This document shows positions 1 to 64,000 of a stretch of DNA of 64,000 nt, in pieces. Positions within the stretch are counted from its first letter, which is position 1. Each line of letters starts with the position of its first letter. Both the position numbers and the translations under genes were made by a program. Source of the stretch: a virus; the IMG/VR virus record IMGVR_UViG_3300012928_000001, positions 32,001 to 96,000 of that record. The stretch is one strand, 5' to 3'. A model generated the notes under the pieces. The model was not told where the DNA came from, made no database searches, and was given only the letters and a program-made list of their open reading frames with translations.

Positions 1-86
1 TCAGGATCCCTGACTACGATTCAGAGACACACAACCTCGAAGCGCGCGAGCGCATCGAGGCCGCGGGCAAGCGCAAGCAAAAGCCC

Positions 87-605
87 GTGCAACCCAAGCC
101 CCAACCCCAACCCCAACCCGAGATCAAAGACAACGCGGAGACCAAGCCCATGAGCAAGCCCACCGAGACCACCACCGACCCCAACCCCTTCGGCGACCTC
201 AAAGACGCCTTCACCGAGGGCGCCAAGGATGGCACCGCCGCCGGCTTCGCCCAGATCGCCGGCAAGTCCCTGGCCCGCCACGCCGGCCGGAGCCTGGGCA
301 TCCCCTCGACCTTCTTCGAGGGCCCGCTCGCCGCCGCCTTGCTCGGGGTCCTCGCGCCGCTCTTCATCATCGCGCTCGGGTGGCTCTGGGCCGACATGCC
401 CCGCCGCGCGTGGCTGCTGGAGCAGAGCAACCGGGCCCTGCGCGGCGCCGCGACGCAGCACTCCGCCAAGCTCATCGAGTTCGCGGGCGGGTGGCTCGTC
501 GAGCTCTTCTCGGCCGTCGACGGCGAGCCCCCGAAGGGCAAGGACAAGGGCAAGCCGGCCAGCGACGACATCGACGACACGGGCCCCCACGACTCGCCCA
601 ACTGA
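87..605 (+). CDS. hypothetical membrane protein (start may be ATG 150)
   Basis: GC3-rich ORF with one hydrophobic segment, followed by a terminator. Confidence 0.6.
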   Translation: MQPKPQPQPQPEIKDNAETKPMSKPTETTTDPNPFGDLKDAFTEGAKDGTAAGFAQIAGKSLARHAGRSLGIPSTFFEGPLAAALLGVLAPLFIIALGWLWADMPRRAWLLEQSNRALRGAATQHSAKLIEFAGGWLVELFSAVDGEPPKGKDKGKPASDDIDDTGPHDSPN

Positions 606-647
606 ACCTCTCGCGCAGCTCATGGATGAGCGCGAAGGCCATCGCAA

Positions 648-678
648 AGAGCCGCCCACGGATGGGCGGCTCTTTTTT
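648..678 (+). terminator. intrinsic terminator
   Basis: AGAGCCGCCCA-CGGA-TGGGCGGCTCT hairpin followed by T tract. Confidence 0.85.
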
Positions 679-709
679 GTGTCTCGCACTCGGTTTTGGC
701 CTACGGTAG
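679..709 (+). promoter_or_regulatory. conserved phage promoter, copy 1
   Basis: GTGTCT-N17-TACGGT; ATG 8 nt after the -10. Confidence 0.75.
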
Positions 710-715
710 ATCGAC

Positions 716-856
716 ATGATCGAACTCTGGAATCGCTACCTGCACGACCCGACCGTGTTTGTGGAATACACATTCTGCGGCGGTCTGATCTTGGTCTTTG
801 TCGCCTGCGCGCTGCGGTCGGCCTGGGTCGAGCTACTCAAAAAGGCGGGGTGGTGA
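716..856 (+). CDS. small membrane protein (46 aa, MIELWNRYLHDP...)
   Basis: Not in ORF track; follows the promoter, hydrophobic core, TGATG overlap with dUTPase. Confidence 0.6.
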   Translation: MIELWNRYLHDPTVFVEYTFCGGLILVFVACALRSAWVELLKKAGW

Positions 857-1308
857 TGGCTGACCTGCTCGTCGAGGTCACCACGGCGCCCCAGGCCCCG
901 ACCAAGGGCACGCCGCTCGCCGCTGGGTGGGACTGCTACGCGCCCACCCCCGGCTGCGTCCGGCCGGGCGAGACCGCCGTCATTCCGCTGGGGATCAAGC
1001 TGGCCCCCTCGATCGGCCTGACCCGCGACACGGCGCACGGCCACGACTTCATGGTCGAGCTGCGCGGGCGGTCGAGCCTCGCCGCTCAGGGCGTCCTGAC
1101 GCACGTCGGGACCATCGACGCGGACTACCGCGGCGAGGTCTCGGCCATCGTCACCAACCTCGGCGGCGCCCCCTTCGAGTGGCGCCGCGGCGACCGGGTC
1201 TGCCAGCTCGTCGTGGTCCCGCTGATCCCCGTCGAGATGCGCCGCGTCGAGCGAGTCGAGGCCGACACGGAGCGCGGCGACGGAGCCATGGGGAGCACGG
1301 GACGATGA
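856..1308 (+). CDS. dut: trimeric dUTPase
   Basis: Motifs AGWD, GRSS, GTIDADYRGE, RVCQL, RGDGAMGSTG. Confidence 0.95.
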   Translation: MADLLVEVTTAPQAPTKGTPLAAGWDCYAPTPGCVRPGETAVIPLGIKLAPSIGLTRDTAHGHDFMVELRGRSSLAAQGVLTHVGTIDADYRGEVSAIVTNLGGAPFEWRRGDRVCQLVVVPLIPVEMRRVERVEADTERGDGAMGSTGR

Positions 1309-1877
1309 GCGACCCGACGGCGCCCTCGAAGCTGCCCGAGACCTACGCGCCCCACTCCAGCCCCGCCCGCGCGTGGCGGCTCCTGGAGTGGCACGCCCGC
1401 GGGCGCCTGCTCGTGCACGGGGCCGAGGCCTATCGCTGCATGCACGGCGACGGCTACGATCTCAAAGACGTGATCAAGGCCATGGTCGAGGCCAAGATCC
1501 TGGTCCCGTGCAAGGTCGACTTGACCGGCACCGCGACGTTCCGCGGCGGACGTTTGGCGTTGCAGTTCAAGAGCCCAAAGCACATCGCCAAGGCGCCATG
1601 GTGCACCGACCATGCAACTTTCTGGACCTACACGCCCGGCAACCCGGTACCGATGATCTCGCCGCACACGCCCACGCGGGCGCAACGAATCGAGGCCTAC
1701 GAACGCGCCACCGAGCAAGCCCTCTCCGTGCGTGACGCGTGCAAGCTGCTCAACCTCTCCGTGGTCCCCACCCAAGTGCAGCCGCACTCGCGTGCGGTGA
1801 TCCTGGACGCGGCATCCATCGAGCACGCGGAGGGCACCCCGTCGATGTTGTGGGAGTGGCTCCGGGGCGGGAAGTGA
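1305..1877 (+). CDS. hypothetical protein
   Basis: ATGA overlap with dut; GC3-rich. Confidence 0.7.
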   Translation: MSDPTAPSKLPETYAPHSSPARAWRLLEWHARGRLLVHGAEAYRCMHGDGYDLKDVIKAMVEAKILVPCKVDLTGTATFRGGRLALQFKSPKHIAKAPWCTDHATFWTYTPGNPVPMISPHTPTRAQRIEAYERATEQALSVRDACKLLNLSVVPTQVQPHSRAVILDAASIEHAEGTPSMLWEWLRGGK

Positions 1878-2128
1878 TCCGCGACGCCGCGACCTTTTGG
1901 TACTGCTTCGGCAGGCTCCCCGATCACCGAAAGCGGATGGTCGGGGAGCTCGCTGCTAGGGGCCGGGTTGAGTGGTCGCTACAGCGCGACTTTCTTGGCG
2001 ACCATTTCGGCGTTGAGGTTGTCTCTCGCGGGTCGGTGATTAGTGCGGTGCTCATCATCGAAGCGTCCCCACTACTGCGCGAGCTGTCCGATCAAGTCTT
2101 GACCATGATCGCAGTACTCGACTCGTGA
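1874..2128 (+). CDS. hypothetical protein
   Basis: GTGA overlap with previous gene. Confidence 0.55.
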   Translation: MIRDAATFWYCFGRLPDHRKRMVGELAARGRVEWSLQRDFLGDHFGVEVVSRGSVISAVLIIEASPLLRELSDQVLTMIAVLDS

Positions 2129-2155
2129 CTCGCATGCTCGATCGGCCTACGGTAG
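2125..2155 (+). promoter_or_regulatory. conserved phage promoter, copy 2
   Basis: GTGACT-N17-TACGGT; ATG 6 nt downstream. Confidence 0.8.
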
Positions 2156-2159
2156 ATCG

Positions 2160-2531
2160 ATGGCAAAGCCCGCCATAGCACTACGCATACGTCGCACCCT
2201 GATTGTGCTCGGCCAAGGCGGCGAGCTGCGCGAGATAATCCGCCTCCCGAAAGACACCTACAGGCGCAGCGCCAACATAGCGTATTCGTTCTACGGCAAA
2301 GATAGGACGCTGAACACCTACGCGCTTTTTCTGGACGGCAACCCGTACGCATTCAAGGGCAAGCCGATAGAGCTCGGCCACAAAGTGCTCAGCATCTTGC
2401 TCGAACTGGACCTGATCACGAACGAATGGCCAGAGTTTGCGTGCTCGAAAACCTACGTGATTTCAGATGCCGGGCGGGCCCTCATCGAGGCGACCAACAT
2501 GGACGTGATCGACGCGGTGAAACAGCTATGA
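2160..2531 (+). CDS. hypothetical protein
   Basis: Leaderless ORF after the promoter. Confidence 0.65.
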   Translation: MAKPAIALRIRRTLIVLGQGGELREIIRLPKDTYRRSANIAYSFYGKDRTLNTYALFLDGNPYAFKGKPIELGHKVLSILLELDLITNEWPEFACSKTYVISDAGRALIEATNMDVIDAVKQL

Positions 2532-2959
2532 CCAAAGGACCCACAAAGAAAGATCGAAAGGCTCGGGCCCTGCGCAAGCGATTGCAGGGTCTACCGGATG
2601 ATCATATCATGGTACTGGGCGGGCTGCTGGCATGGTATCCCGTGCTGTTGCCTGAGTCGGCGGGCACTGTTGCCGAGGCCCATGAGTACCTGACGCGCGG
2701 GTACTCGCCCATTTGCTGGCCCCACTACAAGACCTCGCTCGGTGCGCTGTTCTCCCGAAATCTGTTGACTCTCGCACGGTGGACTGTCGAATATAGGTTC
2801 GACGATTGGACCACAAAAGAGCGGCGCTTTTCAGTTGAGCTATGCGATGATTTGGCCGAACTGGCGAAAGCGCGTAACTTCGATGTGCTGTTTGCAATCA
2901 AGCATGGAGAGTCACGCGACGGCGTGAGCAGGTACATGGAGAGTCACGCGACGGCGTGA
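2528..2959 (+). CDS. hypothetical protein, paralog-like to the preceding gene; C-terminus altered by a 32-bp duplication
   Basis: ATGA overlap; both end in similar motifs (NMDVIDAVK / NFDVLFAIK). Confidence 0.55.
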   Translation: MTKGPTKKDRKARALRKRLQGLPDDHIMVLGGLLAWYPVLLPESAGTVAEAHEYLTRGYSPICWPHYKTSLGALFSRNLLTLARWTVEYRFDDWTTKERRFSVELCDDLAELAKARNFDVLFAIKHGESRDGVSRYMESHATA

Positions 2960-2969
2960 GCAGGTACAT
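2903..2969. repeat. perfect 32-bp tandem duplication
   Basis: CATGGAGAGTCACGCGACGGCGTGAGCAGGTA x2. Confidence 0.95.
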
Positions 2970-2987
2970 TGGGAAAACGGCCGTACG

Positions 2988-3200
2988 ATGATCGCAACAT
3001 GGGACCAAGCGCGCGCGACCTTTGAACACATGATGGATTTGCGCGAGCAGATGGCCGCCGTCAAAGCGGTGATTGCTGATCTCTACTTTTGGGAGTGGCG
3101 CGAACGCAGACGGCTCAATGCGCAACTGAACCGGCTAGCCGGTTTGGAAGCGGAATGCGCACGCATGTATTGGTGGTCGATCCGTCAGCTTACCGTGTGA
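2988..3200 (+). CDS. hypothetical protein
   Basis: Short helical ORF ending at the next promoter. Confidence 0.55.
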   Translation: MIATWDQARATFEHMMDLREQMAAVKAVIADLYFWEWRERRRLNAQLNRLAGLEAECARMYWWSIRQLTV

Positions 3201-3227
3201 CTAGCAGGTCTATTCGGCCTACAGTCA
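3197..3227 (+). promoter_or_regulatory. conserved phage promoter, copy 3
   Basis: GTGACT-N17-TACAGT; ATG 6 nt downstream. Confidence 0.8.
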
Positions 3228-3231
3228 TTCG

Positions 3232-4014
3232 ATGCTGATTCACCCAAAACTGATCATACCCCTCCTGATAGCTAGCCTCGCGGGCTGTGTCATCGACGAT
3301 GGCACGACGCCTTGCGAGGAATCGGCCGACGAAGACGGGGGCGACGAGAACGGCGAAGAGGGAGCGACGTGCGAGGCTCTGATCATGCCCGAGTACACCC
3401 GTAACGGGTACATGTACTGCGGGCAATCGGAGTCTCTCGGCGAGCACCTTCCCGATGGCACGGTCACGGCCTACGGCGTGACCGACTACGTCTTCGAGAC
3501 GAGCACGCACACCCAGACGATGCTCTGGGATTACGTGGATCTCAACTGGCAATCGCCAGACCCGTGGTCGGCCGAGTACAACGCCTATGTGCAGTTGCCG
3601 GGCGTCGTCTCGCACACCGTGCTCGGGCAAGAGTACATGGCCTTCATGTCGCGCGGTTGCTGCCCGCAACGCGTGATCGAAGGTTGGTACGGCGACCCGC
3701 TGCCCAACGCCGCGTGCAGCGGCGGGCACCAACTCAACGACACGCCGATGGCGTGGTGCCTCGACCTGCTCGACGGCACCGACTCGGGTGCGTGCGTGTA
3801 CCCGTGCGACGACGATCTCGACTGCCCCAACCCCGCGCAAGAGTTCTGCGACACGACCGTCCAGGACTTCTACGGCACCGCCGCGGGCGTGTGTCGCTAC
3901 GATGCGACGTGGCAGGTTCCCACGTCGCTGGAGATGATCGGCGACCCGATGCCCCCGCCCCCGCCCTCGCCCGAGGGCCAGCCTTCCACCCACACCCCCA
4001 ACGTCAACCGCTGA
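3232..4014 (+). CDS. Cys-rich acidic lipoprotein
   Basis: Signal peptide with lipobox SLAGC; many Cys; CDDDLDC motif. Confidence 0.8.
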   Translation: MLIHPKLIIPLLIASLAGCVIDDGTTPCEESADEDGGDENGEEGATCEALIMPEYTRNGYMYCGQSESLGEHLPDGTVTAYGVTDYVFETSTHTQTMLWDYVDLNWQSPDPWSAEYNAYVQLPGVVSHTVLGQEYMAFMSRGCCPQRVIEGWYGDPLPNAACSGGHQLNDTPMAWCLDLLDGTDSGACVYPCDDDLDCPNPAQEFCDTTVQDFYGTAAGVCRYDATWQVPTSLEMIGDPMPPPPPSPEGQPSTHTPNVNR

Positions 4015-4025
4015 CCCACAAGCCC

Positions 4026-5837
4026 ATGAACACGACCAAGACCAAGATCAAGCTTCGCCTCGCCGCGCTCCTGCTCGGCCTCCCCATCGCCGCGTGCGGC
4101 GTCCTGGAGGGCGAGCAGAACGACGGACAGATCGGCGACGACGACATCGGAGCCGCCGACGAGGTGGGCGACGAGGCCGACGGCGGCGACGAGTGGAACG
4201 AGCCCGAGCCCGTGGTCGACCACGGCGTCGCTGACTTCTGCGTCGAGCGGGTGCAGGACCACACGGAGAACGGGACCTACTTCGTCCCCGGCGCCGAGCA
4301 GATCGCAGACCACGAGCGCTGGGCGACGCACATCGGGCGGACCTACGATGGCCACTTGTCGATCAAGGACAAGCCCTCGCCCAAGCAAGTTCCGCTCATG
4401 TGCCCCATCGACTGGCCGCACTTCGAGGACTACGCCGGACAGGCGCTCAAGGATGGCGGCTCGCCGTCCTGCCTGAACGCGAACTACCACTTGCAACTCC
4501 CCTTCCTCGGGTTCTCGGACTGGTCCGATCCGGGCTACCGCGTGCACGGCTACAGCCGCGACATCATGGTGTCCACGATCGGCAACCCGCCCGAGAGCGG
4601 TCGGCACACGCTCATGGACGTGGGGTGCTGCGCGGTCCCGCCGACCGAGCTCGAACTCGACTCGCCGACGTGGCATCCCGTCGTGTCGACCTACGGGCTG
4701 ACGGCCTTCGCCGGCAAGCCCGATGCCGACTGTGCGGCCTACGTCGGTTCGGTGGGCGTGCACAGCGACGCGGAGGGCTACCCGGCCTTGTACGCGCCGG
4801 CCGAGAACATCTCGGGCGTGATGACGTTCTCGACGTGCAACAACTCGACGAGTTACGACGGGATTCACGATGCGATGTTCGGCGCGCTCAAGATCGGCGC
4901 CCCGATCCACTTCCACCCGACGCGCTCGGCGGACCAGGCCCCGATCAACCTCAACTATGAGTATATGGTGAAGTTCAACACCTTCTCGTGGGAGGACTTC
5001 GCCGCCTTCGGGCCGATCATCGACGGCGCGATCAAGTGGCTGATCGGCAAGCTGTACTTGCCCCCGGGCGAGGAGGACTACCCCCACGCCCGCATGCGCG
5101 CGGGCGGGTTCTGTCACTTCCCGGTGGCGCTGCGTTGGTCCAACAGCAGCAACACGATCGGGGCGCGCTTCACCTGCCCGCTCGGCTACTACGCGGATTT
5201 CCCCAACTTCTACGTGGCCGAGGAGACCACGCAAATCAACGGCGTGGTCGGGACGTGTCGTCTCGACGGCGGCGAGTACGGGAGCGGCTCCGGCTTCGCT
5301 CCCCAAGGCCGCGTGGTCGACTACATCGACGGGCACAACAGCGGCTTCGGGCAGGTCGGGCAGGGCGGGGCCTACTACGTCGTGTCGGACCCGGCCAAGC
5401 TCGGCGAGCTCTTCGAGGCCGCCGAGGGCGACGGGCGCATCGGCCCCGAGCTCGCCCAGCTGCTCTCGGCCGTCGACGCCGACGGGAGCGAGCTCGACGT
5501 GGTGAGCGAGAACGCGGCGATCGAGTGGTGGAGCTCGCCCCACCGCGCCGACCCGCAGCCCATCGCCGACGCCCTCGTGCAGACCTTCGAGTATGACCTC
5601 GACGCGCTGCTGGCCGAGGGCATCGACGCCGACGATGCCAAGCGCTGGGCGGACGGCCCGATCCAGCGGCTCTCTGAGCTCGTCGAGGGCCTGCCCGAGC
5701 ACCTCGCCGACCGCTCGACCGTGACGCTGCGGGAGCACCACACGTGGCACCTGCGCGTCCGCGATCGGGTCGACGGCCAAGAGGTGATCAAGTTCCTCCA
5801 CTTCGTGGAGAACCCGAACCTCGACAACCCCGAGTGA
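4026..5837 (+). CDS. large Cys-containing lipoprotein (603 aa)
   Basis: Basic N-terminus, hydrophobic stretch, lipobox IAAC, acidic linker. Confidence 0.8.
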   Translation: MNTTKTKIKLRLAALLLGLPIAACGVLEGEQNDGQIGDDDIGAADEVGDEADGGDEWNEPEPVVDHGVADFCVERVQDHTENGTYFVPGAEQIADHERWATHIGRTYDGHLSIKDKPSPKQVPLMCPIDWPHFEDYAGQALKDGGSPSCLNANYHLQLPFLGFSDWSDPGYRVHGYSRDIMVSTIGNPPESGRHTLMDVGCCAVPPTELELDSPTWHPVVSTYGLTAFAGKPDADCAAYVGSVGVHSDAEGYPALYAPAENISGVMTFSTCNNSTSYDGIHDAMFGALKIGAPIHFHPTRSADQAPINLNYEYMVKFNTFSWEDFAAFGPIIDGAIKWLIGKLYLPPGEEDYPHARMRAGGFCHFPVALRWSNSSNTIGARFTCPLGYYADFPNFYVAEETTQINGVVGTCRLDGGEYGSGSGFAPQGRVVDYIDGHNSGFGQVGQGGAYYVVSDPAKLGELFEAAEGDGRIGPELAQLLSAVDADGSELDVVSENAAIEWWSSPHRADPQPIADALVQTFEYDLDALLAEGIDADDAKRWADGPIQRLSELVEGLPEHLADRSTVTLREHHTWHLRVRDRVDGQEVIKFLHFVENPNLDNPE

Positions 5838-5841
5838 TCCG

Positions 5842-5868
5842 AAGGGCCCGCGAGAGCGGGCCCTTTTT
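5842..5868 (+). terminator. intrinsic terminator
   Basis: AAGGGCCCGC-GAGA-GCGGGCCCTT followed by T tract. Confidence 0.85.
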
Positions 5869-5870
5869 CT

Positions 5871-5901
5871 GTGACTTGCACTCGTCTACGGCCTACGGTA
5901 G
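5871..5901 (+). promoter_or_regulatory. conserved phage promoter, copy 4
   Basis: GTGACT-N17-TACGGT; ATG 8 nt downstream. Confidence 0.8.
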
Positions 5902-5907
5902 GGCACC

Positions 5908-6177
5908 ATGCCCAAAGACCCCAAGACCAAGACCAAACCCCGCCTCGACCTCAAAGACAAGGCCTTGATCACCGGCGTCGTGATGTCGCTGATCGCCGGG
6001 CTCTGTCTCTTGCTGATCCCCAGTCTCGTGTGGTCCGTGATGACGTACATCATCATCGCCCTCATCGGGATGAGCTTTCCGCACATGTACAACATGCGGA
6101 ACGCGACCAACCTCGCCCTGGTCATCGACCTGCTGTTTCTGCTCGCGTGGGCCCTCTTGCAGGTCCAGCAAAACTAG
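5908..6177 (+). CDS. small multi-pass membrane protein
   Basis: About 3 hydrophobic segments. Confidence 0.7.
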   Translation: MPKDPKTKTKPRLDLKDKALITGVVMSLIAGLCLLLIPSLVWSVMTYIIIALIGMSFPHMYNMRNATNLALVIDLLFLLAWALLQVQQN

Positions 6178-6179
6178 CT

Positions 6180-6210
6180 GTGACTCGCAGGCCCGAGCGG
6201 CCTACAGTAG
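6180..6210 (+). promoter_or_regulatory. conserved phage promoter, copy 5
   Basis: GTGACT-N17-TACAGT; no start codon at the usual distance. Confidence 0.8.
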
Positions 6211-6346
6211 GGTGCCCGGATGGTCCGGGCATGCGCGCCGAGTTCAAAAAACTTTGGCGAGTGGAGGGCTCGGCGCGTTTCGGGGAGAAGTCGCAAGACA
6301 CCCAACGAACCCCGGAGATCGGTGGATCTCCGGGGTTCACCTTTTG
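6210..6346 (+). ncRNA. candidate structured small RNA
   Basis: Lies between promoter copy 5 and a 14-bp terminator-like hairpin; two internal stems. Confidence 0.5.
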
Positions 6347-6363
6347 TGTGCTACCATGATTAG

Positions 6364-7098
6364 ATGCGCTACGTAGGCGGCAAGACTCGGATCGCAAAAG
6401 AGCTCACCCCGTTCATCCTCGCGGCGGCCAAGAAAGCTGGCACATCGACGATCATCGAGCCCTTTTGCGGGGGCCTGGGCATGACGTGCGCACTCGTGAA
6501 AGCGTCGCCGTTCGTTCGCGTCGAGGCCAGTGATTACGCGCCCGGACTCATCACGCTCTATCGCAGCATCCGCGCCGGATGGAAGCCGCCCACCGATCTA
6601 GACAAAGCGCAGTGGGCGGAGCTCAAAAAGCGCGCGGGCGAAGATCACCGCCTAGTTGCATTCGCGGGGTTCGGGTGCAGCTTCAATGGGATCTACTTTT
6701 GCGGGTACGGGACCGAAAAGTTCCCCGGACAGGCCGCGCGAGGGCTCCGCAAAAAGCTCGACATCTGCACGCCCAAGCGGGTCACCCTAGAGTCCCGCAG
6801 CTATGCGGACATCGAGGTCACCGGCCCGTGTGTGATCTACTGCGATCCGCCCTATCGTGGCTGTGACCGCGACTCCTATCGCGCCCTGCACGGCACCCCA
6901 CACGAGCGATTCGACAGCGACGCGTTTTGGGAGTGGGCTCGCGTGTGCGCGGACAAGGGCGCGCATGTGCTCGTGAGCGAGTACGTAGGCCCGGACTGGG
7001 CGCGCGTACTGTGGCAGCGCGAGATCGTCTCCATGACCGGGAATCACAACGGTAAGGGCGACAAGGCAACCGAGAGGTTGTTTTACGTCGCGCCTTGA
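6364..7098 (+). CDS. dam: DNA adenine methyltransferase (Dam/D12 class)
   Basis: RYVGGK, EPFCGG, IYCDPPY, LVSEY, ERLF. Confidence 0.9.
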   Translation: MRYVGGKTRIAKELTPFILAAAKKAGTSTIIEPFCGGLGMTCALVKASPFVRVEASDYAPGLITLYRSIRAGWKPPTDLDKAQWAELKKRAGEDHRLVAFAGFGCSFNGIYFCGYGTEKFPGQAARGLRKKLDICTPKRVTLESRSYADIEVTGPCVIYCDPPYRGCDRDSYRALHGTPHERFDSDAFWEWARVCADKGAHVLVSEYVGPDWARVLWQREIVSMTGNHNGKGDKATERLFYVAP

Positions 7099-7115
7099 TT
7101 CATGCTGGTCCCACC

Positions 7116-8639
7116 ATGGGCGTACCAAAAGAGCAATTCGATGAATGGGTAGAGATCCCCTGGACGTTTCCCGAGGACACCATGTGTTGGGACGGCGACC
7201 GAGGTGGGACGGCGCCGCTACTCCTCGAAGACTATCAGCGGCAGTTCATGGACTGTCCGGCGAAGTATCGGGGTGTGAACAAATCGCGCCAGGTGGGGTA
7301 CTCATTCGTGTTCGCGGTCGAGTCGCTCACTCGGGCGATCATGGACCCCGGCCACACGTCGATGTTTGTCAGCTACAACCTCGACGACGCGCGAGAGAAG
7401 ATCACGATCATCCACAAGCTGCTCGATCTCAGCCCGGCGCTGCACGGTCTCGCTGATTTCGACGCGCTGAAAAATGACGTGAAAGTGAAGCCCAAGTGGG
7501 CGCGCAAGTGGTCGCTGATTCGGTCCCTCCCGTGCAGGCCCGTGCGAGGAAAGACCAAGGCTGATCTGTACCTCGACGAGATCGCCCACTATCAGGACGC
7601 AGAGCAGGTCTATCTCGGCAGCGCGCCCGCGACCGTGCGCTCCCTGACCGGTGGACAGATCACCGTTGCCAGTACCCCGAACGGGCGTGCTGGCATTTTC
7701 TGGGAGTGCATCGAGGGCCCGCGCTCGCGCCCGTACTGGAAGCAAAACGTCCCGTGGTGGGAGAGCCGGTATCTGTGCAGCGATGTCGAGCTCGCGCGCC
7801 GCGAGGCCGGGCTCATGACCACGGACGCGCGCATCTCAAAGTTCGCGCTGCCCAACCTCGTCGAGCTCTACGATGGCATGGCGCTGATCGACTTCCAGCA
7901 GGAATTCGAATGCGATTTTGTCGACGATGGATCGTCATACTTCCCGATGGACCTTCTCAACAAGAACGTCTGTCGGGATCGCCGATTGTGCCGAGATTTT
8001 GATGAGGTCTTGGAGAAGCGCCACCCCAAGGGCCAGCTTTTCGCCGGGGTCGACATCGGGCGATTCAAGGACACCACCGAAGTGGTGATTCTCGATCGGT
8101 GGCCTACGGAAAGCGCGTCAACGGGGTACGCCTATAGCCCGATGATGGTCATGACCATGGACCGCGTGAACACTCAGGAGCAAGGCGACCGGCTAGAGAC
8201 GCTCTTGAAGCATCCTGCGATTGAGCGGCTCTGGATCGACACTACTGGCATTGGTCTCGCCATCGGCGAGCGCCTGCGCAACGCCTTCCCTCGCAAGGTT
8301 GTGGGCGTCATGTTCACGACCCCGAGTAAAGAGCTCATGTGCGTGCTAGCTCGGCGCTCGTTCGAAAGGCTACTCGTCGACTTGCCTGATCCCGAGCACG
8401 AGGACAGCCGCGCCGGCCGTGAGGCCCGACTGTTCATCGATCACATCCACTCGATCAAGCGCCACGCGGGGACGGGCCGGCACGCTCGCTATGAGGCCGA
8501 GAGCACGACACACCACGGCGATCAGTTCTGGGCCTTTGCGCTCGTCATGCTGTGCGCCCATGAGGACCTGAAACCGCGACGCGATACGGCAACCCTGCGA
8601 GACGTTATCGACGTTTCGCTAGAGGCGAGTTTGGTATGA
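7116..8639 (+). CDS. terL: terminase large subunit
   Basis: KSRQVGYS, LYLDE, ASTPNG, GVDIGR, IDTTGIG, HGDQFWA. Confidence 0.92.
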   Translation: MGVPKEQFDEWVEIPWTFPEDTMCWDGDRGGTAPLLLEDYQRQFMDCPAKYRGVNKSRQVGYSFVFAVESLTRAIMDPGHTSMFVSYNLDDAREKITIIHKLLDLSPALHGLADFDALKNDVKVKPKWARKWSLIRSLPCRPVRGKTKADLYLDEIAHYQDAEQVYLGSAPATVRSLTGGQITVASTPNGRAGIFWECIEGPRSRPYWKQNVPWWESRYLCSDVELARREAGLMTTDARISKFALPNLVELYDGMALIDFQQEFECDFVDDGSSYFPMDLLNKNVCRDRRLCRDFDEVLEKRHPKGQLFAGVDIGRFKDTTEVVILDRWPTESASTGYAYSPMMVMTMDRVNTQEQGDRLETLLKHPAIERLWIDTTGIGLAIGERLRNAFPRKVVGVMFTTPSKELMCVLARRSFERLLVDLPDPEHEDSRAGREARLFIDHIHSIKRHAGTGRHARYEAESTTHHGDQFWAFALVMLCAHEDLKPRRDTATLRDVIDVSLEASLV

Positions 8640-8929
8640 GCAAACGGAACATCAACGCACTGATTGAAAAGCGCTACCAACAGCACGTCGCCGCGGCGCG
8701 CAAGCGCAATGGGGGCAAGTCGCTGACGCCGATAGAGCAATCGAAGCTGCGCCAATTCGCCGAGCTCGACGTGCTCGGAACCGATCGCACGTCACTCGCC
8801 GACTACGACAAGGAGCAGGCCGAGAAACGGCGTCACGAGCAAGTGGTCAGCGATTTGAAGCGCGACGAAGCGCGCGAGGTGTTCGAGGCCCGGCGACTGC
8901 TGGAGCTTTTTCCTGACGATCCATTGTGA
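8636..8929 (+). CDS. hypothetical protein
   Basis: ATGA overlap with terL. Confidence 0.65.
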   Translation: MSKRNINALIEKRYQQHVAAARKRNGGKSLTPIEQSKLRQFAELDVLGTDRTSLADYDKEQAEKRRHEQVVSDLKRDEAREVFEARRLLELFPDDPL

Positions 8930-8954
8930 CTCGCATTGCTGGCCAGCCTACAGT
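8926..8954 (+). promoter_or_regulatory. conserved phage promoter, copy 6
   Basis: GTGACT-N17-TACAGT; ATG 5 nt downstream. Confidence 0.75.
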
Positions 8955-8959
8955 CGAGC

Positions 8960-9205
8960 ATGGAGAACGCGATCCCCGATCGACTGTACACACTCGCGCA
9001 AGCTGGCCTCGCTACCGACGACCCCGATTCAGGGCTAGAAGTCACGTTTGAGCTGCGCCGCGGCATCACGGAGCAGGCCGCGAGCGGCTACTTGACCCCG
9101 TGGCGCCTCGCGGGGTGGCGCGTGCACGTGGCCATGCGCCGCAAGCGAGTTCGCGTCACCCTCGACGGGCGGCTCCCCCGTGCGCCCCGTTGCCGGCTCG
9201 TGTAA
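8960..9205 (+). CDS. hypothetical protein
   Basis: Leaderless ATG after the promoter. Confidence 0.55.
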   Translation: MENAIPDRLYTLAQAGLATDDPDSGLEVTFELRRGITEQAASGYLTPWRLAGWRVHVAMRRKRVRVTLDGRLPRAPRCRLV

Positions 9206-9214
9206 GCTCGCCTC

Positions 9215-10474
9215 GTGGCAACGCTCACCGATGCTGATTGGTACACGCTCACCGGGGATACGTATGTCCAAAACACGGCGCAGCTTTTTGCCGCTAGTTT
9301 CGAGGACACGATCACTCGTGCGCTCGCAGTCTTTGGCCCACGCACTGGACCGTTTGGCGCCGAGCTGGACAACGCGCAGCTTTACGGGATCTTGCAGACG
9401 CAGGGGATCACGTTCACGTCCGCGCAAGTGATCGACTCGGTCAACGTGCTTTTGCAGCGCGGGATCTTCTACCGCACGCTCGGCCCGAACCGTGCCGAGT
9501 ACATCAAAGCCGAGAATCAGGTGCCGCCTTTTTCCGAGGGTGGTGCTGGCTTTGGCGACGCGGCCACGAGCACGGCCGTCCCGGTGATCCGCCGCGGCCC
9601 TCAGGGGGAGCCCGGGCTGCAAGGCCCCGCCGGCCCCCAGGGGCCGCGAGGAATTCAGGGCACGACCGGCGTCCAGGGTCCCCAGGGAGCCACAGGCCCG
9701 GCCGGTGCCATGGGACCCCCAGGGCCCCAGGGCGACCCAGGGCCCGCGCTCGTGCCCGAGTCGTTCGCGTGGGCGTCGACGCAGCTCATCACCGCGGTCG
9801 CCAACACCTTCTACCTCATCTTCCCGGGGGCGCCCTCGGGCATGTTGACGCTTCGGCTCCCGGTCACGCCCCCGAACGGGACGCGGATCGGCCTGAGTCT
9901 CCCGACGAGCTCGCTCGCGGCGGCGGGGCAGCCCCTGACCTTGCTCGGCGGCGGCGCGACCATCTCGCTCCCGGTGGCCAATGAAGCCATGACTGTCCTC
10001 CTACAGCCAACCGATCCGCTGCTCCGCCCCGGCTTCGGATTGATCTTGACCTACTCGCAGAATGGCAATAGGTGGGTTACGTCTACCTGGTTTCAGGATG
10101 AGATCAATTTGCCGATTGGGCCTGATCGGCGAAACTCGTTTACGTCGACCGGAACTTACATCGATCTCGAAACACTCGGTACGGTTGCCGAAGGCGAAGC
10201 GTTCACATTCGAGGGGTCGGTGTCCGCGAGCTATCAGACCGGAGCGGGCGCGCGCTTCGTGGACATCATCCAAGTTCGTGGCACTGCTCGGCGCAACATG
10301 GGTGCACCCGGAACAACCGTGACAAGCAACATGCTTCCGAGCGGCAACCTACCCGGCGGCGACGCGCGGATCTTCGTGGTCGCCGGACAGAACGACGTGC
10401 GTCTACAGGTTCGCACGACCACCGCGGGCCAGACGTTGATCGTCGCGTGGAATGGAATTTGGCGATCGCTGTGA
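9215..10474 (+). CDS. collagen-like (Gly-X-Y) fibre protein
   Basis: 17 consecutive G-X-Y triplets at 9596-9748; beta-rich C-terminus. Confidence 0.85.
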
Positions 10475-10501
10475 CTCGCATGATCGTTCGGCCTACAGTA
10501 G
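10471..10501 (+). promoter_or_regulatory. conserved phage promoter, copy 7
   Basis: GTGACT-N17-TACAGT; GTG 5 nt downstream. Confidence 0.8.
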
Positions 10502-10504
10502 GCC

Positions 10505-10789
10505 GTGCCACGCAAAAAGACATACGACCCCAGCCGGGGTAAGCAGACCTGCAAGCGCTGCGGCACCGAAGCCCGGCCGCTCCGCCACAACAAAACGTGC
10601 GCGCTTTGTGGGGTCACGTGTTGCATGAATCAGCCCGGCACCGTCTCCGGCTTGGTCTGCGAAAAGCCGACCCGGCAGTCTCGCCGTAGCCGCCGGATAA
10701 ACCCGGAGGGCGTGTGGGTGACCAAGGTTTTTTGCTCACAAAAATGCGTCGACAACTTCGCCGTTGTGCAGACGATCAGAGGTCTTTGA
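10505..10789 (+). CDS. Cys-rich Zn-finger-like protein
   Basis: Several CxxC pairs, FCSQKC. Confidence 0.6.
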   Translation: MPRKKTYDPSRGKQTCKRCGTEARPLRHNKTCALCGVTCCMNQPGTVSGLVCEKPTRQSRRSRRINPEGVWVTKVFCSQKCVDNFAVVQTIRGL

Positions 10790-10790
10790 C

Positions 10791-11162
10791 ATGAACGAAA
10801 ACGAGCTACTTCAATCCGTATTCAGCAAATGCCCCGTGTGCGAGGGCCCGGTCGACATCACCACGGCGGAGACCGTGAGCGTGCCGCGAACAGACGGGGG
10901 CGACTTCACCGAAGTCGTGGTGGTCTGCTCGGAGAGCTGCGCCGCCGCGGCCGAGACCATCGCAGCGATCGAGGCCGACGACGGCCGCCACCGCGAGCAC
11001 GAGGAAGAGCCCGAGGCCGACGTGAAGCCCGGAGCCAAGTTCCACGCGTACACGCTCGACGAGTTCAAGCGGCCCGAGCCTGACGAGGCCGACGACATCT
11101 CGCGCAAGTCGATGGCCGAGCTCATGGCCGGCGAGCTCCAAGAGCGCAGCGACGCATACTGA
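10791..11162 (+). CDS. Zn-finger (CPVC...CSESC) acidic protein
   Basis: TRASH-like Cys pattern. Confidence 0.6.
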   Translation: MNENELLQSVFSKCPVCEGPVDITTAETVSVPRTDGGDFTEVVVVCSESCAAAAETIAAIEADDGRHREHEEEPEADVKPGAKFHAYTLDEFKRPEPDEADDISRKSMAELMAGELQERSDAY

Positions 11163-11188
11163 CTCGGGTGTGGTAGGCTGGGCGCTCC

Positions 11189-11755
11189 ATGACCGCGCCT
11201 AACCTCGAACACATCGTGACGCCGTTGCGCCAGTTCGCCGTCCCGATTTCCGACCTGACCCCGGACCCGAAAAACGTCCGAATCCACAGCAAGCGCAACC
11301 GCGATGCGCTGCGCGTCAGCTTGACGAAATACGGGTTCATTGAGCCGATCATCGTCCAGCGGCAGGGCATGATCATCCGCGCGGGGAACTGTCGCACGAA
11401 GCTCGCGGGAGAGCTCGGATGGACCCACGTCCCCGCGCTCATCGTCGACCACAACGACGTCGAGGCGACGGCCTTCGCCATCACGCACAATCGCACAGGC
11501 GAGCTCGGCGAGTGGGATGAGAAGGCCCTCGCGCAACAGCTCGCGGAGCTGCAAGCGAGCTCGATCGAGCTGTTCACGACGACGGGTTTTGACGCGGCCG
11601 AGGTCGATAGGCTGCTCGGGACCCCGCTCGTGATTCCTGACGACCCCGTCGAAGAGCTGACCCCGCCGGACAGCTTCCCGGAGATCGACGGGACCGAGCC
11701 CACCGATCACCGCTGCCCCTCGTGCGGCTACGAATGGAACGGGAAGTCGAAGTGA
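11189..11755 (+). CDS. ParB/Sulfiredoxin N-terminal domain protein with C-terminal Zn ribbon
   Basis: PDPKNVRIH, YGFIEPII, IRAGNCR, NRTGELGEWD, CPSCGYEW. Confidence 0.88.
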   Translation: MTAPNLEHIVTPLRQFAVPISDLTPDPKNVRIHSKRNRDALRVSLTKYGFIEPIIVQRQGMIIRAGNCRTKLAGELGWTHVPALIVDHNDVEATAFAITHNRTGELGEWDEKALAQQLAELQASSIELFTTTGFDAAEVDRLLGTPLVIPDDPVEELTPPDSFPEIDGTEPTDHRCPSCGYEWNGKSK

Positions 11756-12006
11756 TCGAGCAGCTCCGCCGTCGGCTCGACTATACCGACCGCCTACTGG
11801 TCCGGCTGCTCTCGCAGCGGTCGGGTCTCGTGGCCAAGGTCCAGCGCGCCCGCGCAGCCGGGGGCGGGCCCTCGCGGGACCCTGAGCGTGAGGAGGTCGT
11901 GCGAGCCCGCGCCGAGCAGCTCGCCCGCGAGCTCGGGGGCTACCCGCCCGATGTTGTGCTCACGATCTTCGAGATTCTGTTCGCCAACGCGGAGCGGGCC
12001 CAATGA
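11752..12006 (+). CDS. chorismate mutase (AroQ / CM_2 type)
   Basis: IEQLRRRLDYTDRLLVRLLSQR...RDPEREEVV...Q pattern; GTGA and ATGA overlaps with both neighbours. Confidence 0.85.
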   Translation: MIEQLRRRLDYTDRLLVRLLSQRSGLVAKVQRARAAGGGPSRDPEREEVVRARAEQLARELGGYPPDVVLTIFEILFANAERAQ

Positions 12007-13091
12007 AGCCGCCGTACTACGTGCCGACCATGGCTGTGGTCGAGGCCGCGCGGGGGACCAATGGCTACACCGCGGTCTCGACGTTCTCGGGCGCGGGCGG
12101 CAGCTGTCTCGGGCACACCCTCGCCGGCTTCGCTGTGCTGTGGGCGAATGAGTTCATTCCCGCTGCGCAAGATACCTACATGCGGAATCATCCTACCTCG
12201 CATCTCGATACCCGAGACGTGCGAGAGGTGCAGGGCGCCGACATCCTGAACGCGGTCGGAAAAGACATCGGGGAGATCGATCTTTTCGATGGCAGCCCGC
12301 CGTGCTCCGCGTTCTCGAATGCGGGGAGTCGGGGCCAGCAGTGGGGAAAGATCAAAGGCTACAGCGACACCAAACAGCGGGTTGATGATCTGCTCTTCGA
12401 GTTCGCGCGTCTCGTCGCGTTCACGCGCCCGCGGGTGTTCGTCGCTGAGAACGTTGGGGGGTTGCTCCGCGGTAAGGGGTTGGGACGGTTTCGGGAGCTC
12501 GTCAAGCGTCTGCCGGGGTACACGATCCGCGCTCAGACCATGGACGCGGTTTGGATGGGCGTCCCCCAACGCCGCGAGCGGGCGATCATCATCGGTGTTC
12601 GCAGTGATCTAGGAGTGCCGCCAGCATTCCCGAAGCCGCTGAAATACTACTACACGGCCGGAGACGCGCTCCCGTGGCTACGCGCTCCCGCGGGCACCCG
12701 CGTTGCGCGTCTGGGCGAGATCACCGATCGCGTCCCTCTAGCCAAGAGCCGGCGCGAGGGCAAAAAGTACAACACCTACGAAGTGCTCCCACATAGGCCC
12801 TGTCCCACCGTCACCGTGGCGAGCGATGGCAATGACCTGTTTATCATCGGTCCGACTGAGCAGGAAGCCAATGCTGGCATCATCGCGCCCGCGGACCCGC
12901 GGAAGATCAATATCTCCGAGCTCCGCCGCCTGTGTGGCTTTCCTCCAGACTTCCAGCCTACTGGGTCGTTCTCGAAGCAATATGAGCGACTCGGCCGCGC
13001 TGTTCCGCCACCCATGATGTGCGCCGTAGCCTCGACGATCCGCGATGCTGTGCTACGAAAAGCAGACCATGGGCAGCAACAGCAGCATTGA
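12003..13091 (+). CDS. DNA cytosine-C5 methyltransferase family; putative carboxymethyltransferase
   Basis: Motif I FSGAGG, IV GSPPC, VI ENV, VIII QRRER, X LGRAVPP (R in place of the usual N). Confidence 0.92.
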   Translation: MKPPYYVPTMAVVEAARGTNGYTAVSTFSGAGGSCLGHTLAGFAVLWANEFIPAAQDTYMRNHPTSHLDTRDVREVQGADILNAVGKDIGEIDLFDGSPPCSAFSNAGSRGQQWGKIKGYSDTKQRVDDLLFEFARLVAFTRPRVFVAENVGGLLRGKGLGRFRELVKRLPGYTIRAQTMDAVWMGVPQRRERAIIIGVRSDLGVPPAFPKPLKYYYTAGDALPWLRAPAGTRVARLGEITDRVPLAKSRREGKKYNTYEVLPHRPCPTVTVASDGNDLFIIGPTEQEANAGIIAPADPRKINISELRRLCGFPPDFQPTGSFSKQYERLGRAVPPPMMCAVASTIRDAVLRKADHGQQQQH

Positions 13092-13782
13092 TCACACCCC
13101 CGAGGACCGCTGGGTCTTTGACGAGTCCGTCGCGGATTGCTTCGAGGACATGTTGTCCCGATCCATCCCACAACACGACGAGATGCGCCGACTCGTCGGC
13201 AACGTCGGCGGGGTCGGGGTGGCCGACGGGACCCTTGTCGTTGACTTGGGATGTAGCCTCGGTCAGGCGATTGTCGACGTGCGCCGAGTAGCTCTCTCGC
13301 GTGGCATCAATGCGGTGTATCATGGGCTGGAGACGAGCGCTCCGATGCTTGATCGTGCCAAAGCGCGATTCGACTCTGTCGATGTCTTTGTAACGAACGA
13401 AGATGTGCGGACATGGAACGGCGACAACTGTAGCGTGGTGCTGGCAGTGCTTACGCTACAGTTCATCCCGATCAACTACCGACAGCAAATCATCCGCAAC
13501 GTATTCGAGTCCCTGAACCCCGGTGGGCGCTTCGTGCTCGTCGAGAAAGTGCTGGGCGAAGGGGCGCAGGTCGATGATCTCATGGTCGCGCACTATCACC
13601 ACAACAAACTCCAACAGGGCTATTCGAGGCAAGCTGTACGAGCGAAAGCGGAGTCCCTCGAAGGTGTGTTGGTCCCGGTGACTGCTGGCATGAACGAATC
13701 GATGCTTCGCCGTGCGGGCTTCCGTGAGGTAGACTGCTTTTGGCGATGGATGAATTTCGCGGCATGGGTGGCGATCAAGTAG
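13069..13782 (+). CDS. cmoA: CmoA-like carboxy-S-adenosylmethionine synthase
   Basis: WVFDESVADCFEDMLSRSIP, DLGCSLG, TLQF, LNPGGRFVLVEK, GYS..K..LEGV, AGF...W.NF, collinear with E. coli CmoA as recalled. Confidence 0.85.
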   Translation: MGSNSSIDHTPEDRWVFDESVADCFEDMLSRSIPQHDEMRRLVGNVGGVGVADGTLVVDLGCSLGQAIVDVRRVALSRGINAVYHGLETSAPMLDRAKARFDSVDVFVTNEDVRTWNGDNCSVVLAVLTLQFIPINYRQQIIRNVFESLNPGGRFVLVEKVLGEGAQVDDLMVAHYHHNKLQQGYSRQAVRAKAESLEGVLVPVTAGMNESMLRRAGFREVDCFWRWMNFAAWVAIK

Positions 13783-13976
13783 CCTGCGAACACCCGAGCC
13801 CCACAGAGCTCGTGCCCGGCGTGAAGTTGTGTCGGGGCTGTGGGGCTCTCCATGTGAACGGTCGATGGGGGCGCGTCCCGTTGCCCCCAAAGCCGTGCTG
13901 TGAGGAGTGCGAGCAGAACCGTCGACGGCTCGCCGATACTTGGTACAGAGAGCGTAAGTGTGCAGGTTGCAAATGA
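13764..13976 (+). CDS. small Cys-rich protein
   Basis: CRGC, CCEEC, CAGC; overlaps both neighbours. Confidence 0.4.
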   Translation: MGGDQVACEHPSPTELVPGVKLCRGCGALHVNGRWGRVPLPPKPCCEECEQNRRRLADTWYRERKCAGCK

Positions 13977-14295
13977 GATCCGGCGCGCGTTTCTCCGCGC
14001 CCAAATGCGCGTTGATCTGGAGCGCAACCTAGACGCGCTAGCAGATGCGCATGGGGTGAGCGTCGAGTACGTCGCGGGTATGATCAAACACGTGATCGAG
14101 ACCTGCGCGGGGGACCACGTTGACATGCTCTTCGCCGTAGACAGTCGGCTCCAGCGGGGCGTGCATGTCGAGCCCGTCGCGCCCCTGACCGAGACCGTCA
14201 ACAAAGTACAGGCGGCGCTGTCGTCAGGCCTGAAAGACGTGGTATCGTCTGGCCCGAATGCGCTACAGCGTGAAAGTCTTCGCCGTCCGGTGTGA
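13900..14295 (+). CDS. hypothetical protein (true start probably downstream)
   Basis: ORF track; helical C-terminal region. Confidence 0.55.
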   Translation: MRSASRTVDGSPILGTESVSVQVANEIRRAFLRAQMRVDLERNLDALADAHGVSVEYVAGMIKHVIETCAGDHVDMLFAVDSRLQRGVHVEPVAPLTETVNKVQAALSSGLKDVVSSGPNALQRESLRRPV

Positions 14296-14494
14296 CGAGA
14301 AGGGCCGGCGCCTGCCCACCCCCGAGGGCAAAAAGCCCTACGTCGCCCAGGACCGGGTTCACGTCGAGGCCCAGGGACACGATGCCGCCAAGGCAGCTGC
14401 GCGCGCCGAGCTGTCCAAGGGCCGTGGCCGGGTCATCTCGATCAACTTCGAAAGCGATACCGCGCTCGTGGCGTACGTGGAGAGCAGCAAATGA
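14258..14494 (+). CDS. hypothetical protein
   Basis: GC3-rich ORF, ATGA overlap with next. Confidence 0.65.
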   Translation: MRYSVKVFAVRCDEKGRRLPTPEGKKPYVAQDRVHVEAQGHDAAKAAARAELSKGRGRVISINFESDTALVAYVESSK

Positions 14495-14856
14495 GTCGCC
14501 GTGCAATCATTGGTAACGAGGCCGATCTAACGCGGCATCTCCCGACCGACCCCAACGACCCCGACACGCTCGTCACGGGCAATTCGGAGACCTACGATGT
14601 GTCGCGGTTTCAGATGCAGACGGCGGCGGTACACTTCGGTTTTGACGCGGGCTCTTCTGGCGACTACACGCTACAGGGAGCCGTTGGTAGTTCGAGTCCT
14701 TGGGTGGATATTCAATCGAACATCACAAGCGATACGCTGATCAACTTCTCGGAGCCGCCGAATAATCATTACTGGGCTCGGTTGCGTGTTGTTGTGAATA
14801 CTGTAGGCGCCGAAGATGATACAATCACCCTCGGCGCGCACGAGTACGTTTGGTAG
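14491..14856 (+). CDS. hypothetical beta-sandwich virion-like protein
   Basis: YTLQG...PWVDI...RLRVVV pattern. Confidence 0.6.
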   Translation: MSRRAIIGNEADLTRHLPTDPNDPDTLVTGNSETYDVSRFQMQTAAVHFGFDAGSSGDYTLQGAVGSSSPWVDIQSNITSDTLINFSEPPNNHYWARLRVVVNTVGAEDDTITLGAHEYVW

Positions 14857-14876
14857 TCGCAAAAAGGAAATAAAAG

Positions 14877-15791
14877 ATGCCCGGCCGCAATCCAGTTTTT
14901 CCTGCCCCGCGAGATATTCGTCGTCAAACGTACTATCCCGGCGTTTCGCTATCGCTTGCCGAGATGGTCGCGCTCGGCCATATCGCGGGCGCAAAAATTG
15001 TGCACTTTACCGGACGCCGAGAAGATGTAGACGGTGAGGCCGAAGCATGGTCGGCACTCCTACCGACTACGCGTGCCCCATACCGGCCCGATATTTCTGG
15101 CGGACCTATTGGGTGGACTCCCGAGCCTTTGACGGCGCAGAGTACTTCGTCAGATGACGGGGGCGCCGGATCGGGTGCGCAGGTACTACTAGTTGAATAC
15201 CTGAACGCGGATGGGTTTGAACGCATTGGTCTCGCACTGCTCGCGGGAACGGGGACAGTACCGGTTCTCGAAGCAACGTCACAAGGTGTTGGTAATGCAA
15301 ACACCATTGTCCCGTTGATGCCTCCAACGCCTGCTACGGGAGTACGCGTAAACCGCGTAACAGTAGTTGCCGGTGGTGTGCCAGCAGGGAACTGCACCGT
15401 CGAACTTGGTGGTCAAGCTGCACAGCGGCTGCTTCCGGGTCAAGCGCTGTCATCGACAAGTCGCTTTACTGTGCCACGTGGATTTATTGGGTTGATTCAC
15501 GGTCTCGGCTATGGTGTTGATCGTGAACAGCGGGGGCTCGTGCGTGTTTATGCACAGCCGCTCGGGCGGCTGGACTATGAGTTCACCGCCTACGAGGCCA
15601 GTAACGGTGCCCTTGCGGTACCGCTTGCAGAGCCAATTCGGCTAGCACCGCTGGGTGAGTTGGGACTAACTTTTGAAAAGGACTCGGGTGGTGGAAACAT
15701 CGATGTATCCAGCATTCTGCAACCGATCTTCCTCCCGGATCCCAACGACCCTGATCCAGCGCCAGAACGACAAGCGCCGCCGTTGGGCTGA
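14877..15791 (+). CDS. hypothetical virion-associated protein
   Basis: 304-aa ORF with SD (AAGGA); lower GC3 than neighbours. Confidence 0.65.
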   Translation: MPGRNPVFPAPRDIRRQTYYPGVSLSLAEMVALGHIAGAKIVHFTGRREDVDGEAEAWSALLPTTRAPYRPDISGGPIGWTPEPLTAQSTSSDDGGAGSGAQVLLVEYLNADGFERIGLALLAGTGTVPVLEATSQGVGNANTIVPLMPPTPATGVRVNRVTVVAGGVPAGNCTVELGGQAAQRLLPGQALSSTSRFTVPRGFIGLIHGLGYGVDREQRGLVRVYAQPLGRLDYEFTAYEASNGALAVPLAEPIRLAPLGELGLTFEKDSGGGNIDVSSILQPIFLPDPNDPDPAPERQAPPLG

Positions 15792-15798
15792 GTAGAAC

Positions 15799-17778
15799 AT
15801 GAGTGCTCTAGACGCTTTTTTTGCTACTGAGTTGCCGCCTCAACGCTCCTCGGTAGAAAAAGTCGACACAGCAAATGACGCCGTAAGTAAGGGGTCTGTG
15901 CGTACGTCATACACGGGACGAGACGGTACAGAGCGAAGCAACGTACTACAGACAGACGCAGGGACGCGACGGTTGTTCGCACGGCATGGTGCCATTGAGC
16001 CGCCTTTGGACCCTATTATGCTTGCGCATTTGCACGAGATGAGTGGGGCGCTGCGCTCAAACATCGATGCATATGTCACTAACATTGACGGTTTCAGCCA
16101 CACGTTTGAGCCGTCACTAGATCTTGACGATGACGAGACCCGCGAGCGCATCGCCCAGGCCATGCTCGAAGAGCGGATCCTCGGGGTGGTCCAAGAGGCG
16201 AGTGTCGAGGAGCAGGCCAAGCGCCTGCTGAAAGAGTTCGCCGCCGCGAATGATGGGGAGGATGGAGAGCCGACCGGGGCCGACGATCAAGCCCCCCTCG
16301 ACGTCACGCCACCGACCGATGCCGAGGTCGAGGCACGGATCGACGCCATCCGCCGGGAGATGATCCGCGAGCGCATGCGGCTCGAACGGTTTTTTGAGTT
16401 CTGCTGCGTCACGGAGAGTTTCATGTCTCTTCGCATGCGCACGCGGCAGGACATCGAGCTGATCGGGAATGGCTATTGGGAGGTGCTGCGCAACTCCAAC
16501 GGCGACATCGTGCAGTTCACGTATGTGCCAGCATTCACGGTGCGACTACTCCCGGCCGACAAGGACCCGATCGAGGTCGAGATGCCGGTGAAGCTCACCG
16601 CCATCACGGAGAACACCGAGACCGTCGTTCGCCGCTTCCGCCGATTCTTGCAGATCAGCGAGACCCGCGAGCGCACGGTGATCTACTTCAAGGAGTTCGG
16701 CGACCCACGCGTGGTGAGCTCGAAGACCGGCGAGGTCTACGAAACCCCCGAACTACTGGCAAAGGCGGAGGGCGACACTCGCCCCGCTACCGAGATGATC
16801 CACTTCAAAGTTCACAACTCCCGGACGCCCTACGGCGTGCCCCGGTGGGCGAGTGAGCTGCTCGGAGTGCTCGGCAACCGCAACGCCGACGAGGTCAACC
16901 TCGCGTACTTCGAGAACCGTGCGATCCCGCCGATGATCCTCACCGTCTCGGGTGGTCGTCTCGCGGGTGACTCCGCGACGGTCTTTGAGAACTACTTCAA
17001 ATCCCAGATCCGCGGCAAGCGGCACCATCACAGTGTGGCGATTGTCGAGGCCGAGCCCCCGGGACTCGCGGGCGGCATGACGAACGGCACCGTCAAGCTC
17101 GACGTGATCAAGCTGCGCGATGTCCAGCAGGATGACGCGATGTTCATGGGCTACCGCGAGGCCAACGTCGACGCGATCGGCTCCGTGTTCCGCATGCCCC
17201 GGCTGCTCCGCGGCGACGTGCGAGACTTCAACCGCGCGACCGCCCAGACCGCCCTCGACTTCGCCGAAATGCAGGTGTTCGCACCGCTCCGCGCTGAGTT
17301 CGATTTCACGATCAACCGGCAGATCCTCGCCGACTTTGGCGTGCGGTTTTGGAAGTTCAAGAGCGGCACGCCGGACTTCTCCGACCCCGCCGAAGTGCTG
17401 CAAAATCTCCAGCTCGCGGAGAAGTACCTCGTGCCCAACGAACAGCGCGAGGCGGCCGCGGGAGCCCTCGGCCGCGAGCTCGAAAAGCTCGACGCGGCCT
17501 GGGCCCGGGAGCGTCCTCTCGCCGTCACGCTCGCCGCCATCGAGCGCAAGACGAACCTGGTCGACGTCGACGGCGAGGCCCTGCCCGAGCAGGAGCCCCC
17601 GCCCCCACCCGAGGCCAAGCCGCTCGCGGGCGGGCCCCCAGGAGTCGACGAGGGCGAGGAAGAGCAGGCCAAGGCTATCCGCAAGAGCGTCGACGAGCGC
17701 GTGCGCGACCTGATCGAGCTGCGCGACGCCGCCGATCGGCTCGGGTTCCTGTCGACCAAGGACATGCTCGATGTGTGA
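15799..17778 (+). CDS. portal protein (PBSX-like)
   Basis: IGNGYWEVLRN, EMIHFK, PYGVP, YFENRAIP, FRMP; position before head genes. Confidence 0.9.
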   Translation: MSALDAFFATELPPQRSSVEKVDTANDAVSKGSVRTSYTGRDGTERSNVLQTDAGTRRLFARHGAIEPPLDPIMLAHLHEMSGALRSNIDAYVTNIDGFSHTFEPSLDLDDDETRERIAQAMLEERILGVVQEASVEEQAKRLLKEFAAANDGEDGEPTGADDQAPLDVTPPTDAEVEARIDAIRREMIRERMRLERFFEFCCVTESFMSLRMRTRQDIELIGNGYWEVLRNSNGDIVQFTYVPAFTVRLLPADKDPIEVEMPVKLTAITENTETVVRRFRRFLQISETRERTVIYFKEFGDPRVVSSKTGEVYETPELLAKAEGDTRPATEMIHFKVHNSRTPYGVPRWASELLGVLGNRNADEVNLAYFENRAIPPMILTVSGGRLAGDSATVFENYFKSQIRGKRHHHSVAIVEAEPPGLAGGMTNGTVKLDVIKLRDVQQDDAMFMGYREANVDAIGSVFRMPRLLRGDVRDFNRATAQTALDFAEMQVFAPLRAEFDFTINRQILADFGVRFWKFKSGTPDFSDPAEVLQNLQLAEKYLVPNEQREAAAGALGRELEKLDAAWARERPLAVTLAAIERKTNLVDVDGEALPEQEPPPPPEAKPLAGGPPGVDEGEEEQAKAIRKSVDERVRDLIELRDAADRLGFLSTKDMLDV

Positions 17779-18832
17779 CCTGCACGTCGACTGGCACGAG
17801 GCTGCCAAGGCGGCCGATGATCTGTTGCGGATGCTCCGAATCGACGTCTCGAAGGCGCTCGATCCGATGGACCCGGACGACTTTATCAAGATCACCGCTC
17901 AGCTCTCGCGGGATCTCGAAGCAAAGCGCCGCGAGCTTGTCGCTGCCGATGTCGACGAAGCGCTCGCCGGCCTCGACGTCGATTGGGTCGGCCTCGATCC
18001 AGCGAGCCGGGACGCGCTCGTGCAGGCGACGAATCTTGCGATCACACAAGCCGAGCTCCGCACGCTGCCGACCATCAACGCCACGATCACGACCAAGGCC
18101 GAGGCCACGATCAAGGGCGCCAAACAATCGGTATCCTCGACTTTCGATCTCAACATCGGAATCAGCACAGACTTGATCGACGAGACGGTGGTCAACTCGG
18201 TCGCTCGCCAAGATGTCTACTTTCGAACCGAGATCGGCAACCGCTCGCAGGCGTTCACACAGAAAGGTCAAAAGATCATTCGTGATGGTCTCGACCAAGG
18301 ATTGCGCTCCGCCGACATCACCGCGGACCTTGTGAAGGCCGGACGGGCTGTCCACTTCGAGCGGTCCGCTCACTACATGCGCGTTGTGGCGACCCAGGCG
18401 ATGAACTCCAGTCGCGTGTTTGGAGCGCTGCGCAGCTTCGACGCGGCGGGCTTCGAAACCTACGCCTTCGACGCGGTGCTCGACGAGCGCACCACCGAGA
18501 TTTGCCGAATGCTCGACGGCTCCGTGTTCCGTGTGGGCGCCGCTCTACAGCGCTTTGCAGACATCGCGGCCAACCCCGACCCGGAAGCGGTGCGCGACCT
18601 GAAACCGTGGGTGCGCGAGCGCATCGACCCCGTGACCGGCAAGCGCGAGCTCTTCGTGCAGGACCGGCAGGGCCACCGCACCAGGCTCGCCGTGGTCGAG
18701 TCCCCGGGCTTTGGGGTGGCCGATCGCGTCGGTGTGTACTCCGACAAATTGGCGATCCCGACCATGGAGCAGCTCGGGATTAGCTATCCCCCCTTGCATG
18801 GATTGTGTCGGTCCACCATCATCCCAGAGTGA
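17771..18832 (+). CDS. minor head protein (SPP1 gp7 / Mu gpF family)
   Basis: AVLDERTTEICRMLDG and PPLHGLCRS. Confidence 0.9.
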   Translation: MCDLHVDWHEAAKAADDLLRMLRIDVSKALDPMDPDDFIKITAQLSRDLEAKRRELVAADVDEALAGLDVDWVGLDPASRDALVQATNLAITQAELRTLPTINATITTKAEATIKGAKQSVSSTFDLNIGISTDLIDETVVNSVARQDVYFRTEIGNRSQAFTQKGQKIIRDGLDQGLRSADITADLVKAGRAVHFERSAHYMRVVATQAMNSSRVFGALRSFDAAGFETYAFDAVLDERTTEICRMLDGSVFRVGAALQRFADIAANPDPEAVRDLKPWVRERIDPVTGKRELFVQDRQGHRTRLAVVESPGFGVADRVGVYSDKLAIPTMEQLGISYPPLHGLCRSTIIPE

Positions 18833-18834
18833 CC

Positions 18835-19167
18835 ATGCAGCTGGCGGACCTACACGACCAAGCCAACTTGGACCGCGTCGCCTCGGCCATCGCGCGCGCC
18901 GTGTCGATGTCCTATCTCGACGAGGACATCGGCGGCACGCAAACCGCCGACGAGACCAAGCGGCGCACCCAGCTGTGCACCGAGTATTTCAAGATCATGC
19001 GACACGACATGAACTGGTCGATCGCCAAGATCTGTGACCTCATGCCGCGTGTCCTCTTCGCCGCGATGATGGGCGAGGCTGACAAGTACATCGAATCCAT
19101 GAACAAGCGCGCCTGGGCGCGGCCCGTTGAGTACCGCACCCCCGCGGGCCTGATCATCCCCAACTGA
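18835..19167 (+). CDS. hypothetical protein
   Basis: GC3-rich ORF in the head operon. Confidence 0.65.
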   Translation: MQLADLHDQANLDRVASAIARAVSMSYLDEDIGGTQTADETKRRTQLCTEYFKIMRHDMNWSIAKICDLMPRVLFAAMMGEADKYIESMNKRAWARPVEYRTPAGLIIPN

Positions 19168-19175
19168 GAGCCATC

Positions 19176-19850
19176 ATGAAGAGCCAACTGACCGCCCTCC
19201 AGACCTCGCTTGCCGAAGTGCTCGGCGAGACGCCCGACACCGGCTTCGCCTGCGAGGTCATGACTCCCGAGCAGCTGCTCACCTACGCCCACAGCGAAGT
19301 CGATCTCAGCAAGGCCGAGACCGACGACGAGGCGCGCCCGCGCCTGAGCCACCTGCTCAAGAACGTCACGACGATGCTGAGCAAGAACGCCTTCGACGGC
19401 ATGGGCACCGCCGTCCCCGTCTACCGCGGCGAGAACTCGCGCACGTCCATGACGGCCGCGTCCGAGATGAAGGCCGCCGACATGGGCAAGGGCATGGGCA
19501 TGCGCGTCAGCTTCGAGTCCGCGAACACCGAGGCCAACCCGGGCAGCAACGCCTTCGGCCGCGGCGGCCCGCAGCACGGGAACATCGGCTACAGCTTCCG
19601 CGGCATGATCGGCAAGTCGGCCGACGGCGGCGGCGAGGAGCCGACCGAGGAGAACCGCTCCGAGACCGTCGAGGCCATCGCCAAGGCCGCCAAGAGCGAC
19701 GCCAAGTTCCGCGAGATGCTGCTGGCGCAGCTCGCCGGTGAGGCCGACGACCCCGACGGCTCGCCCGCGACCAAGAGCAACCTCGGCGACGGGTGGCCCC
19801 GGGACATGGCCGCCGACGAGATCGACAACGATCCCGACCTCCAGTTCTGA
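19176..19850 (+). CDS. hypothetical head protein sharing a C-terminal motif with the scaffold
   Basis: Ends GWPRDMAADEIDNDPDLQF. Confidence 0.7.
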   Translation: MKSQLTALQTSLAEVLGETPDTGFACEVMTPEQLLTYAHSEVDLSKAETDDEARPRLSHLLKNVTTMLSKNAFDGMGTAVPVYRGENSRTSMTAASEMKAADMGKGMGMRVSFESANTEANPGSNAFGRGGPQHGNIGYSFRGMIGKSADGGGEEPTEENRSETVEAIAKAAKSDAKFREMLLAQLAGEADDPDGSPATKSNLGDGWPRDMAADEIDNDPDLQF

Positions 19851-19858
19851 GGGCCAGC

Positions 19859-20749
19859 ATGCGCGCCCGAGTCCGCAAAGACAGGGGCGGCGAGCAGCTG
19901 CCCCCTTGGCCCGCGTTGGTGGCCGCCACGCTCCCGCGCGGGGTCGCCGTCGTCTCGCCCTACGATGAGCCCGACGTTCCCGCGGCGCTGATCAAGGCGA
20001 TGGCGAGCGACGCGGTGATCGTCCTCGACACGCCGAACGGCGAGCTCACCCCGGTGCTCGGCCTGCTCCCGACCCGCAAGGCCGGGAGCTTGGTCGGGTG
20101 CGCCGACTCGGCGGTCAACCGCCGGGCCCTGCTCGGCGCGGGCTTCAACGTCTTCAAGGTCCACGGCGCCGCGTCGCGGTTGTTCGGGGCGACCTACGAT
20201 CTCGCTGCCGCGCCGTGGGTCGACGTGATCAAGGCCGACCCCGTCTCGAAGCCCTTCGCCGGCTTCGAGGACTTCGGTGCGTGCGTCTCGGCTCAGCTCG
20301 CCGCGGGCAAGAGCCAAGAGAGCGCGGAGAGGATCTGCGGCTCCCTGCAAGCCGAGACCAAAAAGGCTTTTGATGATCGTCCCGTTCGCTTGATCAAGAC
20401 GGCAGACGAGGGCGAAGAGCGGTTGGTGTACGGAATCGTGTTGGAGCCCAATGGGGTCGACGCACAAGACGACACCATCTCCCCCGAGGAGATTCGACAG
20501 GCCGCGCACAAGTTCATGCAGTCCTACGGCAACGTGGGGCTACAGCATCAGACATTCATCAACGGGCAGGCCCGGATCCTCGAAAGCTACATCGCTCCCG
20601 CCGACATGGTGATCGGTGGCTACGCGGTCCGCAAAGGGACTTGGCTGATGGCGATGCGCGTCATCAGTGACGACATTTGGAAGGCCGTGAAGAGCGGTCT
20701 AATCACCGGGTTCTCGATTGGTGGGAGCGCCGTGCGAAAGCCGGCTTGA
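19859..20749 (+). CDS. XkdF-like prohead protease
   Basis: EERLVYGIVLEP..VDAQDD...AAHKFM...ESYIAP...GTW...ITGFSIGG. Confidence 0.88.
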   Translation: MRARVRKDRGGEQLPPWPALVAATLPRGVAVVSPYDEPDVPAALIKAMASDAVIVLDTPNGELTPVLGLLPTRKAGSLVGCADSAVNRRALLGAGFNVFKVHGAASRLFGATYDLAAAPWVDVIKADPVSKPFAGFEDFGACVSAQLAAGKSQESAERICGSLQAETKKAFDDRPVRLIKTADEGEERLVYGIVLEPNGVDAQDDTISPEEIRQAAHKFMQSYGNVGLQHQTFINGQARILESYIAPADMVIGGYAVRKGTWLMAMRVISDDIWKAVKSGLITGFSIGGSAVRKPA

Positions 20750-20790
20750 CAACCCACCAATCGCCAGACCAGAATCAGAGCACTCTCCCG

Positions 20791-21960
20791 ATGCCCGAGA
20801 TGCAAACCGGCACCGTCTACCGCCTCCATGACCTCCTCGTGAAAGAGGTGTCCATGGTGGACGTCCCGGCCAACGAACGCCCCTTCTTGATCGTCAAGAG
20901 CGACGACATGACCAACCCCACCGCCACCACGAAGACCGACGAGAACGTCGACGCGGCCATGGGCGCGAAGGCAGCCACCGAGACGGCGCTGCTCACCGCG
21001 ATCCACCCCGAGATCCAGCTCGCTTTTGGCGAGACGCTGGAGAAGGCCGGGCAACGAATCCTCGCGCTCGCGGGCGCGGTGAAGTCGGCCAAGGCCGCGG
21101 ACACCGAGAAGCCGCAGATCCCCGCGAAGCTCATGGAGGAAGTCGTGAACATCACGGCCGCGCTCGGTGGGCTCGTGGGCGTCGACAAGGCCCCCGCGCC
21201 CCCGCAGCCCCCGGGTAAGAAGCCGCCCGGCGCCGGCCAGGGCCAGGCTCGCCCCGAGGGCGAGAGCACCGACGACGAGCTGCCCGAAGGCGGGAGCAAC
21301 GTCGCCGGGGGCAAGGGCAAGGGCAAGCCGCAGTACAAGGCCGAGGAGCTCGACGCCCTCGTCAAGAGCATCGCCACCATGGAGAAGCTCGGCGACATCG
21401 ACATGTCCGCGATGGGCATGCTCTACATGACCGCGGGCAAGGAAGCTCTCCGCACGGCGATGGACGCTTGCTACGATGGCGACTACGCCAAGGCCGGCAA
21501 CTACGCGGGCATGGCCTACAAGCTGCTCGGCAAGTACACCGGCGGCATGTCGATGGACATGACGATGGCGGCCAAGATCGACGCGCTGCACAAGCAGCTC
21601 GGCGAGATGGTCGAGAACGGCGTCAGCAAGGCCGGGCGCAAGATGAGCTCGGCCCGCTTCGCCGAGTTCGACAAGTCGATCCGCGCCCTCCTGGAGCTCG
21701 CCGAGCAGGTCTCGCCCGGCTACCTGGAGTCGCTCGGCACCGTCGCCAAGGCGGCCCAACCCAAGCTCATGCGCGGGCTCGTCGAGCTCGTGCGCAAGCA
21801 AAAGGCCGAGCTCGCGGCGGCCACGGCCGCGCGCACCGAGAGCAACGCCAACCCCGTCGGCGAAGGTTCCGCCGCGCCCGAGGACAAGGACCCGGGCTGG
21901 CAAGTGGACATGGCCGCCGACTACAACGGGGAGGACTTCCCCGCTGACCTCAAGTTCTGA
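20791..21960 (+). CDS. putative capsid scaffold protein
   Basis: N-terminal EVSMVDVPANERPFLIVKS; helical; precedes MCP. Confidence 0.7.
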   Translation: MPEMQTGTVYRLHDLLVKEVSMVDVPANERPFLIVKSDDMTNPTATTKTDENVDAAMGAKAATETALLTAIHPEIQLAFGETLEKAGQRILALAGAVKSAKAADTEKPQIPAKLMEEVVNITAALGGLVGVDKAPAPPQPPGKKPPGAGQGQARPEGESTDDELPEGGSNVAGGKGKGKPQYKAEELDALVKSIATMEKLGDIDMSAMGMLYMTAGKEALRTAMDACYDGDYAKAGNYAGMAYKLLGKYTGGMSMDMTMAAKIDALHKQLGEMVENGVSKAGRKMSSARFAEFDKSIRALLELAEQVSPGYLESLGTVAKAAQPKLMRGLVELVRKQKAELAAATAARTESNANPVGEGSAAPEDKDPGWQVDMAADYNGEDFPADLKF

Positions 21961-21984
21961 TCCAGATCGAGACGAGACAAAACC

Positions 21985-22944
21985 ATGCGAGTGACCACCA
22001 ACCGTGAAATTCTGACCAAGGCCAACCTGGAGCTCGCCGACCTCCAGAGCGACGGCGGCCTCCTCGTGCCTGAGCAGGCTCGACGGTTCATGCGGATTCT
22101 GATCTTGCGCTCTGTCGTGATCGGGATGAGCACGGTCGAGCCGATGAAGTCGCCCCGCAAGGAGATCGACAAGATCAACTTCGGGTCCCGCGTGCTCCGG
22201 GCCGCGAGCCCCGGCGTCGCCCTCGGCCACAACGACCGCAGCAAGCCCGACCTGTCCAAGGTCGAGCTCGACTCGAAGCTGTTCAAGGCCGAAGTGCGCC
22301 TGAACAACGAGGTCCTCGAAGACTCGATCGAGCAAGGCAACCTCCGCAACACGGTCATGCAAGAGTTGACCAAGGCCGTCGCGCGCGACATGGAGGACAT
22401 GGTCATCAACGGCGACACCGACAGCTCGGTGCCCTTCTACGCCCAGTTCGACGGCATCCTCAAGCAGGCCACGAGCAACGTCGTCAACGCCAACGGGGCC
22501 AAGCTGTCCAAGTCGATCCTGCGCGACCTGAAGAAGGTCATGCCCAACCAGTTCCTGGTCTCGCCCAGCTCGATGCGCTACTACACGAGCGTCGACGCCG
22601 AGATCGACTTCCGCGACTCGATCGCGGACCGGGCCACCGACCTCGGCGACGTCGGCTTCGGCGGCAAGGTCGGCTCCGCGCCGACGGTCGCCTACACGGG
22701 CATCCCCGTGATGCCCGTGCCGATCTTCCCGGAGAACCTCGGCGCCAACACCAACCAGACCAACGTGCTGTTCCTCGACCCGAAGAACGTGCACATCGGC
22801 ATCCACCGCGAGATCCGCATGGAGACCGACAAGGACATCTCCGCGGGTCAGGTGATCATCGTGGTCACCCTCCGCTTCGACACCCGCTACGCGCACGAGC
22901 CCGCGGTCGCCAAGGCCACCAACGTCCTGACCGGCGTCGGCTGA
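21985..22944 (+). CDS. major capsid protein (HK97 fold, PBSX XkdG-like)
   Basis: GGLLVPEQARRF, EVLEDSIE, INGDT, FDGILK, DPKN. Confidence 0.92.
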   Translation: MRVTTNREILTKANLELADLQSDGGLLVPEQARRFMRILILRSVVIGMSTVEPMKSPRKEIDKINFGSRVLRAASPGVALGHNDRSKPDLSKVELDSKLFKAEVRLNNEVLEDSIEQGNLRNTVMQELTKAVARDMEDMVINGDTDSSVPFYAQFDGILKQATSNVVNANGAKLSKSILRDLKKVMPNQFLVSPSSMRYYTSVDAEIDFRDSIADRATDLGDVGFGGKVGSAPTVAYTGIPVMPVPIFPENLGANTNQTNVLFLDPKNVHIGIHREIRMETDKDISAGQVIIVVTLRFDTRYAHEPAVAKATNVLTGVG

Positions 22945-23001
22945 TCCTCGCCTCGCTACGCCAACCCCTACCCGGTTCAACACCAACAGGAAGGACAGAT
23001 C

Positions 23002-23328
23002 ATGCCCCTTGGAACTGCCACCCTCGGCTCTCGCTCCGGCGAGTCGGCGAGCCAGCCGACCTTCACCGAGATCCTCACCTTCGCGGGCGACGACGCCTAC
23101 CCGGCCGGCGGCACCACCGGCTTCGCGGCCTACGTCGCGGCGGCGCGCTCGATCGAGAACTTCGAGGTACTCTCGGTCGTCACCCTCAACGCCCCCGCCA
23201 ACCCCAACTACATGGAGTACGACAAGGCCAACGAAAAGCTGGTCGTGTACGTCCGCGCGACGGGGCTCCAGCGGGCCGCGGGCGACGACTCGGCCAACTC
23301 CTACACCGTCGCGGTCACGGGGCGCTGA
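23002..23328 (+). CDS. putative head decoration protein
   Basis: After MCP, SD AGGA; YPAGG...YD...KL.VY. Confidence 0.6.
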   Translation: MPLGTATLGSRSGESASQPTFTEILTFAGDDAYPAGGTTGFAAYVAAARSIENFEVLSVVTLNAPANPNYMEYDKANEKLVVYVRATGLQRAAGDDSANSYTVAVTGR

Positions 23329-23332
23329 GACC

Positions 23333-23572
23333 ATGGCCACCATCACCTCGAACATGTTCTCGGGTGGGGCCAACATCACCCCGAACGACTCCGCCGGTGT
23401 GCCGTCGCTCGCCACGGTCCTGCAAGACGTGGCCGACGACCTGACCGCGATCCGCACCGCGCTCACCGGTGCCGCGGCCAAGCTCGACGCGGACACGGGA
23501 GTCACCGACACCGACTACGCGGCGAACCTCAACACCGCGCTTGGCACCCAGAAGACGATCAACGGCGGCTAG
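23333..23572 (+). CDS. hypothetical virion protein
   Basis: AAKLDADTGVTDTDYAA motif. Confidence 0.65.
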   Translation: MATITSNMFSGGANITPNDSAGVPSLATVLQDVADDLTAIRTALTGAAAKLDADTGVTDTDYAANLNTALGTQKTINGG

Positions 23573-23585
23573 CCGCTGACAACGA

Positions 23586-23615
23586 CCGACCGTGCATTCG
23601 CACGGTCGGATTTTT
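23586..23615 (+). terminator. intrinsic terminator
   Basis: CCGACCGTGC-ATTC-GCACGGTCGG followed by ATTTTT. Confidence 0.8.
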
Positions 23616-23651
23616 GTGGACCCTGACAAAACCCAAACCAGGAGATCATCG

Positions 23652-24188
23652 ATGCCCTACTACGTTCGCCTCAAGCCCTACGACAAGTCGAAGGGATTCA
23701 CCTGTCGCCGCTACATCACGCACGGCGTCCTCTTCGAGGGCGGCAAGTGGATGAAGCTCGCCAAGGATGCCGCGAGGGAACTCGCCAAGCACACGCAGCC
23801 GGGCTCGCGCCCGCACGTGCCGATCCCTCTCTTCGACATCGCGCCGAACCGCAAGGCCGCGCTCGCCATGGACCGCAAGGCGATCCCGCAGACCGAGGTG
23901 GACGGCGCCGTCGCGGTGACCGAGATGCGAGCCCTCCCCGTCGACAACCTCGCCGCCGACGACGGCGAGCTCGACTTCGACCGGGCGCTCGCCGTCGAGA
24001 AAGCCCGCATGGCCCTCGAACAGGCCGAGGCCGTGGCCGCCGAGGGGGCCCAGGCCGACGCCCAGGCCCTCGCGCAGCTGGAGACCCAGGACCTGCCGAC
24101 CGTCGCCGCCGCGGCCGAGACCGCGGCGCCCGAGGACGAGTCCAAGGCCGACGCGGACGCGCGCGCCCGCATGCGCCCGCGCAAGTAG
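23652..24188 (+). CDS. hypothetical protein
   Basis: SD AGGAG; GC3-rich. Confidence 0.7.
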   Translation: MPYYVRLKPYDKSKGFTCRRYITHGVLFEGGKWMKLAKDAARELAKHTQPGSRPHVPIPLFDIAPNRKAALAMDRKAIPQTEVDGAVAVTEMRALPVDNLAADDGELDFDRALAVEKARMALEQAEAVAAEGAQADAQALAQLETQDLPTVAAAAETAAPEDESKADADARARMRPRK

Positions 24189-24338
24189 TTGCGGCACACC
24201 GTCGCGCCGGGCACCATGGGATCGGCGCTCATGGACTCGGCGCCTCGCCAGCGTCACCGCTGCCCCCTTCGCACTCGCGTTGGGGGCAGCACTTTTTGCC
24301 CGAGGGACGCGCGCCCTCGCGTGGGGTAGACTGAGCCC

Positions 24339-25475
24339 GTGGCCGCGTTGAAGCCTGGACAGAGCAGCTCGAAGACCGACCCCGCGCCCGCGGGCCTGTT
24401 CGGCTATCAGGAGCGCGACGTCGACGAGGGAGGCTTTTTCCGAGACCTCGCAGAGCTGGAGTACCGGCTGGTCGACAGCAACGGAGCAGAGGCGCAGGCG
24501 TGGACCGTGGTCATCGTCGACCGCGACGCGGCGAACACCGACGCGGTGCTCGACGTCAAGCAAGGCCTGTACGCGCCGACCATCACGATCCCCGACCCGG
24601 CCGCGGTGGGGGAGTGGCGGATCGAGTGGCGCTTTCGCGTCGAGACCGGCGACCCGCAAAAGACGAGCTTCACCCCGCTGTATGTCGTGGCCGCGGACCA
24701 CCCGATCGCGGACGGCTACGTGCAGGTGCAAGAGATGCTCGACGAGGGCGTGCCCGTGGCCATGTTCACGTTCACCCGGATCGCTCGCGCGATCAAGACG
24801 GCGAGCGAGCTCTTCGAGACTTGGACCGGCCGCCACTTCGAGCCCCGCTTGATCACCGTGGACGTCGATGGCGAGGGCAGCCCGATCAAGCAAATGGGAA
24901 TGCCCATCATCGGGCTCGCCAATGTTGAGTTCACGTTCACCACGTTCTCGCCCGCCGACCTGCCGATCGAAGAGGGCGATTTGCGGGTGTACAATCGGCA
25001 CATCCGAAACGCGATGACCCAGCCCGACGACCGCGATGATCCGCGGATCGAGTTCCTGCGCATCGAGAACTTTCGCTACCCCCGTGAAACCCTGCTCGGC
25101 GACACCGACTTGCTGAGCTCGACTATCGGCTTTCCCCTAAGCCAGCAGAACATCAAGATCTCGGGCATGTTCGGATTCACCGACCCCGACGGCTCCGCGT
25201 TCGGGCGCACGCCCTCGCTCGTGAAAGAGGCCGTGATGCGAATCGCCATGGGCAAGCTACAGCCCCTGTGGGTGACCACCGGCGGCGGGGCAAACATCGG
25301 AGTCACCGGCCCGGTTGCGAGCGAGCGCACCATTGATCAACACGTCACCTATGGTGACCTCGCGGACAAGGGAACGACGGGTGCATTCACCGGCTATTTC
25401 ACGGGTGATCCTGCCATCGATCAGATCATCTCCACTTTCCGCCGCCCCCCGCGGCTGCGCTCGACGAGTCCCTGA
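24339..25475 (+). CDS. head-tail adaptor
   Basis: ASELFETWTGRHF, P.LVKEAVMRIA; position. Confidence 0.65.
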   Translation: MAALKPGQSSSKTDPAPAGLFGYQERDVDEGGFFRDLAELEYRLVDSNGAEAQAWTVVIVDRDAANTDAVLDVKQGLYAPTITIPDPAAVGEWRIEWRFRVETGDPQKTSFTPLYVVAADHPIADGYVQVQEMLDEGVPVAMFTFTRIARAIKTASELFETWTGRHFEPRLITVDVDGEGSPIKQMGMPIIGLANVEFTFTTFSPADLPIEEGDLRVYNRHIRNAMTQPDDRDDPRIEFLRIENFRYPRETLLGDTDLLSSTIGFPLSQQNIKISGMFGFTDPDGSAFGRTPSLVKEAVMRIAMGKLQPLWVTTGGGANIGVTGPVASERTIDQHVTYGDLADKGTTGAFTGYFTGDPAIDQIISTFRRPPRLRSTSP

Positions 25476-25993
25476 TGCCCAACTATCGCGGACGCCTGAT
25501 CTGGCCTTTCGTGGCCGACATCGCACGCCTCGACACGGCCGGCACCGTCGCGGAGCCTGGGGCGGGCAACGTCGTGACCGGCTATGACCCCGACTTCCGC
25601 GAGCCGGTGGTGTACGCGGCCGGAGACAGCCCACGCGCCGAGATCGAGGTGCTCGGCTTGCCCTGCCAAGTGCACCCAGACAAGGGCGATTTCAACAACC
25701 TGCAAATGATGCTGTCCGGCGCCGTCAAAGCGTACAGCCTGCATTTGTGCTTTCACTACATCGACCTCGAAGCCCGCAATCTCGTCGACACGGACGGATC
25801 AGCGCTGATCAAGAACAACGATCGCCTGATTCGGATTCGGCACTTGATTACCGGTCAAATCGTGTCTGACTTCACCAACCGCCCGGTCTACGTGACCCAG
25901 CCGCAGGATCGCGGAATGGGCATGTCGGCGCTCAGTCGGAACCTGCTCATGGTGCGATTCGAAGAGCGCGAGACCAGCATTTTGTCTGTCTAA
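25475..25993 (+). CDS. putative head closure protein
   Basis: GYDPDFREPV; neck position. Confidence 0.6.
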   Translation: MPNYRGRLIWPFVADIARLDTAGTVAEPGAGNVVTGYDPDFREPVVYAAGDSPRAEIEVLGLPCQVHPDKGDFNNLQMMLSGAVKAYSLHLCFHYIDLEARNLVDTDGSALIKNNDRLIRIRHLITGQIVSDFTNRPVYVTQPQDRGMGMSALSRNLLMVRFEERETSILSV

Positions 25994-26604
25994 TGGTCGC
26001 CACCGTCAAACGCACTGGGGATTGGAAGCTGCTCAAGCGCACGCTGAGCGGGCTACCCACGCGCGTGAAGGCGGCACAGAAAATCGCCACCTTCGAGGAA
26101 GCGCATCACTATCGCCGGATGGTGCTCAAGGCGTTCAAAACCTCGGGCCGATCCAACGGCAAAGCGTGGGAGCCAAACAAGCGATCTGTGCTCGCAAACA
26201 AGGGGTCAAGCAAGCCACTGATCGACCGCGGCGACCTGCGAAACTCGATCGTGGTCGTGAAGCGCGGTAAAGGCTTTTGGGTGGGCGTGTCGAGCCGCAA
26301 GCGCAGCCGCGACGGCTCCCGGCTTGTCGACATCGCAGCGGTGCACGAGTTCGGCCGAGTCATCGCTATGCAGGTCACCCCGAAAATGCACGCTTACGTG
26401 ATGGCGCAGCTCGCCAAAAACGGGGGAGGTGGTGGCGGTGGCTCGGGCAAATTCAAGCCCGGTGCGATCATCGTGATCAAGATCCCTGAGCGGTCATTCC
26501 TCCGCGCTACCGCGAAAGCCCACTTCAAACCGGCGCAAGTTCAGGTTCGGATGGTCAAGCGTATGTCTCGGCTACTCGGGGGCGCATTCAGGGGGCCCCG
26601 CTAA
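25993..26604 (+). CDS. virion morphogenesis / tail completion protein
   Basis: KPLIDRGDLRNSI, AAVHEFG, IPERSFLR. Confidence 0.8.
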   Translation: MVATVKRTGDWKLLKRTLSGLPTRVKAAQKIATFEEAHHYRRMVLKAFKTSGRSNGKAWEPNKRSVLANKGSSKPLIDRGDLRNSIVVVKRGKGFWVGVSSRKRSRDGSRLVDIAAVHEFGRVIAMQVTPKMHAYVMAQLAKNGGGGGGGSGKFKPGAIIVIKIPERSFLRATAKAHFKPAQVQVRMVKRMSRLLGGAFRGPR

Positions 26605-27581
26605 TGGCTGTCCCGACTATCGACACCATCGCGCCCACCGAGGGCGCGCCCACGGGCGGGCAGGTGATCGAGATCAACGGCACCAACTTTCAGATGCCGC
26701 CCGCGCCTCCGGCTGAGGGCGTTGTTCCGATCCCCGCCCCGACGGTCCGGGTCACCTTCGCTGGAGTCGCGGCACCCGTCGTGGCTGTCGTGAGCGAGAC
26801 GCGGTTGTTTGTCCGCGTGCCTCGAATCTCCATGCCCGTGGTCAGCGGTCTGACTCAGGGCAGCTTGGCCGCTGACGTCGTGGTCGAGAACATCGACACC
26901 GACGGCGTGCTGATTCCCGGCGAGACCGTGACGCTCGCGGGCGGGTACACCTACCAACGGCCGCGCCTCGGGACCGCGGCCGAGTCGTCGCTTGCGTCGG
27001 TGGTCCGGCAGCTGTTGCGCCGCCTCAAGTCGGAGGTGATCGGCGAGGTCATCCTCTCGATGCACACCGATTACGACCGCGACACTGGCACGATTGCAAC
27101 CGACGTTGCGGTCGTTCCCGCGATGGTCCTCGTCGGCCCAACGCTGACCAAAAACACGATCTTCACTGAGAACGCGCCGACCACTAACATTTTCGGGAAT
27201 GACGAATTCGGGGAGCGTCGACGCGCGATTTATTTCGACGTTGGATTCGACGTCATCTTGATCACGCAAAGCGATGTCCAGCTTTTGAACTTGATGGAGC
27301 TGACGACTACGGTCATTGATCGAAGCTCTGCGTTTCAGTTCTCCAGCCCGGCATTGCCAGCAGGATTCCAGCTCAACTTGGAGTGGACCGACGGGCTCGC
27401 GGTCTCAAAGCAGACGAATCAGCTGAATTCCAATGTGCGCGTGGCCGAGGGAACGTTTACAATCATCGGGCTCCCGTTCAACACCCTGATTGGCAGCACC
27501 CGCGACGCGATTCAGGAAGTCGGCGCCGCGCTTGCTGGCTCGCCCAGCTTGCAAACCCCCCAGAACTTCGGCGACACTTAG
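26604..27581 (+). CDS. IPT/TIG-domain protein, probable tail terminator
   Basis: PTIDTIAPTEG...GG..IEINGTNF...VTFAG. Confidence 0.7.
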   Translation: MAVPTIDTIAPTEGAPTGGQVIEINGTNFQMPPAPPAEGVVPIPAPTVRVTFAGVAAPVVAVVSETRLFVRVPRISMPVVSGLTQGSLAADVVVENIDTDGVLIPGETVTLAGGYTYQRPRLGTAAESSLASVVRQLLRRLKSEVIGEVILSMHTDYDRDTGTIATDVAVVPAMVLVGPTLTKNTIFTENAPTTNIFGNDEFGERRRAIYFDVGFDVILITQSDVQLLNLMELTTTVIDRSSAFQFSSPALPAGFQLNLEWTDGLAVSKQTNQLNSNVRVAEGTFTIIGLPFNTLIGSTRDAIQEVGAALAGSPSLQTPQNFGDT

Positions 27582-27596
27582 GTCGCCGGTCGAGTC

Positions 27597-27944
27597 ATGC
27601 CCAAGTTGTACACGCTCAAGTCCCGGGCGAAGCGCATCCTCACGGTGCAGCTCCCCGCCAGCCTCGCGTCGCCGCGCTTCCCCGCGCAGACCCAGACCGT
27701 CTACCGCACGCGCCGGGTCCCGAAGTCGGACGAGCGCGTCGTGCGTGGCGAGGCGCACCGCTTCCCGCCCACGATGACCATCCTCCCCGGCGAGGCCCTC
27801 GACAACCTGCCCCAGACCATCGCCGAGCTCCCGGCGGTGCGAGCCCTCGCCCTGGGCCGCGAGCTCGTCATCATCGAGCAGACGCCCGCCCCCGCGCCCA
27901 CCCGCGCCCCCTCGACTCGCCGCGTCCGTCGGCGCAAGGACTGA
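27597..27944 (+). CDS. hypothetical protein
   Basis: Small ORF just before the sheath gene. Confidence 0.6.
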   Translation: MPKLYTLKSRAKRILTVQLPASLASPRFPAQTQTVYRTRRVPKSDERVVRGEAHRFPPTMTILPGEALDNLPQTIAELPAVRALALGRELVIIEQTPAPAPTRAPSTRRVRRRKD

Positions 27945-27947
27945 CCC

Positions 27948-30200
27948 ATGCCCGAGCTGCTTTCGTCCAAGATCATCATCCGCGAAGAGCCCCCGCAGAT
28001 CCGCAGCATCACCGCGCTGCCCACCGCCGTCCTCGGCATGATCGGCATCACCCAACGGGGCCCCGTGGGCCAGCCGGTGCTCGTGCTGTCCTTCGAGGAA
28101 TGGCGCAACACCTTCGGCGGCTACACCCTCACGAGCCGCGACACGATCGCCGCGGTCGAGGGCTTTTTCGAAGAGGGCGGCCAGTTCCTCTGGTTCACCC
28201 GGACGGTGCACTACACCGACGTCACCGACAACACCACGAGCACGTCGACGCGTGGCTCGGTCGACCTGAGCACGCTGCTACTCGCGGCCCAGGGCGCCCA
28301 GGCCCTGAGCACCCTCGCCGGCCCCTTCTCGCTCCCCGACGGCGCCACCATCACCACGAGCGAGGACGGCAACGCCGCGGTCACCACGACGATCAACGGC
28401 GGCCCCGCGCAGGTCACCGCCGTGGCCGCGGGCAACGTCGCGCTCGCCGACGGACAGACGCTCACCCTGCGCGTGAACAACGGGCCCGAGCAGACGCTCA
28501 CCCTGCAAGCCGCGAGCTTCGCCAACATCGCCGCCGCGACCCCGGCCGAGGTGGCTACGGTGATCTCCGCCTTCACGGGGGCCACGGGCGACGTCGATGG
28601 GACTTCGCCGCGCCTGTCCACCGACGGGGCCGGCAACGGATTCTCGATCCAGGTCACCGGCGGCACCGCCAACGCCGTACTGCAATTCCCGACCACCGTC
28701 CAGAACGGCACGGGCAACGTCGGCAACCTCGCCGCCATCTCGAACGCCGAGCTCATCTCGCTGGTCGAGGCCGCGACCACGGGCCTCTCGGGCTCGGAGA
28801 TCAACAGCCGACTCGCCATCACCACCGACGCCACCGGGGCCGCCAAGACCCTGACCATCGGCGGCACTGCGGCGGCCACCCTCGGGCTCCCGACCGCCGA
28901 GCAGACCGGCGCCGACGCGGTGGCGGCTACGCCAACCCTGCGCGTCCAGGGACGCTGGGATGGGGCCTACACCGACGACCTCACGGTGAGCATCACCGCC
29001 GCGAGCTCGGGCGAGGCCGACCGCTTCAACCTCGTCATCCGCGAGAGCGGGGTCATCCGCGAGACCTGGGCCAACCTGTCCATGCTCGACACGGACCCCA
29101 ACTACGTCGAGACGGTGATCAACGCGGAGATCCCCGCGGGCTCGGTCTACATCACCGTGACCGACCTCGACGCGGGCCTGGGCTCGCCCACCAACGACCG
29201 CCCCGCGACGCTCGCCAACACGGCGATCCCCGGCGGCGGCGACGGGCTCGTGGGCATCGCGGACACCGACTTCATCGGCGATGTCGACGAAAAGACCGGT
29301 CTCTACGCCCTCGACGCGGACAACTCCCAGCCGATCACGCTGCTCGCCTCGCCGGCTCGCATCACTGCGGTCGTGCACAACGCGATGTTGACCTACGCGG
29401 AGATCCACCGGAACGGCTCGATGCTCGCGCTCATCGACGCGCCCGCGGGGAGCACCGCCCAGGGCATCGTCGACTACGTGCGCGAGCAAGCGCTACTCGA
29501 AGGCGCGAGCGAGTTCGGGGCGCTCTACTGGCCCCACGTCCGCGTGATCAACCCGAACACCACGCTGTTTGGGGATCAGGACTACATCACCATCCCCCCG
29601 TGTGGGCACGTGGCGGGCGCCATGGCGCGCACCGACGCGAGTCAGCCGGGCGGCGTATACCTGACTCCCGCGGGGCAGGAGAACGGCCGGCTGCGGTCGA
29701 TCGTGGGCTTCGAGATCCTGCCCGGTCGGCAGATCCCCGAGAGCTTCGACGAGACCAAACGCGATCTCGTCGTGCCCGCGCGCGTCAACCCGCTCGACGC
29801 GAACGGAGGACTCCGCATCATCGACGGCGCGCGCACGCTCCGGGCCGACGGGTCCTTCCCCTTCGTGGGTGAACGCCGCGGCGTGATCTTCATCGAGCAG
29901 AGCGTCAAGGCGGGGATCGAGTTCGCTCGCTTCGCCAATCACGACGCCCGCTTGCGGGCCGAGGTGGCGCGCGTGATCGACAAGTTCCTCGCGGACCAGA
30001 TGAGCGTCGGAGCCTTCCGCACGCGCAACCCCGAGACCGCCTACTTCGTCGACGTCGGCGAAGGCCTCAACCCGCCCAGCGTCGTCTTCAACGGCGAGCT
30101 TCGGGCGCGCATCGGGCTCGCCACGCAAAAGCCGGCCGAGTTCATCACCCTGACCTTCACCCAAGACACGCGCGCGCTCACCCAAGAGCTCTCGCAGTAA
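27948..30200 (+). CDS. contractile tail sheath
   Basis: RGPVGQP...FFEEGG; ALYWP, PPCGHVAGAMARTD, GARTL, PAEFI. Confidence 0.95.
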   Translation: MPELLSSKIIIREEPPQIRSITALPTAVLGMIGITQRGPVGQPVLVLSFEEWRNTFGGYTLTSRDTIAAVEGFFEEGGQFLWFTRTVHYTDVTDNTTSTSTRGSVDLSTLLLAAQGAQALSTLAGPFSLPDGATITTSEDGNAAVTTTINGGPAQVTAVAAGNVALADGQTLTLRVNNGPEQTLTLQAASFANIAAATPAEVATVISAFTGATGDVDGTSPRLSTDGAGNGFSIQVTGGTANAVLQFPTTVQNGTGNVGNLAAISNAELISLVEAATTGLSGSEINSRLAITTDATGAAKTLTIGGTAAATLGLPTAEQTGADAVAATPTLRVQGRWDGAYTDDLTVSITAASSGEADRFNLVIRESGVIRETWANLSMLDTDPNYVETVINAEIPAGSVYITVTDLDAGLGSPTNDRPATLANTAIPGGGDGLVGIADTDFIGDVDEKTGLYALDADNSQPITLLASPARITAVVHNAMLTYAEIHRNGSMLALIDAPAGSTAQGIVDYVREQALLEGASEFGALYWPHVRVINPNTTLFGDQDYITIPPCGHVAGAMARTDASQPGGVYLTPAGQENGRLRSIVGFEILPGRQIPESFDETKRDLVVPARVNPLDANGGLRIIDGARTLRADGSFPFVGERRGVIFIEQSVKAGIEFARFANHDARLRAEVARVIDKFLADQMSVGAFRTRNPETAYFVDVGEGLNPPSVVFNGELRARIGLATQKPAEFITLTFTQDTRALTQELSQ

Positions 30201-30213
30201 TCGGAGCTGATCA

Positions 30214-30681
30214 ATGCCAGTCGTCGGAGCCCCTCGCGTTTTTGAGGATCGATTCAAGTACCGCGTCGAGATCGATGGGGTCGCGCACGCGGGATTCAAC
30301 AAGTGCAGCGCCCTCGAAGCTGAGATCGACAAGATCGAGTACCGGGAGGGCGGGCGGCTCACGCCGCAAAAGAGTCCCGGGCTCGTCAACATTTCCGACA
30401 TCACGCTCGAACGCGGCGCCGTCTCGTCGGATTCGGATCTCTACGATTGGTTCACGCAGGTCGTGGATCTCGTGGCGAACACCGGACAGATCGAGGACAC
30501 CTTTCGGCGCAACTTCGACATCGTGGTGCTCGACCGGGACAACAACCCGATCAAGCGGTGGCGGTGCACCGACGCGTGGCCGACCAAGTTCACCGCGGGC
30601 GATTGGGACAACGACGCGAGCGAGCACAACATCGAGATGGTCGTGGTCACCATGAACTCGTTCCGTCGCGTGCCTGTCTGA
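30214..30681 (+). CDS. tail tube (T4 gp19 family)
   Basis: FKYRVEIDG..AGF, YREGG, ITLERG, AWPTK. Confidence 0.95.
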   Translation: MPVVGAPRVFEDRFKYRVEIDGVAHAGFNKCSALEAEIDKIEYREGGRLTPQKSPGLVNISDITLERGAVSSDSDLYDWFTQVVDLVANTGQIEDTFRRNFDIVVLDRDNNPIKRWRCTDAWPTKFTAGDWDNDASEHNIEMVVVTMNSFRRVPV

Positions 30682-30704
30682 GCCTCGCCGGCTCGTGGCG
30701 ACCT

Positions 30705-30728
30705 AGGGCCTGCGAGAGCGGGCCCTTT
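30705..30728 (+). terminator. intrinsic terminator
   Basis: AGGGCCTGC-GAGA-GCGGGCCCTTT, near-identical to the one at 5842. Confidence 0.7.
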
Positions 30729-30775
30729 GTCTTGGGCTGCGCCAGCCCCCGACCGCGTGTATCATTGCCAGCACC

Positions 30776-31594
30776 ATGGGACGCCAAATCACCACCACCA
30801 CCCCGTCTGGACTCATCGCCACCGTGCGCGGCTTGAAGGGCGCCGAAATCAACCTCTTCGCCAACAAGACCGAGGCCGAGCAGCGCAACGTCGGCATGGA
30901 GCTGCTCGACAGCATCACGCTCTCGGTCGAGGACGCGGGCCCGCTGTACGAGCTCGACGACAAGGGCCGCCCGGACTGGGAAAAGCTGATCGACGCCGAT
31001 CGCTTTTGGCTCTACATGTTCGGGCGGATCGCCACCTACGGGGCCGACTACGTCTTCCGCTACCAATGCGGCAAGGCGACGTGTCGGCATCGCTTCGGAT
31101 GGGGCGTGCAGCTCGATCGGGACTTGAAGCAAAAGCAGCTGCCCGCAAGGAGCATCGAGCAGTTCCTCGAAGGGAACTGCTTTGGTCCGATCCACTTCGG
31201 CGACGACGAGATCCACTTTCAGCTGCTCACGGGTGAGATCGAAAAGGCCGGACTCGCCATGAAGAACCGGCGCCCCGACGAAGCGACTACGCTCACCGTG
31301 GCCAACCGGATCAAGGCCCTCAACGCCGACGAGTCAAAGGTCAACATCCACAATTGGGTGAAGGCGCTCGACCTGCTCGACCTGCTCGACCTGATCGACG
31401 AGCTCGATCGGGTCGACGGCGGCATCGACACGGACATTGAAATCCAGTGTCCCAAATGCGGGCACATCCAGGAGGTGCGCCTCCCTTTGGGCGTCGATTT
31501 CTGGACCCCGGACAAGCGGCTGCGCTCGCTCGTGAAGAAGGGCGTGAAGATCCCGGAGGGCGGTGGGCATATCCGGCTGAGCTCGGATTCCTGA
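30776..31594 (+). CDS. tail assembly / T4 gp26-like protein
   Basis: DR.WL...RIATYG, CPKCG; between tube and TMP. Confidence 0.7.
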   Translation: MGRQITTTTPSGLIATVRGLKGAEINLFANKTEAEQRNVGMELLDSITLSVEDAGPLYELDDKGRPDWEKLIDADRFWLYMFGRIATYGADYVFRYQCGKATCRHRFGWGVQLDRDLKQKQLPARSIEQFLEGNCFGPIHFGDDEIHFQLLTGEIEKAGLAMKNRRPDEATTLTVANRIKALNADESKVNIHNWVKALDLLDLLDLIDELDRVDGGIDTDIEIQCPKCGHIQEVRLPLGVDFWTPDKRLRSLVKKGVKIPEGGGHIRLSSDS

Positions 31595-31631
31595 GCGTCT
31601 TTCCTCTCCCAGATCTCAAAGACTACTGGGA

Positions 31632-31830
31632 GATGGCGTTCAATCTCACCTATCAGCGATACCCCGGTTCAGGTACTACGCTTACCCTCGCCGATGTACA
31701 CGCAATGGATTGGGATCAGATTCTGTGGTGGTCAAAGCGACTACGTCGCGCGTGGGATGAGGAAGTCTCCGCACTGAGTGGGCGCAAAGAACTCGATCAA
31801 CTGAACGACGATCACCAACTAGACGAATGA
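31632..31830 (+). CDS. small tail assembly protein (start uncertain)
   Basis: Typical small ORF preceding a tape measure gene. Confidence 0.5.
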
Positions 31831-31848
31831 CAGCAGAGGTGTGAGCAC

Positions 31849-34590
31849 ATGGCATTGAACGGACTCGGCCTAGGGCTCACCTTTTCCGCGGCGGATCTTG
31901 CTAGCGGACCGATCCGGCGACTGACTCACTCGGTCGCTTCCTTGGACATCGCGTTGACGCGAGTGACCAAGCGGATCGCAGGATTCAACGCTTCGCAGCG
32001 CGGCATGGTCCGCGCTGCCCGTGGCGCCCAAAAGCGCATCAACGGCAAGACCGCGGCCCTGAGTCAGGCGAACGTGGTCATGGTCGAGCACGCCGCACGG
32101 ACGCGGCAGGTTGCCCAAGCGCAGCGGGCCACGACGGGAAGCACCGGGGCGATGGTCAAGCGCTTCGGCACGCTTGCCGTGGCCGCGGGCGCGACGTTCC
32201 TCGCATTCCGTGCGGCGGATTTTGCGAGCAACTTCAATCAGCAGCTAGTCGCCACCCAAAAGATCATGGGGGCGACGGACGAGCAGCTCGGCGCCATGGA
32301 GGAGAAAATCCTCGATGTCGGGTTGCGTACCAAGTTCTCCCCTGACGAGATCGTCGAGGGAATGAAAAACCTTGGCTCTGCTGGCCTCGCTGCCGGGGAG
32401 GCCATGGCTGCCATCGAGCCCGCGGCCTTGCTCGCCACCGCCGGACAGATCGGGCTGGACAGCGCGAGCCGGGCGATCGTCGGTACCCTCAAGTCGTTCT
32501 CGCTCGAAGCGGACCAGGCGGGCATCGTCGCAGACAAGCTGGCGCGAACGACTCAGCTGTCCAACTTGCAGGCCGCGGATTTCGAGATCGGCCTCTCGAA
32601 GGCGGCGGCGTCCATGGGTGCGTTCGAGCAGAGCATGGACGACACGCTAGTCGGCCTCGGTGCTCTGCGAAATGCCAACATTGATGCGAGCTCGGCGAGT
32701 ACTGCCTTGCGCGAGTCGGTGCGTCGCGTGTTCGCGGACAAGCGCGCGCGGGAGCAGCTCAAGGGCTTGGGGATCGACGTCGACAAGCTCAATGAGAGCG
32801 AGCACGGCCTCATTGACACGATCTTTGAAGTCGACGCAGCGACCAAGGACATGACCAAATCGCAGCGCGATGCGAAGGTCGCTGCGATTTTCGGCGCGCG
32901 TGGCCTGCTCGCGTTCAACTCCATCTCGAAGCTCACTCACCGCACCATGCGGGACGGGCAAGAGGTAACGCTCAAGGGCGCCGAGGCCTTCGAGGTGATG
33001 CGCGAGAAGGTCGCCAACGCCGATGGCACCGTCAAGGATTTCAATGATGCGATGTTGGACACCTTCGAGGGTCAAAAGCAGATCCTCTCGGGCGCCGTCG
33101 ACACGTTGCGTGTGGTCCTCGGCCAAGGGTTCGCGCGCGTCCTAAAGCCGGTTGTGCGATTCACCGCCGAGTCGGTGGGCAAGATCGCCAAGTTCATCAA
33201 AGAGCTCTCGCCGCAGACCAAAGAAGCGGTAGCCAAGCTCGCCGGCTTCACCGGCGTCGTGCTCGGGCTCGTCGGTGCTGTCATCGCGGTGGGTGCTCCT
33301 GTGGCCGCTGTGATTGCCGGCATCGGTACCGCGGTGGTCGGGGTCAAACGCATCATCGATACCAACGTGGGCGGCATCGGTGATCGTTTCCGCGGGCTGC
33401 TCGCTAGCGCCAAGCTCTTTTTCCGCGGGTTCTCGCAGCTCATCACGGACGGCTTTTTGTCCGGCGAGACGCTGGCGTCGCTGCAAGAAGAGGAGAACGC
33501 CAATGTGCTGACCGCCCTTGTGCGGCTCGTGCAGATCGGCCATCGGATCCAGCGATTCTGGGGCGGAATTCAAGAGGGATTCAGGACCGCGATGGAAGGC
33601 GCCGCGCCGACCTTCGAGGCGCTACAGAACGCCTTCGATGAGCTGGGGAAAGCGCTTGGGTTTGCGGGTGATGAGTTCACCGCGATCAAGACTCCCAGCG
33701 AGCGCTTCGCCGCTGCGGGTCGAGTCATCGGGAAGATCCTCGCGCGCTTGGTCGAGGGCGGGGCACAGTTCCTCGTGTTTTGGCTTCGCTTCCGCGCCGG
33801 TCTCGTGAAGGGCGTCCGCACGGTGCTCACCGCTGCGCGTCCGGCCCTCGACAATCTGCGCGTCGCGTTCGGGCGACTCGTGGAGGCCGGCGGTAGCATC
33901 CTGCGCGTGCTCGGGCTCGTGGATGGTGGATTTGGGAAGTCGGGGGATACCGTCGACATGCTCGCCCAGGTTCTCGTTAGCCTGATTCAGTACGTGCTGA
34001 TCCCGATGATCAATGCGTGGGCGTGGGTGTTCGAAAAGACGGCGAAGGTGTGGCGCGCCTTCGCTATCGGAATCGCCATCGTGCGCGCCCTGATCAACGC
34101 AGGGATTTGGCTCAAAGATACGATCGTCGACGGCATCGCGGGGGCCTTCGATTTCATCGCCGAAAAGGTGCCCGTGCTCGGAAAGGTGATCGACGTATTC
34201 GATCGCATCGTCGACCGCATCACCCAGGCCCGCGACCGCATCCGAGAGTTCCGGCAGCTCGTCAGCTTCGGCGGCGAGGGGGGCGTTCGAGACCAGGTCC
34301 GTGGGGCCATCGGCGCCCGCGTGAACACCTTCCTGGGCTCGGCGCTGGGGGTCGACCAAAACGCCGGAGCAGCCGCGTCAGCGGCCGGCACACAGCGCGC
34401 CCGCGAGTTCGCGGACCAGGCCCAGGCTCAGGCCTCGGCGCTCGCCCAGGAGATGCGGAAGACCGCGGGCGGCGGCGAGAAGGCCAACGGGCAGGCGACC
34501 AACGTGACGCTCATGCTCGACAGCGAGGTTCTGCTCGAAGTTCTCACCAACGCGCAACAGACCGCGACCGCGGCCGGATTCGGAGGCTAG
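31849..34590 (+). CDS. tape measure protein (TP901 family)
   Basis: TKFSPDE, ADKLA, ASSASTALR, IFGARG; long Ala-rich helical protein. Confidence 0.93.
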   Translation: MALNGLGLGLTFSAADLASGPIRRLTHSVASLDIALTRVTKRIAGFNASQRGMVRAARGAQKRINGKTAALSQANVVMVEHAARTRQVAQAQRATTGSTGAMVKRFGTLAVAAGATFLAFRAADFASNFNQQLVATQKIMGATDEQLGAMEEKILDVGLRTKFSPDEIVEGMKNLGSAGLAAGEAMAAIEPAALLATAGQIGLDSASRAIVGTLKSFSLEADQAGIVADKLARTTQLSNLQAADFEIGLSKAAASMGAFEQSMDDTLVGLGALRNANIDASSASTALRESVRRVFADKRAREQLKGLGIDVDKLNESEHGLIDTIFEVDAATKDMTKSQRDAKVAAIFGARGLLAFNSISKLTHRTMRDGQEVTLKGAEAFEVMREKVANADGTVKDFNDAMLDTFEGQKQILSGAVDTLRVVLGQGFARVLKPVVRFTAESVGKIAKFIKELSPQTKEAVAKLAGFTGVVLGLVGAVIAVGAPVAAVIAGIGTAVVGVKRIIDTNVGGIGDRFRGLLASAKLFFRGFSQLITDGFLSGETLASLQEEENANVLTALVRLVQIGHRIQRFWGGIQEGFRTAMEGAAPTFEALQNAFDELGKALGFAGDEFTAIKTPSERFAAAGRVIGKILARLVEGGAQFLVFWLRFRAGLVKGVRTVLTAARPALDNLRVAFGRLVEAGGSILRVLGLVDGGFGKSGDTVDMLAQVLVSLIQYVLIPMINAWAWVFEKTAKVWRAFAIGIAIVRALINAGIWLKDTIVDGIAGAFDFIAEKVPVLGKVIDVFDRIVDRITQARDRIREFRQLVSFGGEGGVRDQVRGAIGARVNTFLGSALGVDQNAGAAASAAGTQRAREFADQAQAQASALAQEMRKTAGGGEKANGQATNVTLMLDSEVLLEVLTNAQQTATAAGFGG

Positions 34591-34593
34591 ATC

Positions 34594-35121
34594 ATGTCAC
34601 TCGACATTGCCAACTCTCGCCCCGAGCGACTGAACATCGCCAATCTACAGACCGGCGATGGCTACTACATGCAGTTCAACCCTACGGAGTTGAAGCGGCA
34701 AACCGCGATCAACTACCAACGCCACGAGGTCATTGGGCAGTCCTACCGCCCGCTCGACTACACGGGTACGAACAATCAGACGCTCTCGTTTTCGGTGTAC
34801 TTCCGAGCCGAAAATCGCCAGCAACAGCAGGGGATGGAAGAGGTGATGCGCTTCCTCGAATCGCTCGGGTACCCGCCCGAGGACGCCGACGCGCTCGTCG
34901 AAGCTCGCCCGCCCCGATGCTTGATCGTGTGGCCGAACACCCTGTCGATCACCGCGGTGCTCACCAACTACGATGAGACCCGCGAGATGTTCGATCTACA
35001 GGGCCGCACGATTCAGGCCACCGTGCGGCTGACCTGGGAAGAGGTCTCCATCGAGCGACTCACCCAAGAGCGCATCCGTGAACAGGGCGCGCAGCGATCC
35101 ACCCAGGATTGGAGGGGCTAA
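34594..35121 (+). CDS. tube initiator / CIS tube-like protein
   Basis: QFNPTEL, PPRCLIVW. Confidence 0.75.
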   Translation: MSLDIANSRPERLNIANLQTGDGYYMQFNPTELKRQTAINYQRHEVIGQSYRPLDYTGTNNQTLSFSVYFRAENRQQQQGMEEVMRFLESLGYPPEDADALVEARPPRCLIVWPNTLSITAVLTNYDETREMFDLQGRTIQATVRLTWEEVSIERLTQERIREQGAQRSTQDWRG

Positions 35122-35465
35122 TGCCACCCCGCGAGAACAGCCGATACGCATTCACGACTGCGCGCCGAGACGCGGAATCGCAAAAGCTACTCCTCGGCCC
35201 ACGCACCCCGTTTCGCTATGAGGCGCGAGCCGACAACCGCACGCACGTCGTGCAGTCCGGCGACACGCTTTGGAACCTCGCGGCGCGCTACTTTCAGCCG
35301 CTCGGCGGGCTGCCCATTCGTAGCGCGGCGATGCTGTACTGGATCATTCAGGACTATCAGCCTGTCCCTATTCACGACCCAACTATTCGCCTGCAAGAGG
35401 GAACGACCCTCGTGATCCCGTCCGTTGCTTTCGTGATTGACCGAGTCTTCACCGAGGCCCAATGA
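35121..35465 (+). CDS. LysM baseplate protein
   Basis: HVVQSGDTLWNLAARY, YWIIQDYQ, LVIPS. Confidence 0.88.
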   Translation: MPPRENSRYAFTTARRDAESQKLLLGPRTPFRYEARADNRTHVVQSGDTLWNLAARYFQPLGGLPIRSAAMLYWIIQDYQPVPIHDPTIRLQEGTTLVIPSVAFVIDRVFTEAQ

Positions 35466-36994
35466 CCAACCCTCGCGCGCCATGGTACCAGGTCGTGCTG
35501 ATCCAGACGGGGGCACAGCGCGGCGCGTTGCTCGACTTGACTAGCGATGTGAAGTCTTTTCAGTTCCAAGATAACGAACGAAAGACGGACAAGCTAAAGC
35601 TGACAGTCGACAATTTCGACCTGCGCAACTTCGACAACCCCGTGTGGCGTCATGGCGCACGCCTGCGCGTCGCGTTCGGCAACGGCATCTCGGCCGCCCC
35701 GGCGCGAATCATGGTGGTCAAGAAGGTCACCGGCGGGATCAATCTGAACGTCGAGGCGAACGACCTCGCGGTGATGATGGACACCCGCAAAAACCGGAAC
35801 GTGTATGAGAACATGACGCGCTCCGAAGTGGTGACAGAGATCGCCGCACGCTACGGATTCTCGGCGGACAACATTCAGGAGACCACCGAGGTTTTCGAGA
35901 TCATGAATCAGGGCAACTTGAGTGACGCGGAGTACGTCCGAAAGCTGGCCCACTTGCAGGGGTATCAGTTTTTCGTCGACTTCGACGGGCTGCATTGGCA
36001 CGAGCGCCGCGCCGGCCAAGCCCCCATTCGCACGCTCCACTACTACGCCGCCGATCCGCGCAATGAGGGCGACATCAAATCGTTCAACGTCGAGAACGAC
36101 ATCACCCGCAAGCCCGGGCGCGTGCGCGTGCAGTCGCGCGACCCGATGGAGCAGACCGAGATTGAAGCGGTCGCGGACAACACTACCGACACATCGCGCG
36201 ATGTGCTCCAGCCATTGATGGGTGTGATCGACCCGGAGATCGGCGTGCTGACTACGCAATCCGATGTCAGCTATGAGACCACCATCGCAAGCAACGTCCA
36301 GACCGCCGAGGACGCGGAGACCGAGGCCACCGGCAAATTCCGACTCGCCACACAACGCGCGGTCAAAATGAACCTGACGATTCGCGGCGCGCCGGAGCTG
36401 CTCGCAAAGTCGGTGGTCAACATCACCGGCATGGGCCGCCGACTCTCGGGCAAGTACTACGTGCGCAACGTGAGCCACACGATCTCAGCGGGTGGCGGCT
36501 ATTCGTGCAACCTCAAGATGATCACAGACGGGTACCAAAGCGGGAACGGCTCGGGCGGGGCCGCGGGCGCGGACATCGAGTCGCTGCTACAGAGCTGCGT
36601 CGCGGAGCTCCAGGCTGCGCGCGCGAGCGTGCTTGGAGTGGGCCCCCTAGAGCAACAGGTCGCCCGCTCGATCGATCGGCTCATGCAGGCGCTGGGGGTC
36701 GTGGGCCAGGGCGCGGGCGCGGAGCAAGCCACCCTCGCGCTCGCGCAGGCAGCCAACGCAGATCGGCTCGCGCAGGCCGGAGCCAACGCGGGCCTGTCCA
36801 ACGTCACCGCCGCCGCTGCGAGCTGCGCGAGCGTGCTCCGGCAGCTCGCCACCCAGGCCGACGCCGAAGCCGAGGGCAACATCAACACGCGCGAGGAGGG
36901 CGACGCCGGGGCCAGGACCGCGGTCGCCGACATCGACGGCGAGACAGGCGAGCTCATCACGCGCTACATTGGGACGCGAGGCCGCGATGCCTAG
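35462..36994 (+). CDS. baseplate hub (late control D family)
   Basis: Q.NLSDAEYVRKLA, G.PELLA, LSGKYYV..VSHTI. Confidence 0.85.
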   Translation: MTNPRAPWYQVVLIQTGAQRGALLDLTSDVKSFQFQDNERKTDKLKLTVDNFDLRNFDNPVWRHGARLRVAFGNGISAAPARIMVVKKVTGGINLNVEANDLAVMMDTRKNRNVYENMTRSEVVTEIAARYGFSADNIQETTEVFEIMNQGNLSDAEYVRKLAHLQGYQFFVDFDGLHWHERRAGQAPIRTLHYYAADPRNEGDIKSFNVENDITRKPGRVRVQSRDPMEQTEIEAVADNTTDTSRDVLQPLMGVIDPEIGVLTTQSDVSYETTIASNVQTAEDAETEATGKFRLATQRAVKMNLTIRGAPELLAKSVVNITGMGRRLSGKYYVRNVSHTISAGGGYSCNLKMITDGYQSGNGSGGAAGADIESLLQSCVAELQAARASVLGVGPLEQQVARSIDRLMQALGVVGQGAGAEQATLALAQAANADRLAQAGANAGLSNVTAAAASCASVLRQLATQADAEAEGNINTREEGDAGARTAVADIDGETGELITRYIGTRGRDA

Positions 36995-37631
36995 CCATCT
37001 GGACGTAGGAGACCCCACCGACGACCGCTTCCCCGATGTGCGGTACAACGGAATTTTCGAGGGGCAGGTGATCGAGAACCGGGACCCGCAGGGGCTCGGG
37101 CGCGTGCGCGTGACCGTGCCGGGCATCATCGATCGGCCGGGCTCCGCGTGGGCGTTCCCCACGGGCGGAGTCGGGGGCGGCACGGCCAAGCGCGGGGCCT
37201 TCGACGTGCCCCCCATCGGCGCCGCGGTCTACGTCTTCTTTCTCGCGGGCGACGTCGACAAGCCGCGATTCTTCGCCGGCCACTACGGCGCCCCCGGGGG
37301 CGAGCGCGAGACCCCGACCGAAGCCGCCAAGGCCTTCGACGAGGATGGGCCCGAGGGCGCGACCCAGGTCAAGACTTGGGAGACGGAGAAGTTCGCACTG
37401 GTCTTTGACGACCGCGATCAAAAGTCGCGCTTTTACATCTACACCACGTCACGGGGGCAAGAGCTCGACGGCAACGCCCTGATGATCGAGCTCGACAATG
37501 AGCAAGGCACCATCGCCATTTCGGCAACCGCCGCTATCTCGCTGCGCACGCTCGGGCACGTCGAGATCGACGCGCTCACCTGCAACATCATGGGCCGCAA
37601 AGTGCTGCGAATCCCAGGCAAGCCGATCTAG
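36987..37631 (+). CDS. baseplate spike (gpV, OB-fold)
   Basis: DPQGLGRVRVTVP, PPIGAAVYVFFLAGDVDKP. Confidence 0.9.
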   Translation: MPSHLDVGDPTDDRFPDVRYNGIFEGQVIENRDPQGLGRVRVTVPGIIDRPGSAWAFPTGGVGGGTAKRGAFDVPPIGAAVYVFFLAGDVDKPRFFAGHYGAPGGERETPTEAAKAFDEDGPEGATQVKTWETEKFALVFDDRDQKSRFYIYTTSRGQELDGNALMIELDNEQGTIAISATAAISLRTLGHVEIDALTCNIMGRKVLRIPGKPI

Positions 37632-37633
37632 TC

Positions 37634-38410
37634 ATGCCGCTGCCCGATCTCAGCACTTTCTGCATCGACCTCGACGTCACGCCGGGCGAGCTTTGCTTGA
37701 CCTTCCCCGGCGGGGCCGAGGTCTGCGTGCAGTACCCGAGTCTCGTCCCGCCGACGCCGGATGAGCTCGTCCGGCAGCTGTTCGCTCAGGCCAACGCTGC
37801 ACTCGCTCCACTCAACCCCTTTTTCAACGTCATCGACGTAATCGTCGCAATCTTCGATTGCATCAAAGCGATTAGCACTCTCAACCCCGAGGAGATCGCC
37901 GCGTGTCTGCCTAACTTGGCTGAGCGCATCGGTGCATTGCTGCGCCTGATCCCGCAGTTGAGTTTGCCGATTCTGATCGCGCAGTTCATCGACCTTTTGC
38001 TGATCTACCTGCGGGGCTACCGAGCACAGCTCATCGGCCAACGTGAGTACCTGCTACGCATCTTGGCGGCCGAGACCGCAGCACAGCGGCCGGGCAACAT
38101 CGGCTTGTCCTCCGTGATCGTCTGCGCCAAAGATGACTTTCGCAAGCTCATCGAGTACGGCAACGAATCCGCGACTCCGATCAATCGCCTGATCGGGTTG
38201 ATCAACCTGTTCATGGAGAGCATCGGGCTGGGCCAGTACGGGATCCCGTCGCTCGCCAACATCGACCCCGACGCGATCGACGACTCCGTGCAGGCCCTCG
38301 ACCTCGCCATCGAGACGCTGTCGGTGCTCCGCGCCGCGCTCGCGCCCCTGCTCGGCGAAATCTCGGCGCCCTTCGAGGCCGCCGCCGACATCGTGGAGGG
38401 CAACGCCTGA
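37634..38410 (+). CDS. hypothetical baseplate-region protein
   Basis: Long ORF in operon. Confidence 0.65.
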   Translation: MPLPDLSTFCIDLDVTPGELCLTFPGGAEVCVQYPSLVPPTPDELVRQLFAQANAALAPLNPFFNVIDVIVAIFDCIKAISTLNPEEIAACLPNLAERIGALLRLIPQLSLPILIAQFIDLLLIYLRGYRAQLIGQREYLLRILAAETAAQRPGNIGLSSVIVCAKDDFRKLIEYGNESATPINRLIGLINLFMESIGLGQYGIPSLANIDPDAIDDSVQALDLAIETLSVLRAALAPLLGEISAPFEAAADIVEGNA

Positions 38411-39210
38411 TGCCGACCTTCCTCAACCCCGAGCCCGCGCCCGGGACCCAGCTCGCCCGCGTCGACGCGCTGCACTTCGAGGTCACCGACCCCGCCGGCC
38501 TCGCCAGCGTGTTCGTCTGGGTGAGCTTCGCTGACGGCACCACAGAGGTGGTGTGGACCGGCGACGGCTTCGGCCCCCGCTACAGCGCGAGCACGAGCGA
38601 GGCCATCCCCACGGGGCGCGACTTCACGGTCCGGCGCGTGGGCGGCTGGGCCCTCGCGCCCATGCTCCGCGCCACGGCGATCGCCACCGACGGCGGCGCC
38701 GCCCAGCTCTCCGTTGACTACGAGCTCGCCGCCGCCGAGACCACCGAGCCCGCGGCCGTGGTCGGGGCCGAGCTCCCCCCGGTCGCCGCGACCGACCTCG
38801 CCGCCGTGGTCGTGGGCCGGGGCCTGCTCGCGCCGCTGCGCCGCGACGGCAAGGGCGACTTCGCCAACGCGTCGGGGCTCGACGTCCTGCGCTCGAACGT
38901 GGGGCTGGTCCTGGGCACCATCGGGAGCTCGAATTACACCCGCGGCGAGCTCCCTTGGCGGCCCGAGTTCGGCTCGCTGCTCCACCTGCTCCGGCACAAG
39001 AACAACGACCAACTCACGCGGTCTCTCGCGCGCCAATACGTCATCGACGCGATCACCTTTTGGGAGCCGCGCGTGCGCGTGCGTCGGGTCGAGATTGGGC
39101 AAGAGGGGGCCCGCCTCTCGCTGCTCGTGCGCTACGATGTGCTTAGTCGTCGGCGCGGGGGAATCCTGGCGCGAGGCGAAGAAGTCTCGACCGACATGGA
39201 GCTTTTTTGA
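38410..39210 (+). CDS. gp25/gpW-like baseplate wedge with N-terminal extension
   Basis: GELPWRPEFGSLL, WEPRVRV. Confidence 0.88.
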   Translation: MPTFLNPEPAPGTQLARVDALHFEVTDPAGLASVFVWVSFADGTTEVVWTGDGFGPRYSASTSEAIPTGRDFTVRRVGGWALAPMLRATAIATDGGAAQLSVDYELAAAETTEPAAVVGAELPPVAATDLAAVVVGRGLLAPLRRDGKGDFANASGLDVLRSNVGLVLGTIGSSNYTRGELPWRPEFGSLLHLLRHKNNDQLTRSLARQYVIDAITFWEPRVRVRRVEIGQEGARLSLLVRYDVLSRRRGGILARGEEVSTDMELF

Positions 39211-40730
39211 TGGCGCTTCTCCCCGCGAACCTCGACTACACCGACAAGGATTTCACGGCGCTACGCGAGCGCCTGATCAACCTGATCCGCACGGTGTTCC
39301 CCGACTGGACCGACGTCGACGTTGCCAACTTCGGCAACGTGATGCTGGAGTGCTTTGCATTCGTCGGCGACGTGCTGACGAACTACCAAGACAATCAGTC
39401 CCGCGAAAGTCGACTGATCGAGGCGCTGATTCGCCGCAACGTGATCGCCCTCGCCGCGCATCTCGGCTACACCCCGCGGACCGCCGCGCCGGCCACGGCC
39501 GACGTGCTCTTCGCCCTCGACTCGACCCCGGCCAACGACGTGACCATCCCCGCCGGCACCGTCGTGCGCACGCGCGACGTCACCGGGGCGATCGACTTTC
39601 AGCTACTCCTCGACCTCGTCATCGCGGCCGGCTCCGTCCCGCCCCAGGCCTTCGGCACCGTCGAGAACAGCACCACGATCCTCGGCGAGACCTTCCAGAG
39701 CACGGGCCTCGCCAATCAGCGGGTCCAGCTCGCGCGGACGCCCTACATCGACGACACAGCGGTAGTGTCGGCAGCCAACGGAGCGTTCACGCAGGTCTCG
39801 AATTTTCTGAGCTCGACGAGCGCGGACCGGCACTACGTCGTGACCATCGACGAGACCGACCGCGCCCGGCTGACCTTCGGCAACGGGGTAAACGGCCAAG
39901 TGCCGACGGGGGCGATCTCCGTCGCCTACAAGATCGGCGGCGGCTTGGCGGGCAACGTCGAGGCGAACAACATCACCACGATCGTCGGGCAGTTCACTGA
40001 CGCGCTGTCCAACCCCGTGCGCGTGAGCGTGACCAACCCGGGCAAGGCGAGCGGGGGAGCCAACCGCGAGACCGTCGCGCAGATCAAGCAAAACGCTCCG
40101 GCCTCTGTCCGGGTAAGCGATCGCACCGTCGCGCTCGAAGACTACACCATCCACGCCGAAGAGCTTTCCTCGGTCGCGCGGGCGCTCATGGTCACCTCGG
40201 ACCAGCTCCCCGGTCTGCCCGAGAACCGCGGCCGGCTCTACATCGTACCTGTGGGCGGGGGCCTCCCCTCGGCCGCGCTCAAAGCCCAGGTGCTCGCCGC
40301 GGTCACGGTCGACAAGCCGAAGACGATCACGTTTCAGGTGTCCGTGCGCGACCCCCAATACCTGACGGTCGACATCACTTGCACGGTCTTTTTCACGACG
40401 GAAGCGGACCCGCAAAACGTCGCCAATCTGATTCGCACTCGACTCGCCGATTTCTTCCGCATCCAAAACACCGACGGCACAAAGAACACGCAAATCGGCT
40501 TCGGCCTCGACTACGTCACCGACACGATCACCACGACCCCGCCCGAGATCCCGCTTAGCGATGTGCAGAATGTCGTGCGCGACACAACGGGCGTGCGCAA
40601 ACTGGGCGATCGCGCTGTCGACTTCACGCTCAACGAAGTTCACGCGGATCTGCTCATTGGCGCGATCGAGTTCCCACAGTTGGGCAATGTCGTGATCATG
40701 AACGGCGCAACGGGGCAGCTAGTCACGTGA
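39210..40730 (+). CDS. baseplate J/gp47 protein
   Basis: LDYTDKDF, FPDWTD, FGNGVNGQVP, GGANRET, RTVALEDY. Confidence 0.92.
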   Translation: MALLPANLDYTDKDFTALRERLINLIRTVFPDWTDVDVANFGNVMLECFAFVGDVLTNYQDNQSRESRLIEALIRRNVIALAAHLGYTPRTAAPATADVLFALDSTPANDVTIPAGTVVRTRDVTGAIDFQLLLDLVIAAGSVPPQAFGTVENSTTILGETFQSTGLANQRVQLARTPYIDDTAVVSAANGAFTQVSNFLSSTSADRHYVVTIDETDRARLTFGNGVNGQVPTGAISVAYKIGGGLAGNVEANNITTIVGQFTDALSNPVRVSVTNPGKASGGANRETVAQIKQNAPASVRVSDRTVALEDYTIHAEELSSVARALMVTSDQLPGLPENRGRLYIVPVGGGLPSAALKAQVLAAVTVDKPKTITFQVSVRDPQYLTVDITCTVFFTTEADPQNVANLIRTRLADFFRIQNTDGTKNTQIGFGLDYVTDTITTTPPEIPLSDVQNVVRDTTGVRKLGDRAVDFTLNEVHADLLIGAIEFPQLGNVVIMNGATGQLVT

Positions 40731-41842
40731 CAGTTCAAAACGCCAGCTTTGAGGTCCCCGACGGGACCCAGCCCGAGATCACGGGCGAAGCGTCGGAGCC
40801 GTTCGCCCTCATTGATGGGACGTTCCTCGACATCGAGATCACGGACGCGGGCCCGTTCAGTCGTGTCTATCGATGGGCGGTCAATGATGCCGATTTCGCG
40901 GACATCGACAACGCGACCGCCAACGAGATCCGCGACTCGATTTTGGCGACTCCAGAGATCGGGTTCGAAGCACAATCCGCCAACGGACAGGTCACGATCA
41001 GCTCGATCTACAACGGGTCAACGCTGCGCGTCGTCGGTGGGCAGGTTCAAGACGATCTCAAGCTGTCGACCGAGGCCGTCCAGGGACGGACCTTCTTCGG
41101 CCCCGGCCAAGCGTGGACCGTCGCCGTCGTCGGGGGCTACCTCGAATGGGCCGGCTTCGGGGCCAGCCCCGAGCTCGCCGTCGAGAGCTTCGAAACGGGC
41201 TGGGGCGCGGGGAGTCAAAACTACCTCGACGTGTTCACGGAGACCTTCGAGGGCGGATGGGACATCGCTGCGATCTCGGGCACCATCGAGGCCGGCCTAT
41301 TTGCGCCCAGCAATGTCCCGGTCGAGACCTTCGAAGAAGGTTGGGGGGTCAACGCTTCGCAGCTCTTCACCGATGCGCTCTTCGATCTGGGCCTCGCATC
41401 TGCCGAGGATTTCGAAGACGGGTGGGATATCGTCGCTGTCGCACCGACCTTCACCGATGGATCCTTCGCCGGCTCCGGCGTGGCCGAGACCTTCGAGCCC
41501 ACCAACTTGGCGATGCACGTCATCACCGTGAATCAGGCCATCTCGGGCATCTACAGGGCGTTTGTCTCGGGTACGCCCTATCAAATCATCGCAGGCGCTG
41601 GGGCCACGGCGACCACGATTGCGTCCGCTCTTGCTACTGAGCTCTCAGCTGGTACTCAGGTAAACGGAGTGCTCGCCGGGACCAACCGTGTCAACGTCGC
41701 GCCGCAAGAGCCGGCCCCAGGAATCGTCCCGGTCATCACCGTGCAAGGACCATCGAGCGGCTCGATTTCTGTCGTGCTCGCCAAGGACGCTCCATCGCTC
41801 GGCCTGGTCTGGGTCGGCGAAGACATCAACCCGACAATCTAG
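40727..41842 (+). CDS. virion protein with E(T/S/D)FExGW repeats
   Basis: Four ExFExGW repeats plus one partial copy. Confidence 0.7.
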   Translation: MTVQNASFEVPDGTQPEITGEASEPFALIDGTFLDIEITDAGPFSRVYRWAVNDADFADIDNATANEIRDSILATPEIGFEAQSANGQVTISSIYNGSTLRVVGGQVQDDLKLSTEAVQGRTFFGPGQAWTVAVVGGYLEWAGFGASPELAVESFETGWGAGSQNYLDVFTETFEGGWDIAAISGTIEAGLFAPSNVPVETFEEGWGVNASQLFTDALFDLGLASAEDFEDGWDIVAVAPTFTDGSFAGSGVAETFEPTNLAMHVITVNQAISGIYRAFVSGTPYQIIAGAGATATTIASALATELSAGTQVNGVLAGTNRVNVAPQEPAPGIVPVITVQGPSSGSISVVLAKDAPSLGLVWVGEDINPTI

Positions 41843-41845
41843 ATC

Positions 41846-42547
41846 ATGGCGTCTTCCGACTTTGCTGCTCTCACCGATGGAGTCCCCGCCGCGAGCTTCG
41901 CCCGCGGCACGACGCAAGGCGTAACCCCGCCGCCGGGGGGCGGCTCGCGGGTCTACGCGTACAACTCGATCGTCGGGGGCACAACCGGCGCCGCGGGCCT
42001 CAAGTACACCGCGGTCAACTTCGATCCGCACTCGAACGGCGGGCGCATCTCGGGCGCGCTGATCCGCCTCCCCTCGGGCAACGCGACCGGCTTCGCTCCG
42101 ATGCTCTTCGCAAGCTTGCAAGGCAACTCGGTCAACGACACGGGCTATCTGATCGGGCTCAGCGACGCGGATCCCCACTTCATCGTGCTGCGCAAGGGCT
42201 CGCCCTCCGCGGGCCTCCCCGATGGCACGCCCGGCGCGAACGGGATCTTGCGCCGGAGCTCGGAGAGCTACGCAAACAACACGTGGCTACACCTGCGCCT
42301 CGACGTCGAGGTGACCGGCACCGGCGACACGCTGCTCACCGTGTTCCAAAATGACCTCAACACCAACGACGTCGACAGCCCCGTGTGGGTGGCCGTCCCG
42401 GGCATGGATCAGTTTGTCGATGACGTCGCCCAGATCAACTCCGGCACCGCCCCGCTCGTGGGTGGCCGGAGCGGCTTCGCGTTCTGGGCCAACGACATCA
42501 CGCGCCGGGCCGCGGTCGATCACCTCACCATCGCAAGGCAGCAGTGA
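41846..42547 (+). CDS. hypothetical beta-sandwich virion protein
   Basis: WLHLRLDV; tail region. Confidence 0.65.
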   Translation: MASSDFAALTDGVPAASFARGTTQGVTPPPGGGSRVYAYNSIVGGTTGAAGLKYTAVNFDPHSNGGRISGALIRLPSGNATGFAPMLFASLQGNSVNDTGYLIGLSDADPHFIVLRKGSPSAGLPDGTPGANGILRRSSESYANNTWLHLRLDVEVTGTGDTLLTVFQNDLNTNDVDSPVWVAVPGMDQFVDDVAQINSGTAPLVGGRSGFAFWANDITRRAAVDHLTIARQQ

Positions 42548-42780
42548 TGCCCATCTCCGACAGCGACAACACGATCCCACTGACTCGGCCAGCTCCGAAT
42601 CAAAAAGTGATCGACACTTTGGAGGCGTGTCTCGCCGCTGCGAAGCGTGGCGAGTTGACGTCCATCATCGTCATTGGCGAAAGCGTCGCCGATGGCATCA
42701 CCTCGATCTCGACTGAGATGATTCGCCCGTTCACGGTGCTCGGTCATCTCGAAGCCGTGAAGCTCTCGCTGCTTTCCTGA
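42547..42780 (+). CDS. hypothetical protein
   Basis: TGATG overlap; AKRGELTSI, LGHLE. Confidence 0.6.
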   Translation: MPISDSDNTIPLTRPAPNQKVIDTLEACLAAAKRGELTSIIVIGESVADGITSISTEMIRPFTVLGHLEAVKLSLLS

Positions 42781-42784
42781 CGCG

Positions 42785-44908
42785 ATGCCCTTCAACGCTT
42801 TCAGCTATCGCCATGATGCCCAACTCCGCCAAGATCCAGCTCAGGATCATTCTGTTGGCGAGCTGGATGGGTATCCAGCGCGCGTTGAAAGCCGGAGCCC
42901 TGTCGCCGCCAACGCGCCGAACACCTACCCGCTGAGCGACGGCGACGAGCTCATCGTCGAGCTCAACGGGACCGAGGAGACCATCACCCTCGACGCGGCC
43001 GACTTCACCGACATCTCGATCGCCACCGCGGCCGAGCTCGCTGCCGCCTTCGAGGCCGTCGAGGGCCTGGGCTCTGACCCCGTCGGCTCGCGCGTCCGCA
43101 TCGAGACCGAGGCCCTGGGCCCGGGCGCCTCGCTGCGTGTCGTCGGGGGCTCGGCCAACGACGCGCTGCTCTTCCCGACCACCGAGGCCCGGGGCCAGCT
43201 GTCCCGCACCACCTTGGTCCTGGGAATCGACCAACCCGGGGTGACGGAGCGCCTGGTCCCGGGCGACCTCGTGCGTGTGTCCCAGGCCCTCACCTTCGAC
43301 GAGAGCCGGCTTGTGCTCGTCGGGCGGGCGCACATCCCCGAGCTCCCTACGGGCGTTTCGTGGCGCCTCTCGCTGCGCGTGGGCGGGGTCGTGGCCCACT
43401 CGCTGACCTGGGACACAAGCGGGACGTTCGAGCTCGGCGATTTCGGGTTCTCCGCCGCGCAGCAACAGGGCGCCGCGACCTTTGAAATTCAGCTGGAGCC
43501 CCTCGGGCTCCCGGCCGCCGGTCTCGACGTCGAGCTCCCCCGCGTGCTCATCGACCTCGTGCGCTCCGTGAACACGGACCAGGTGCAGGTCCTGAATCGC
43601 TCGCCGCTTCCGGGACAGTTGGACGTCGACGCGAGCTCAGGCCTCACCATCGAGCTCGACCTTGCGAGCGCGCTCCCGGGCGTGGCCGTGGACGTGGCCG
43701 CGACTGCGGTGTTGATCGACGGCGTGCTCGCCTTCGACGGGACAAACATCCTCGCCCCGTGGGACGCCCCCGGCTCTGCCGTGACCGCGGGACAGATTTA
43801 CAACGTCGGTGCCACCGACCTGCGCCTGGTCTTCGTGTCTGCCGAGATCTTCGAGTCCGAGCAGGTTGTGGGCGTGGTCGTGGACACCCAGCATGTTGGC
43901 GCCGCCACGAACACCCAAGCGTCGTGGACTTTCACGACGGCAGACACCGTCGACCTCGCCGTGGTCGAGGCCCAGGCCCGGGACAAGCTCACCGTGCGCG
44001 TGACCTTCAACGACGACGTGGGCGCGGGCGCCCTGCTCCCGGCGAACTATCTCTTCGAGACCCTCACGGCGCCCGCGGTGACCGTGGTCGCCCAGAGCGT
44101 GGCCGCGGTGGGGACCACCGCCGTCGACGTCACCGTCGATCTGGAGTGGAGCCAGGGCGCGTCCTACCGGGTGACCGTGGTCAACGTCCAGGACACGAGC
44201 GAGAACCCCCTCGACGCCGACGCGAGCACGGCCGAGTTCGCGGGCTTCCTGCCCGAGATCCCCGCGGGCCGCTTCTTTCAGCTCTGGGAGTTCTTCCCAG
44301 GTATCTCGCGGCGCGGAGACGACACGGACGATCTTCGAAACTGGGTGGGGTGCCTGCAAGACGTGGTCGACTTGCTGCTTTGCAGTATCGACGAGTGGGT
44401 CGAGATTATCGACATCGACCTCGCACCGATTACGTTCATCGACGCGATTCTTTGCGACCTTGGAAACCCCTTCGATTTCGTCGAGCTGAGCGACACGGAC
44501 AAGCGCCGGCTCGCGCTGATCTTGATCGAGATCTACAAGGGCAAGGGAACGGAAGTCGGGCTCATCGACGCGGTGCGCTTCCTCGTCGGGGTCGAGATCA
44601 CGCTCGACATCATAAACGCTCAAACAGGCTTTTGGGTTGTTGGGGTCAGCGAGCTCGGCATCGACACCGAGCTGGCCCCGCCCACCGGCTCGCCGTTGTG
44701 GTACTCGTTCTGGATCGACTCGCCCGTCGATCTCACCGACGAGCAGCGTGATCAGATTCTCAAGATCGCAACATACATGAAAGCGGCGCACGAACACATC
44801 TTGGGAATCCGCGAACCGAGTACCACCGACGACACGGACCCGGTATACTGGAATCTCGAAATCCCGACCTTGGGCGAGCTCGGAAAGACCACGATTCTCG
44901 GAGACTGA
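42785..44908 (+). CDS. baseplate wedge (P2 gpI-like) with Ig-like domains
   Basis: DIDLAP..FIDAIL.DLG, YKGKGTEVGL, MKAAHEH. Confidence 0.8.
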   Translation: MPFNAFSYRHDAQLRQDPAQDHSVGELDGYPARVESRSPVAANAPNTYPLSDGDELIVELNGTEETITLDAADFTDISIATAAELAAAFEAVEGLGSDPVGSRVRIETEALGPGASLRVVGGSANDALLFPTTEARGQLSRTTLVLGIDQPGVTERLVPGDLVRVSQALTFDESRLVLVGRAHIPELPTGVSWRLSLRVGGVVAHSLTWDTSGTFELGDFGFSAAQQQGAATFEIQLEPLGLPAAGLDVELPRVLIDLVRSVNTDQVQVLNRSPLPGQLDVDASSGLTIELDLASALPGVAVDVAATAVLIDGVLAFDGTNILAPWDAPGSAVTAGQIYNVGATDLRLVFVSAEIFESEQVVGVVVDTQHVGAATNTQASWTFTTADTVDLAVVEAQARDKLTVRVTFNDDVGAGALLPANYLFETLTAPAVTVVAQSVAAVGTTAVDVTVDLEWSQGASYRVTVVNVQDTSENPLDADASTAEFAGFLPEIPAGRFFQLWEFFPGISRRGDDTDDLRNWVGCLQDVVDLLLCSIDEWVEIIDIDLAPITFIDAILCDLGNPFDFVELSDTDKRRLALILIEIYKGKGTEVGLIDAVRFLVGVEITLDIINAQTGFWVVGVSELGIDTELAPPTGSPLWYSFWIDSPVDLTDEQRDQILKIATYMKAAHEHILGIREPSTTDDTDPVYWNLEIPTLGELGKTTILGD

Positions 44909-44911
44909 GCA

Positions 44912-46207
44912 ATGCAGCGATTCGATTTCTACTTTGGCCAACTGGTCCGACAAGAGGACCTCGACAACGCTTTCGACGGCGCCGAGAATGCCGACCGGGC
45001 GATCGTCACCGACCAAGGGATCGCGGGGATCAACGCGGGTCTCGCCGTCACCCCGAGCGCTGTCCCCAACCTACAAGTGGAGGTGAGCGGGGGCCGTGGC
45101 TACGATCAACAGGGCCGGCGCATCTTCGTCGGCGCGACGCAGACGGTGAACCTCGCCGATGCGCTCCCGGTCGGCGCAGGCAATCAGCGCTACGTGGCCA
45201 TCGTGGTCCAGTTCGTGCGGGCCCTCAGCGACCCGCGGACCGACGACAACGACGTCACGATCCAGTACAACCGCGCTGAGTCCTTCGTGCTCACGACGGT
45301 GCTCGGCGAGGAGGCCGGCGCCAACCCGGCGCGCCCGGCCAAGCCCGCCGATGGGCTCGTGCTCGCCGACGTGTTGCTCGCTCAAGGGCAGGCTACCATC
45401 CTCGCGTCGCACATCGACACGACCACCAACGGGCGCCGTGACCACGCCTTCGAACTCACCGGCTCGACCCCGGCGCAGGTGAAGGCCGGACGCTTCGAAG
45501 AGGTGGGCCAGGCTCTCCTCGACCAACTCAACTCGCACGTCACCGGGGCCGCCAACGCCCACAACGCGGAGGCGATCGACTTCGACACCGACGACGTGCC
45601 GGGCGCGTTCTCGACGGTCGACGACGCCGACAACGTACAGGTTGCCATCATCAACCTGATGGAAGATCTGCAAGGCGGGGCCCTCACCGCCGCGCAGGTC
45701 ACCGCGACCGACCCGGGCCTACCGGGCACCGTCGGCAACGTCCAAGAGGCCATTGCCGCGGGCCTGTCCAACGACGTCGTGGGCGGCATCTGGGGCATCG
45801 TCAACGTCTCGGGCGCCCCCACGCTCGTCGCCGGCAGCGGGGTCTCGCTCAACCTGAACAGCGCGGCGACGTACGTCACCAACAACGGCCCTCTCACGAC
45901 AGCCACTTACACGCGCCTAGAATTCCAGATCGACCTTGCCGCAGTGGGAGTCACGGGCACGGTCTCGCGGGTCATCGTCACGGCCAACTATGCGGACAAC
46001 AGCAGTAACCGTGCGCGTCCGCGATGGTGCACGGTGAAGCTGGGCAGCGACCTCGCAGCGAATCAGCACTTTGGGATCGACCTCCACACCACGAGCGCGC
46101 AGCCCCAGGAGACGAACGGATTCTCTTTCTCGAATCGACCGATCGACCTTGCCGGCGGTGCGAACGGAGGAGAGATCCACTTCCACGTCAAAGTGATTCT
46201 CGCCTGA
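44912..46207 (+). CDS. tail fibre protein
   Basis: RFDFYFGQLV, VSGGRGYDQQGRRI, LVLADV. Confidence 0.75.
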   Translation: MQRFDFYFGQLVRQEDLDNAFDGAENADRAIVTDQGIAGINAGLAVTPSAVPNLQVEVSGGRGYDQQGRRIFVGATQTVNLADALPVGAGNQRYVAIVVQFVRALSDPRTDDNDVTIQYNRAESFVLTTVLGEEAGANPARPAKPADGLVLADVLLAQGQATILASHIDTTTNGRRDHAFELTGSTPAQVKAGRFEEVGQALLDQLNSHVTGAANAHNAEAIDFDTDDVPGAFSTVDDADNVQVAIINLMEDLQGGALTAAQVTATDPGLPGTVGNVQEAIAAGLSNDVVGGIWGIVNVSGAPTLVAGSGVSLNLNSAATYVTNNGPLTTATYTRLEFQIDLAAVGVTGTVSRVIVTANYADNSSNRARPRWCTVKLGSDLAANQHFGIDLHTTSAQPQETNGFSFSNRPIDLAGGANGGEIHFHVKVILA

Positions 46208-46210
46208 TCT

Positions 46211-46239
46211 GTGATTCTGGTGCGGGATCGGCCTACAGT
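46211..46239 (+). promoter_or_regulatory. conserved phage promoter, copy 8
   Basis: GTGATT-N17-TACAGT; ATG 5 nt downstream. Confidence 0.7.
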
Positions 46240-46244
46240 TGATC

Positions 46245-46634
46245 ATGCAAAAGATCATCACCATCACCATCGCCGCCCTATTCACCCTCGCCTGTGATCC
46301 TCTACCCGCCGAGGGCCTGGATACAAGCCCCCTCCGTGAGGGGGCCGACGAGGACTGGGCGTGCCGAGATGCCTACTACTGCGCCCGGGAGTGCATGTCG
46401 CCGGTCTTCTACGGGGACGGCGCAGTCACAGCCGCGCTCGGGGACGTGCACGCCTGCGTCGATGCCTGTACCGTCGGGGACGATGGTCGCTTTGAGACCT
46501 TTTGGACCGTGGCCAACTCGGTGTGCGGTCCCGAAATACCCGGCCAGGTCGTTCCCGACGGGCAGCACCGCGAGTGCCTGCTCGACGAGTGGTACGATCT
46601 CGACGGCCCACTCGATGATTGCCTCGCGGATTAG
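46245..46634 (+). CDS. Cys-rich lipoprotein
   Basis: Lipobox TLAC; C...C...C pattern. Confidence 0.75.
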   Translation: MQKIITITIAALFTLACDPLPAEGLDTSPLREGADEDWACRDAYYCARECMSPVFYGDGAVTAALGDVHACVDACTVGDDGRFETFWTVANSVCGPEIPGQVVPDGQHRECLLDEWYDLDGPLDDCLAD

Positions 46635-46636
46635 CC

Positions 46637-47182
46637 ATGCATGACGAACGCGCCTCTCTGTCGAGCTCTGCTCTCTTTGCAGACCCCAGCTTGCGTGTGA
46701 TCCAAACGCAGCACGGGAGGCGTGACGCTGCGACCCCGACTCCGGCGCCCCCTCCCCCGCAGCCAAAATGGACCCTCGGCCACAAGCTCACGCTCGCGGG
46801 CCTGATCGTGACCGGGATCCCGATGTTCATCGCGGCCATGTTTTGGCTCTTCAACTACGGTGGCACAGTCGAGCGCGTGAAGGCTGAACAGGCCGACCAA
46901 AAAGCGAAGATCGAGAGCACGGCGAAGACGCTCGCGGATCACATCGAGGCCTCGAAAAAGCAGTGGCAAGAGCACAGCGAAGCCGAGGACGCGCGATGGG
47001 ACGAGATCCAAAACGCGGTGATCGAGAATCAGGTTTTGATGGTCGAGTCCGTCGATCACATCACCGAGCAGTTGGGCAAGATGTCGAGCGAAGCCGCCGC
47101 CGTCGAGGAACCCGCGGTGTTGGAGCAAGCGCGCGAGAGCGCGGTCAAGGCCAAGGCCCGCGAGCGCTTGTTTTCTGATTGA
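46637..47182 (+). CDS. single-pass membrane coiled-coil protein (possible lysis role)
   Basis: One TM helix followed by coiled coil. Confidence 0.6.
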   Translation: MHDERASLSSSALFADPSLRVIQTQHGRRDAATPTPAPPPPQPKWTLGHKLTLAGLIVTGIPMFIAAMFWLFNYGGTVERVKAEQADQKAKIESTAKTLADHIEASKKQWQEHSEAEDARWDEIQNAVIENQVLMVESVDHITEQLGKMSSEAAAVEEPAVLEQARESAVKAKARERLFSD

Positions 47183-47202
47183 GCCTGGGCCAGCATCTAG
47201 TC

Positions 47203-47550
47203 ATGCGCCGCCATGGTAAAGACATCGGATTCGCGGGAGCCACCTCGGCCTACTTCGCTTGGGCCGCGGCGAACCCTGAACTCAACCCCGTTGATCCAGC
47301 CATCGCAGGCTTGATCATCGGGGCGGTGTACATCGCCCTAGGGTTGTGGCGCGCGTGGGCAGACGACGGAAAGATCACCCCCGATGAAGTGGGCGAGATC
47401 TTGGGCATACCACGCGGCCGAGGCCGTCGACCCGACCAAGGTCAAGCCGCCGAGCAGCCCGACCGCAGTCAAAAAAGTGCCGGAATAGGGAGTCACACCC
47501 CATTGCACCGTTCGGAGAATGACCGCCCCAAGCAAACGCGGAACGGGTAA
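47203..47550 (+). CDS. holin-like two-TM protein (3' end doubtful)
   Basis: Two hydrophobic segments, DDGKITPDE. Confidence 0.5.
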   Translation: MRRHGKDIGFAGATSAYFAWAAANPELNPVDPAIAGLIIGAVYIALGLWRAWADDGKITPDEVGEILGIPRGRGRRPDQGQAAEQPDRSQKSAGIGSHTPLHRSENDRPKQTRNG

Positions 47551-47629
47551 CGCCCATTCCCTCGACGTCGATCGATCACGCGCGAGCAAGTAGACAGGCC
47601 GAACGGGAGAGCCACTCTTCGGGCCGGCA
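47477..47629 (-). ncRNA. tRNA-like RNA D (insert at anticodon-arm position)
   Basis: TGCCGG/CCGGCA acceptor-like stem, AGAG-TGG-CTCT arm, CCGTTCGG/CCGAACGG closing stem, TGGGG-TGTGACT-CCCTA T-like arm, then T6. Confidence 0.55.
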
Positions 47630-47701
47630 TAAAAAGGGGCACGGAGCTAGGCGTCGGGGAGACCATCTCCCCTAACATGAACACGTGCCTAGTCCGTGTA
47701 T

Positions 47702-47861
47702 AGCTCGGGGACGGAGTTGCACCGCCATCCTCCTACGCCAGTAGCGTAGGCCACACGAGGGCACACTACCAAGAGCGAACCGGTGCAACATGCTCACACC
47801 GACGGGGTTTTTCAGTCCGTCACTCTCAGATCCTCGTGGGGTAGGTACTACACCCCCAAGC
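47702..47861 (-). ncRNA. tRNA-like RNA C (insert at anticodon-arm position)
   Basis: GCTTGGG/CCCGAGC acceptor; GGCGG-TGCAACT-CCGTC T arm; CACGAGG/CCTCGTG closing stem; extra hairpin. Confidence 0.65.
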
Positions 47862-47865
47862 AAAG

Positions 47866-48064
47866 CCCTGCTGGCAGGATTTGAACCTGCATCGGCATCT
47901 CCCGGCTTTACCGACGCGGCACGCGTGGATCTCATCTCCCGGTCAATGTCAGCCAAAGCCATCAGCCGACTACGGGTTTAGAGGATCATTGCGTACATCA
48001 TCGGGTAGAGATGACTCCCCTCCGATCGGTATCGGAGTGCACTTCCCAATATGCTCACAGCAGG
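47866..48064 (-). ncRNA. tRNA-like RNA B (~125-nt variable-region insert)
   Basis: CCTGCTG/CAGCAGG acceptor; GCAT-ATTGGGAA-GTGC D arm; CTCCGA-TACCGA-TCGGAG; GCAGG-TTCAAAT-CCTGC T arm. Confidence 0.75.
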
Positions 48065-48066
48065 AA

Positions 48067-48261
48067 TGTCGCCGACGGGGATTCGAACCCACGCTGCCTT
48101 GTCTCGACTCGACCGATACGGTGTTCTGACCTGCGCTTACTGATCACGGGGAGCCTTGAATCGTCCAGCCCCTAGCAGTCGCTCGCGGATCAAATGGTGG
48201 CATCGGATAGACAGGATTCCCGTTTCGCGGCGGGCGCACTAGCCATTGTGCCTTCGACGAC
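48067..48261 (-). ncRNA. tRNA-like RNA A (~120-nt variable-region insert)
   Basis: GTCGTCG/CGGCGAC acceptor; GCAC-AATGGCTA-GTGC D arm; GGG-TTCGAAT-CCC T arm. Confidence 0.75.
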
Positions 48262-48264
48262 AAA

Positions 48265-48295
48265 CTACCGTAGCCCGAATGGGCTACGGAGTCAC
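48265..48295 (-). promoter_or_regulatory. conserved phage promoter, copy 9 (drives the RNA array)
   Basis: GTGACT-N17-TACGGT on minus strand; RNA A starts 5 nt after the -10. Confidence 0.75.
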
Positions 48296-48314
48296 AGATC
48301 GTCCGAGAAAAATC

Positions 48315-48920
48315 TCAGACTCCGAGGTTGGGCGGGTTGGGCTCGAAGACCACGCCCATCCGCTCGCGCTCGGTGGTGTCCTTGCCGAGCTCTTCGTAGA
48401 AGCGATCGAAGGTCGCTTGATCCTTCGTGAAGAGCGCGTACAGGTGAGGGTGCCGCGGCTGCGGCTGCAAGATGGGCGAGCCGCCGCCCTCGCGGTCCGG
48501 GGCGTAGGACTTGATCCGCGCGCGGAGCAGGCAGACGCTCGCCGCGAACTCGGGCAGGTAGGTGTGAAACCAGGCCCGGTCCGTGGCCGCCGGGAGCAGG
48601 GCCAGCACCGTCGAGCCGCGCTGGGCCTCGATCGACGCTTTCTGAACCCACCGGCTCAGCGGGTACCACTCGAAGTTGGGCTCTTCCTCGGGCCGGCGCT
48701 CGCCGTGCGTCGGGTTGAGCAACACGCGAGGACCCCAGGCCAAGCGCATCCCGTCGTTCTCCGCGGTGTCGCCAAAGCAGACCCGGTCGGCCTTGAGGAA
48801 CTGGTCCGGGTGACCGCACGGATCGTCGGTCGGCTGACCGCCGAGGATCCGATAGGCGCGCTCGCACTCTTCGGGCGGGAGTAGGTAGTCGTATTCGATG
48901 ATCTTGGGGGGCTTGCTCAT
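48315..48920 (-). CDS. phage N6-adenine MTase-like protein with variant catalytic motif
   Basis: DDPC, DGM..W..RVLLNPTH (NPPY position), WVQKA, LLPAATDRAWF. Confidence 0.7.
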   Translation of the reverse strand: MSKPPKIIEYDYLLPPEECERAYRILGGQPTDDPCGHPDQFLKADRVCFGDTAENDGMRLAWGPRVLLNPTHGERRPEEEPNFEWYPLSRWVQKASIEAQRGSTVLALLPAATDRAWFHTYLPEFAASVCLLRARIKSYAPDREGGGSPILQPQPRHPHLYALFTKDQATFDRFYEELGKDTTERERMGVVFEPNPPNLGV

Positions 48921-49327
48921 GGGCTTGCGTCCTCTTCCTGGGTGAAGCCGAGACACGCACTCACCGTGGTAAGCAGTAGCGGTGCCTCGACGATGGCGCG
49001 CCCGATCGTACATGCCTCGCGCATGAGACAATTCGGGCACAAGTGATTCTCGCTGCGCAGCGCTTCGAGTGCGCTCGCCGTGTCGGGAGTGTCGGTCTCG
49101 ACCGGGGCCGCGGACTCCCACAGAGCATCGAGCGCCTTGGCCTGTGTGGGATCGGTGTAGTCCGTGAATGTCGCCATGTTATCGCGGTCTGCCGCGTGCA
49201 TGCCAGCCATGGCATCCTCGGCAGTCTGCACGGCGAGTTGGGCGTTGTGAGCCTCGATCTCTCCTCGCTGCCCCTCGTCGCTCACCCACCGAACGATGGT
49301 GCCGTCAATCCACACTTGATATCGCAT
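48917..49327 (-). CDS. hypothetical protein with C-terminal Cys cluster
   Basis: CPNC...C...C; overlaps both neighbours. Confidence 0.6.
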   Translation of the reverse strand: MRYQVWIDGTIVRWVSDEGQRGEIEAHNAQLAVQTAEDAMAGMHAADRDNMATFTDYTDPTQAKALDALWESAAPVETDTPDTASALEALRSENHLCPNCLMREACTIGRAIVEAPLLLTTVSACLGFTQEEDASP

Positions 49328-49823
49328 CTTTTTCCCAGTAATCGCGGTAGTAGACCCCGAGGCCGATCCCGATCGCCGCGGCCTCGTCGTCGGGCATCTC
49401 TCGGGCGTACCGAGATCCAATGATCTCAGTGTACTCGGTTTTGCTGGCGTTGCCAGCCCCGCAGACAAGCTTTTTCCACACACCGACATTCACCTCGATC
49501 AAGGGAACGTCGAGGTCTCCCATCACGAGTTCTGTGTGCGCGTGCATGCCTCCCCACACGTGCGCGGATGCGGTGCTAGTGTGGCGCTTCACGCCCTCGA
49601 AGGCGCACACGATCTCGCGCTTGGGATGCTTCTCGCGGGTCTCTGTGACGAGCTGGGTCAGGTAGCGCCGGAGCAGCCACCATCGCCCCCACGAGAGCTT
49701 GGCCCACGCGCCGGCTTTCAGCTTGAACACGCCCGAGTCCAGGCACTCGACACCATCGAGCACGGCAAAGCCGTAGCTGTTGCCGTAGTCGGCACCGATG
49801 ATCAGCGGCCGGTTGTCAGCCAC
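49305..49823 (-). CDS. RuvC-like Holliday junction resolvase
   Basis: IIGADYG, AFEG, WKKLVCGAGNASK, DDEAAAIGI. Confidence 0.85.
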   Translation of the reverse strand: MADNRPLIIGADYGNSYGFAVLDGVECLDSGVFKLKAGAWAKLSWGRWWLLRRYLTQLVTETREKHPKREIVCAFEGVKRHTSTASAHVWGGMHAHTELVMGDLDVPLIEVNVGVWKKLVCGAGNASKTEYTEIIGSRYAREMPDDEAAAIGIGLGVYYRDYWEKDAISSVD

Positions 49824-50425
49824 TGATCGACCCTCGCGGTCACGGCATCCGCGACGCTGTAGATGCTGCCGTCGCCGTCGACGAGCCCGAGCCGGTCTGG
49901 GTGTCGCTCGCACAACGTAACGTAGGCCTCGCGCGCGCTCGACATGCGCTCGAAGTTCTCGAAGCGGTCGGGCTGCGCGTCGTCGCGGCTCAACATGCGA
50001 TTCAACGCGAGCCCCGGATCGAGATCGATGACCACGGTGAAGTCGGGCCGCGTGTTCTCCGGGGAGATGTGCGCGTGTGCTGGATTGTCGACGCCGTGGT
50101 AGGCGTAGGAGCTCCACACAGAGCGATCGGAGACAAAGACGAGCTCGCCCTCGCCCCCTTGCTTGTCGCGCGCGTCGGCTTGCCTCGCCATCATCATGCA
50201 GTGGATGATTCGGTCGGCCGCGAAAAGCACGTTGAGCTCGACCTCGCTGATCGTCGGCGCGATGAGCTGCTCACGGATGAGCTGCCCGATTGGTCCGTCC
50301 GTAGGCTCGCGGACCAATCGGGCGTCAAAGCCCGCGCGGGTGAGATGCTCGACCAGCAGCTGGGTTTGGGTCCCCTTGCCGCATCCGTCGATGCCCTCGA
50401 CCGCGATGTGCGTGTAGGCCCTCAC
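49802..50425 (-). CDS. tmk: thymidylate kinase
   Basis: IAVEGIDGCGKGTQ, REP, LFAADR, SDR...SSYAY. Confidence 0.95.
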   Translation of the reverse strand: MRAYTHIAVEGIDGCGKGTQTQLLVEHLTRAGFDARLVREPTDGPIGQLIREQLIAPTISEVELNVLFAADRIIHCMMMARQADARDKQGGEGELVFVSDRSVWSSYAYHGVDNPAHAHISPENTRPDFTVVIDLDPGLALNRMLSRDDAQPDRFENFERMSSAREAYVTLCERHPDRLGLVDGDGSIYSVADAVTARVDQWLTTGR

Positions 50426-50637
50426 TTGGCCTTGAGCTCCGCGTCGATGGTCTCCTCAGGGGGAAGGGCCATGAACTCGGGGATCGTCATGGTCCCGAGG
50501 TACCGGTCGCCACGCGTGACCACGTAGCGACAAGCGGCGGCACGGTCGAGCTCCTCACGCTCGGCCAGACGACGCGCGGCGACGGGATCCCCCGCAGCGG
50601 CGCGCATTTCGATGGTAGTGGCGTCGGTGTACATCAT
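50422..50637 (-). CDS. hypothetical protein
   Basis: GTGA overlap with tmk. Confidence 0.5.
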   Translation of the reverse strand: MMYTDATTIEMRAAAGDPVAARRLAEREELDRAAACRYVVTRGDRYLGTMTIPEFMALPPEETIDAELKAK

Positions 50638-50640
50638 GGC

Positions 50641-50670
50641 AAAACTCCCGGTGACTGGATCACCGGGAGT
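50641..50670 (-). terminator. intrinsic terminator
   Basis: ACTCCCGGTGA/TCACCGGGAGT hairpin with T tract on minus strand. Confidence 0.7.
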
Positions 50671-50693
50671 CTGGCACAGATGTCTTGATCCGG

Positions 50694-52115
50694 CTAGTCG
50701 CGGACCCAGATTTTTTCGCCGTAGTTGATCTTGCTGTCGTATCCGCCGCCCTCGACCCAGGGCTCGCACGCATGGTCGCCGACGAGGACCCAGATCACCT
50801 TGAAGCCCTTCGGCGGGAGCGCGGGGCCAGGTCCTCCGCCGTCGGTGAGGACCACGAGCAGGTTCACGTCGTCGAGCCTCTCGACCGCCTCGAAGATCGG
50901 GGTGAAGTAGGTCCCCCCGCCGCCCTTCAAGCTCTTGCCGAGCTCCGTCCAGCTGTGGACTTTCTTGGCGCCGCCGTGGACCTTGGCGTCGCAGCTCAGG
51001 AACTGGATGTCGTCGACCTCTTCGAGGATGCCCTTGCACTCCGCGAGCGCGAGCGCGAGATCGTCTTGTCCCATGCTCCCCGACGTGTCGACCGCGACCG
51101 CGACCTTGGGTTGCATGCCCACCATGGTGGGCAGGATGGGGTGCCCGGGGCCGTAGCCCAGGGCGCCCTGTTGACGCGAGGGGCGGTGCAGGGAGTAGTC
51201 CATCATCCCCGCGATGTGCTGCACCGCGCCGCGCAGGGTCTTGCGGAGCTCATCCTGCCAGCGGATCTTTGGCGGCTTGATCTTGTCCTCCGCCCAGACC
51301 GCCCAGCCCTTGGGGACCGAGCCGCGCCCGTTTTGCTTGGCGTAGCTCTGGACCTGCTCCGCGGTTTCCTTGCGGAGCTGCTCCAGCTCCGACTCGCTGC
51401 GCCCGCCCTCGGTCGGGTTGGCCCCGTTGCCGGCCCCGTCGTTGGCGATGCCCTCGCCGTCTCCGTCGCCGTTGCCGTTGCCGTCGCCGTTGCCGTCGCC
51501 CTGTCCTGGGTTCCCGCTGCCGTCGCTCGTGTAGTTCTCCTCGCCGGGGAGCGGGTTCCCAGCTCCGCCGCCGCACATGCCCGAGCCCGGGCGCGCGCCC
51601 GGGACGGCCTTGGGCGGATTGTCCATGGCGAGCAGCGCGTGATAGTAGACGACTTCCGGCAATCCGGTTTCCATGGGTTCCATGGTCTGCGGATGCGTGA
51701 TCTTGTGGGGCAACATGTCCGACGGTAGCGGCTTCAACCCCGCGGCGATCAAGTCGTCATTGATCGCCGCGTCATAGGCCAGATTCGCAATCTGCGGATT
51801 CCACCCATTGGCGATCGTCATGGTGACGTGATCTCGAATGATGTGCATCGTCTCGTGCAGCAGCCCGAACTCGACATCCGCGAGTGACCACTTTTCGATG
51901 ACATCGGGATCGTAGAGCAAGATCGCCGTGCGCGTGACCGCCATGCCGGCGCCCATCTTGGCCATCATGCCGGGCACGGCTCGGGGGATGAGACTGAGCA
52001 GCGCCGTGCCGAAGTAGGGGAGTCGACGACGCGCGATGAATCGCGCCGTCATGATTTTCTGATCGTGCGACAGGTGTTCGGCGTTGGCGTTGGTGAAGCG
52101 GCTTCGACGGCTCAT
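50694..52115 (-). CDS. DUF2201-type metallopeptidase + vWA domain protein
   Basis: LLHETMH, NLAYDAAIN, VDTSGSM, GGGT.F, LTDG. Confidence 0.92.
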   Translation of the reverse strand: MSRRSRFTNANAEHLSHDQKIMTARFIARRRLPYFGTALLSLIPRAVPGMMAKMGAGMAVTRTAILLYDPDVIEKWSLADVEFGLLHETMHIIRDHVTMTIANGWNPQIANLAYDAAINDDLIAAGLKPLPSDMLPHKITHPQTMEPMETGLPEVVYYHALLAMDNPPKAVPGARPGSGMCGGGAGNPLPGEENYTSDGSGNPGQGDGNGDGNGNGDGDGEGIANDGAGNGANPTEGGRSESELEQLRKETAEQVQSYAKQNGRGSVPKGWAVWAEDKIKPPKIRWQDELRKTLRGAVQHIAGMMDYSLHRPSRQQGALGYGPGHPILPTMVGMQPKVAVAVDTSGSMGQDDLALALAECKGILEEVDDIQFLSCDAKVHGGAKKVHSWTELGKSLKGGGGTYFTPIFEAVERLDDVNLLVVLTDGGGPGPALPPKGFKVIWVLVGDHACEPWVEGGGYDSKINYGEKIWVRD

Positions 52116-53020
52116 ACTTTACTGTAGGCCGAAAGCGCCTGTCGGTCACAGAATAGCATCGCAGTATCTTCGAGTCCTTGATTGAGCGCCGCGATCACGT
52201 GCGCGAGATGCTTTTCGGATTTGCGGTGTGCTAGGGTCGCTTTGGACCTACAGAGCACGCACGCTGTGTCGATTTTGGGTGGAGGCGGATCGTTGACGTG
52301 CGACTCGTCGCGTTGGTACACGCTTTTCGCCATGCGCTTGACGCCGTTGTGGTACAGCCGCCACCGCGGCATCGGGCCAGGGCAGAACACCGCAACTTGG
52401 TAGTTGTGGTCAACTTTGATGATCCACTTGGGCGGGTAGCGAATCCTCGGTGTCGTCGAGAGCATGGGCTGCACACCGGGCATGTCCTCGATCGTCACGG
52501 GCATACGCTGATCAGTCCCGTTGGTAAGCCGTCGCTGTATGAGCTCCTTAGCCCGCGCTTTGGTGAGCTGGAACTGACCCCACTGGACGCGCGCCGGTTG
52601 CTTGCGTTGCAGGCGCGAGCGTGCACGCCGAATATGTAGTGCCTGTTTGCGCAAGGCCAGGGCCACGTTCTGCAACATGCCCAATCCAGCGTTGTCTTCG
52701 AATACAGCCTTACCGGTGTATGCTGACACCTGGGCCAGCTCAGACACTGGGCCGTCTTCGATGATGTGTGCTTTGACTTTCTCGATTATTCCAAAGCACG
52801 ATTCGTTGAATACCTCGGGCTCTGCGATCGCGCTGAGAGCCCCGATCGAGTCCCCCGAGAACCGATCATAGCATTCTGAGTACACACCGAGCAGCTGCAT
52901 CCTCCCGGACACCGTGAAGCGCACGTCGTGCTCACCGTCAGGGTGATAGGGGCAAGGCACCCGCACCGTAACGGTGAGCTCCGTCTGATCTACTCGCCAA
53001 CTCTGTTTGCGCTTGGCCAT
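52112..53020 (-). CDS. hypothetical protein (C-terminal C2H2-like motif)
   Basis: MAKRKQ... ORF; CVLC...H..SEKH. Confidence 0.6.
   Translation of the reverse strand: MAKRKQSWRVDQTELTVTVRVPCPYHPDGEHDVRFTVSGRMQLLGVYSECYDRFSGDSIGALSAIAEPEVFNESCFGIIEKVKAHIIEDGPVSELAQVSAYTGKAVFEDNAGLGMLQNVALALRKQALHIRRARSRLQRKQPARVQWGQFQLTKARAKELIQRRLTNGTDQRMPVTIEDMPGVQPMLSTTPRIRYPPKWIIKVDHNYQVAVFCPGPMPRWRLYHNGVKRMAKSVYQRDESHVNDPPPPKIDTACVLCRSKATLAHRKSEKHLAHVIAALNQGLEDTAMLFCDRQALSAYSKV
52119..52149 (-). promoter_or_regulatory. conserved phage promoter, copy 10
   Basis: GTGACC-N17-TACAGT; ATG 5 nt downstream. Confidence 0.75.
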
Positions 53021-53021
53021 A

Positions 53022-53088
53022 TGAGCCGACAGGGAATCGAACCCCGCACGCACGGAAGCCATCGCCCGTGGTCCCCAGGACTCAGCCC
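53022..53088 (-). ncRNA. minimal tRNA-like element
   Basis: GGGCTGA/TCGGCTC acceptor, GTCC-TGG-GGAC, CACGG/CCGTG stem, CGGGG-TTCGATT-CCCTG T arm. Confidence 0.6.
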
Positions 53089-53118
53089 GAAAAGGTGCCG
53101 CCCCGGAGGGCGGCGAGC

Positions 53119-54324
53119 TCAGTAGAGGTTCATCAGGCCCGCGGCTTCGAGCATCGGCCGGAGGGCGCCGACCTGGGTGGCCCCGTGGACGCCGATCAGG
53201 CCGCGGTCGATCAGGACCTTGGCGGGATGCAGCGCCGCGTCGCCGGCCGTCTTCGAGACCTCGCCGATGAGGCGCCACAAGGCCTGCCCTCGCGCGTCGC
53301 GGTTGGGGCAGTCGTCGGAGCCCACGAGGGTCGCGCAGCTCCGCATCACCGCTTGGGTGATGTCGGGGCGATCCTTGCGGTGCTTCCAGGTGACCTTGCC
53401 GTCGAGCAGGTCGGTCGTCTTGGGCAAGTCGAGCCTGTTGCGGTAGGCGACGTACTCGCCGTGCACCTTCGAGCCCACGAAGCTGGCCATGAGCGCGTCG
53501 ATCTGCGCGGGCGAACACCCGTTCGCGTAGCCGGCGGCCTGGGCCCGGATCGCCATCTCCCACGAGCGCGCCGAGGGCCACGCCCCCGCGGCGCTGGGGT
53601 CGGTCGCCTTGGGCATGCGGTTGAGCAGCTCGGTGCGGTTCTCGATGAACGCCGTCACGACGCCCGCCGACTGGGCGTAGGCCTCGGGCCACGCCTTGCG
53701 CATGCGGGTGGTCTCGGTGGCGTAGCGCTCGGCCATCTCCTCGGTCGACGGCTTGGGCTGCCCGGAGCTGCCGCCCGCGATCATGTAGGCCGACCACTGC
53801 CGCGCCGACGCCCCGGCGAAGTTGGTGTGTCCGAAGCGGTTGGCGAGGGCGGGCGTCAGATCGTAGCCGCCGCTCGCCATCTCGGGCGGGTTGGCGTCGA
53901 GCAGGAAGCGGACCCCCGGGGGGAGGTGGAACCCGCCGACGACACCTTCGTTCACGACGCGGAGCAGGGCGCCCTGGGTCGCGGGCGTGCAGGTCGTGAC
54001 TTCGTTGATCAAGATGATCACGCCCATGCCCGCCTCGACGGCGCGCGCCGCCTCGACGGCCCAGTCGGGCACGGCGAAGCGCGTGATCATGACGTCTTGA
54101 CCCATGAGCTTGGTACGCTCCGGGATCGGCAGACCCAGGAAGTCACTGGGCTGCATGAGCGCGGCGGACAGGGTGATCACGACCATTCCCAGGCTCTCGC
54201 CGATCTGGCGGAGGATCCCGGTCTTGCCGACGCCGGGGACGCCCATGGTGAGGATGGGCAGACCCTCGCGGTCGTTGAGCCCCTCGGCGAGTAGTGCGGT
54301 CTCGATGATTTTGTGACTGAACAT
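53119..54324 (-). CDS. MoxR-like AAA+ ATPase
   Basis: GVPGVGKT, ILINE (Walker B variant), ANPPE, ALANRF, PSARSWE. Confidence 0.92.
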   Translation of the reverse strand: MFSHKIIETALLAEGLNDREGLPILTMGVPGVGKTGILRQIGESLGMVVITLSAALMQPSDFLGLPIPERTKLMGQDVMITRFAVPDWAVEAARAVEAGMGVIILINEVTTCTPATQGALLRVVNEGVVGGFHLPPGVRFLLDANPPEMASGGYDLTPALANRFGHTNFAGASARQWSAYMIAGGSSGQPKPSTEEMAERYATETTRMRKAWPEAYAQSAGVVTAFIENRTELLNRMPKATDPSAAGAWPSARSWEMAIRAQAAGYANGCSPAQIDALMASFVGSKVHGEYVAYRNRLDLPKTTDLLDGKVTWKHRKDRPDITQAVMRSCATLVGSDDCPNRDARGQALWRLIGEVSKTAGDAALHPAKVLIDRGLIGVHGATQVGALRPMLEAAGLMNLY

Positions 54325-54366
54325 GGCTTCTCGTTTTTCTCCGCCGGGTGATGTTGCGGCGGTGAC

Positions 54367-54397
54367 CTACTGTAGGCCGTTCGGAAGTGCGACGCAC
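54367..54397 (-). promoter_or_regulatory. conserved phage promoter, copy 11
   Basis: GTGCGT-cgca...ggcc-TACAGT with 17-nt spacer, at the divergence point. Confidence 0.7.
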
Positions 54398-54546
54398 AAC
54401 TCGCACAACTTTTTTTCAAAAAGGGACTAGACACGCGCAACTGTCCGTGCAACATTTCGAGTCCACCAACCGAAACCGAGCGCAAGAGAATGGCACAACG
54501 GAAACGCCGACTCCCACCGCCTCGCATCGAAGAACGACGAGTCAAC

Positions 54547-55089
54547 ATGAGCACCGACACCACCCCCGAGACCCCCCAGGCCCAGGCCGCCCCCAAGACC
54601 AAGCGCACGCGTCAGCCCGCCCACATCGAGTACGCCGGTCGCATCGACAGCTTCGTCGATCGCGTCGGCGGGGCCGAGCGCAAGAAGACCCTGCTGTCCG
54701 ACCTCGACACCTGGATCCTCCACGCCACCGACGACAAGGTCAAGGCCACGCTGACCGAGCTCCGCGAGCAGGCCGAGCAGATGAACAAGCTGGGCCAGGC
54801 GATGTCCCTGACCCTCGTGAACCTCCCCGACGGCTTCTACAAGAAGCCCTCCCGGAAGGCCCCCAAGAAGGCCGAGGTGACGCCCTTCACCGTCGGCTGC
54901 ACGCTGCGGGTCAAGGACGAGTACCGCACCGCGAGCTCGCCCTACGAGCGACTCGGCATGCCCTACGACGGGCTGGTCTACCTCGGCGACCGGGCGAAGT
55001 TCGTCCGCGTCTCCTACACCGGCCCCGACGGCAAGGAAGAGCAGTCGATGTTGCCCCGCAACAACGTCGAGCTCATGCCCGCGGGCTGA
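54547..55089 (+). CDS. hypothetical protein
   Basis: Strong GC3 bias. Confidence 0.75.
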   Translation: MSTDTTPETPQAQAAPKTKRTRQPAHIEYAGRIDSFVDRVGGAERKKTLLSDLDTWILHATDDKVKATLTELREQAEQMNKLGQAMSLTLVNLPDGFYKKPSRKAPKKAEVTPFTVGCTLRVKDEYRTASSPYERLGMPYDGLVYLGDRAKFVRVSYTGPDGKEEQSMLPRNNVELMPAG

Positions 55090-55128
55090 TCCTCGATCGA
55101 GCCCCGGGCGTGCCCGGGGCTCCCCCAT

Positions 55129-55199
55129 GACCGCGTACGCCAACGGTAGAGCGCAGAACTAGCTAGTCTGGGTTGCGGGTTCGAATCCCGCCGCGGATC
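55129..55199 (+). tRNA. degenerate tRNA / pseudo-tRNA (apparent anticodon AGC)
   Basis: CCGCG/CGCGG acceptor core, D loop AACGGTA, CAGA/TCTG stem, GCGGG-TTCGAAT-CCCGC; mismatches at stem ends, no CCA. Confidence 0.6.
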
Positions 55200-55280
55200 G
55201 ATGTAAAGGCCGGATGATCTCCGGCCTTGTTTAGGCCCCACCTGCACAACTAACACAACTTCACAACGAACGACGAATCC

Positions 55281-56177
55281 ATGACCACCGAATCCCCACT
55301 CTCGAAAGACGTGTTCGCGCTCAGCGAGCACAACAACTGCTCTGGCGCGCTCGTGTACTGGAGTCTCTCCAGCGGCACGAACGGCCCCGCCCTGATCGAC
55401 GCCCTCGAAGGCCAAGGCCTGCGCGCCGCCGACGGGCCCAAGCTCCCCGCGCCCGCGCGGTGCCTGACCCGCGCGGCGAAGGCCATCGCCCAGGAGCAGC
55501 GCGGCTCGATCCACCGACACAACGGCGTGTTGTGGTGCGTCGACAGCGAGGCCCTCGAAGTCGACGGCGCCCCGGTCTACCGCGCCAGCTGGGGCGTCAA
55601 GCTGGGTGAGATCGGGATGCCCGAGTGGTACCCGGGCCACCGCGGCGAGGCATCGGACGCGACCCGCGAGAACCTGCGCGACCGCTACATGTCGCTACTC
55701 GACGGCGAGCTCTCCACGGGTGACGTGTCCTCGTGGCTGCTCGACACGACCGAGCGCATGTTCGGCCTCATGCTGCGCCGCACGGGCGGGATCTACTTCA
55801 TCCCGCACTCGACCCTCGACGACTTCACGAAGCGCGTGCAGGCGCTGCACAGCGTGAGCGCCTGCAAGGTCTACATGATCCCGGCCATGCACGCGAGCAT
55901 GGGCGTCGCGGCCCTCGTCGACGCGCTCGCGGCCGAGGTGGCCGAGCTCGCGGATCGGACCTTCGCGGAGCTCGACTCCGGCGACCTGGGAGCCCGCGCC
56001 ATCGAGACCCGGACCCGCCGGGCTGAGGCCCTGCTCGGCAAGGTCGAGCACTTCGAGAAGCTGCTCGACACGTCCCTCGACGAGCTCACGGAGCGCGCCA
56101 AAAAGCTGGCCGCGGCCTCGACCGCGGCTCACATCGCGGCCATGTCCAAGGCCGACGCCGGGATCAGCCCGACCTGA
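55281..56177 (+). CDS. DUF6744/DUF3150-like protein
   Basis: GALVYWSL, LRRTGGIYFIP, helical C-terminus. Confidence 0.7.
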   Translation: MTTESPLSKDVFALSEHNNCSGALVYWSLSSGTNGPALIDALEGQGLRAADGPKLPAPARCLTRAAKAIAQEQRGSIHRHNGVLWCVDSEALEVDGAPVYRASWGVKLGEIGMPEWYPGHRGEASDATRENLRDRYMSLLDGELSTGDVSSWLLDTTERMFGLMLRRTGGIYFIPHSTLDDFTKRVQALHSVSACKVYMIPAMHASMGVAALVDALAAEVAELADRTFAELDSGDLGARAIETRTRRAEALLGKVEHFEKLLDTSLDELTERAKKLAAASTAAHIAAMSKADAGISPT

Positions 56178-56275
56178 AAACGGGCGAGAGGACGGGTTGA
56201 CGCCCGTCCTTTCTTGCGGTACACCTGCACAACTACCACAACTTGCACATCTCCATCGACCAAAGATCACTCGCC

Positions 56276-56941
56276 ATGTACACGCCCACCGCCAACGAAG
56301 TTCACGAAATCGCCGAAGCCGTCGCCAAGTATTGGCGCACCCGCGGGATCACTTTCTACCCGTACAACGATCTCTATCAGGACGCTTGCCTTGCGATCTT
56401 GGAGGCCGCGCGCAAGTTCGATGAGGACCACGGCGCGACGTTCAGGAACTACGCCTACACCGTCGCGTCGCGGGCGACCCGGGCGAGCTTCACCCGCGCC
56501 CGCGTGGCGGTGTCCGGGCGCTCGAACGGCGCAACGACGACCCTGGGCAAGGCGCACAACACCGCCGACATGGACAAGGCCGCGACCCGCGTCGTGAACA
56601 ACACCGGATTCAACGGCCTCGATTTCGACGCGGTGCTCGCCGCGGTCGAGATCACCGACCAGGTATTCGAGCGCCTCGACTTGTTGTGCGAGAAAGACTC
56701 CAGCATCGCCTACGTGCGCCCGTGCCTGACCTACGAATGCGCGCCCGAGGATCTGCTCAACGAAGAAGAGGGCTGGACCAAAGACAGGATCCGCGTGGCC
56801 TGTCAGCGTGCGCGCCGACACCTTCGCCGCTCCCCGGAGCTGCGCCGCTACGCGGAGGAAGTCCGCGAGCTCTGTGACACAGGGCTCCGCCTCGCGGCGG
56901 CCGACATGACCACGACGCTTTGGGACTCCGCCACGGCCTGA
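56276..56941 (+). CDS. sigma70-family RNA polymerase sigma factor
   Basis: Region 2 DLYQDACLAILEAARKFDEDHGATFRNYAY; region-4-like C-terminus. Confidence 0.82.
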   Translation: MYTPTANEVHEIAEAVAKYWRTRGITFYPYNDLYQDACLAILEAARKFDEDHGATFRNYAYTVASRATRASFTRARVAVSGRSNGATTTLGKAHNTADMDKAATRVVNNTGFNGLDFDAVLAAVEITDQVFERLDLLCEKDSSIAYVRPCLTYECAPEDLLNEEEGWTKDRIRVACQRARRHLRRSPELRRYAEEVRELCDTGLRLAAADMTTTLWDSATA

Positions 56942-56978
56942 GCTGGCACAAGTCGCACAAGTTCGGTATGCTCCCGCG

Positions 56979-57611
56979 GTGTCCAACACCGCGCCCGAAG
57001 TCCGAATGATTGATCTCGACCTTTTGGTCGAGATGGATAGCACAAACCCCAATGTCCTCGCCCCTGATCGGTTCGCCCTACTCGTCCGCGGGATCGAGGA
57101 GCATGGGTTTGTGCAAAACGTGCTCGTGTACCCGCGCGATGACAAGTTCGTCATCATCGACGGCGTGCACCGGTGCAAGGCCGCACGCGATGCGGGACTC
57201 AAAGAAGTGCTATGCATGATCGTCCCGCCCGACCGCGCGAGGGTTCTCCGCCTCGCGCTAAACAAGCTCCGCGGCGAGCTGAATCATGCCGTGGTCGCGG
57301 AGGATCTCCTACACCTGAGCAGCGTCGAGAGCTACGATCTCGAAGCGCTCACGCTCACCGGGTTCACCGACGCGGAGTGCACGGCCCTCCTCGACATGGC
57401 AGCCACCGACGACAGCGAGACCGAGTCTCTACTGGCCGGGGTCGCCCTAGACTCGGTCCCCGAAGAAGAGGTGAAGCCGAAAACCTACAGCTTCACCGTG
57501 AAGTTCGCCACCGAATCGATGCGCGCCAAGTTCAAAGAACGGCTCGCACTCGTGCCCGGCCTTGACGACGTCGAACGTCTGCTACACTTGATCGAGAATC
57601 AAAGCCCATGA
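56979..57611 (+). CDS. ParB/Sulfiredoxin N-terminal domain protein
   Basis: NPN, HGFVQNVLV, IIDGVHR..AA, LNKLRG. Confidence 0.88.
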   Translation: MSNTAPEVRMIDLDLLVEMDSTNPNVLAPDRFALLVRGIEEHGFVQNVLVYPRDDKFVIIDGVHRCKAARDAGLKEVLCMIVPPDRARVLRLALNKLRGELNHAVVAEDLLHLSSVESYDLEALTLTGFTDAECTALLDMAATDDSETESLLAGVALDSVPEEEVKPKTYSFTVKFATESMRAKFKERLALVPGLDDVERLLHLIENQSP

Positions 57612-57904
57612 CACACTCCCGCACAACTCCCGATGATCTACGCGCCCAAGGCTGGGTGTATTGCTCCGAAGCGGCCCGCCTCACCGGTTTGGCCGTGCAG
57701 ACCCTCTACCGCTGGATCGAGGCCGGCCTCGTTCCCGGCGAGCGCGTTGGCGGCTATCGGCTGTGCATCCACTGGGATAAGCTGCTCAAGCATATCGGCA
57801 AAGCCACGTGTAAGGCGCGGTTCATCACGCCCGAGCTCGACCCGGAGTCGTGGGCGAAGCAAGGCGAGGATCCCAAAGAGCGCGAGCGCATCGAGGCGGA
57901 CTGA
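57608..57904 (+). CDS. excisionase/MerR-like HTH DNA-binding protein
   Basis: EAARLTGLAVQTLYRWIEAGLVPGERVGG. Confidence 0.85.
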   Translation: MTHSRTTPDDLRAQGWVYCSEAARLTGLAVQTLYRWIEAGLVPGERVGGYRLCIHWDKLLKHIGKATCKARFITPELDPESWAKQGEDPKERERIEAD

Positions 57905-59319
57905 TGCTGCTCAGCATCGGGAACACCCGCACCACTGTTGACGCTTTGCCGCGCCAGCTCGCGTGGCTCGGGGCCCTGCTCTCGTTCACTGATCAGAGCA
58001 AGGCTTTCCAGCAGCGCGGGGGCAGGGCCGTGCGCGTCGAGGTCCCGGCGGTCTCGCTGCTCGAAAAGGACAGGCTCACGGGGAAGCACACCTTTCCCGC
58101 GGGCCTGTCCGCACACGTCGTGAGCGAGGCCAAGAAAGCCGGGGTCTCGGTCGCCTTCGCGGACGCCCGCACGCGCCCCGTAGAGCCCGATCTCAGCGTC
58201 GAGACGGCATGGCTCCGGCCATACCAACGCGAGGCCGCAGAGACCGCCGTGGCGAAGACCAAGGGCATCATCAAGCTGCCCACGGGCACGGGGAAGACAG
58301 AGATCGCCGTGGCGATCTCGATGCTCCTACCCGGCGCCCGGGTCCTGATGATCACCCCCGAAAAGGACCTGCTCCACAACGCCGCGAGGCGCTTCGAGAA
58401 ACGCACCGGGGACACGGCGGGGCGCATCGGTGACGGAATCTTCCGGCTGGGAGACTTCACCGCCGCGACCTTCCAGACCCTCGCCGCCGGCTTGCGCAAG
58501 GGAGATCCCAAGCTGCGCAAGTACATGCAAACCGTGCACGCGATGATCATCGACGAAGTGCACCAACTCCCCGCCGACAGCTTCTATTCGGCGGCGCAGG
58601 CGATTCCTGCCTACTGGCGAATTGGGATGAGCGGAACACCACTCGCCCGAGGTGACCGAAAGGGCCTGTTCTCGGTCGCGGCTTGCGGGTCGATCATCTA
58701 TCAGCAAAGCCCTGATTACTTCATCGAGCGCGGATGGATGAGCCGACCCAAAATCAAGCTCGTCAAGTGCGTGCAGGGAGGCGATGCGGCGAACTGGCAA
58801 AAGAGCCATGCGCAGTTCATCGTGAAGTCGAATCAGCGAAACAAGCTGCTCACCCGCATGGTACGTGCATGCGCCAAACCGGCGCTGCTATTCGTGCGCC
58901 AAAAGAAGCACGGCCGCGAGATGCTCGATCGTCTGCGCGCGGCTGGGTTGCGTGCTGAGTTCGTCTGGGGCGAGTCCTCGATGGCTGAGCGCGACTTGGC
59001 GATCAAGAAACTGGAATGGGGCGACCTAGACGTCATTGTCTGCTCAAAGGTGTTCGTCACCGGGACAGACATTCCAGACCTGGCCGGCATGGTCAACGCC
59101 ATGGGCGGCAAGTCGACGATCGAGACATTGCAGCGACTCGGCCGCGGTACTCGGGTGACCAAGACCAAAACCGAGTTCGAACTTTGGGACGTCCTAGACG
59201 TCGCAGAATCGCCGGTGAACACGTCGGGGAATCGGTGGTCCCACCGCCACAGCCTCGAACGAAAAAATGTCTACCTCGCGCAAGGCTACGAGGTTATCAT
59301 TCACGACGACGTACTGTGA
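57904..59319 (+). CDS. superfamily 2 (DEAH/ResIII-like) helicase
   Basis: LRPYQ, PTGTGKT, DEVH, SGTP, QRLGRG. Confidence 0.93.
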   Translation: MLLSIGNTRTTVDALPRQLAWLGALLSFTDQSKAFQQRGGRAVRVEVPAVSLLEKDRLTGKHTFPAGLSAHVVSEAKKAGVSVAFADARTRPVEPDLSVETAWLRPYQREAAETAVAKTKGIIKLPTGTGKTEIAVAISMLLPGARVLMITPEKDLLHNAARRFEKRTGDTAGRIGDGIFRLGDFTAATFQTLAAGLRKGDPKLRKYMQTVHAMIIDEVHQLPADSFYSAAQAIPAYWRIGMSGTPLARGDRKGLFSVAACGSIIYQQSPDYFIERGWMSRPKIKLVKCVQGGDAANWQKSHAQFIVKSNQRNKLLTRMVRACAKPALLFVRQKKHGREMLDRLRAAGLRAEFVWGESSMAERDLAIKKLEWGDLDVIVCSKVFVTGTDIPDLAGMVNAMGGKSTIETLQRLGRGTRVTKTKTEFELWDVLDVAESPVNTSGNRWSHRHSLERKNVYLAQGYEVIIHDDVL

Positions 59320-59525
59320 TGATTCGGCACTGCTACGTCTGCGGGGCCGAGCACGAGGAAGATCGCGGGGCTCACCTGTTTTGGTCTGGACCCTACACAT
59401 TCGCGCTCACAGTCTATCTGTGCTCCGCGGGATGCTGGGTCACGCTGCAATGGGACACGCCGAAAGATCTACGTGAAGAGCGATTGCGTCTAGCGCTCGC
59501 CCGCGCAGCTGCTAGCCCTAAATAA
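59319..59525 (+). CDS. small Zn-finger protein
   Basis: CYVC...LCSAGC; overlap with helicase stop. Confidence 0.45.
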   Translation: MIRHCYVCGAEHEEDRGAHLFWSGPYTFALTVYLCSAGCWVTLQWDTPKDLREERLRLALARAAASPK

Positions 59526-59592
59526 GAGAAGCCCCACACCCCCCTTGCTTGCCGGCTCAGGGGTGTGGGGCGCGTCCTAGAGGAGACGTGAG

Positions 59593-60822
59593 GTGAAAAC
59601 ATACCACACCCTGAGCCCCCGCGGCCAGCAACTACCCGCAAAAATCCGCACCCTGATTAGGGTGCTTTTGGCGCAAGGGTACGATCACGAGCTCGCCCTA
59701 AACATAGAGTATCTCGCTACAGCCCTAAAGGTGCACCGTGCTACCGCTTATCGCCAGCTGCATAAGGCCGAGCGATTGGGGGTAATCGAGATCGATAAGG
59801 GGTCCAGTCCTTTGGGTGGGGTCCGTCCCCACCCAAAGGTGATGTTGCCGTCCCGTCACAATTGGTCTATTCGCGTGAATCCGTGGTGCTACGAGCCTGT
59901 AGCGAAAAATCAGACTGGGGCAAATTCCAAAATGCGACAGCTTAATTATAATTCTCTTAATTCTACTCAAGAGAAAGAAGGAGATAAGGGAAAAGAGGAA
60001 AAAGAAAAAGATAAATGCGGTCGCATTTTTGCGGCTCCATGGCCACTCTCTACCCCACTACCGGCTAAGCAAGGTGCCGATATCGTAGATCCCGAATACA
60101 CCCCTTCGGCATACGAGGAAGAGGAGTTCGAGTCTCGATTCGATGCACTCCTCTCCGGCTCGGCCCCAGGACAGCGAAAGCTTGCTGAGGCATCATGGGC
60201 CGGGCTCGGTATGCTCCCTGACTTCCCAGACCGGGGGTTCTGTCGATTCGCCAACACCCCCGCGCTTCCGCAGTTCACCGGCAACATGAAATGGGACATC
60301 TCTATCATACTCTGCGCCTATCGCTGCATCATCAAAAAGATGTACGGCAAGCGCGTTCGGCTTGACAACAAAGTGCGCTTTCGAATGAAGCCTGTTGTGC
60401 TGGCGCTAATCCAGCATGGCGTGAAAAGCCCATACCCTTGGGGAATGCAGCGCACACAGCAATACCGATTCGCTCACGGACCGGACAAAAAGCCTTCGAT
60501 CGACGCGATCTTCTCCGGGCCGGCGGTCGCGGCTCAGGTTGCGAATTTCGAGGCTTACGCGGTATCCTACGGCCTTTCACGGCAAATCATGGCCCCCTCA
60601 CACCGCGAGGCCGTCACTCGGTGGTATCAAGCAAAAGCAATTGCGCTGTGTCTCGCACCGCCGAACGGCCTACAGAGGGAGACCGCCATCGCGGCGCTCG
60701 TCGGTCCGGCTGAGCTCGCGCGGTTGCGGCGGCAAGCTGAGGCTGAGGTTGTGCGGATTGAGGCCGATCTACTTCGTCGCATGCAAGCCAACGATTGGAT
60801 CTGGGGGGACGTGAGTGTCTGA
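59593..60822 (+). CDS. putative replication initiator (N-terminal wHTH)
   Basis: LATALKVHRATAYRQLHKAERLGVI; upstream of DnaB; internal AT-rich tract. Confidence 0.6.
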   Translation: MKTYHTLSPRGQQLPAKIRTLIRVLLAQGYDHELALNIEYLATALKVHRATAYRQLHKAERLGVIEIDKGSSPLGGVRPHPKVMLPSRHNWSIRVNPWCYEPVAKNQTGANSKMRQLNYNSLNSTQEKEGDKGKEEKEKDKCGRIFAAPWPLSTPLPAKQGADIVDPEYTPSAYEEEEFESRFDALLSGSAPGQRKLAEASWAGLGMLPDFPDRGFCRFANTPALPQFTGNMKWDISIILCAYRCIIKKMYGKRVRLDNKVRFRMKPVVLALIQHGVKSPYPWGMQRTQQYRFAHGPDKKPSIDAIFSGPAVAAQVANFEAYAVSYGLSRQIMAPSHREAVTRWYQAKAIALCLAPPNGLQRETAIAALVGPAELARLRRQAEAEVVRIEADLLRRMQANDWIWGDVSV

Positions 60823-62176
60823 CGATCAAGTGATTGAGCCCTACGGGCTGCACGCCATGTTTGAGCGTGACTTGCTGTACACGCTCGCAAACGACACCGC
60901 GGCCTATGGTCGCGTAGGTGAGTACATCGAGCCAGAAGCGTTCTCTGATCCGCTGTCGCCAATCGTCTGCAAGGTCATTGCGCAGTGCATCGCATCGACC
61001 GGCCGACCCCCAGGGGGGATGTCCGCGTTCCTGCAAGAGCTGGAGAACCTCGCAGCATCCGGCGGGATCAGCTTCGATCAGCGCGCGGCCGTTGCAGCCA
61101 ACATGGTCGCGGCAAGTCAGACGGGATTCGACCCCGAAACCGTCGTGGCTCAGTTCGGCGCGGTGATCAAGAGTCGTCGGAACCGCACGGCGATTGAGAG
61201 CGCCATCCTGGCGCACAGCAATCCCGACGCGCTCGTCGAGATCGGGCAACAGCTACAAAACAACGCGCAGATCGGCGTGGTCGACGTGAGCGTGGGCGAT
61301 GACTTGTCCTCGCTGCAAGCTGACCTCGAAGAGACCGCCAACGTGCCGCGGCTGTCCTTTGGCTGCCCGGAGCTCGACGCGGCCACGGGCGGCGGACGGG
61401 CCCAAGGCGAGTTCGGTTTTGTGCTCGGTCCGCCGAAGACGGGCAAGTCCGCGTGGCTGGTCCAGGATGCGGTTACGGCCGTGCGCCAAGGTCTGAACAC
61501 GGTTGTGATCACACTGGAGTTGCCAAGCGTGCGATGGCGTGCCCGATTCTTGGCGGGCATCACTGCTGTGCCCACTAACGCGATTATCAAACACCCGAAG
61601 ACCACAATCGCGTGGAAGGTCTTCGACGATATGAAAGGGATGGCGCAAGACACTGGGCTACCCTTCGGCCGATTCCAGATCAAGAAAATGCCGGCCGGCT
61701 CTACCACGCTGCTCGATGTCCTCTCCTACGTTTCGCGTGTCGAGCAACATTGGGGCGAGCAAGCCGACGTCGTGGTCATCGATTACATGGACAAGATGCG
61801 CGGCCAAGACACGACGAAAGGCATGTACGAGCAAATGCTCGAAGTCTATGAGGGTGGTCGCCTCTGGGCCGAGCTGAATGGTCGATGGATGTCGACTGCG
61901 AGCCAGACAAAGGGGCACGTGAAAGAGGGTGATATGCCCAACTTGGCCGACTGCGCTGATTCGCAAAACAAGGTGCGCGTAACTGACTGGATGCTCGGCA
62001 TCCAAAAGATGCTGGACCCCACGCTAATCGGGCAAGTCTCGCTCCGCCTGATCGCGGGTCGCAACTACGAAGAGACCAACGTGCTCGGCCCGTATAAGGG
62101 CGGTGCAGAGTTTGGCGTGTTCCTGCACGGGGTTGCCGGCAATAACGCACTCATCAACGTGATCCAGAAAGTATGA
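60815..62176 (+). CDS. DnaB-like replicative helicase
   Basis: GPPKTGKS, ITLEL, VVIDYMD, TASQ, ADS..K. Confidence 0.9.
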   Translation: MSDDQVIEPYGLHAMFERDLLYTLANDTAAYGRVGEYIEPEAFSDPLSPIVCKVIAQCIASTGRPPGGMSAFLQELENLAASGGISFDQRAAVAANMVAASQTGFDPETVVAQFGAVIKSRRNRTAIESAILAHSNPDALVEIGQQLQNNAQIGVVDVSVGDDLSSLQADLEETANVPRLSFGCPELDAATGGGRAQGEFGFVLGPPKTGKSAWLVQDAVTAVRQGLNTVVITLELPSVRWRARFLAGITAVPTNAIIKHPKTTIAWKVFDDMKGMAQDTGLPFGRFQIKKMPAGSTTLLDVLSYVSRVEQHWGEQADVVVIDYMDKMRGQDTTKGMYEQMLEVYEGGRLWAELNGRWMSTASQTKGHVKEGDMPNLADCADSQNKVRVTDWMLGIQKMLDPTLIGQVSLRLIAGRNYEETNVLGPYKGGAEFGVFLHGVAGNNALINVIQKV

Positions 62177-63069
62177 ACCGCGACGAGATGGTGATTGAGG
62201 CCGTGCAGCACGGTCGTCGGAACGCGTCCGGGTGGGTGCGGGTCACGTGCCCGTTTTGCCCGACGCGTCGCAACTCGCCGGACCGCAAGCAATCATTCGC
62301 GTTCAACCCTTCGACGTCGGGCTTTGTCTGCAACCGCTGCCGGATCAAGGGGCGCCTGTTCTCCGCGTACACCGGGACGTTTAACGGTCCGCAACGCGAG
62401 GCGCTTTCCATCCATGCTGAGGCGGCCGGGTTCGCCTCGCTCTCTGACCTGTCCGTGATTCGTTCGCAGTCCGCCAAGCCGGCTTACACCTATCTCGCAT
62501 CGCGTGGCTTCACGATGTCAGACATCGAGGCCGCGGATATGCGCGTCGCACTGTACGGCAAATACTCTGGCCGAATCATCATTCCCCACCGCGAGGCCGA
62601 TGGGTCATGGTGGGGTTTCTCTGCGCGGATCTGGAAGCGCAAGATTGACCCGGGTTGCCGCAAAGTCCTCTACCCACCCGGCATGGATCGTCAGCGTCTC
62701 TACAACGCGCCCGCGTTGCTCGAAGAGACAGATCGTATGTTGCTTGTGGTAGAGGGTGTGCTAGATGCAACATGGTACCTGCCCGATGTCGTGGCCTCCC
62801 TAGGCCTCCCGATCATGTCGCATTTCGAGCGCTTGGTACGATTCGCCAAACGCCCTGTCTGCTTTGCCCTCGACGGCGACGCATGGGAGACCGGCCGCGC
62901 ATGGATGCAGCTTGGTCGGTTCCGCGGGCGCAAAGACTTCTACGCCGTCCGGCTCCCCCCGGGCGAAGATCCAAACAGCATCGATCCTCAATGGCTATTC
63001 GATCAAGTCGAAGGCCTCACCACAATCAACGCAATCAAGCGAACCCCGAAAGCAGCGCTTCTCCCATGA
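62173..63069 (+). CDS. DNA primase (Zn finger + Toprim)
   Basis: CPFC...CNRC, YLASRG, GRIIIP, VVEGVLDA, LDGD, EDPN. Confidence 0.9.
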   Translation: MNRDEMVIEAVQHGRRNASGWVRVTCPFCPTRRNSPDRKQSFAFNPSTSGFVCNRCRIKGRLFSAYTGTFNGPQREALSIHAEAAGFASLSDLSVIRSQSAKPAYTYLASRGFTMSDIEAADMRVALYGKYSGRIIIPHREADGSWWGFSARIWKRKIDPGCRKVLYPPGMDRQRLYNAPALLEETDRMLLVVEGVLDATWYLPDVVASLGLPIMSHFERLVRFAKRPVCFALDGDAWETGRAWMQLGRFRGRKDFYAVRLPPGEDPNSIDPQWLFDQVEGLTTINAIKRTPKAALLP

Positions 63070-64000
63070 TCACCGATCTGCAAGCTCTTCTCACCACCAT
63101 CGGTCCTGACAAATACAAGACCCTCGACATCAACGAACTCGTGCGCATGCAAGTCGAGCTGGCGCGCATCGACCTCGAAGGCGCCAAGCTCCAGCGCCTG
63201 AACGATCAAGACCTCGACGCGCAGCACCGGTCGGTCGCGTCTCCCGCTCCCGCTCCCGCTCCCGCGCCGACCCCCGCTCCCGAGCCTGTCGAGACTTTCG
63301 TGGCCGCGGCCGAGCCTGCGCCGGCCCCCGCCGCGCCCAAGATCACCATCGTGCCCGCTCCCGAGCTCGTCGACCGACCGCCGACCCCCGAGCCCGCGCC
63401 GCCGACCCCCGAGCCCGCTCCCGAGCCCGCGCCGCCGACCCCCGAGCCCGCGCCGGTGGTGCACGCGACCATGCCGGAGCCTGCGCCCGCACCCGCTCCC
63501 GAGCCCGCGCCGACCCCTGCACCCCCGGCGCCCTCGCCTGTCCCCGCTCCGGCGATCCAGGCCCGCGCCGCCGCCCTGCCCAAGCCCCTGACCCCGCCCG
63601 AGCCCGCGCCGACCCCTGCGCCTGCTGAGGCCCCCGAGCACGCCGTCGAGACGCTCAAGTGCGGTCACGAATGGTACGTCAACATGCCCGCCCGCGAGCA
63701 CCCCACGGCGCTCTCTGGGGTCGCGCACCAAAAGGCGATCCAGTTGACCGAGTGGGGCGGCCGAAAAGTCGTGAATCGGACCGAGAATGAGCTCTACTAT
63801 CGACTCGATCTCGACAACGGCGATTTCGTGCGCATCGAATTCGACGGGCACGACTGGTATGAGGCCGGTCGTGCGAACAACGACGGCGACATGCTGCCGA
63901 TCTTCAAACACCCCAAGGGCGCGAGCGAACCGGTCGCGTCGCTCCGGGGCGAGACGGCCGCACGCGTCGCTATCAACGTGATCATGAGCGAGGGCGCCGG
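63066..64000 (+). CDS. protein with long Pro/Ala/Glu linker, truncated by window end
   Basis: ATGA overlap with primase; open to the end; (PEPAPPT)-type repeats at ~63240-63635. Confidence 0.7.
   Translation, partial: MITDLQALLTTIGPDKYKTLDINELVRMQVELARIDLEGAKLQRLNDQDLDAQHRSVASPAPAPAPAPTPAPEPVETFVAAAEPAPAPAAPKITIVPAPELVDRPPTPEPAPPTPEPAPEPAPPTPEPAPVVHATMPEPAPAPAPEPAPTPAPPAPSPVPAPAIQARAAALPKPLTPPEPAPTPAPAEAPEHAVETLKCGHEWYVNMPAREHPTALSGVAHQKAIQLTEWGGRKVVNRTENELYYRLDLDNGDFVRIEFDGHDWYEAGRANNDGDMLPIFKHPKGASEPVASLRGETAARVAINVIMSEGA

Follow-up and report, generated by a model that had tools for sequence, protein, structure and literature searches.

A putative CmoA–CmoX DNA-modification operon of an uncultured phage with a predicted chorismate mutase as its likely source of prephenate

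The genome of an uncultured phage contains a four-gene operon which is probably a DNA-modification operon of the published CmoA–CmoX type, with a chorismate mutase (CM) feeding prephenate to CmoA. The genome, rated complete and with direct terminal repeats, measures 105,163 bp; the window analyzed here is a 64,000-nt stretch of it (positions 32,001 to 96,000 of IMG/VR record IMGVR_UViG_3300012928_000001), to which all coordinates refer. Four co-directional ORFs at positions 11189–13782 of the plus strand encode a ParB_N protein, an AroQ-class CM, a C5 “methyltransferase” and a CmoA homologue. As originally predicted, the genes overlap at all three junctions, and the domain identities match the profile searches. 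The ParB and CM genes meet in GTGA, with the GTG at 11752 overlapping the ParB stop codon TGA (11753–11755), and the CM and methyltransferase genes meet in ATGA, with the ATG at 12003 overlapping the CM stop codon TGA (12004–12006). The overlap between the methyltransferase and CmoA genes is 23 nt, counted from the CmoA ATG at 13069 to the methyltransferase stop codon at 13089–13091; an in-frame ATG further upstream, at 13045, is also a possible start. The proposal that the block has its own TAGGCT –10 box found no support: the hexamer at 11174–11179 matches only TANNNT, and a sigma-70 consensus scan of positions 8500–16000 yielded zero promoters. Since only 26 nt lie between the upstream ORF and the operon, co-transcription with the upstream genes is equally possible. 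The block is indeed flanked by the genes for the terminase large subunit TerL (7095–8639, plus strand; Terminase_6N and Terminase_6C domains; closest cultured relative 31.5% identical) and the portal protein (15799–17778, plus strand; PF04860, E 5e-14). Both are context outside the pathway, and the position between them, originally taken to fit modification before packaging, is uninformative on timing. ORFs between cmoA and the portal gene (13740–15791) matched no informative family in profile searches, and an ORF in 14877–15791 is a member of viral hypothetical-protein clusters.

The core of this scheme is not new, since phage CmoA and CmoX have already been described to generate 5-carboxymethylcytosine (5cxmC), often together with a ParB-domain protein (Yang et al., Nat Commun 2025, December, PMC12783734). 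The original prediction was thus right in suspecting earlier reports of phage pairs of CmoA and a methyltransferase. Like the CmoA–CmoX–CmoY system of Synechococcus phage S-B43 (PMC12783734, 8YF3), the operon combines CmoA with a C5-methyltransferase homologue carrying an SPPC motif and a carboxylate-binding Arg. CmoB is missing from both systems, many contigs of this kind have been reported to carry a ParB-domain neighbour, and the predicted product is here also 5cxmC in dsDNA. The gene orders differ, being ParB–CM–CmoX–CmoA here versus CmoA–CmoY–CmoX in S-B43. CmoA of the operon shares only 27–29% identity with SpCmoA, and the variable (target-recognition) region of its CmoX does not align with that of SpCmoX. 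A further difference is that S-B43 has no AroQ CM in its whole genome, whereas the CM studied here lies within the operon.

The putative DNA cytosine C5-carboxymethyltransferase (12003–13091, plus strand, 362 aa; PF00145, E 2e-45) is the only PF00145 match and the sole C5-methyltransferase homologue in the genome. Among solved structures, SpCmoX (8YF3; E 4e-51, 177 bits) is its closest match, followed by M.HaeIII (E 2e-19, 73 bits). The SPPC motif, S98-P99-P100-C101 in ‘DGSPPCSAFS’, corresponds to S95-P96-P97-C98 of SpCmoX, and F28, E50, F51 and D72 align with F25, E47, F48 and D69; the contacts to the adenine and ribose of carboxy-SAM (Cx-SAM) are kept. Diagnostic for the cofactor is R332 in ‘ERLGRAVPP’, which aligns with R350 in ‘ERVGRMVPP’ of SpCmoX, where M.HaeIII reads ‘GNAVP’. 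R350 binds the carboxylate of Cx-SAM and occupies the position of Asn304 in M.HhaI. Wild-type SpCmoX accepts Cx-SAM as its sole cofactor, and the R350N mutant accepts neither Cx-SAM nor SAM (PMC12783734). The carboxylate-binding Arg is present in 59 of the 60 methyltransferases adjoining phage cmoA. A basic residue in place of the motif X Asn is also what lets the engineered C5-methyltransferase M.MpeI N374K use Cx-SAM (PMC12783734); the enzyme described here likewise has a basic residue, but it is a natural protein with Arg instead of Lys and is accompanied by its own cofactor-supply genes. Judged by its aligned residues, the transferase is a CmoX-type carboxymethyltransferase.

CM is found in five of 160 phage-type cmoA loci, this one included, and directly adjoins cmoX or cmoA in all five. 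The four further cases were detected with CM_2 among 89 other IMG/VR cmoA contigs and have the gene orders ParB–CM–CmoX–ligase–CmoA (contig L020), CM–CmoX–CmoA (L111) and CmoX–CmoA–CM (L071 and L098). A CmoA–CM fusion in L098, considered on account of a stop-to-stop frame of 343 aa, was rejected: the two genes abut in different frames. The CM-bearing loci show two gene orders and fall at roughly four distinct places in the CmoA tree (FastTree; four changes in Fitch parsimony), and identity to the CM of the operon is 18–33% for the other phage CMs versus up to 48% for bacterial ones. Adjacency in five of five loci, the two orders, the scattered tree positions and the identities among the phage CMs together point to repeated recruitment of CM as a supply of prephenate. 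The dedicated CM had been put forward as the possibly new part of the system. In agreement with this, chorismate mutase is mentioned neither in PMC12783734 nor in its accessible supplements, and the gene recurs in other phages. The expectation that CM, CmoA and the methyltransferase co-occur in related genomes is borne out by the four other phage contigs but not as a general rule, as CM was not found in 85 of the 89 other IMG/VR cmoA contigs. It was likewise not found in any of 70 prophage or MAG cmoA loci, nor in any of eight cultured cmoA phages, S-B43 among them. Being missing from most cmoA loci, CM is not needed in general.

This rarity bears on the possibility that the CmoA–CmoX pair works as published and CM is an unrelated auxiliary metabolic gene (AMG), which would boost aromatic amino-acid synthesis or drain chorismate. 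More than 95% of cmoA loci lack CM, viral chorismate mutases are listed as amino-acid AMGs in virome surveys, and CmoA can use prephenate formed spontaneously, the rearrangement of chorismate having sufficed to feed it in vitro with no CM added. We nevertheless regard an unrelated AMG as unlikely. CM abuts cmoX or cmoA in every one of the five contigs, in both orders and across about four lineages; the genome encodes neither DAHP synthase nor any other enzyme of the shikimate/aromatic pathway; and the overlapping start and stop codons tie expression of CM to that of the transferase. Most likely, CM supplies the prephenate consumed by the carboxymethylation chemistry.

The CmoA homologue, a putative carboxy-SAM synthase (13045–13782, plus strand; 245 aa from ATG 13045, 237 aa from ATG 13069), matches phrog_4752 (E 4e-67) and the E. 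coli CmoA structure 4GEK (E 2e-34). Against TIGR00740 it scores 163.8 bits (E 5e-48), below the curated cut-off of 193.3 bits, but above the biochemically active SpCmoA (115.6 bits) and other phage CmoAs (130–146 bits). Its closest relative, with 57% identity, is encoded by a 109-kb phage (L003) which lacks CM. The cofactor-binding residues D62, G64, S66, D117, F137, E164 and the invariant K198 are kept, and D89 is replaced by Glu. Further substitutions are R199 to Ala, R197 to Ala and Y39 to His, leaving Arg196 as the only nearby arginine. In 80 CmoA relatives, position 199 is R in 65, K in nine, A in three and S in three, and Arg197 is present in 76. In E. coli CmoA, Arg199 holds the Cx-SAM carboxylate through a salt bridge (Byrne et al. 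2013, PMC3663124).

These substitutions, together with the score below the cut-off, could mean that the CmoA homologue does not synthesize Cx-SAM and that the operon makes ordinary 5-methylcytosine or transfers some other SAM-derived group. The loss of R199 was considered as a disqualifying feature and rejected: active SpCmoA has Glu at this position and an even lower TIGR00740 score, showing that Arg199 is not strictly required. CmoAs without R199 from four contigs (L003, L006, L055 and L067) adjoin an Arg-type CmoX, and the partner transferase of the operon keeps the Arg tied to exclusive Cx-SAM use in SpCmoX. Moreover, without consumption of prephenate an adjoining CM would have no evident purpose. 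A function other than Cx-SAM synthesis is thus quite improbable. The proposed sequence from chorismate through prephenate and Cx-SAM to 5cxmC in DNA is the most plausible reading and agrees with the sequence-level tests, apart from the absence of Arg199 from CmoA. With the E. coli CmoA/CmoB pathway for tRNA cmo5U34 (4GEK), the putative synthase shares the fold, most cofactor contacts and prephenate as the expected co-substrate. The E. coli pathway differs in the presence of CmoB, tRNA ho5U as acceptor, Arg199 and reliance on the prephenate pool of the cell, whereas the phage operon has no CmoB, its proposed acceptor is cytosine C5 in DNA and Arg199 is not kept. The reported absence of cmoB from the window extends to the complete 105,163-bp genome, which contains no TIGR00452 match, suggesting that Cx-SAM has no use in tRNA modification here.

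The CM gene (11722–12006, plus strand) encodes a predicted monofunctional enzyme of the AroQ class, of 94, 90 or 84 aa depending on whether translation starts at GTG 11722, ATG 11734 or GTG 11752, the last being the one that overlaps the ParB stop codon. It matches CM_2 (PF01817) over profile positions 1–77 of 80 (E 7e-14, 52.3 bits versus a cut-off of 27) and stays below the cut-offs of all NCBIfam CM equivalog models, the best being TIGR01791 (46.2 versus 66.95). Its GC3 of 0.81 is a typical coding value for the genome. Solved relatives include Thermus CM (2D8D, E 1e-7) and the intracellular CM of M. tuberculosis. With the AroQ CMs (the CM domain of the E. coli P-protein, M. tuberculosis AroQ-delta and Thermus 2D8D) it shares the three-helix fold of about 90 aa, the catalytic Arg/Asp/Arg/Glu set and, by prediction, the intertwined dimer. 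It differs from them in being encoded by a phage, in being unfused and in being a sequence orphan: an exhaustive HMMER search of 1.84 billion representatives found nothing but distant CMs, with a best non-self match of E 1e-8 and no relative above ~48% identity. In the alignment, R16, R33, D53, R56 and E57 take the places of R11, R28, D48, R51 and E52, which bind chorismate in E. coli CM (EcCM), and the position of EcCM K39 is occupied by Arg (R44), as in M. tuberculosis CM (MtCM R46). In what we take to be EcCM numbering, S84 is Ala and the final Gln, Q94, presumably matches Q88. AroQ variants of the K39/S84 type are known and are linked to low intrinsic activity in MtCM. The homodimer model scored 0.87 versus 0.00 for the best control, with three runs agreeing in ≥98% of contacts and a pLDDT of ≥89. 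The mark used for this score is reached by 20 of 30 solved same-chain pairs and one of 23 solved single chains, and the pass may just reflect likeness to AroQ dimers already solved.

That the protein is instead an isochorismate-pyruvate lyase, an aminodeoxychorismate mutase-like enzyme or an inactive structural or regulatory relic, as its orphan status, the replacements of K39 and S84 and the restriction of the PF01817 match to the first 54–60 of 80 positions in three (L020, L071 and L111) of the four CMs from other phages might suggest, is highly unlikely given the conserved chorismate-binding residues, the confidently predicted intertwined homodimer and the fact that no protein of the operon other than CmoA, a prephenate user, is known to consume an AroQ product. 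Other searches with the CM were uninformative: a word-index homology search returned the self-match only, tblastn against 50,697 GenBank phages gave zero matches, and IMG/VR pattern scans with the CMs of the operon, L020 and L071 recovered only the queries themselves. The null results of tblastn and the pattern scans do not amount to absence of CM, since proteins this short and divergent are beyond the reach of these methods. Because CM stands alone, without fusion to prephenate dehydratase, prephenate dehydrogenase or DAHP synthase, its product would be free prephenate.

The first gene of the operon encodes a stand-alone ParB_N (ParBc) domain protein of 188 aa (11189–11755, plus strand; PF02195, E 9e-7, 29.4 bits versus a cut-off of 26.3). 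It is related to phrog_620 (E 3e-36) and to phrog_498, the ParB end of methyltransferase fusions (E 3e-32). A ParB relative lies within 6 kb in 48 of 80 IMG/VR cmoA loci, and 1,660 ParBc sequences were reported on CmoX contigs (Yang et al. 2025, PMC12783734). The same study counts 4,257 contigs carrying a phage-type cmoA. The protein is a putative accessory DNA-binding or nuclease-like partner, frequent beside phage CmoX, which may help with loading onto DNA or targeting. Its suggested novelty has to be given up, since the frequent PF02195 neighbour is already covered in PMC12783734.

From the gene content and the conserved residues we infer the following pathway. The AroQ CM would convert host chorismate to free prephenate, allowing Cx-SAM synthesis to keep pace with genome-wide modification, and CmoA would combine prephenate with host SAM to give Cx-SAM. 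CmoX would then flip cytosine out of replicated phage dsDNA and place the carboxymethyl group on C5, yielding 5cxmC, which most likely shields the phage genome against host nucleases. Prephenate could be needed in large amounts, with up to ~23,000 GpC cytosines per genome copy if the GC specificity of SpCmoX is kept. Strong avoidance is seen for CTGCAG, CTCGAG, TCGCGA and TCCGGA. To call the pathway self-contained, as was done originally, is too strong, since the host still has to provide chorismate and SAM; in a search for supply genes, no MetK was found in the genome either. S-B43 has CmoY, whereas no CmoY-type, asparagine synthetase-like ligase is present here (no PF00733 match in the complete genome at E≤0.1). 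The DNA should thus carry neither a glycine nor an amide cap, with unamidated 5cxmC as the probable end product. In native S-B43 DNA, bare 5cxmC was not detected (PMC12783734).

Prephenate availability was named as a matter for investigation in the 2025 study (PMC12783734), and the apparently repeated recruitment of CM into the operon provides a direct genetic pointer to the source of prephenate during infection. We lean, if only slightly, towards the view that prephenate rather than SAM limits genome-wide carboxymethylation in some hosts, and that phages with GC-rich genomes captured small, unregulated CMs about four separate times into the cmoX–cmoA operon. If so, this would be the first phage enzyme of a shikimate branch that solely feeds a DNA-modification cofactor. 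Furthermore, the viral ‘AMGs’ that virome surveys list for chorismate mutase, asparagine synthase and DNMT-like proteins would then belong to one DNA-hypermodification pathway and not to amino-acid metabolism. The finding also cautions against taking viral genes for chorismate mutase and asparagine synthase as nutritional AMGs. CM, CmoA and CmoX are also predicted to form a compact cassette with its own cofactor supply for writing 5cxmC in vivo, and the DNA of this ligase-free phage should carry a bare carboxymethyl handle. Among its relatives, a gene of the Asn_synthase family occurs in L003 and L020, and such a gene is also annotated in the records of PaBG and TurkishDelight.

The source virus record (105,163 bp, with direct terminal repeats) is rated 100% complete. 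Between the genes for the large terminase (TerL, 7095–8639) and the portal (15799–17778) lies a block of four co-directional genes, and profile searches bear out the identities originally predicted for them: a ParB_N protein (11189–11755; 29.4 bits with Pfam ParB_N, cut-off 26.3; phrog_620, E 3e-36), a CM_2-type chorismate mutase (CM; 11722–12006; 52.3 bits, cut-off 27), a C5 DNA methylase homologue (12003–13091; E 2e-45) and a CmoA homologue (13045–13782; TIGR00740, E 5e-48; phrog_4752, E 4e-67). The junctions are also as described, with GTGA at 11752–11755, ATGA at 12003–12006 and an ATG (13069) that opens a 23-nt overlap ending with the stop codon at 13089–13091; given these overlapping starts and stops, the four genes are translationally coupled. 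The promoter proposed to belong to the operon itself did not hold up, since the site is only a bare TANNNT hexamer, and a scan of positions 8500–16000 for a sigma-70-type consensus found none. Other genes of the region include a D12-class (Dam-like) N6-adenine DNA methyltransferase (6364–7098, plus strand; PF02086, E 1.5e-11; phrog_56, E 6e-29), located directly upstream of TerL and overlapping it, so that the packaging genes have a second enzyme of DNA modification next to them. A tail-fibre-like collagen-repeat protein (9215–10474, plus strand) is encoded between TerL and the operon, and a Cys-rich 78-aa ORF without a family match (13740–13976, plus strand) overlaps the end of cmoA. Further upstream, a 359-aa ORF (229–1308, plus strand) combines a C-terminal dUTPase/dCTP-deaminase-like domain (PF00692, E 3e-22) with an N-terminal half without assignment.

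A related system has been described in Synechococcus phage S-B43 (Yang et al., Nat Commun 2025, PMC12783734). There, CmoA produces carboxy-SAM (Cx-SAM); CmoX, a C5-MTase homologue which in its wild-type form accepts Cx-SAM as the only cofactor, makes 5-carboxymethylcytosine (5cxmC) at GC sites, 75% of which are modified; and CmoY, an asparagine-synthetase-like ligase, subsequently adds glycine. Candidate CmoX proteins were defined by an SPPC motif and Arg350, which contacts the carboxymethyl group, and the totals in phage contigs were 5,615 CmoX candidates, 4,257 CmoA, 2,251 ligases and 1,660 ParB-domain proteins (PMC12783734). The window transferase can be assigned to the CmoX-type enzymes. 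Its closest solved relative is S-B43 CmoX (SpCmoX, 8YF3; E 4e-51), followed by M.HaeIII (E 2e-19). The SPPC motif is found at S98-P99-P100-C101, the equivalent of SpCmoX R350, an Asn in ordinary C5-MTases, is R332 (in 'ERLGRAVPP'), and the adenine/ribose contacts of SpCmoX for Cx-SAM (F25, E47, F48, D69) are all kept. The Arg at this R350 position is present in 59 of the 60 C5-MTase homologues encoded within 6 kb of phage-type cmoA in IMG/VR. The complete genome contains a single C5-MTase homologue, namely this transferase.

The CmoA homologue matches the E. coli CmoA structure 4GEK (E 2e-34). With TIGR00740 it reaches 163.8 bits, short of the curated cut-off (193.3); the active S-B43 enzyme (SpCmoA) reaches 115.6 and other phage CmoAs 130–146. 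Byrne et al. give a list of cofactor contacts, with Arg199 as the salt-bridge partner of the Cx-SAM carboxylate (PMC3663124), and most of these contacts are kept. However, position 199 is Ala, the Tyr39 position is His, and Arg197, typical of phage CmoAs, is missing, with an Arg at 196 instead. Among 80 IMG/VR relatives, position 199 is Arg in 65, Lys in nine, Ala in three and Ser in three. The loss of Arg199 is a real caveat, softened by SpCmoA, which has Glu at this position though it is described as highly active, and by other CmoAs lacking R199 (loci L003, L006, L055 and L067), each paired with an Arg-type CmoX.

The original reading, in which the phage makes prephenate and Cx-SAM and its MTase writes 5cxmC into DNA, appears right in substance, but the CmoA–CmoX core and its association with ParB had already been published (PMC12783734). 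What remains new is a CmoA–CmoX variant with a built-in chorismate mutase. The 2025 paper names prephenate availability in its discussion as needing investigation, a question on which the CM-bearing variant bears; the word 'chorismate' is absent from that paper and its supplements (PMC12783734), and our literature search found no other paper tying a phage chorismate mutase to CmoA. The window CM covers 77 of the 80 positions of the CM_2 profile. Its AroQ catalytic set, R16, R33, D53, R56 and E57 (R11, R28, D48, R51 and E52 in E. coli), shows little or no variation when other CMs are aligned with it, and the Lys39 position is occupied by Arg, as in R46 of the M. tuberculosis intracellular CM among its solved relatives. 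A modelled homodimer scored 0.87 versus 0.00 for the best control, with at least 98% of contacts common to three runs and pLDDT of at least 89; in calibration, the mark was reached by 20 of 30 solved homo-pairs and one of 23 single chains. Because AroQ dimers are already solved, this pass would mainly indicate likeness. The protein is an orphan, with a best non-self match of E 1e-8 and 41–48% identity among 1.84 billion representatives.

Three sweeps collected 80 phage-type cmoA loci from IMG/VR (window CmoA as query), nine more from IMG/VR (L071 CmoA as query) and 70 from bacterial genomes and MAGs. CM_2 is present in four of the 89 other IMG/VR contigs, scanned as whole records, each time together with cmoX and cmoA. 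According to Pfam annotation, the orders are ParB–CM–CmoX–glutamine-dependent Asn-synthase-type ligase–CmoA (L020), CM–CmoX–CmoA (L111), ParB-MTase–ParB–CmoX–CmoA–CM–TerL–portal (L071) and CmoX–CmoA–CM (L098). All phage CMs found directly adjoin cmoX or cmoA, in two gene orders. In the CmoA tree, the five CM-bearing phages occupy four places (four changes by Fitch parsimony), the only sister pair being L071 and L098. Phage CMs are 18–33% identical to the window CM, some bacterial ones being closer (up to 48%), and the portal families of the window phage and L071 differ. Taken together, tree positions, low identity and different portals fit repeated, independent capture of CM by the module better than one hitch-hiking event, and the CM-bearing variant recurs in at least four lineages. 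Even so, few cmoA loci have a CM. The CM_2 scan found no CM in 85 of the 89 contigs, many of which are fragments, and none was found within 6 kb of cmoA in any of the 70 genome or MAG loci with a CM profile made for this analysis, which recovered both CM cases left out of its building. Eight cultured cmoA phages with complete genomes, S-B43, PaBG and Streptomyces phage TurkishDelight among them, likewise have no CM, and neither does L003, the closest CmoA relative (57% identity), where CmoX, a UDG-family protein, the ligase and CmoA are encoded in this order immediately upstream of the portal. In L003 (2870–9945), the gene between cmoX and the ligase belongs to the UDG superfamily, and a LAGLIDADG (intein-like) insertion is found in the portal gene. 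L111, classed as a provirus, has a STAND/AAA NTPase gene (5074–6363) directly after cmoA.

The pathway had been called self-contained. This holds only in part, because the host has to supply both chorismate and SAM; the complete genome lacks MetK and DAHP synthase, as well as CmoB. Unlike S-B43 with its glycine-adding CmoY, the complete genome contains no Asn-synthase-type ligase, so the end product is probably bare 5cxmC. Each modified cytosine would cost one SAM and one prephenate. At a genomic GC content of 64%, there would be 22,928 target cytosines per genome copy if the enzyme kept GC specificity, or 218 GC sites per kb versus 51 in the S-B43 locus. CM-bearing loci are GC-rich (0.57–0.71 versus a median of 0.51 in the 85 others; one-sided Mann–Whitney p = 5e-4, kinship ignored), which may reflect either higher Cx-SAM demand or host phylum; yet at GC contents of 0.62 or more, CM is missing from 10 IMG/VR loci and 30 genome loci. 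Host CMs often form fusions with downstream enzymes or share their regulation, and a free monofunctional CM would enlarge the free prephenate pool. Against a need for CM, spontaneous rearrangement of chorismate in vitro is fast enough to supply CmoA.

Four 6-bp palindromes are nearly missing from the 105-kb genome (observed/expected: CTGCAG 0/27, TCCGGA 0/15, CTCGAG 2/105, TCGCGA 2/70), which looks like classical restriction-site avoidance beside a modification system. GpC occurs in two of these sites, which would be hard to square with protection of all GpC. In a rumen virome study, viral chorismate mutase, asparagine synthase and a DNMT-like gene are each entered on their own as a metabolic or defence AMG (PMC10465536); seen jointly, they resemble components of a CmoA–CmoX–CmoY-type module. 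In Erwinia phage Yoloswag (L090, 5022–7609), cmoA is followed by a hypothetical gene, one more small gene and a 2OG-Fe(II) oxygenase; its record, from an Erwinia jumbo-phage group of 48 GenBank records, has no C5-MTase annotated within 5 kb of cmoA, and Cx-SAM use in this group may be different. Phage-type CmoA (43–52% identity) is also encoded on genome and MAG contigs (L140–L209) of many phyla, including Actinomycetota, Cyanobacteria, Planctomycetota, Chloroflexota, Gemmatimonadota and Acidobacteriota, with one bin labelled Nanoarchaeota; presumably they represent prophages, or else phage contigs placed in the wrong bin.

Follow-up and report, generated by a model that had tools for sequence, protein, structure and literature searches.

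Gene content of the locus

The stretch of DNA analysed here (the window, 64,000 nucleotides) spans positions 32001–96000 of a virus record of 105,163 bp, which has a GC content of 64% and a direct terminal repeat of 123 bp, and which is rated as a complete phage genome. Between the genes for the large terminase (7095–8639), upstream, and the portal protein (15799–17778), downstream, lies a cassette of four genes on the plus strand, in which each later gene begins before its predecessor has ended. The first encodes a 188-aa protein with a ParB N-terminal (ParBc) domain (11189–11755; PF02195, E 8.7e-7; phrog_620, E 3e-36). It is followed by the gene for an AroQ-type chorismate mutase of 84–94 aa (from 11722, 11734 or 11752 to 12006; PF01817 CM_2, E 6.7e-14), by that for a 362-aa homologue of the DNA cytosine C5-carboxymethyltransferase CmoX (12003–13091; PF00145, E 2.3e-45) and by that for a homologue of the carboxy-SAM synthase CmoA (from 13045 or 13069 to 13782; TIGR00740, E 5.2e-48; phrog_4752, E 3.9e-67). 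A ParB gene directly upstream of the CmoX homologue was found in about 78 of the 84 loci that we compared, and ParB-domain neighbours of CmoX, with function unknown, have been noted before (Yang et al., 2025).

Two further genes resemble methyltransferases. A D12-class N6-adenine methyltransferase gene (6364–7098, plus strand; PF02086, E 1.5e-11) stands directly upstream of the terminase gene, and a Dam-like match on the minus strand (48315–49121; PF05869, E 5e-4) is weak and under the cut-off; the phage probably carries several DNA modifications. Between the terminase gene and the modification cassette, a plus-strand gene (9215–10474; PF01391, E 2.8e-9) encodes a 419-aa protein with collagen triple-helix repeats, a likely fibre or decoration protein. 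Elsewhere in the window a DUF2201 metallopeptidase/VWA-like protein (50694–52115) and an AAA_5 (MoxR-like) ATPase (53119–54324) are annotated on the minus strand, and there is a single tRNA gene, tRNA-Ala(AGC), at 55129–55199. The large terminase was uninformative as a guide to the host, its best cultured match (Brevibacillus phage Emery) being 31% identical.

The CmoX homologue and its motif X arginine

The open reading frame at 12003–13091 matches the C5-cytosine methylase profile PF00145 over profile positions 2–322 of 324, and is the sole PF00145 gene in the complete genome. Its closest relative of known structure by sequence is PDB entry 8yf3 (E 4.2e-51, about 34% identity), the crystal structure of SpCmoX from Synechococcus phage S-B43 (Yang et al., Nat Commun 2025, December; PMC12783734). 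An AF2 model made with 27 relatives (pLDDT 81, pTM 0.84) likewise found 8yf3 first in a Foldseek search (E 6.5e-29, TM 0.73/0.79). In this model pLDDT falls below 50 at residues 229–257 and 273–293, which belong to the target-recognition region, and because this region is poorly modelled the target motif of the enzyme is unreadable from its sequence.

SpCmoX makes 5-carboxymethylcytosine (5cxmC) from carboxy-SAM (Cx-SAM), the cofactor being supplied by the phage CmoA (Yang et al., 2025). In the 1.9 Å crystal structure with Cx-SAM, its Arg350 stands in for Asn304 of HhaI and is in contact with the carboxymethyl group; the authors liken this residue to the engineered N374K substitution of M.MpeI. 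The wild-type enzyme accepts only Cx-SAM and modifies GC, not CG (Yang et al., 2025). The same study collected 5,615 candidate CmoX proteins from IMG/VR, the source of the present record, and other databases by the combination of an SPPC motif (S95–C98 in SpCmoX) and the Arg, with 4,257 CmoA, 2,251 ligase and 1,660 ParB-domain genes as neighbours.

The original prediction, made from the letters of the window, was that motif X of the present protein carries an Arg in place of the usual Asn, and the reading frame bears this out. Positions 12993–13010 read GGC CGC GCT GTT CCG CCA in the frame of the ATG at 12003, which gives motif X as G331-R332-A333-V334-P335-P336 within ERLGRAVPPP, with the CGC codon of Arg332 at 12996–12998. 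Motif IV with the catalytic Cys (S98-P99-P100-C101; 12294–12305) and motif VI (E149-N150-V151; 12447–12455), both on the plus strand, are invariant among 84 aligned relatives, as are Q189, R191 and R193. In ungapped phmmer alignments R332 stands opposite an Asn, that of GNAVP in M.HaeIII and that of GNAVPPP in DNMT1 and MET1, so that its place is that of the motif X Asn, as had been proposed; an ungapped alignment also sets it opposite Arg350 of SpCmoX (chain residue 350 of 8yf3). The equivalence to Asn304 of HhaI runs through the structural superposition reported by Yang et al. (2025). The window protein thus combines the C5-methyltransferase fold and family, the SPPC motif, the counterpart of Arg350 and a nearby CmoA, and by its sequence it is a new, divergent member of the published CmoX family.

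It had further been proposed that Arg332 binds the carboxylate of Cx-SAM and acts as a specificity switch. The first part is favoured by analogy with Arg350 in the SpCmoX crystal structure, which makes the corresponding contact. The notion of a switch that one residue could throw in either direction did not survive, since SpCmoX R350N accepts neither SAM nor Cx-SAM (Yang et al., 2025), and the motif X residue alone is thus no reversible switch. As both the family and what the motif X Arg does in it have been in print, with a crystal structure, since December 2025, the reading of Arg332 is not a discovery.

Arg332 and CmoA among relatives

For comparison we assembled 80 viral-contig relatives and three cultured-phage loci, and searched their flanks for homologues of ParB, CmoA and ligases. 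The column of Arg332 holds Arg in 81 of the 84 aligned relatives, Asn in two and a gap in one, which is a truncated sequence; the Arg of the window protein is thus no sequencing artefact. A CmoA gene lies within about 5 kb in 76 of the 81 loci with Arg, in neither of the two with Asn and not beside the truncated sequence. The expectation that an Arg in motif X would go with an adjacent cmoA is thereby upheld, on counts that are not independent events because the relatives are mutually related. Two further cultured phages agree with the association: Pseudomonas phage PaBG has GRSVPP together with CmoA and an asparagine synthase, and Aphanizomenon phage CL131, with GNCVPP, lacks a CmoA.

The five Arg-types that lack a CmoA include two contigs of about 4 kb and the triplet L050, L051 and L052. 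The CmoX homologues of the triplet are identical in sequence; no CmoA was found in the flanks that were fetched, and about 2.5 kb further downstream the CmoX query matches a second time. Since the record of L052 is rated complete, CmoA may here be supplied by the host, or be encoded elsewhere.

A third class of phage C5-methyltransferase homologues was also seen, in which Met takes the place of the motif X Asn (GMSVPP), motif IV reads SPPCS and no CmoA is nearby. It is represented by homologues in phages of Phocaeicola (L096, 4103–5071), Bacillus (L097, 3950–4990) and Flavobacterium (L098, 3926–4993). We considered whether the Asn-types (L047, L048 and CL131) are natural revertants from Arg, and a quick maximum-likelihood tree rooted on the Met-types did nest them within the Arg clade. 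A tree that constrains the Arg-types to one clade has a log-likelihood 14 units higher (p-AU 0.73). A single origin of the Arg is thus not rejected, and the direction of the change between Asn and Arg cannot be told from these trees.

Canonical C5-methyltransferases have a Gln directly after the catalytic Cys (PCQ). At this position, residue 102 of the window protein (codon 12306–12308), all 82 Arg-types have Ala, Ser or Lys, and two of the three Asn-types have Gln. Residue 102 may be a second position of the cofactor pocket, but we regard this as a lead only, because the Met-types, which have no CmoA, also carry Ser, and because N374K is effective in M.MpeI as a single substitution (as cited in Yang et al., 2025).

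The CmoA homologue

The gene following that of the CmoX homologue has two candidate starts, ATG 13045 (245 aa) and ATG 13069 (237 aa), the latter giving the better fit to the family profile, and with the first start it shares 47 nt with the 3′ end of cmoX, with the second 23 nt. TIGR00740 is by far the best family for the product, with a score of 163.8 bits that lies under the curated cut-off of 193.3, and its alignment with E. coli CmoA (4gek, E 1.8e-34) spans the proteins over their full length. CmoA converts SAM and its co-substrate prephenate into Cx-SAM (Yang et al., 2025). In the E. coli enzyme, Arg199, described as conserved, forms a salt bridge to the carboxylate of the cofactor (PMC3663124). 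By alignment this position is Ala in the window homologue and Glu in SpCmoA, and the Lys that immediately precedes it is invariant; the position of E. coli Tyr39 is His in the window protein. As SpCmoA is active with Glu at this site, Arg199 is no requirement in the phage branch of the family.

Ligases and the end product

In S-B43 the final base is a glycine amide, and bare 5cxmC was undetected (Yang et al., 2025). We looked throughout the complete genome of the window phage for a CmoY-type ligase, which would form an amide of 5cxmC, and found none: there was no match to PF00733 (asparagine-synthase type), PF00501 (AMP-binding) or PF13535 (ATP-grasp), and tblastn with SpCmoY and with gp124 of Streptomyces phage TurkishDelight gave no match either. 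Because a CmoY-type ligase was not found, plain 5-carboxymethylcytosine is the likely end product.

Alternatively, 5cxmC could be only an intermediate, which a downstream enzyme of a kind other than the families searched (CmoY, asparagine-synthase, AMP-binding or ATP-grasp) converts to a hypermodified base. The amidated base of S-B43 is a precedent for this, as is the presence of 2,251 ligases for the 5,615 candidate CmoX proteins (Yang et al., 2025), and the four ORFs that separate cmoA from the portal gene (13900–15791), which have no Pfam match and among them one weak PHROG match of unknown function, could hide a ligase of an unrecognised family. We nevertheless consider this unlikely. The complete genome holds no detected ligase family, and the situation is not exceptional, as over half of the published CmoX contexts (Yang et al., 2025) and about half of our 84 loci are without a ligase. 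From the gene context, 5-carboxymethylcytosine itself is most likely what the cassette delivers.

The chorismate mutase

The small gene between those of the ParB-domain protein and the CmoX homologue can start at GTG 11722 (94 aa), at ATG 11734 (90 aa; the public gene call) or at GTG 11752 (84 aa). The last of these starts overlaps the ParB stop (GTGA), and the stop of the gene overlaps the start of cmoX (ATGA). The product scores 52.3 bits against CM_2 (PF01817), for which the gathering cut-off is 27, and its nearest relatives in the PDB are the Thermus chorismate mutase 2d8d (E 1e-7) and then MtCM of M. tuberculosis. The active site of the E. coli enzyme EcCM is made up of Arg11′, Arg28, Lys39, Asp48, Arg51, Glu52 and Gln88. 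In the alignment of seven phage chorismate mutases, R16, R33, D53, R56 and E57 do not vary, and position 44 holds Arg or Lys throughout; the correspondence of these residues with EcCM was drawn by hand and not from an alignment.

Of 80 related loci, 8 (about 10%) have a CM_2 gene within the cassette, and the six that were checked against Pfam all score above the cut-off. These copies come from searches with a local profile, from which only the matches of rounds 1 and 2 were kept, as round 3 drifted into capsid proteins. The loci that bear CM_2 are the window, L024, L034, L041, L046, L062, L066, L071, L081 and L084–L092. They comprise at least four divergent CM_2 lineages, and the gene is placed in the gap between ParB and CmoX, in that between CmoX and CmoA (L062) or after CmoA (L081); the type found in L066 stands between ParB and CmoX in 11 of the 11 loci where it was found. 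When 50 CmoX-bearing viral records were scanned whole, the only CM_2 matches were four copies within cassettes, and none lay outside a cassette. The window protein itself is isolated: a scan of viral contigs gave no relative, and a search of 5.8 billion proteins returned only the protein itself.

Yang et al. (2025) flagged the availability of prephenate as needing investigation, and chorismate mutase is unmentioned in the text and the searched supplementary material of their paper; our literature search found no paper that links a phage chorismate mutase with CmoA or Cx-SAM. The gene is a previously unreported but logical accessory of the CmoX cassette. From its position and its predicted activity, the likely role of its product is to provide CmoA with prephenate, the supply of which Yang et al. 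(2025) had left open.

It is also conceivable that the AroQ protein is not the source of prephenate for CmoA, and that it is, for instance, an isochorismate pyruvate lyase, or depends on a partner from the host in the way of MtCM. The latter is among its PDB relatives and is described in PMC4281200 as weak without its DAHP synthase partner, and about 90% of CmoX cassettes do without the gene. Yet the gene is embedded in the cassette by overlapping stops and starts, at least four divergent CM_2 lineages have come to lie at differing positions of such cassettes, and the role of prephenate as co-substrate of CmoA is the only known link among these genes. A function other than supply to CmoA therefore appears distinctly doubtful, and we retain the reading in which chorismate mutase feeds CmoA.

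Discussion

The best explanation of the locus as a whole, to which we assign a probability of about 0.85, is that a CmoX homologue works with a cofactor made by CmoA, probably from prephenate of the cassette's own chorismate mutase, and that without a ligase the result is most likely 5cxmC. The homology in sequence and fold, the conserved residues and the gene context together point in this direction; that the cofactor is Cx-SAM, that Arg332 binds its carboxylate and that the product is 5cxmC would follow by analogy with SpCmoX. In the proposed pathway, the AroQ chorismate mutase would probably turn chorismate of the host into prephenate, so that cofactor supply could keep pace with modification of the whole genome, and CmoA would combine SAM and prephenate to give Cx-SAM. 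Following the usual chemistry of the fold, Cys101 would attack C6 of the cytosine and the C5 carbanion would then attack the cofactor, whose extra carboxylate would be held by Arg332, where ordinary enzymes have Asn. With Cx-SAM in place of SAM, a carboxymethyl group would be put on C5 of cytosines in the phage's own DNA, and in a phage without a CmoY-type amide ligase the 5-carboxymethylcytosine may itself guard against restriction by the host. The stricter proposal of a shortened and self-supplied pathway, in which the phage's own AroQ chorismate mutase feeds CmoA, no ligase follows and the genome carries bare 5-carboxymethylcytosine, seems to us to have about an even chance of being correct. 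To our knowledge, bare 5-carboxymethylcytosine has so far been seen only in reconstituted or engineered systems, and none in native phage DNA.

That the enzyme is instead an ordinary SAM-dependent 5mC methyltransferase which tolerates the Arg, with CmoA serving host tRNA or the depletion of SAM, would agree with the canonical C5-methyltransferase motifs being all intact but is very improbable, given that wild-type SpCmoX with the same Arg took Cx-SAM only (Yang et al., 2025), that 81 of 83 relatives have retained the Arg, which goes together with CmoA, and that no CmoB-like protein is found among the genes annotated around the cassette.

The locus resembles that of SpCmoX in the fold of the enzyme, the SPPC motif, the motif X Arg, the adjacent CmoA, the phage origin and, as in many family members, the ParB-domain neighbour. 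It differs in the low identity of the enzyme (about 34%), in its setting in an uncultured phage of 64% GC, in the lack of CmoY and in the chorismate mutase inserted into the cassette. Among cultured phages the closest relative of the window CmoX homologue is gp123 of TurkishDelight, with 43% identity. The stretches gp121–125 of TurkishDelight and gp176–180 of Pseudomonas phage PaBG encode, as the window does, a ParB protein, a C5-methyltransferase with GR(A/S)VPP and a CmoA-like protein, but they have a ligase of asparagine-synthase or glutamine-amidotransferase type, and no gene in these stretches is annotated as a chorismate mutase.

M.MpeI N374K and the CmoX homologue both have a basic residue where motif X normally has Asn, which allows, or in the homologue would allow, the use of Cx-SAM. 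In M.MpeI, however, this residue is a Lys introduced by engineering, and the bacterial enzyme, which is specific for CpG, otherwise uses SAM (as cited in Yang et al., 2025), whereas the window protein has a natural, conserved Arg and belongs to a lineage whose characterised member uses only Cx-SAM. The tRNA cmo5U pathway of E. coli, formed by CmoA and CmoB, is alike in the chemistry of CmoA and in that a basic residue recognises the carboxylate of Cx-SAM. There the acceptor is ho5U of tRNA, reached through CmoB, and not C5 of cytosine in DNA, reached through a C5-methyltransferase fold; the phage CmoAs, including the active SpCmoA, furthermore lack the Arg199 of E. coli CmoA.

For recognising DNA carboxymethyltransferases from sequence, the Arg in motif X can serve as a marker. 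A use of the present enzyme in the sequencing of 5mC is speculative, and would first need the target sequence of the enzyme. To the enzyme family as published the locus adds little, namely a divergent, ligase-less member of high GC content, which could be a source of DNA with unamidated 5cxmC, and a chorismate mutase encoded by the phage, which bears on how phages secure prephenate for the modification of a whole genome. If our interpretation is true, chorismate mutase is a recurrent and unreported accessory in about one tenth of CmoX cassettes, and would answer the question of prephenate supply raised by Yang et al. (2025).
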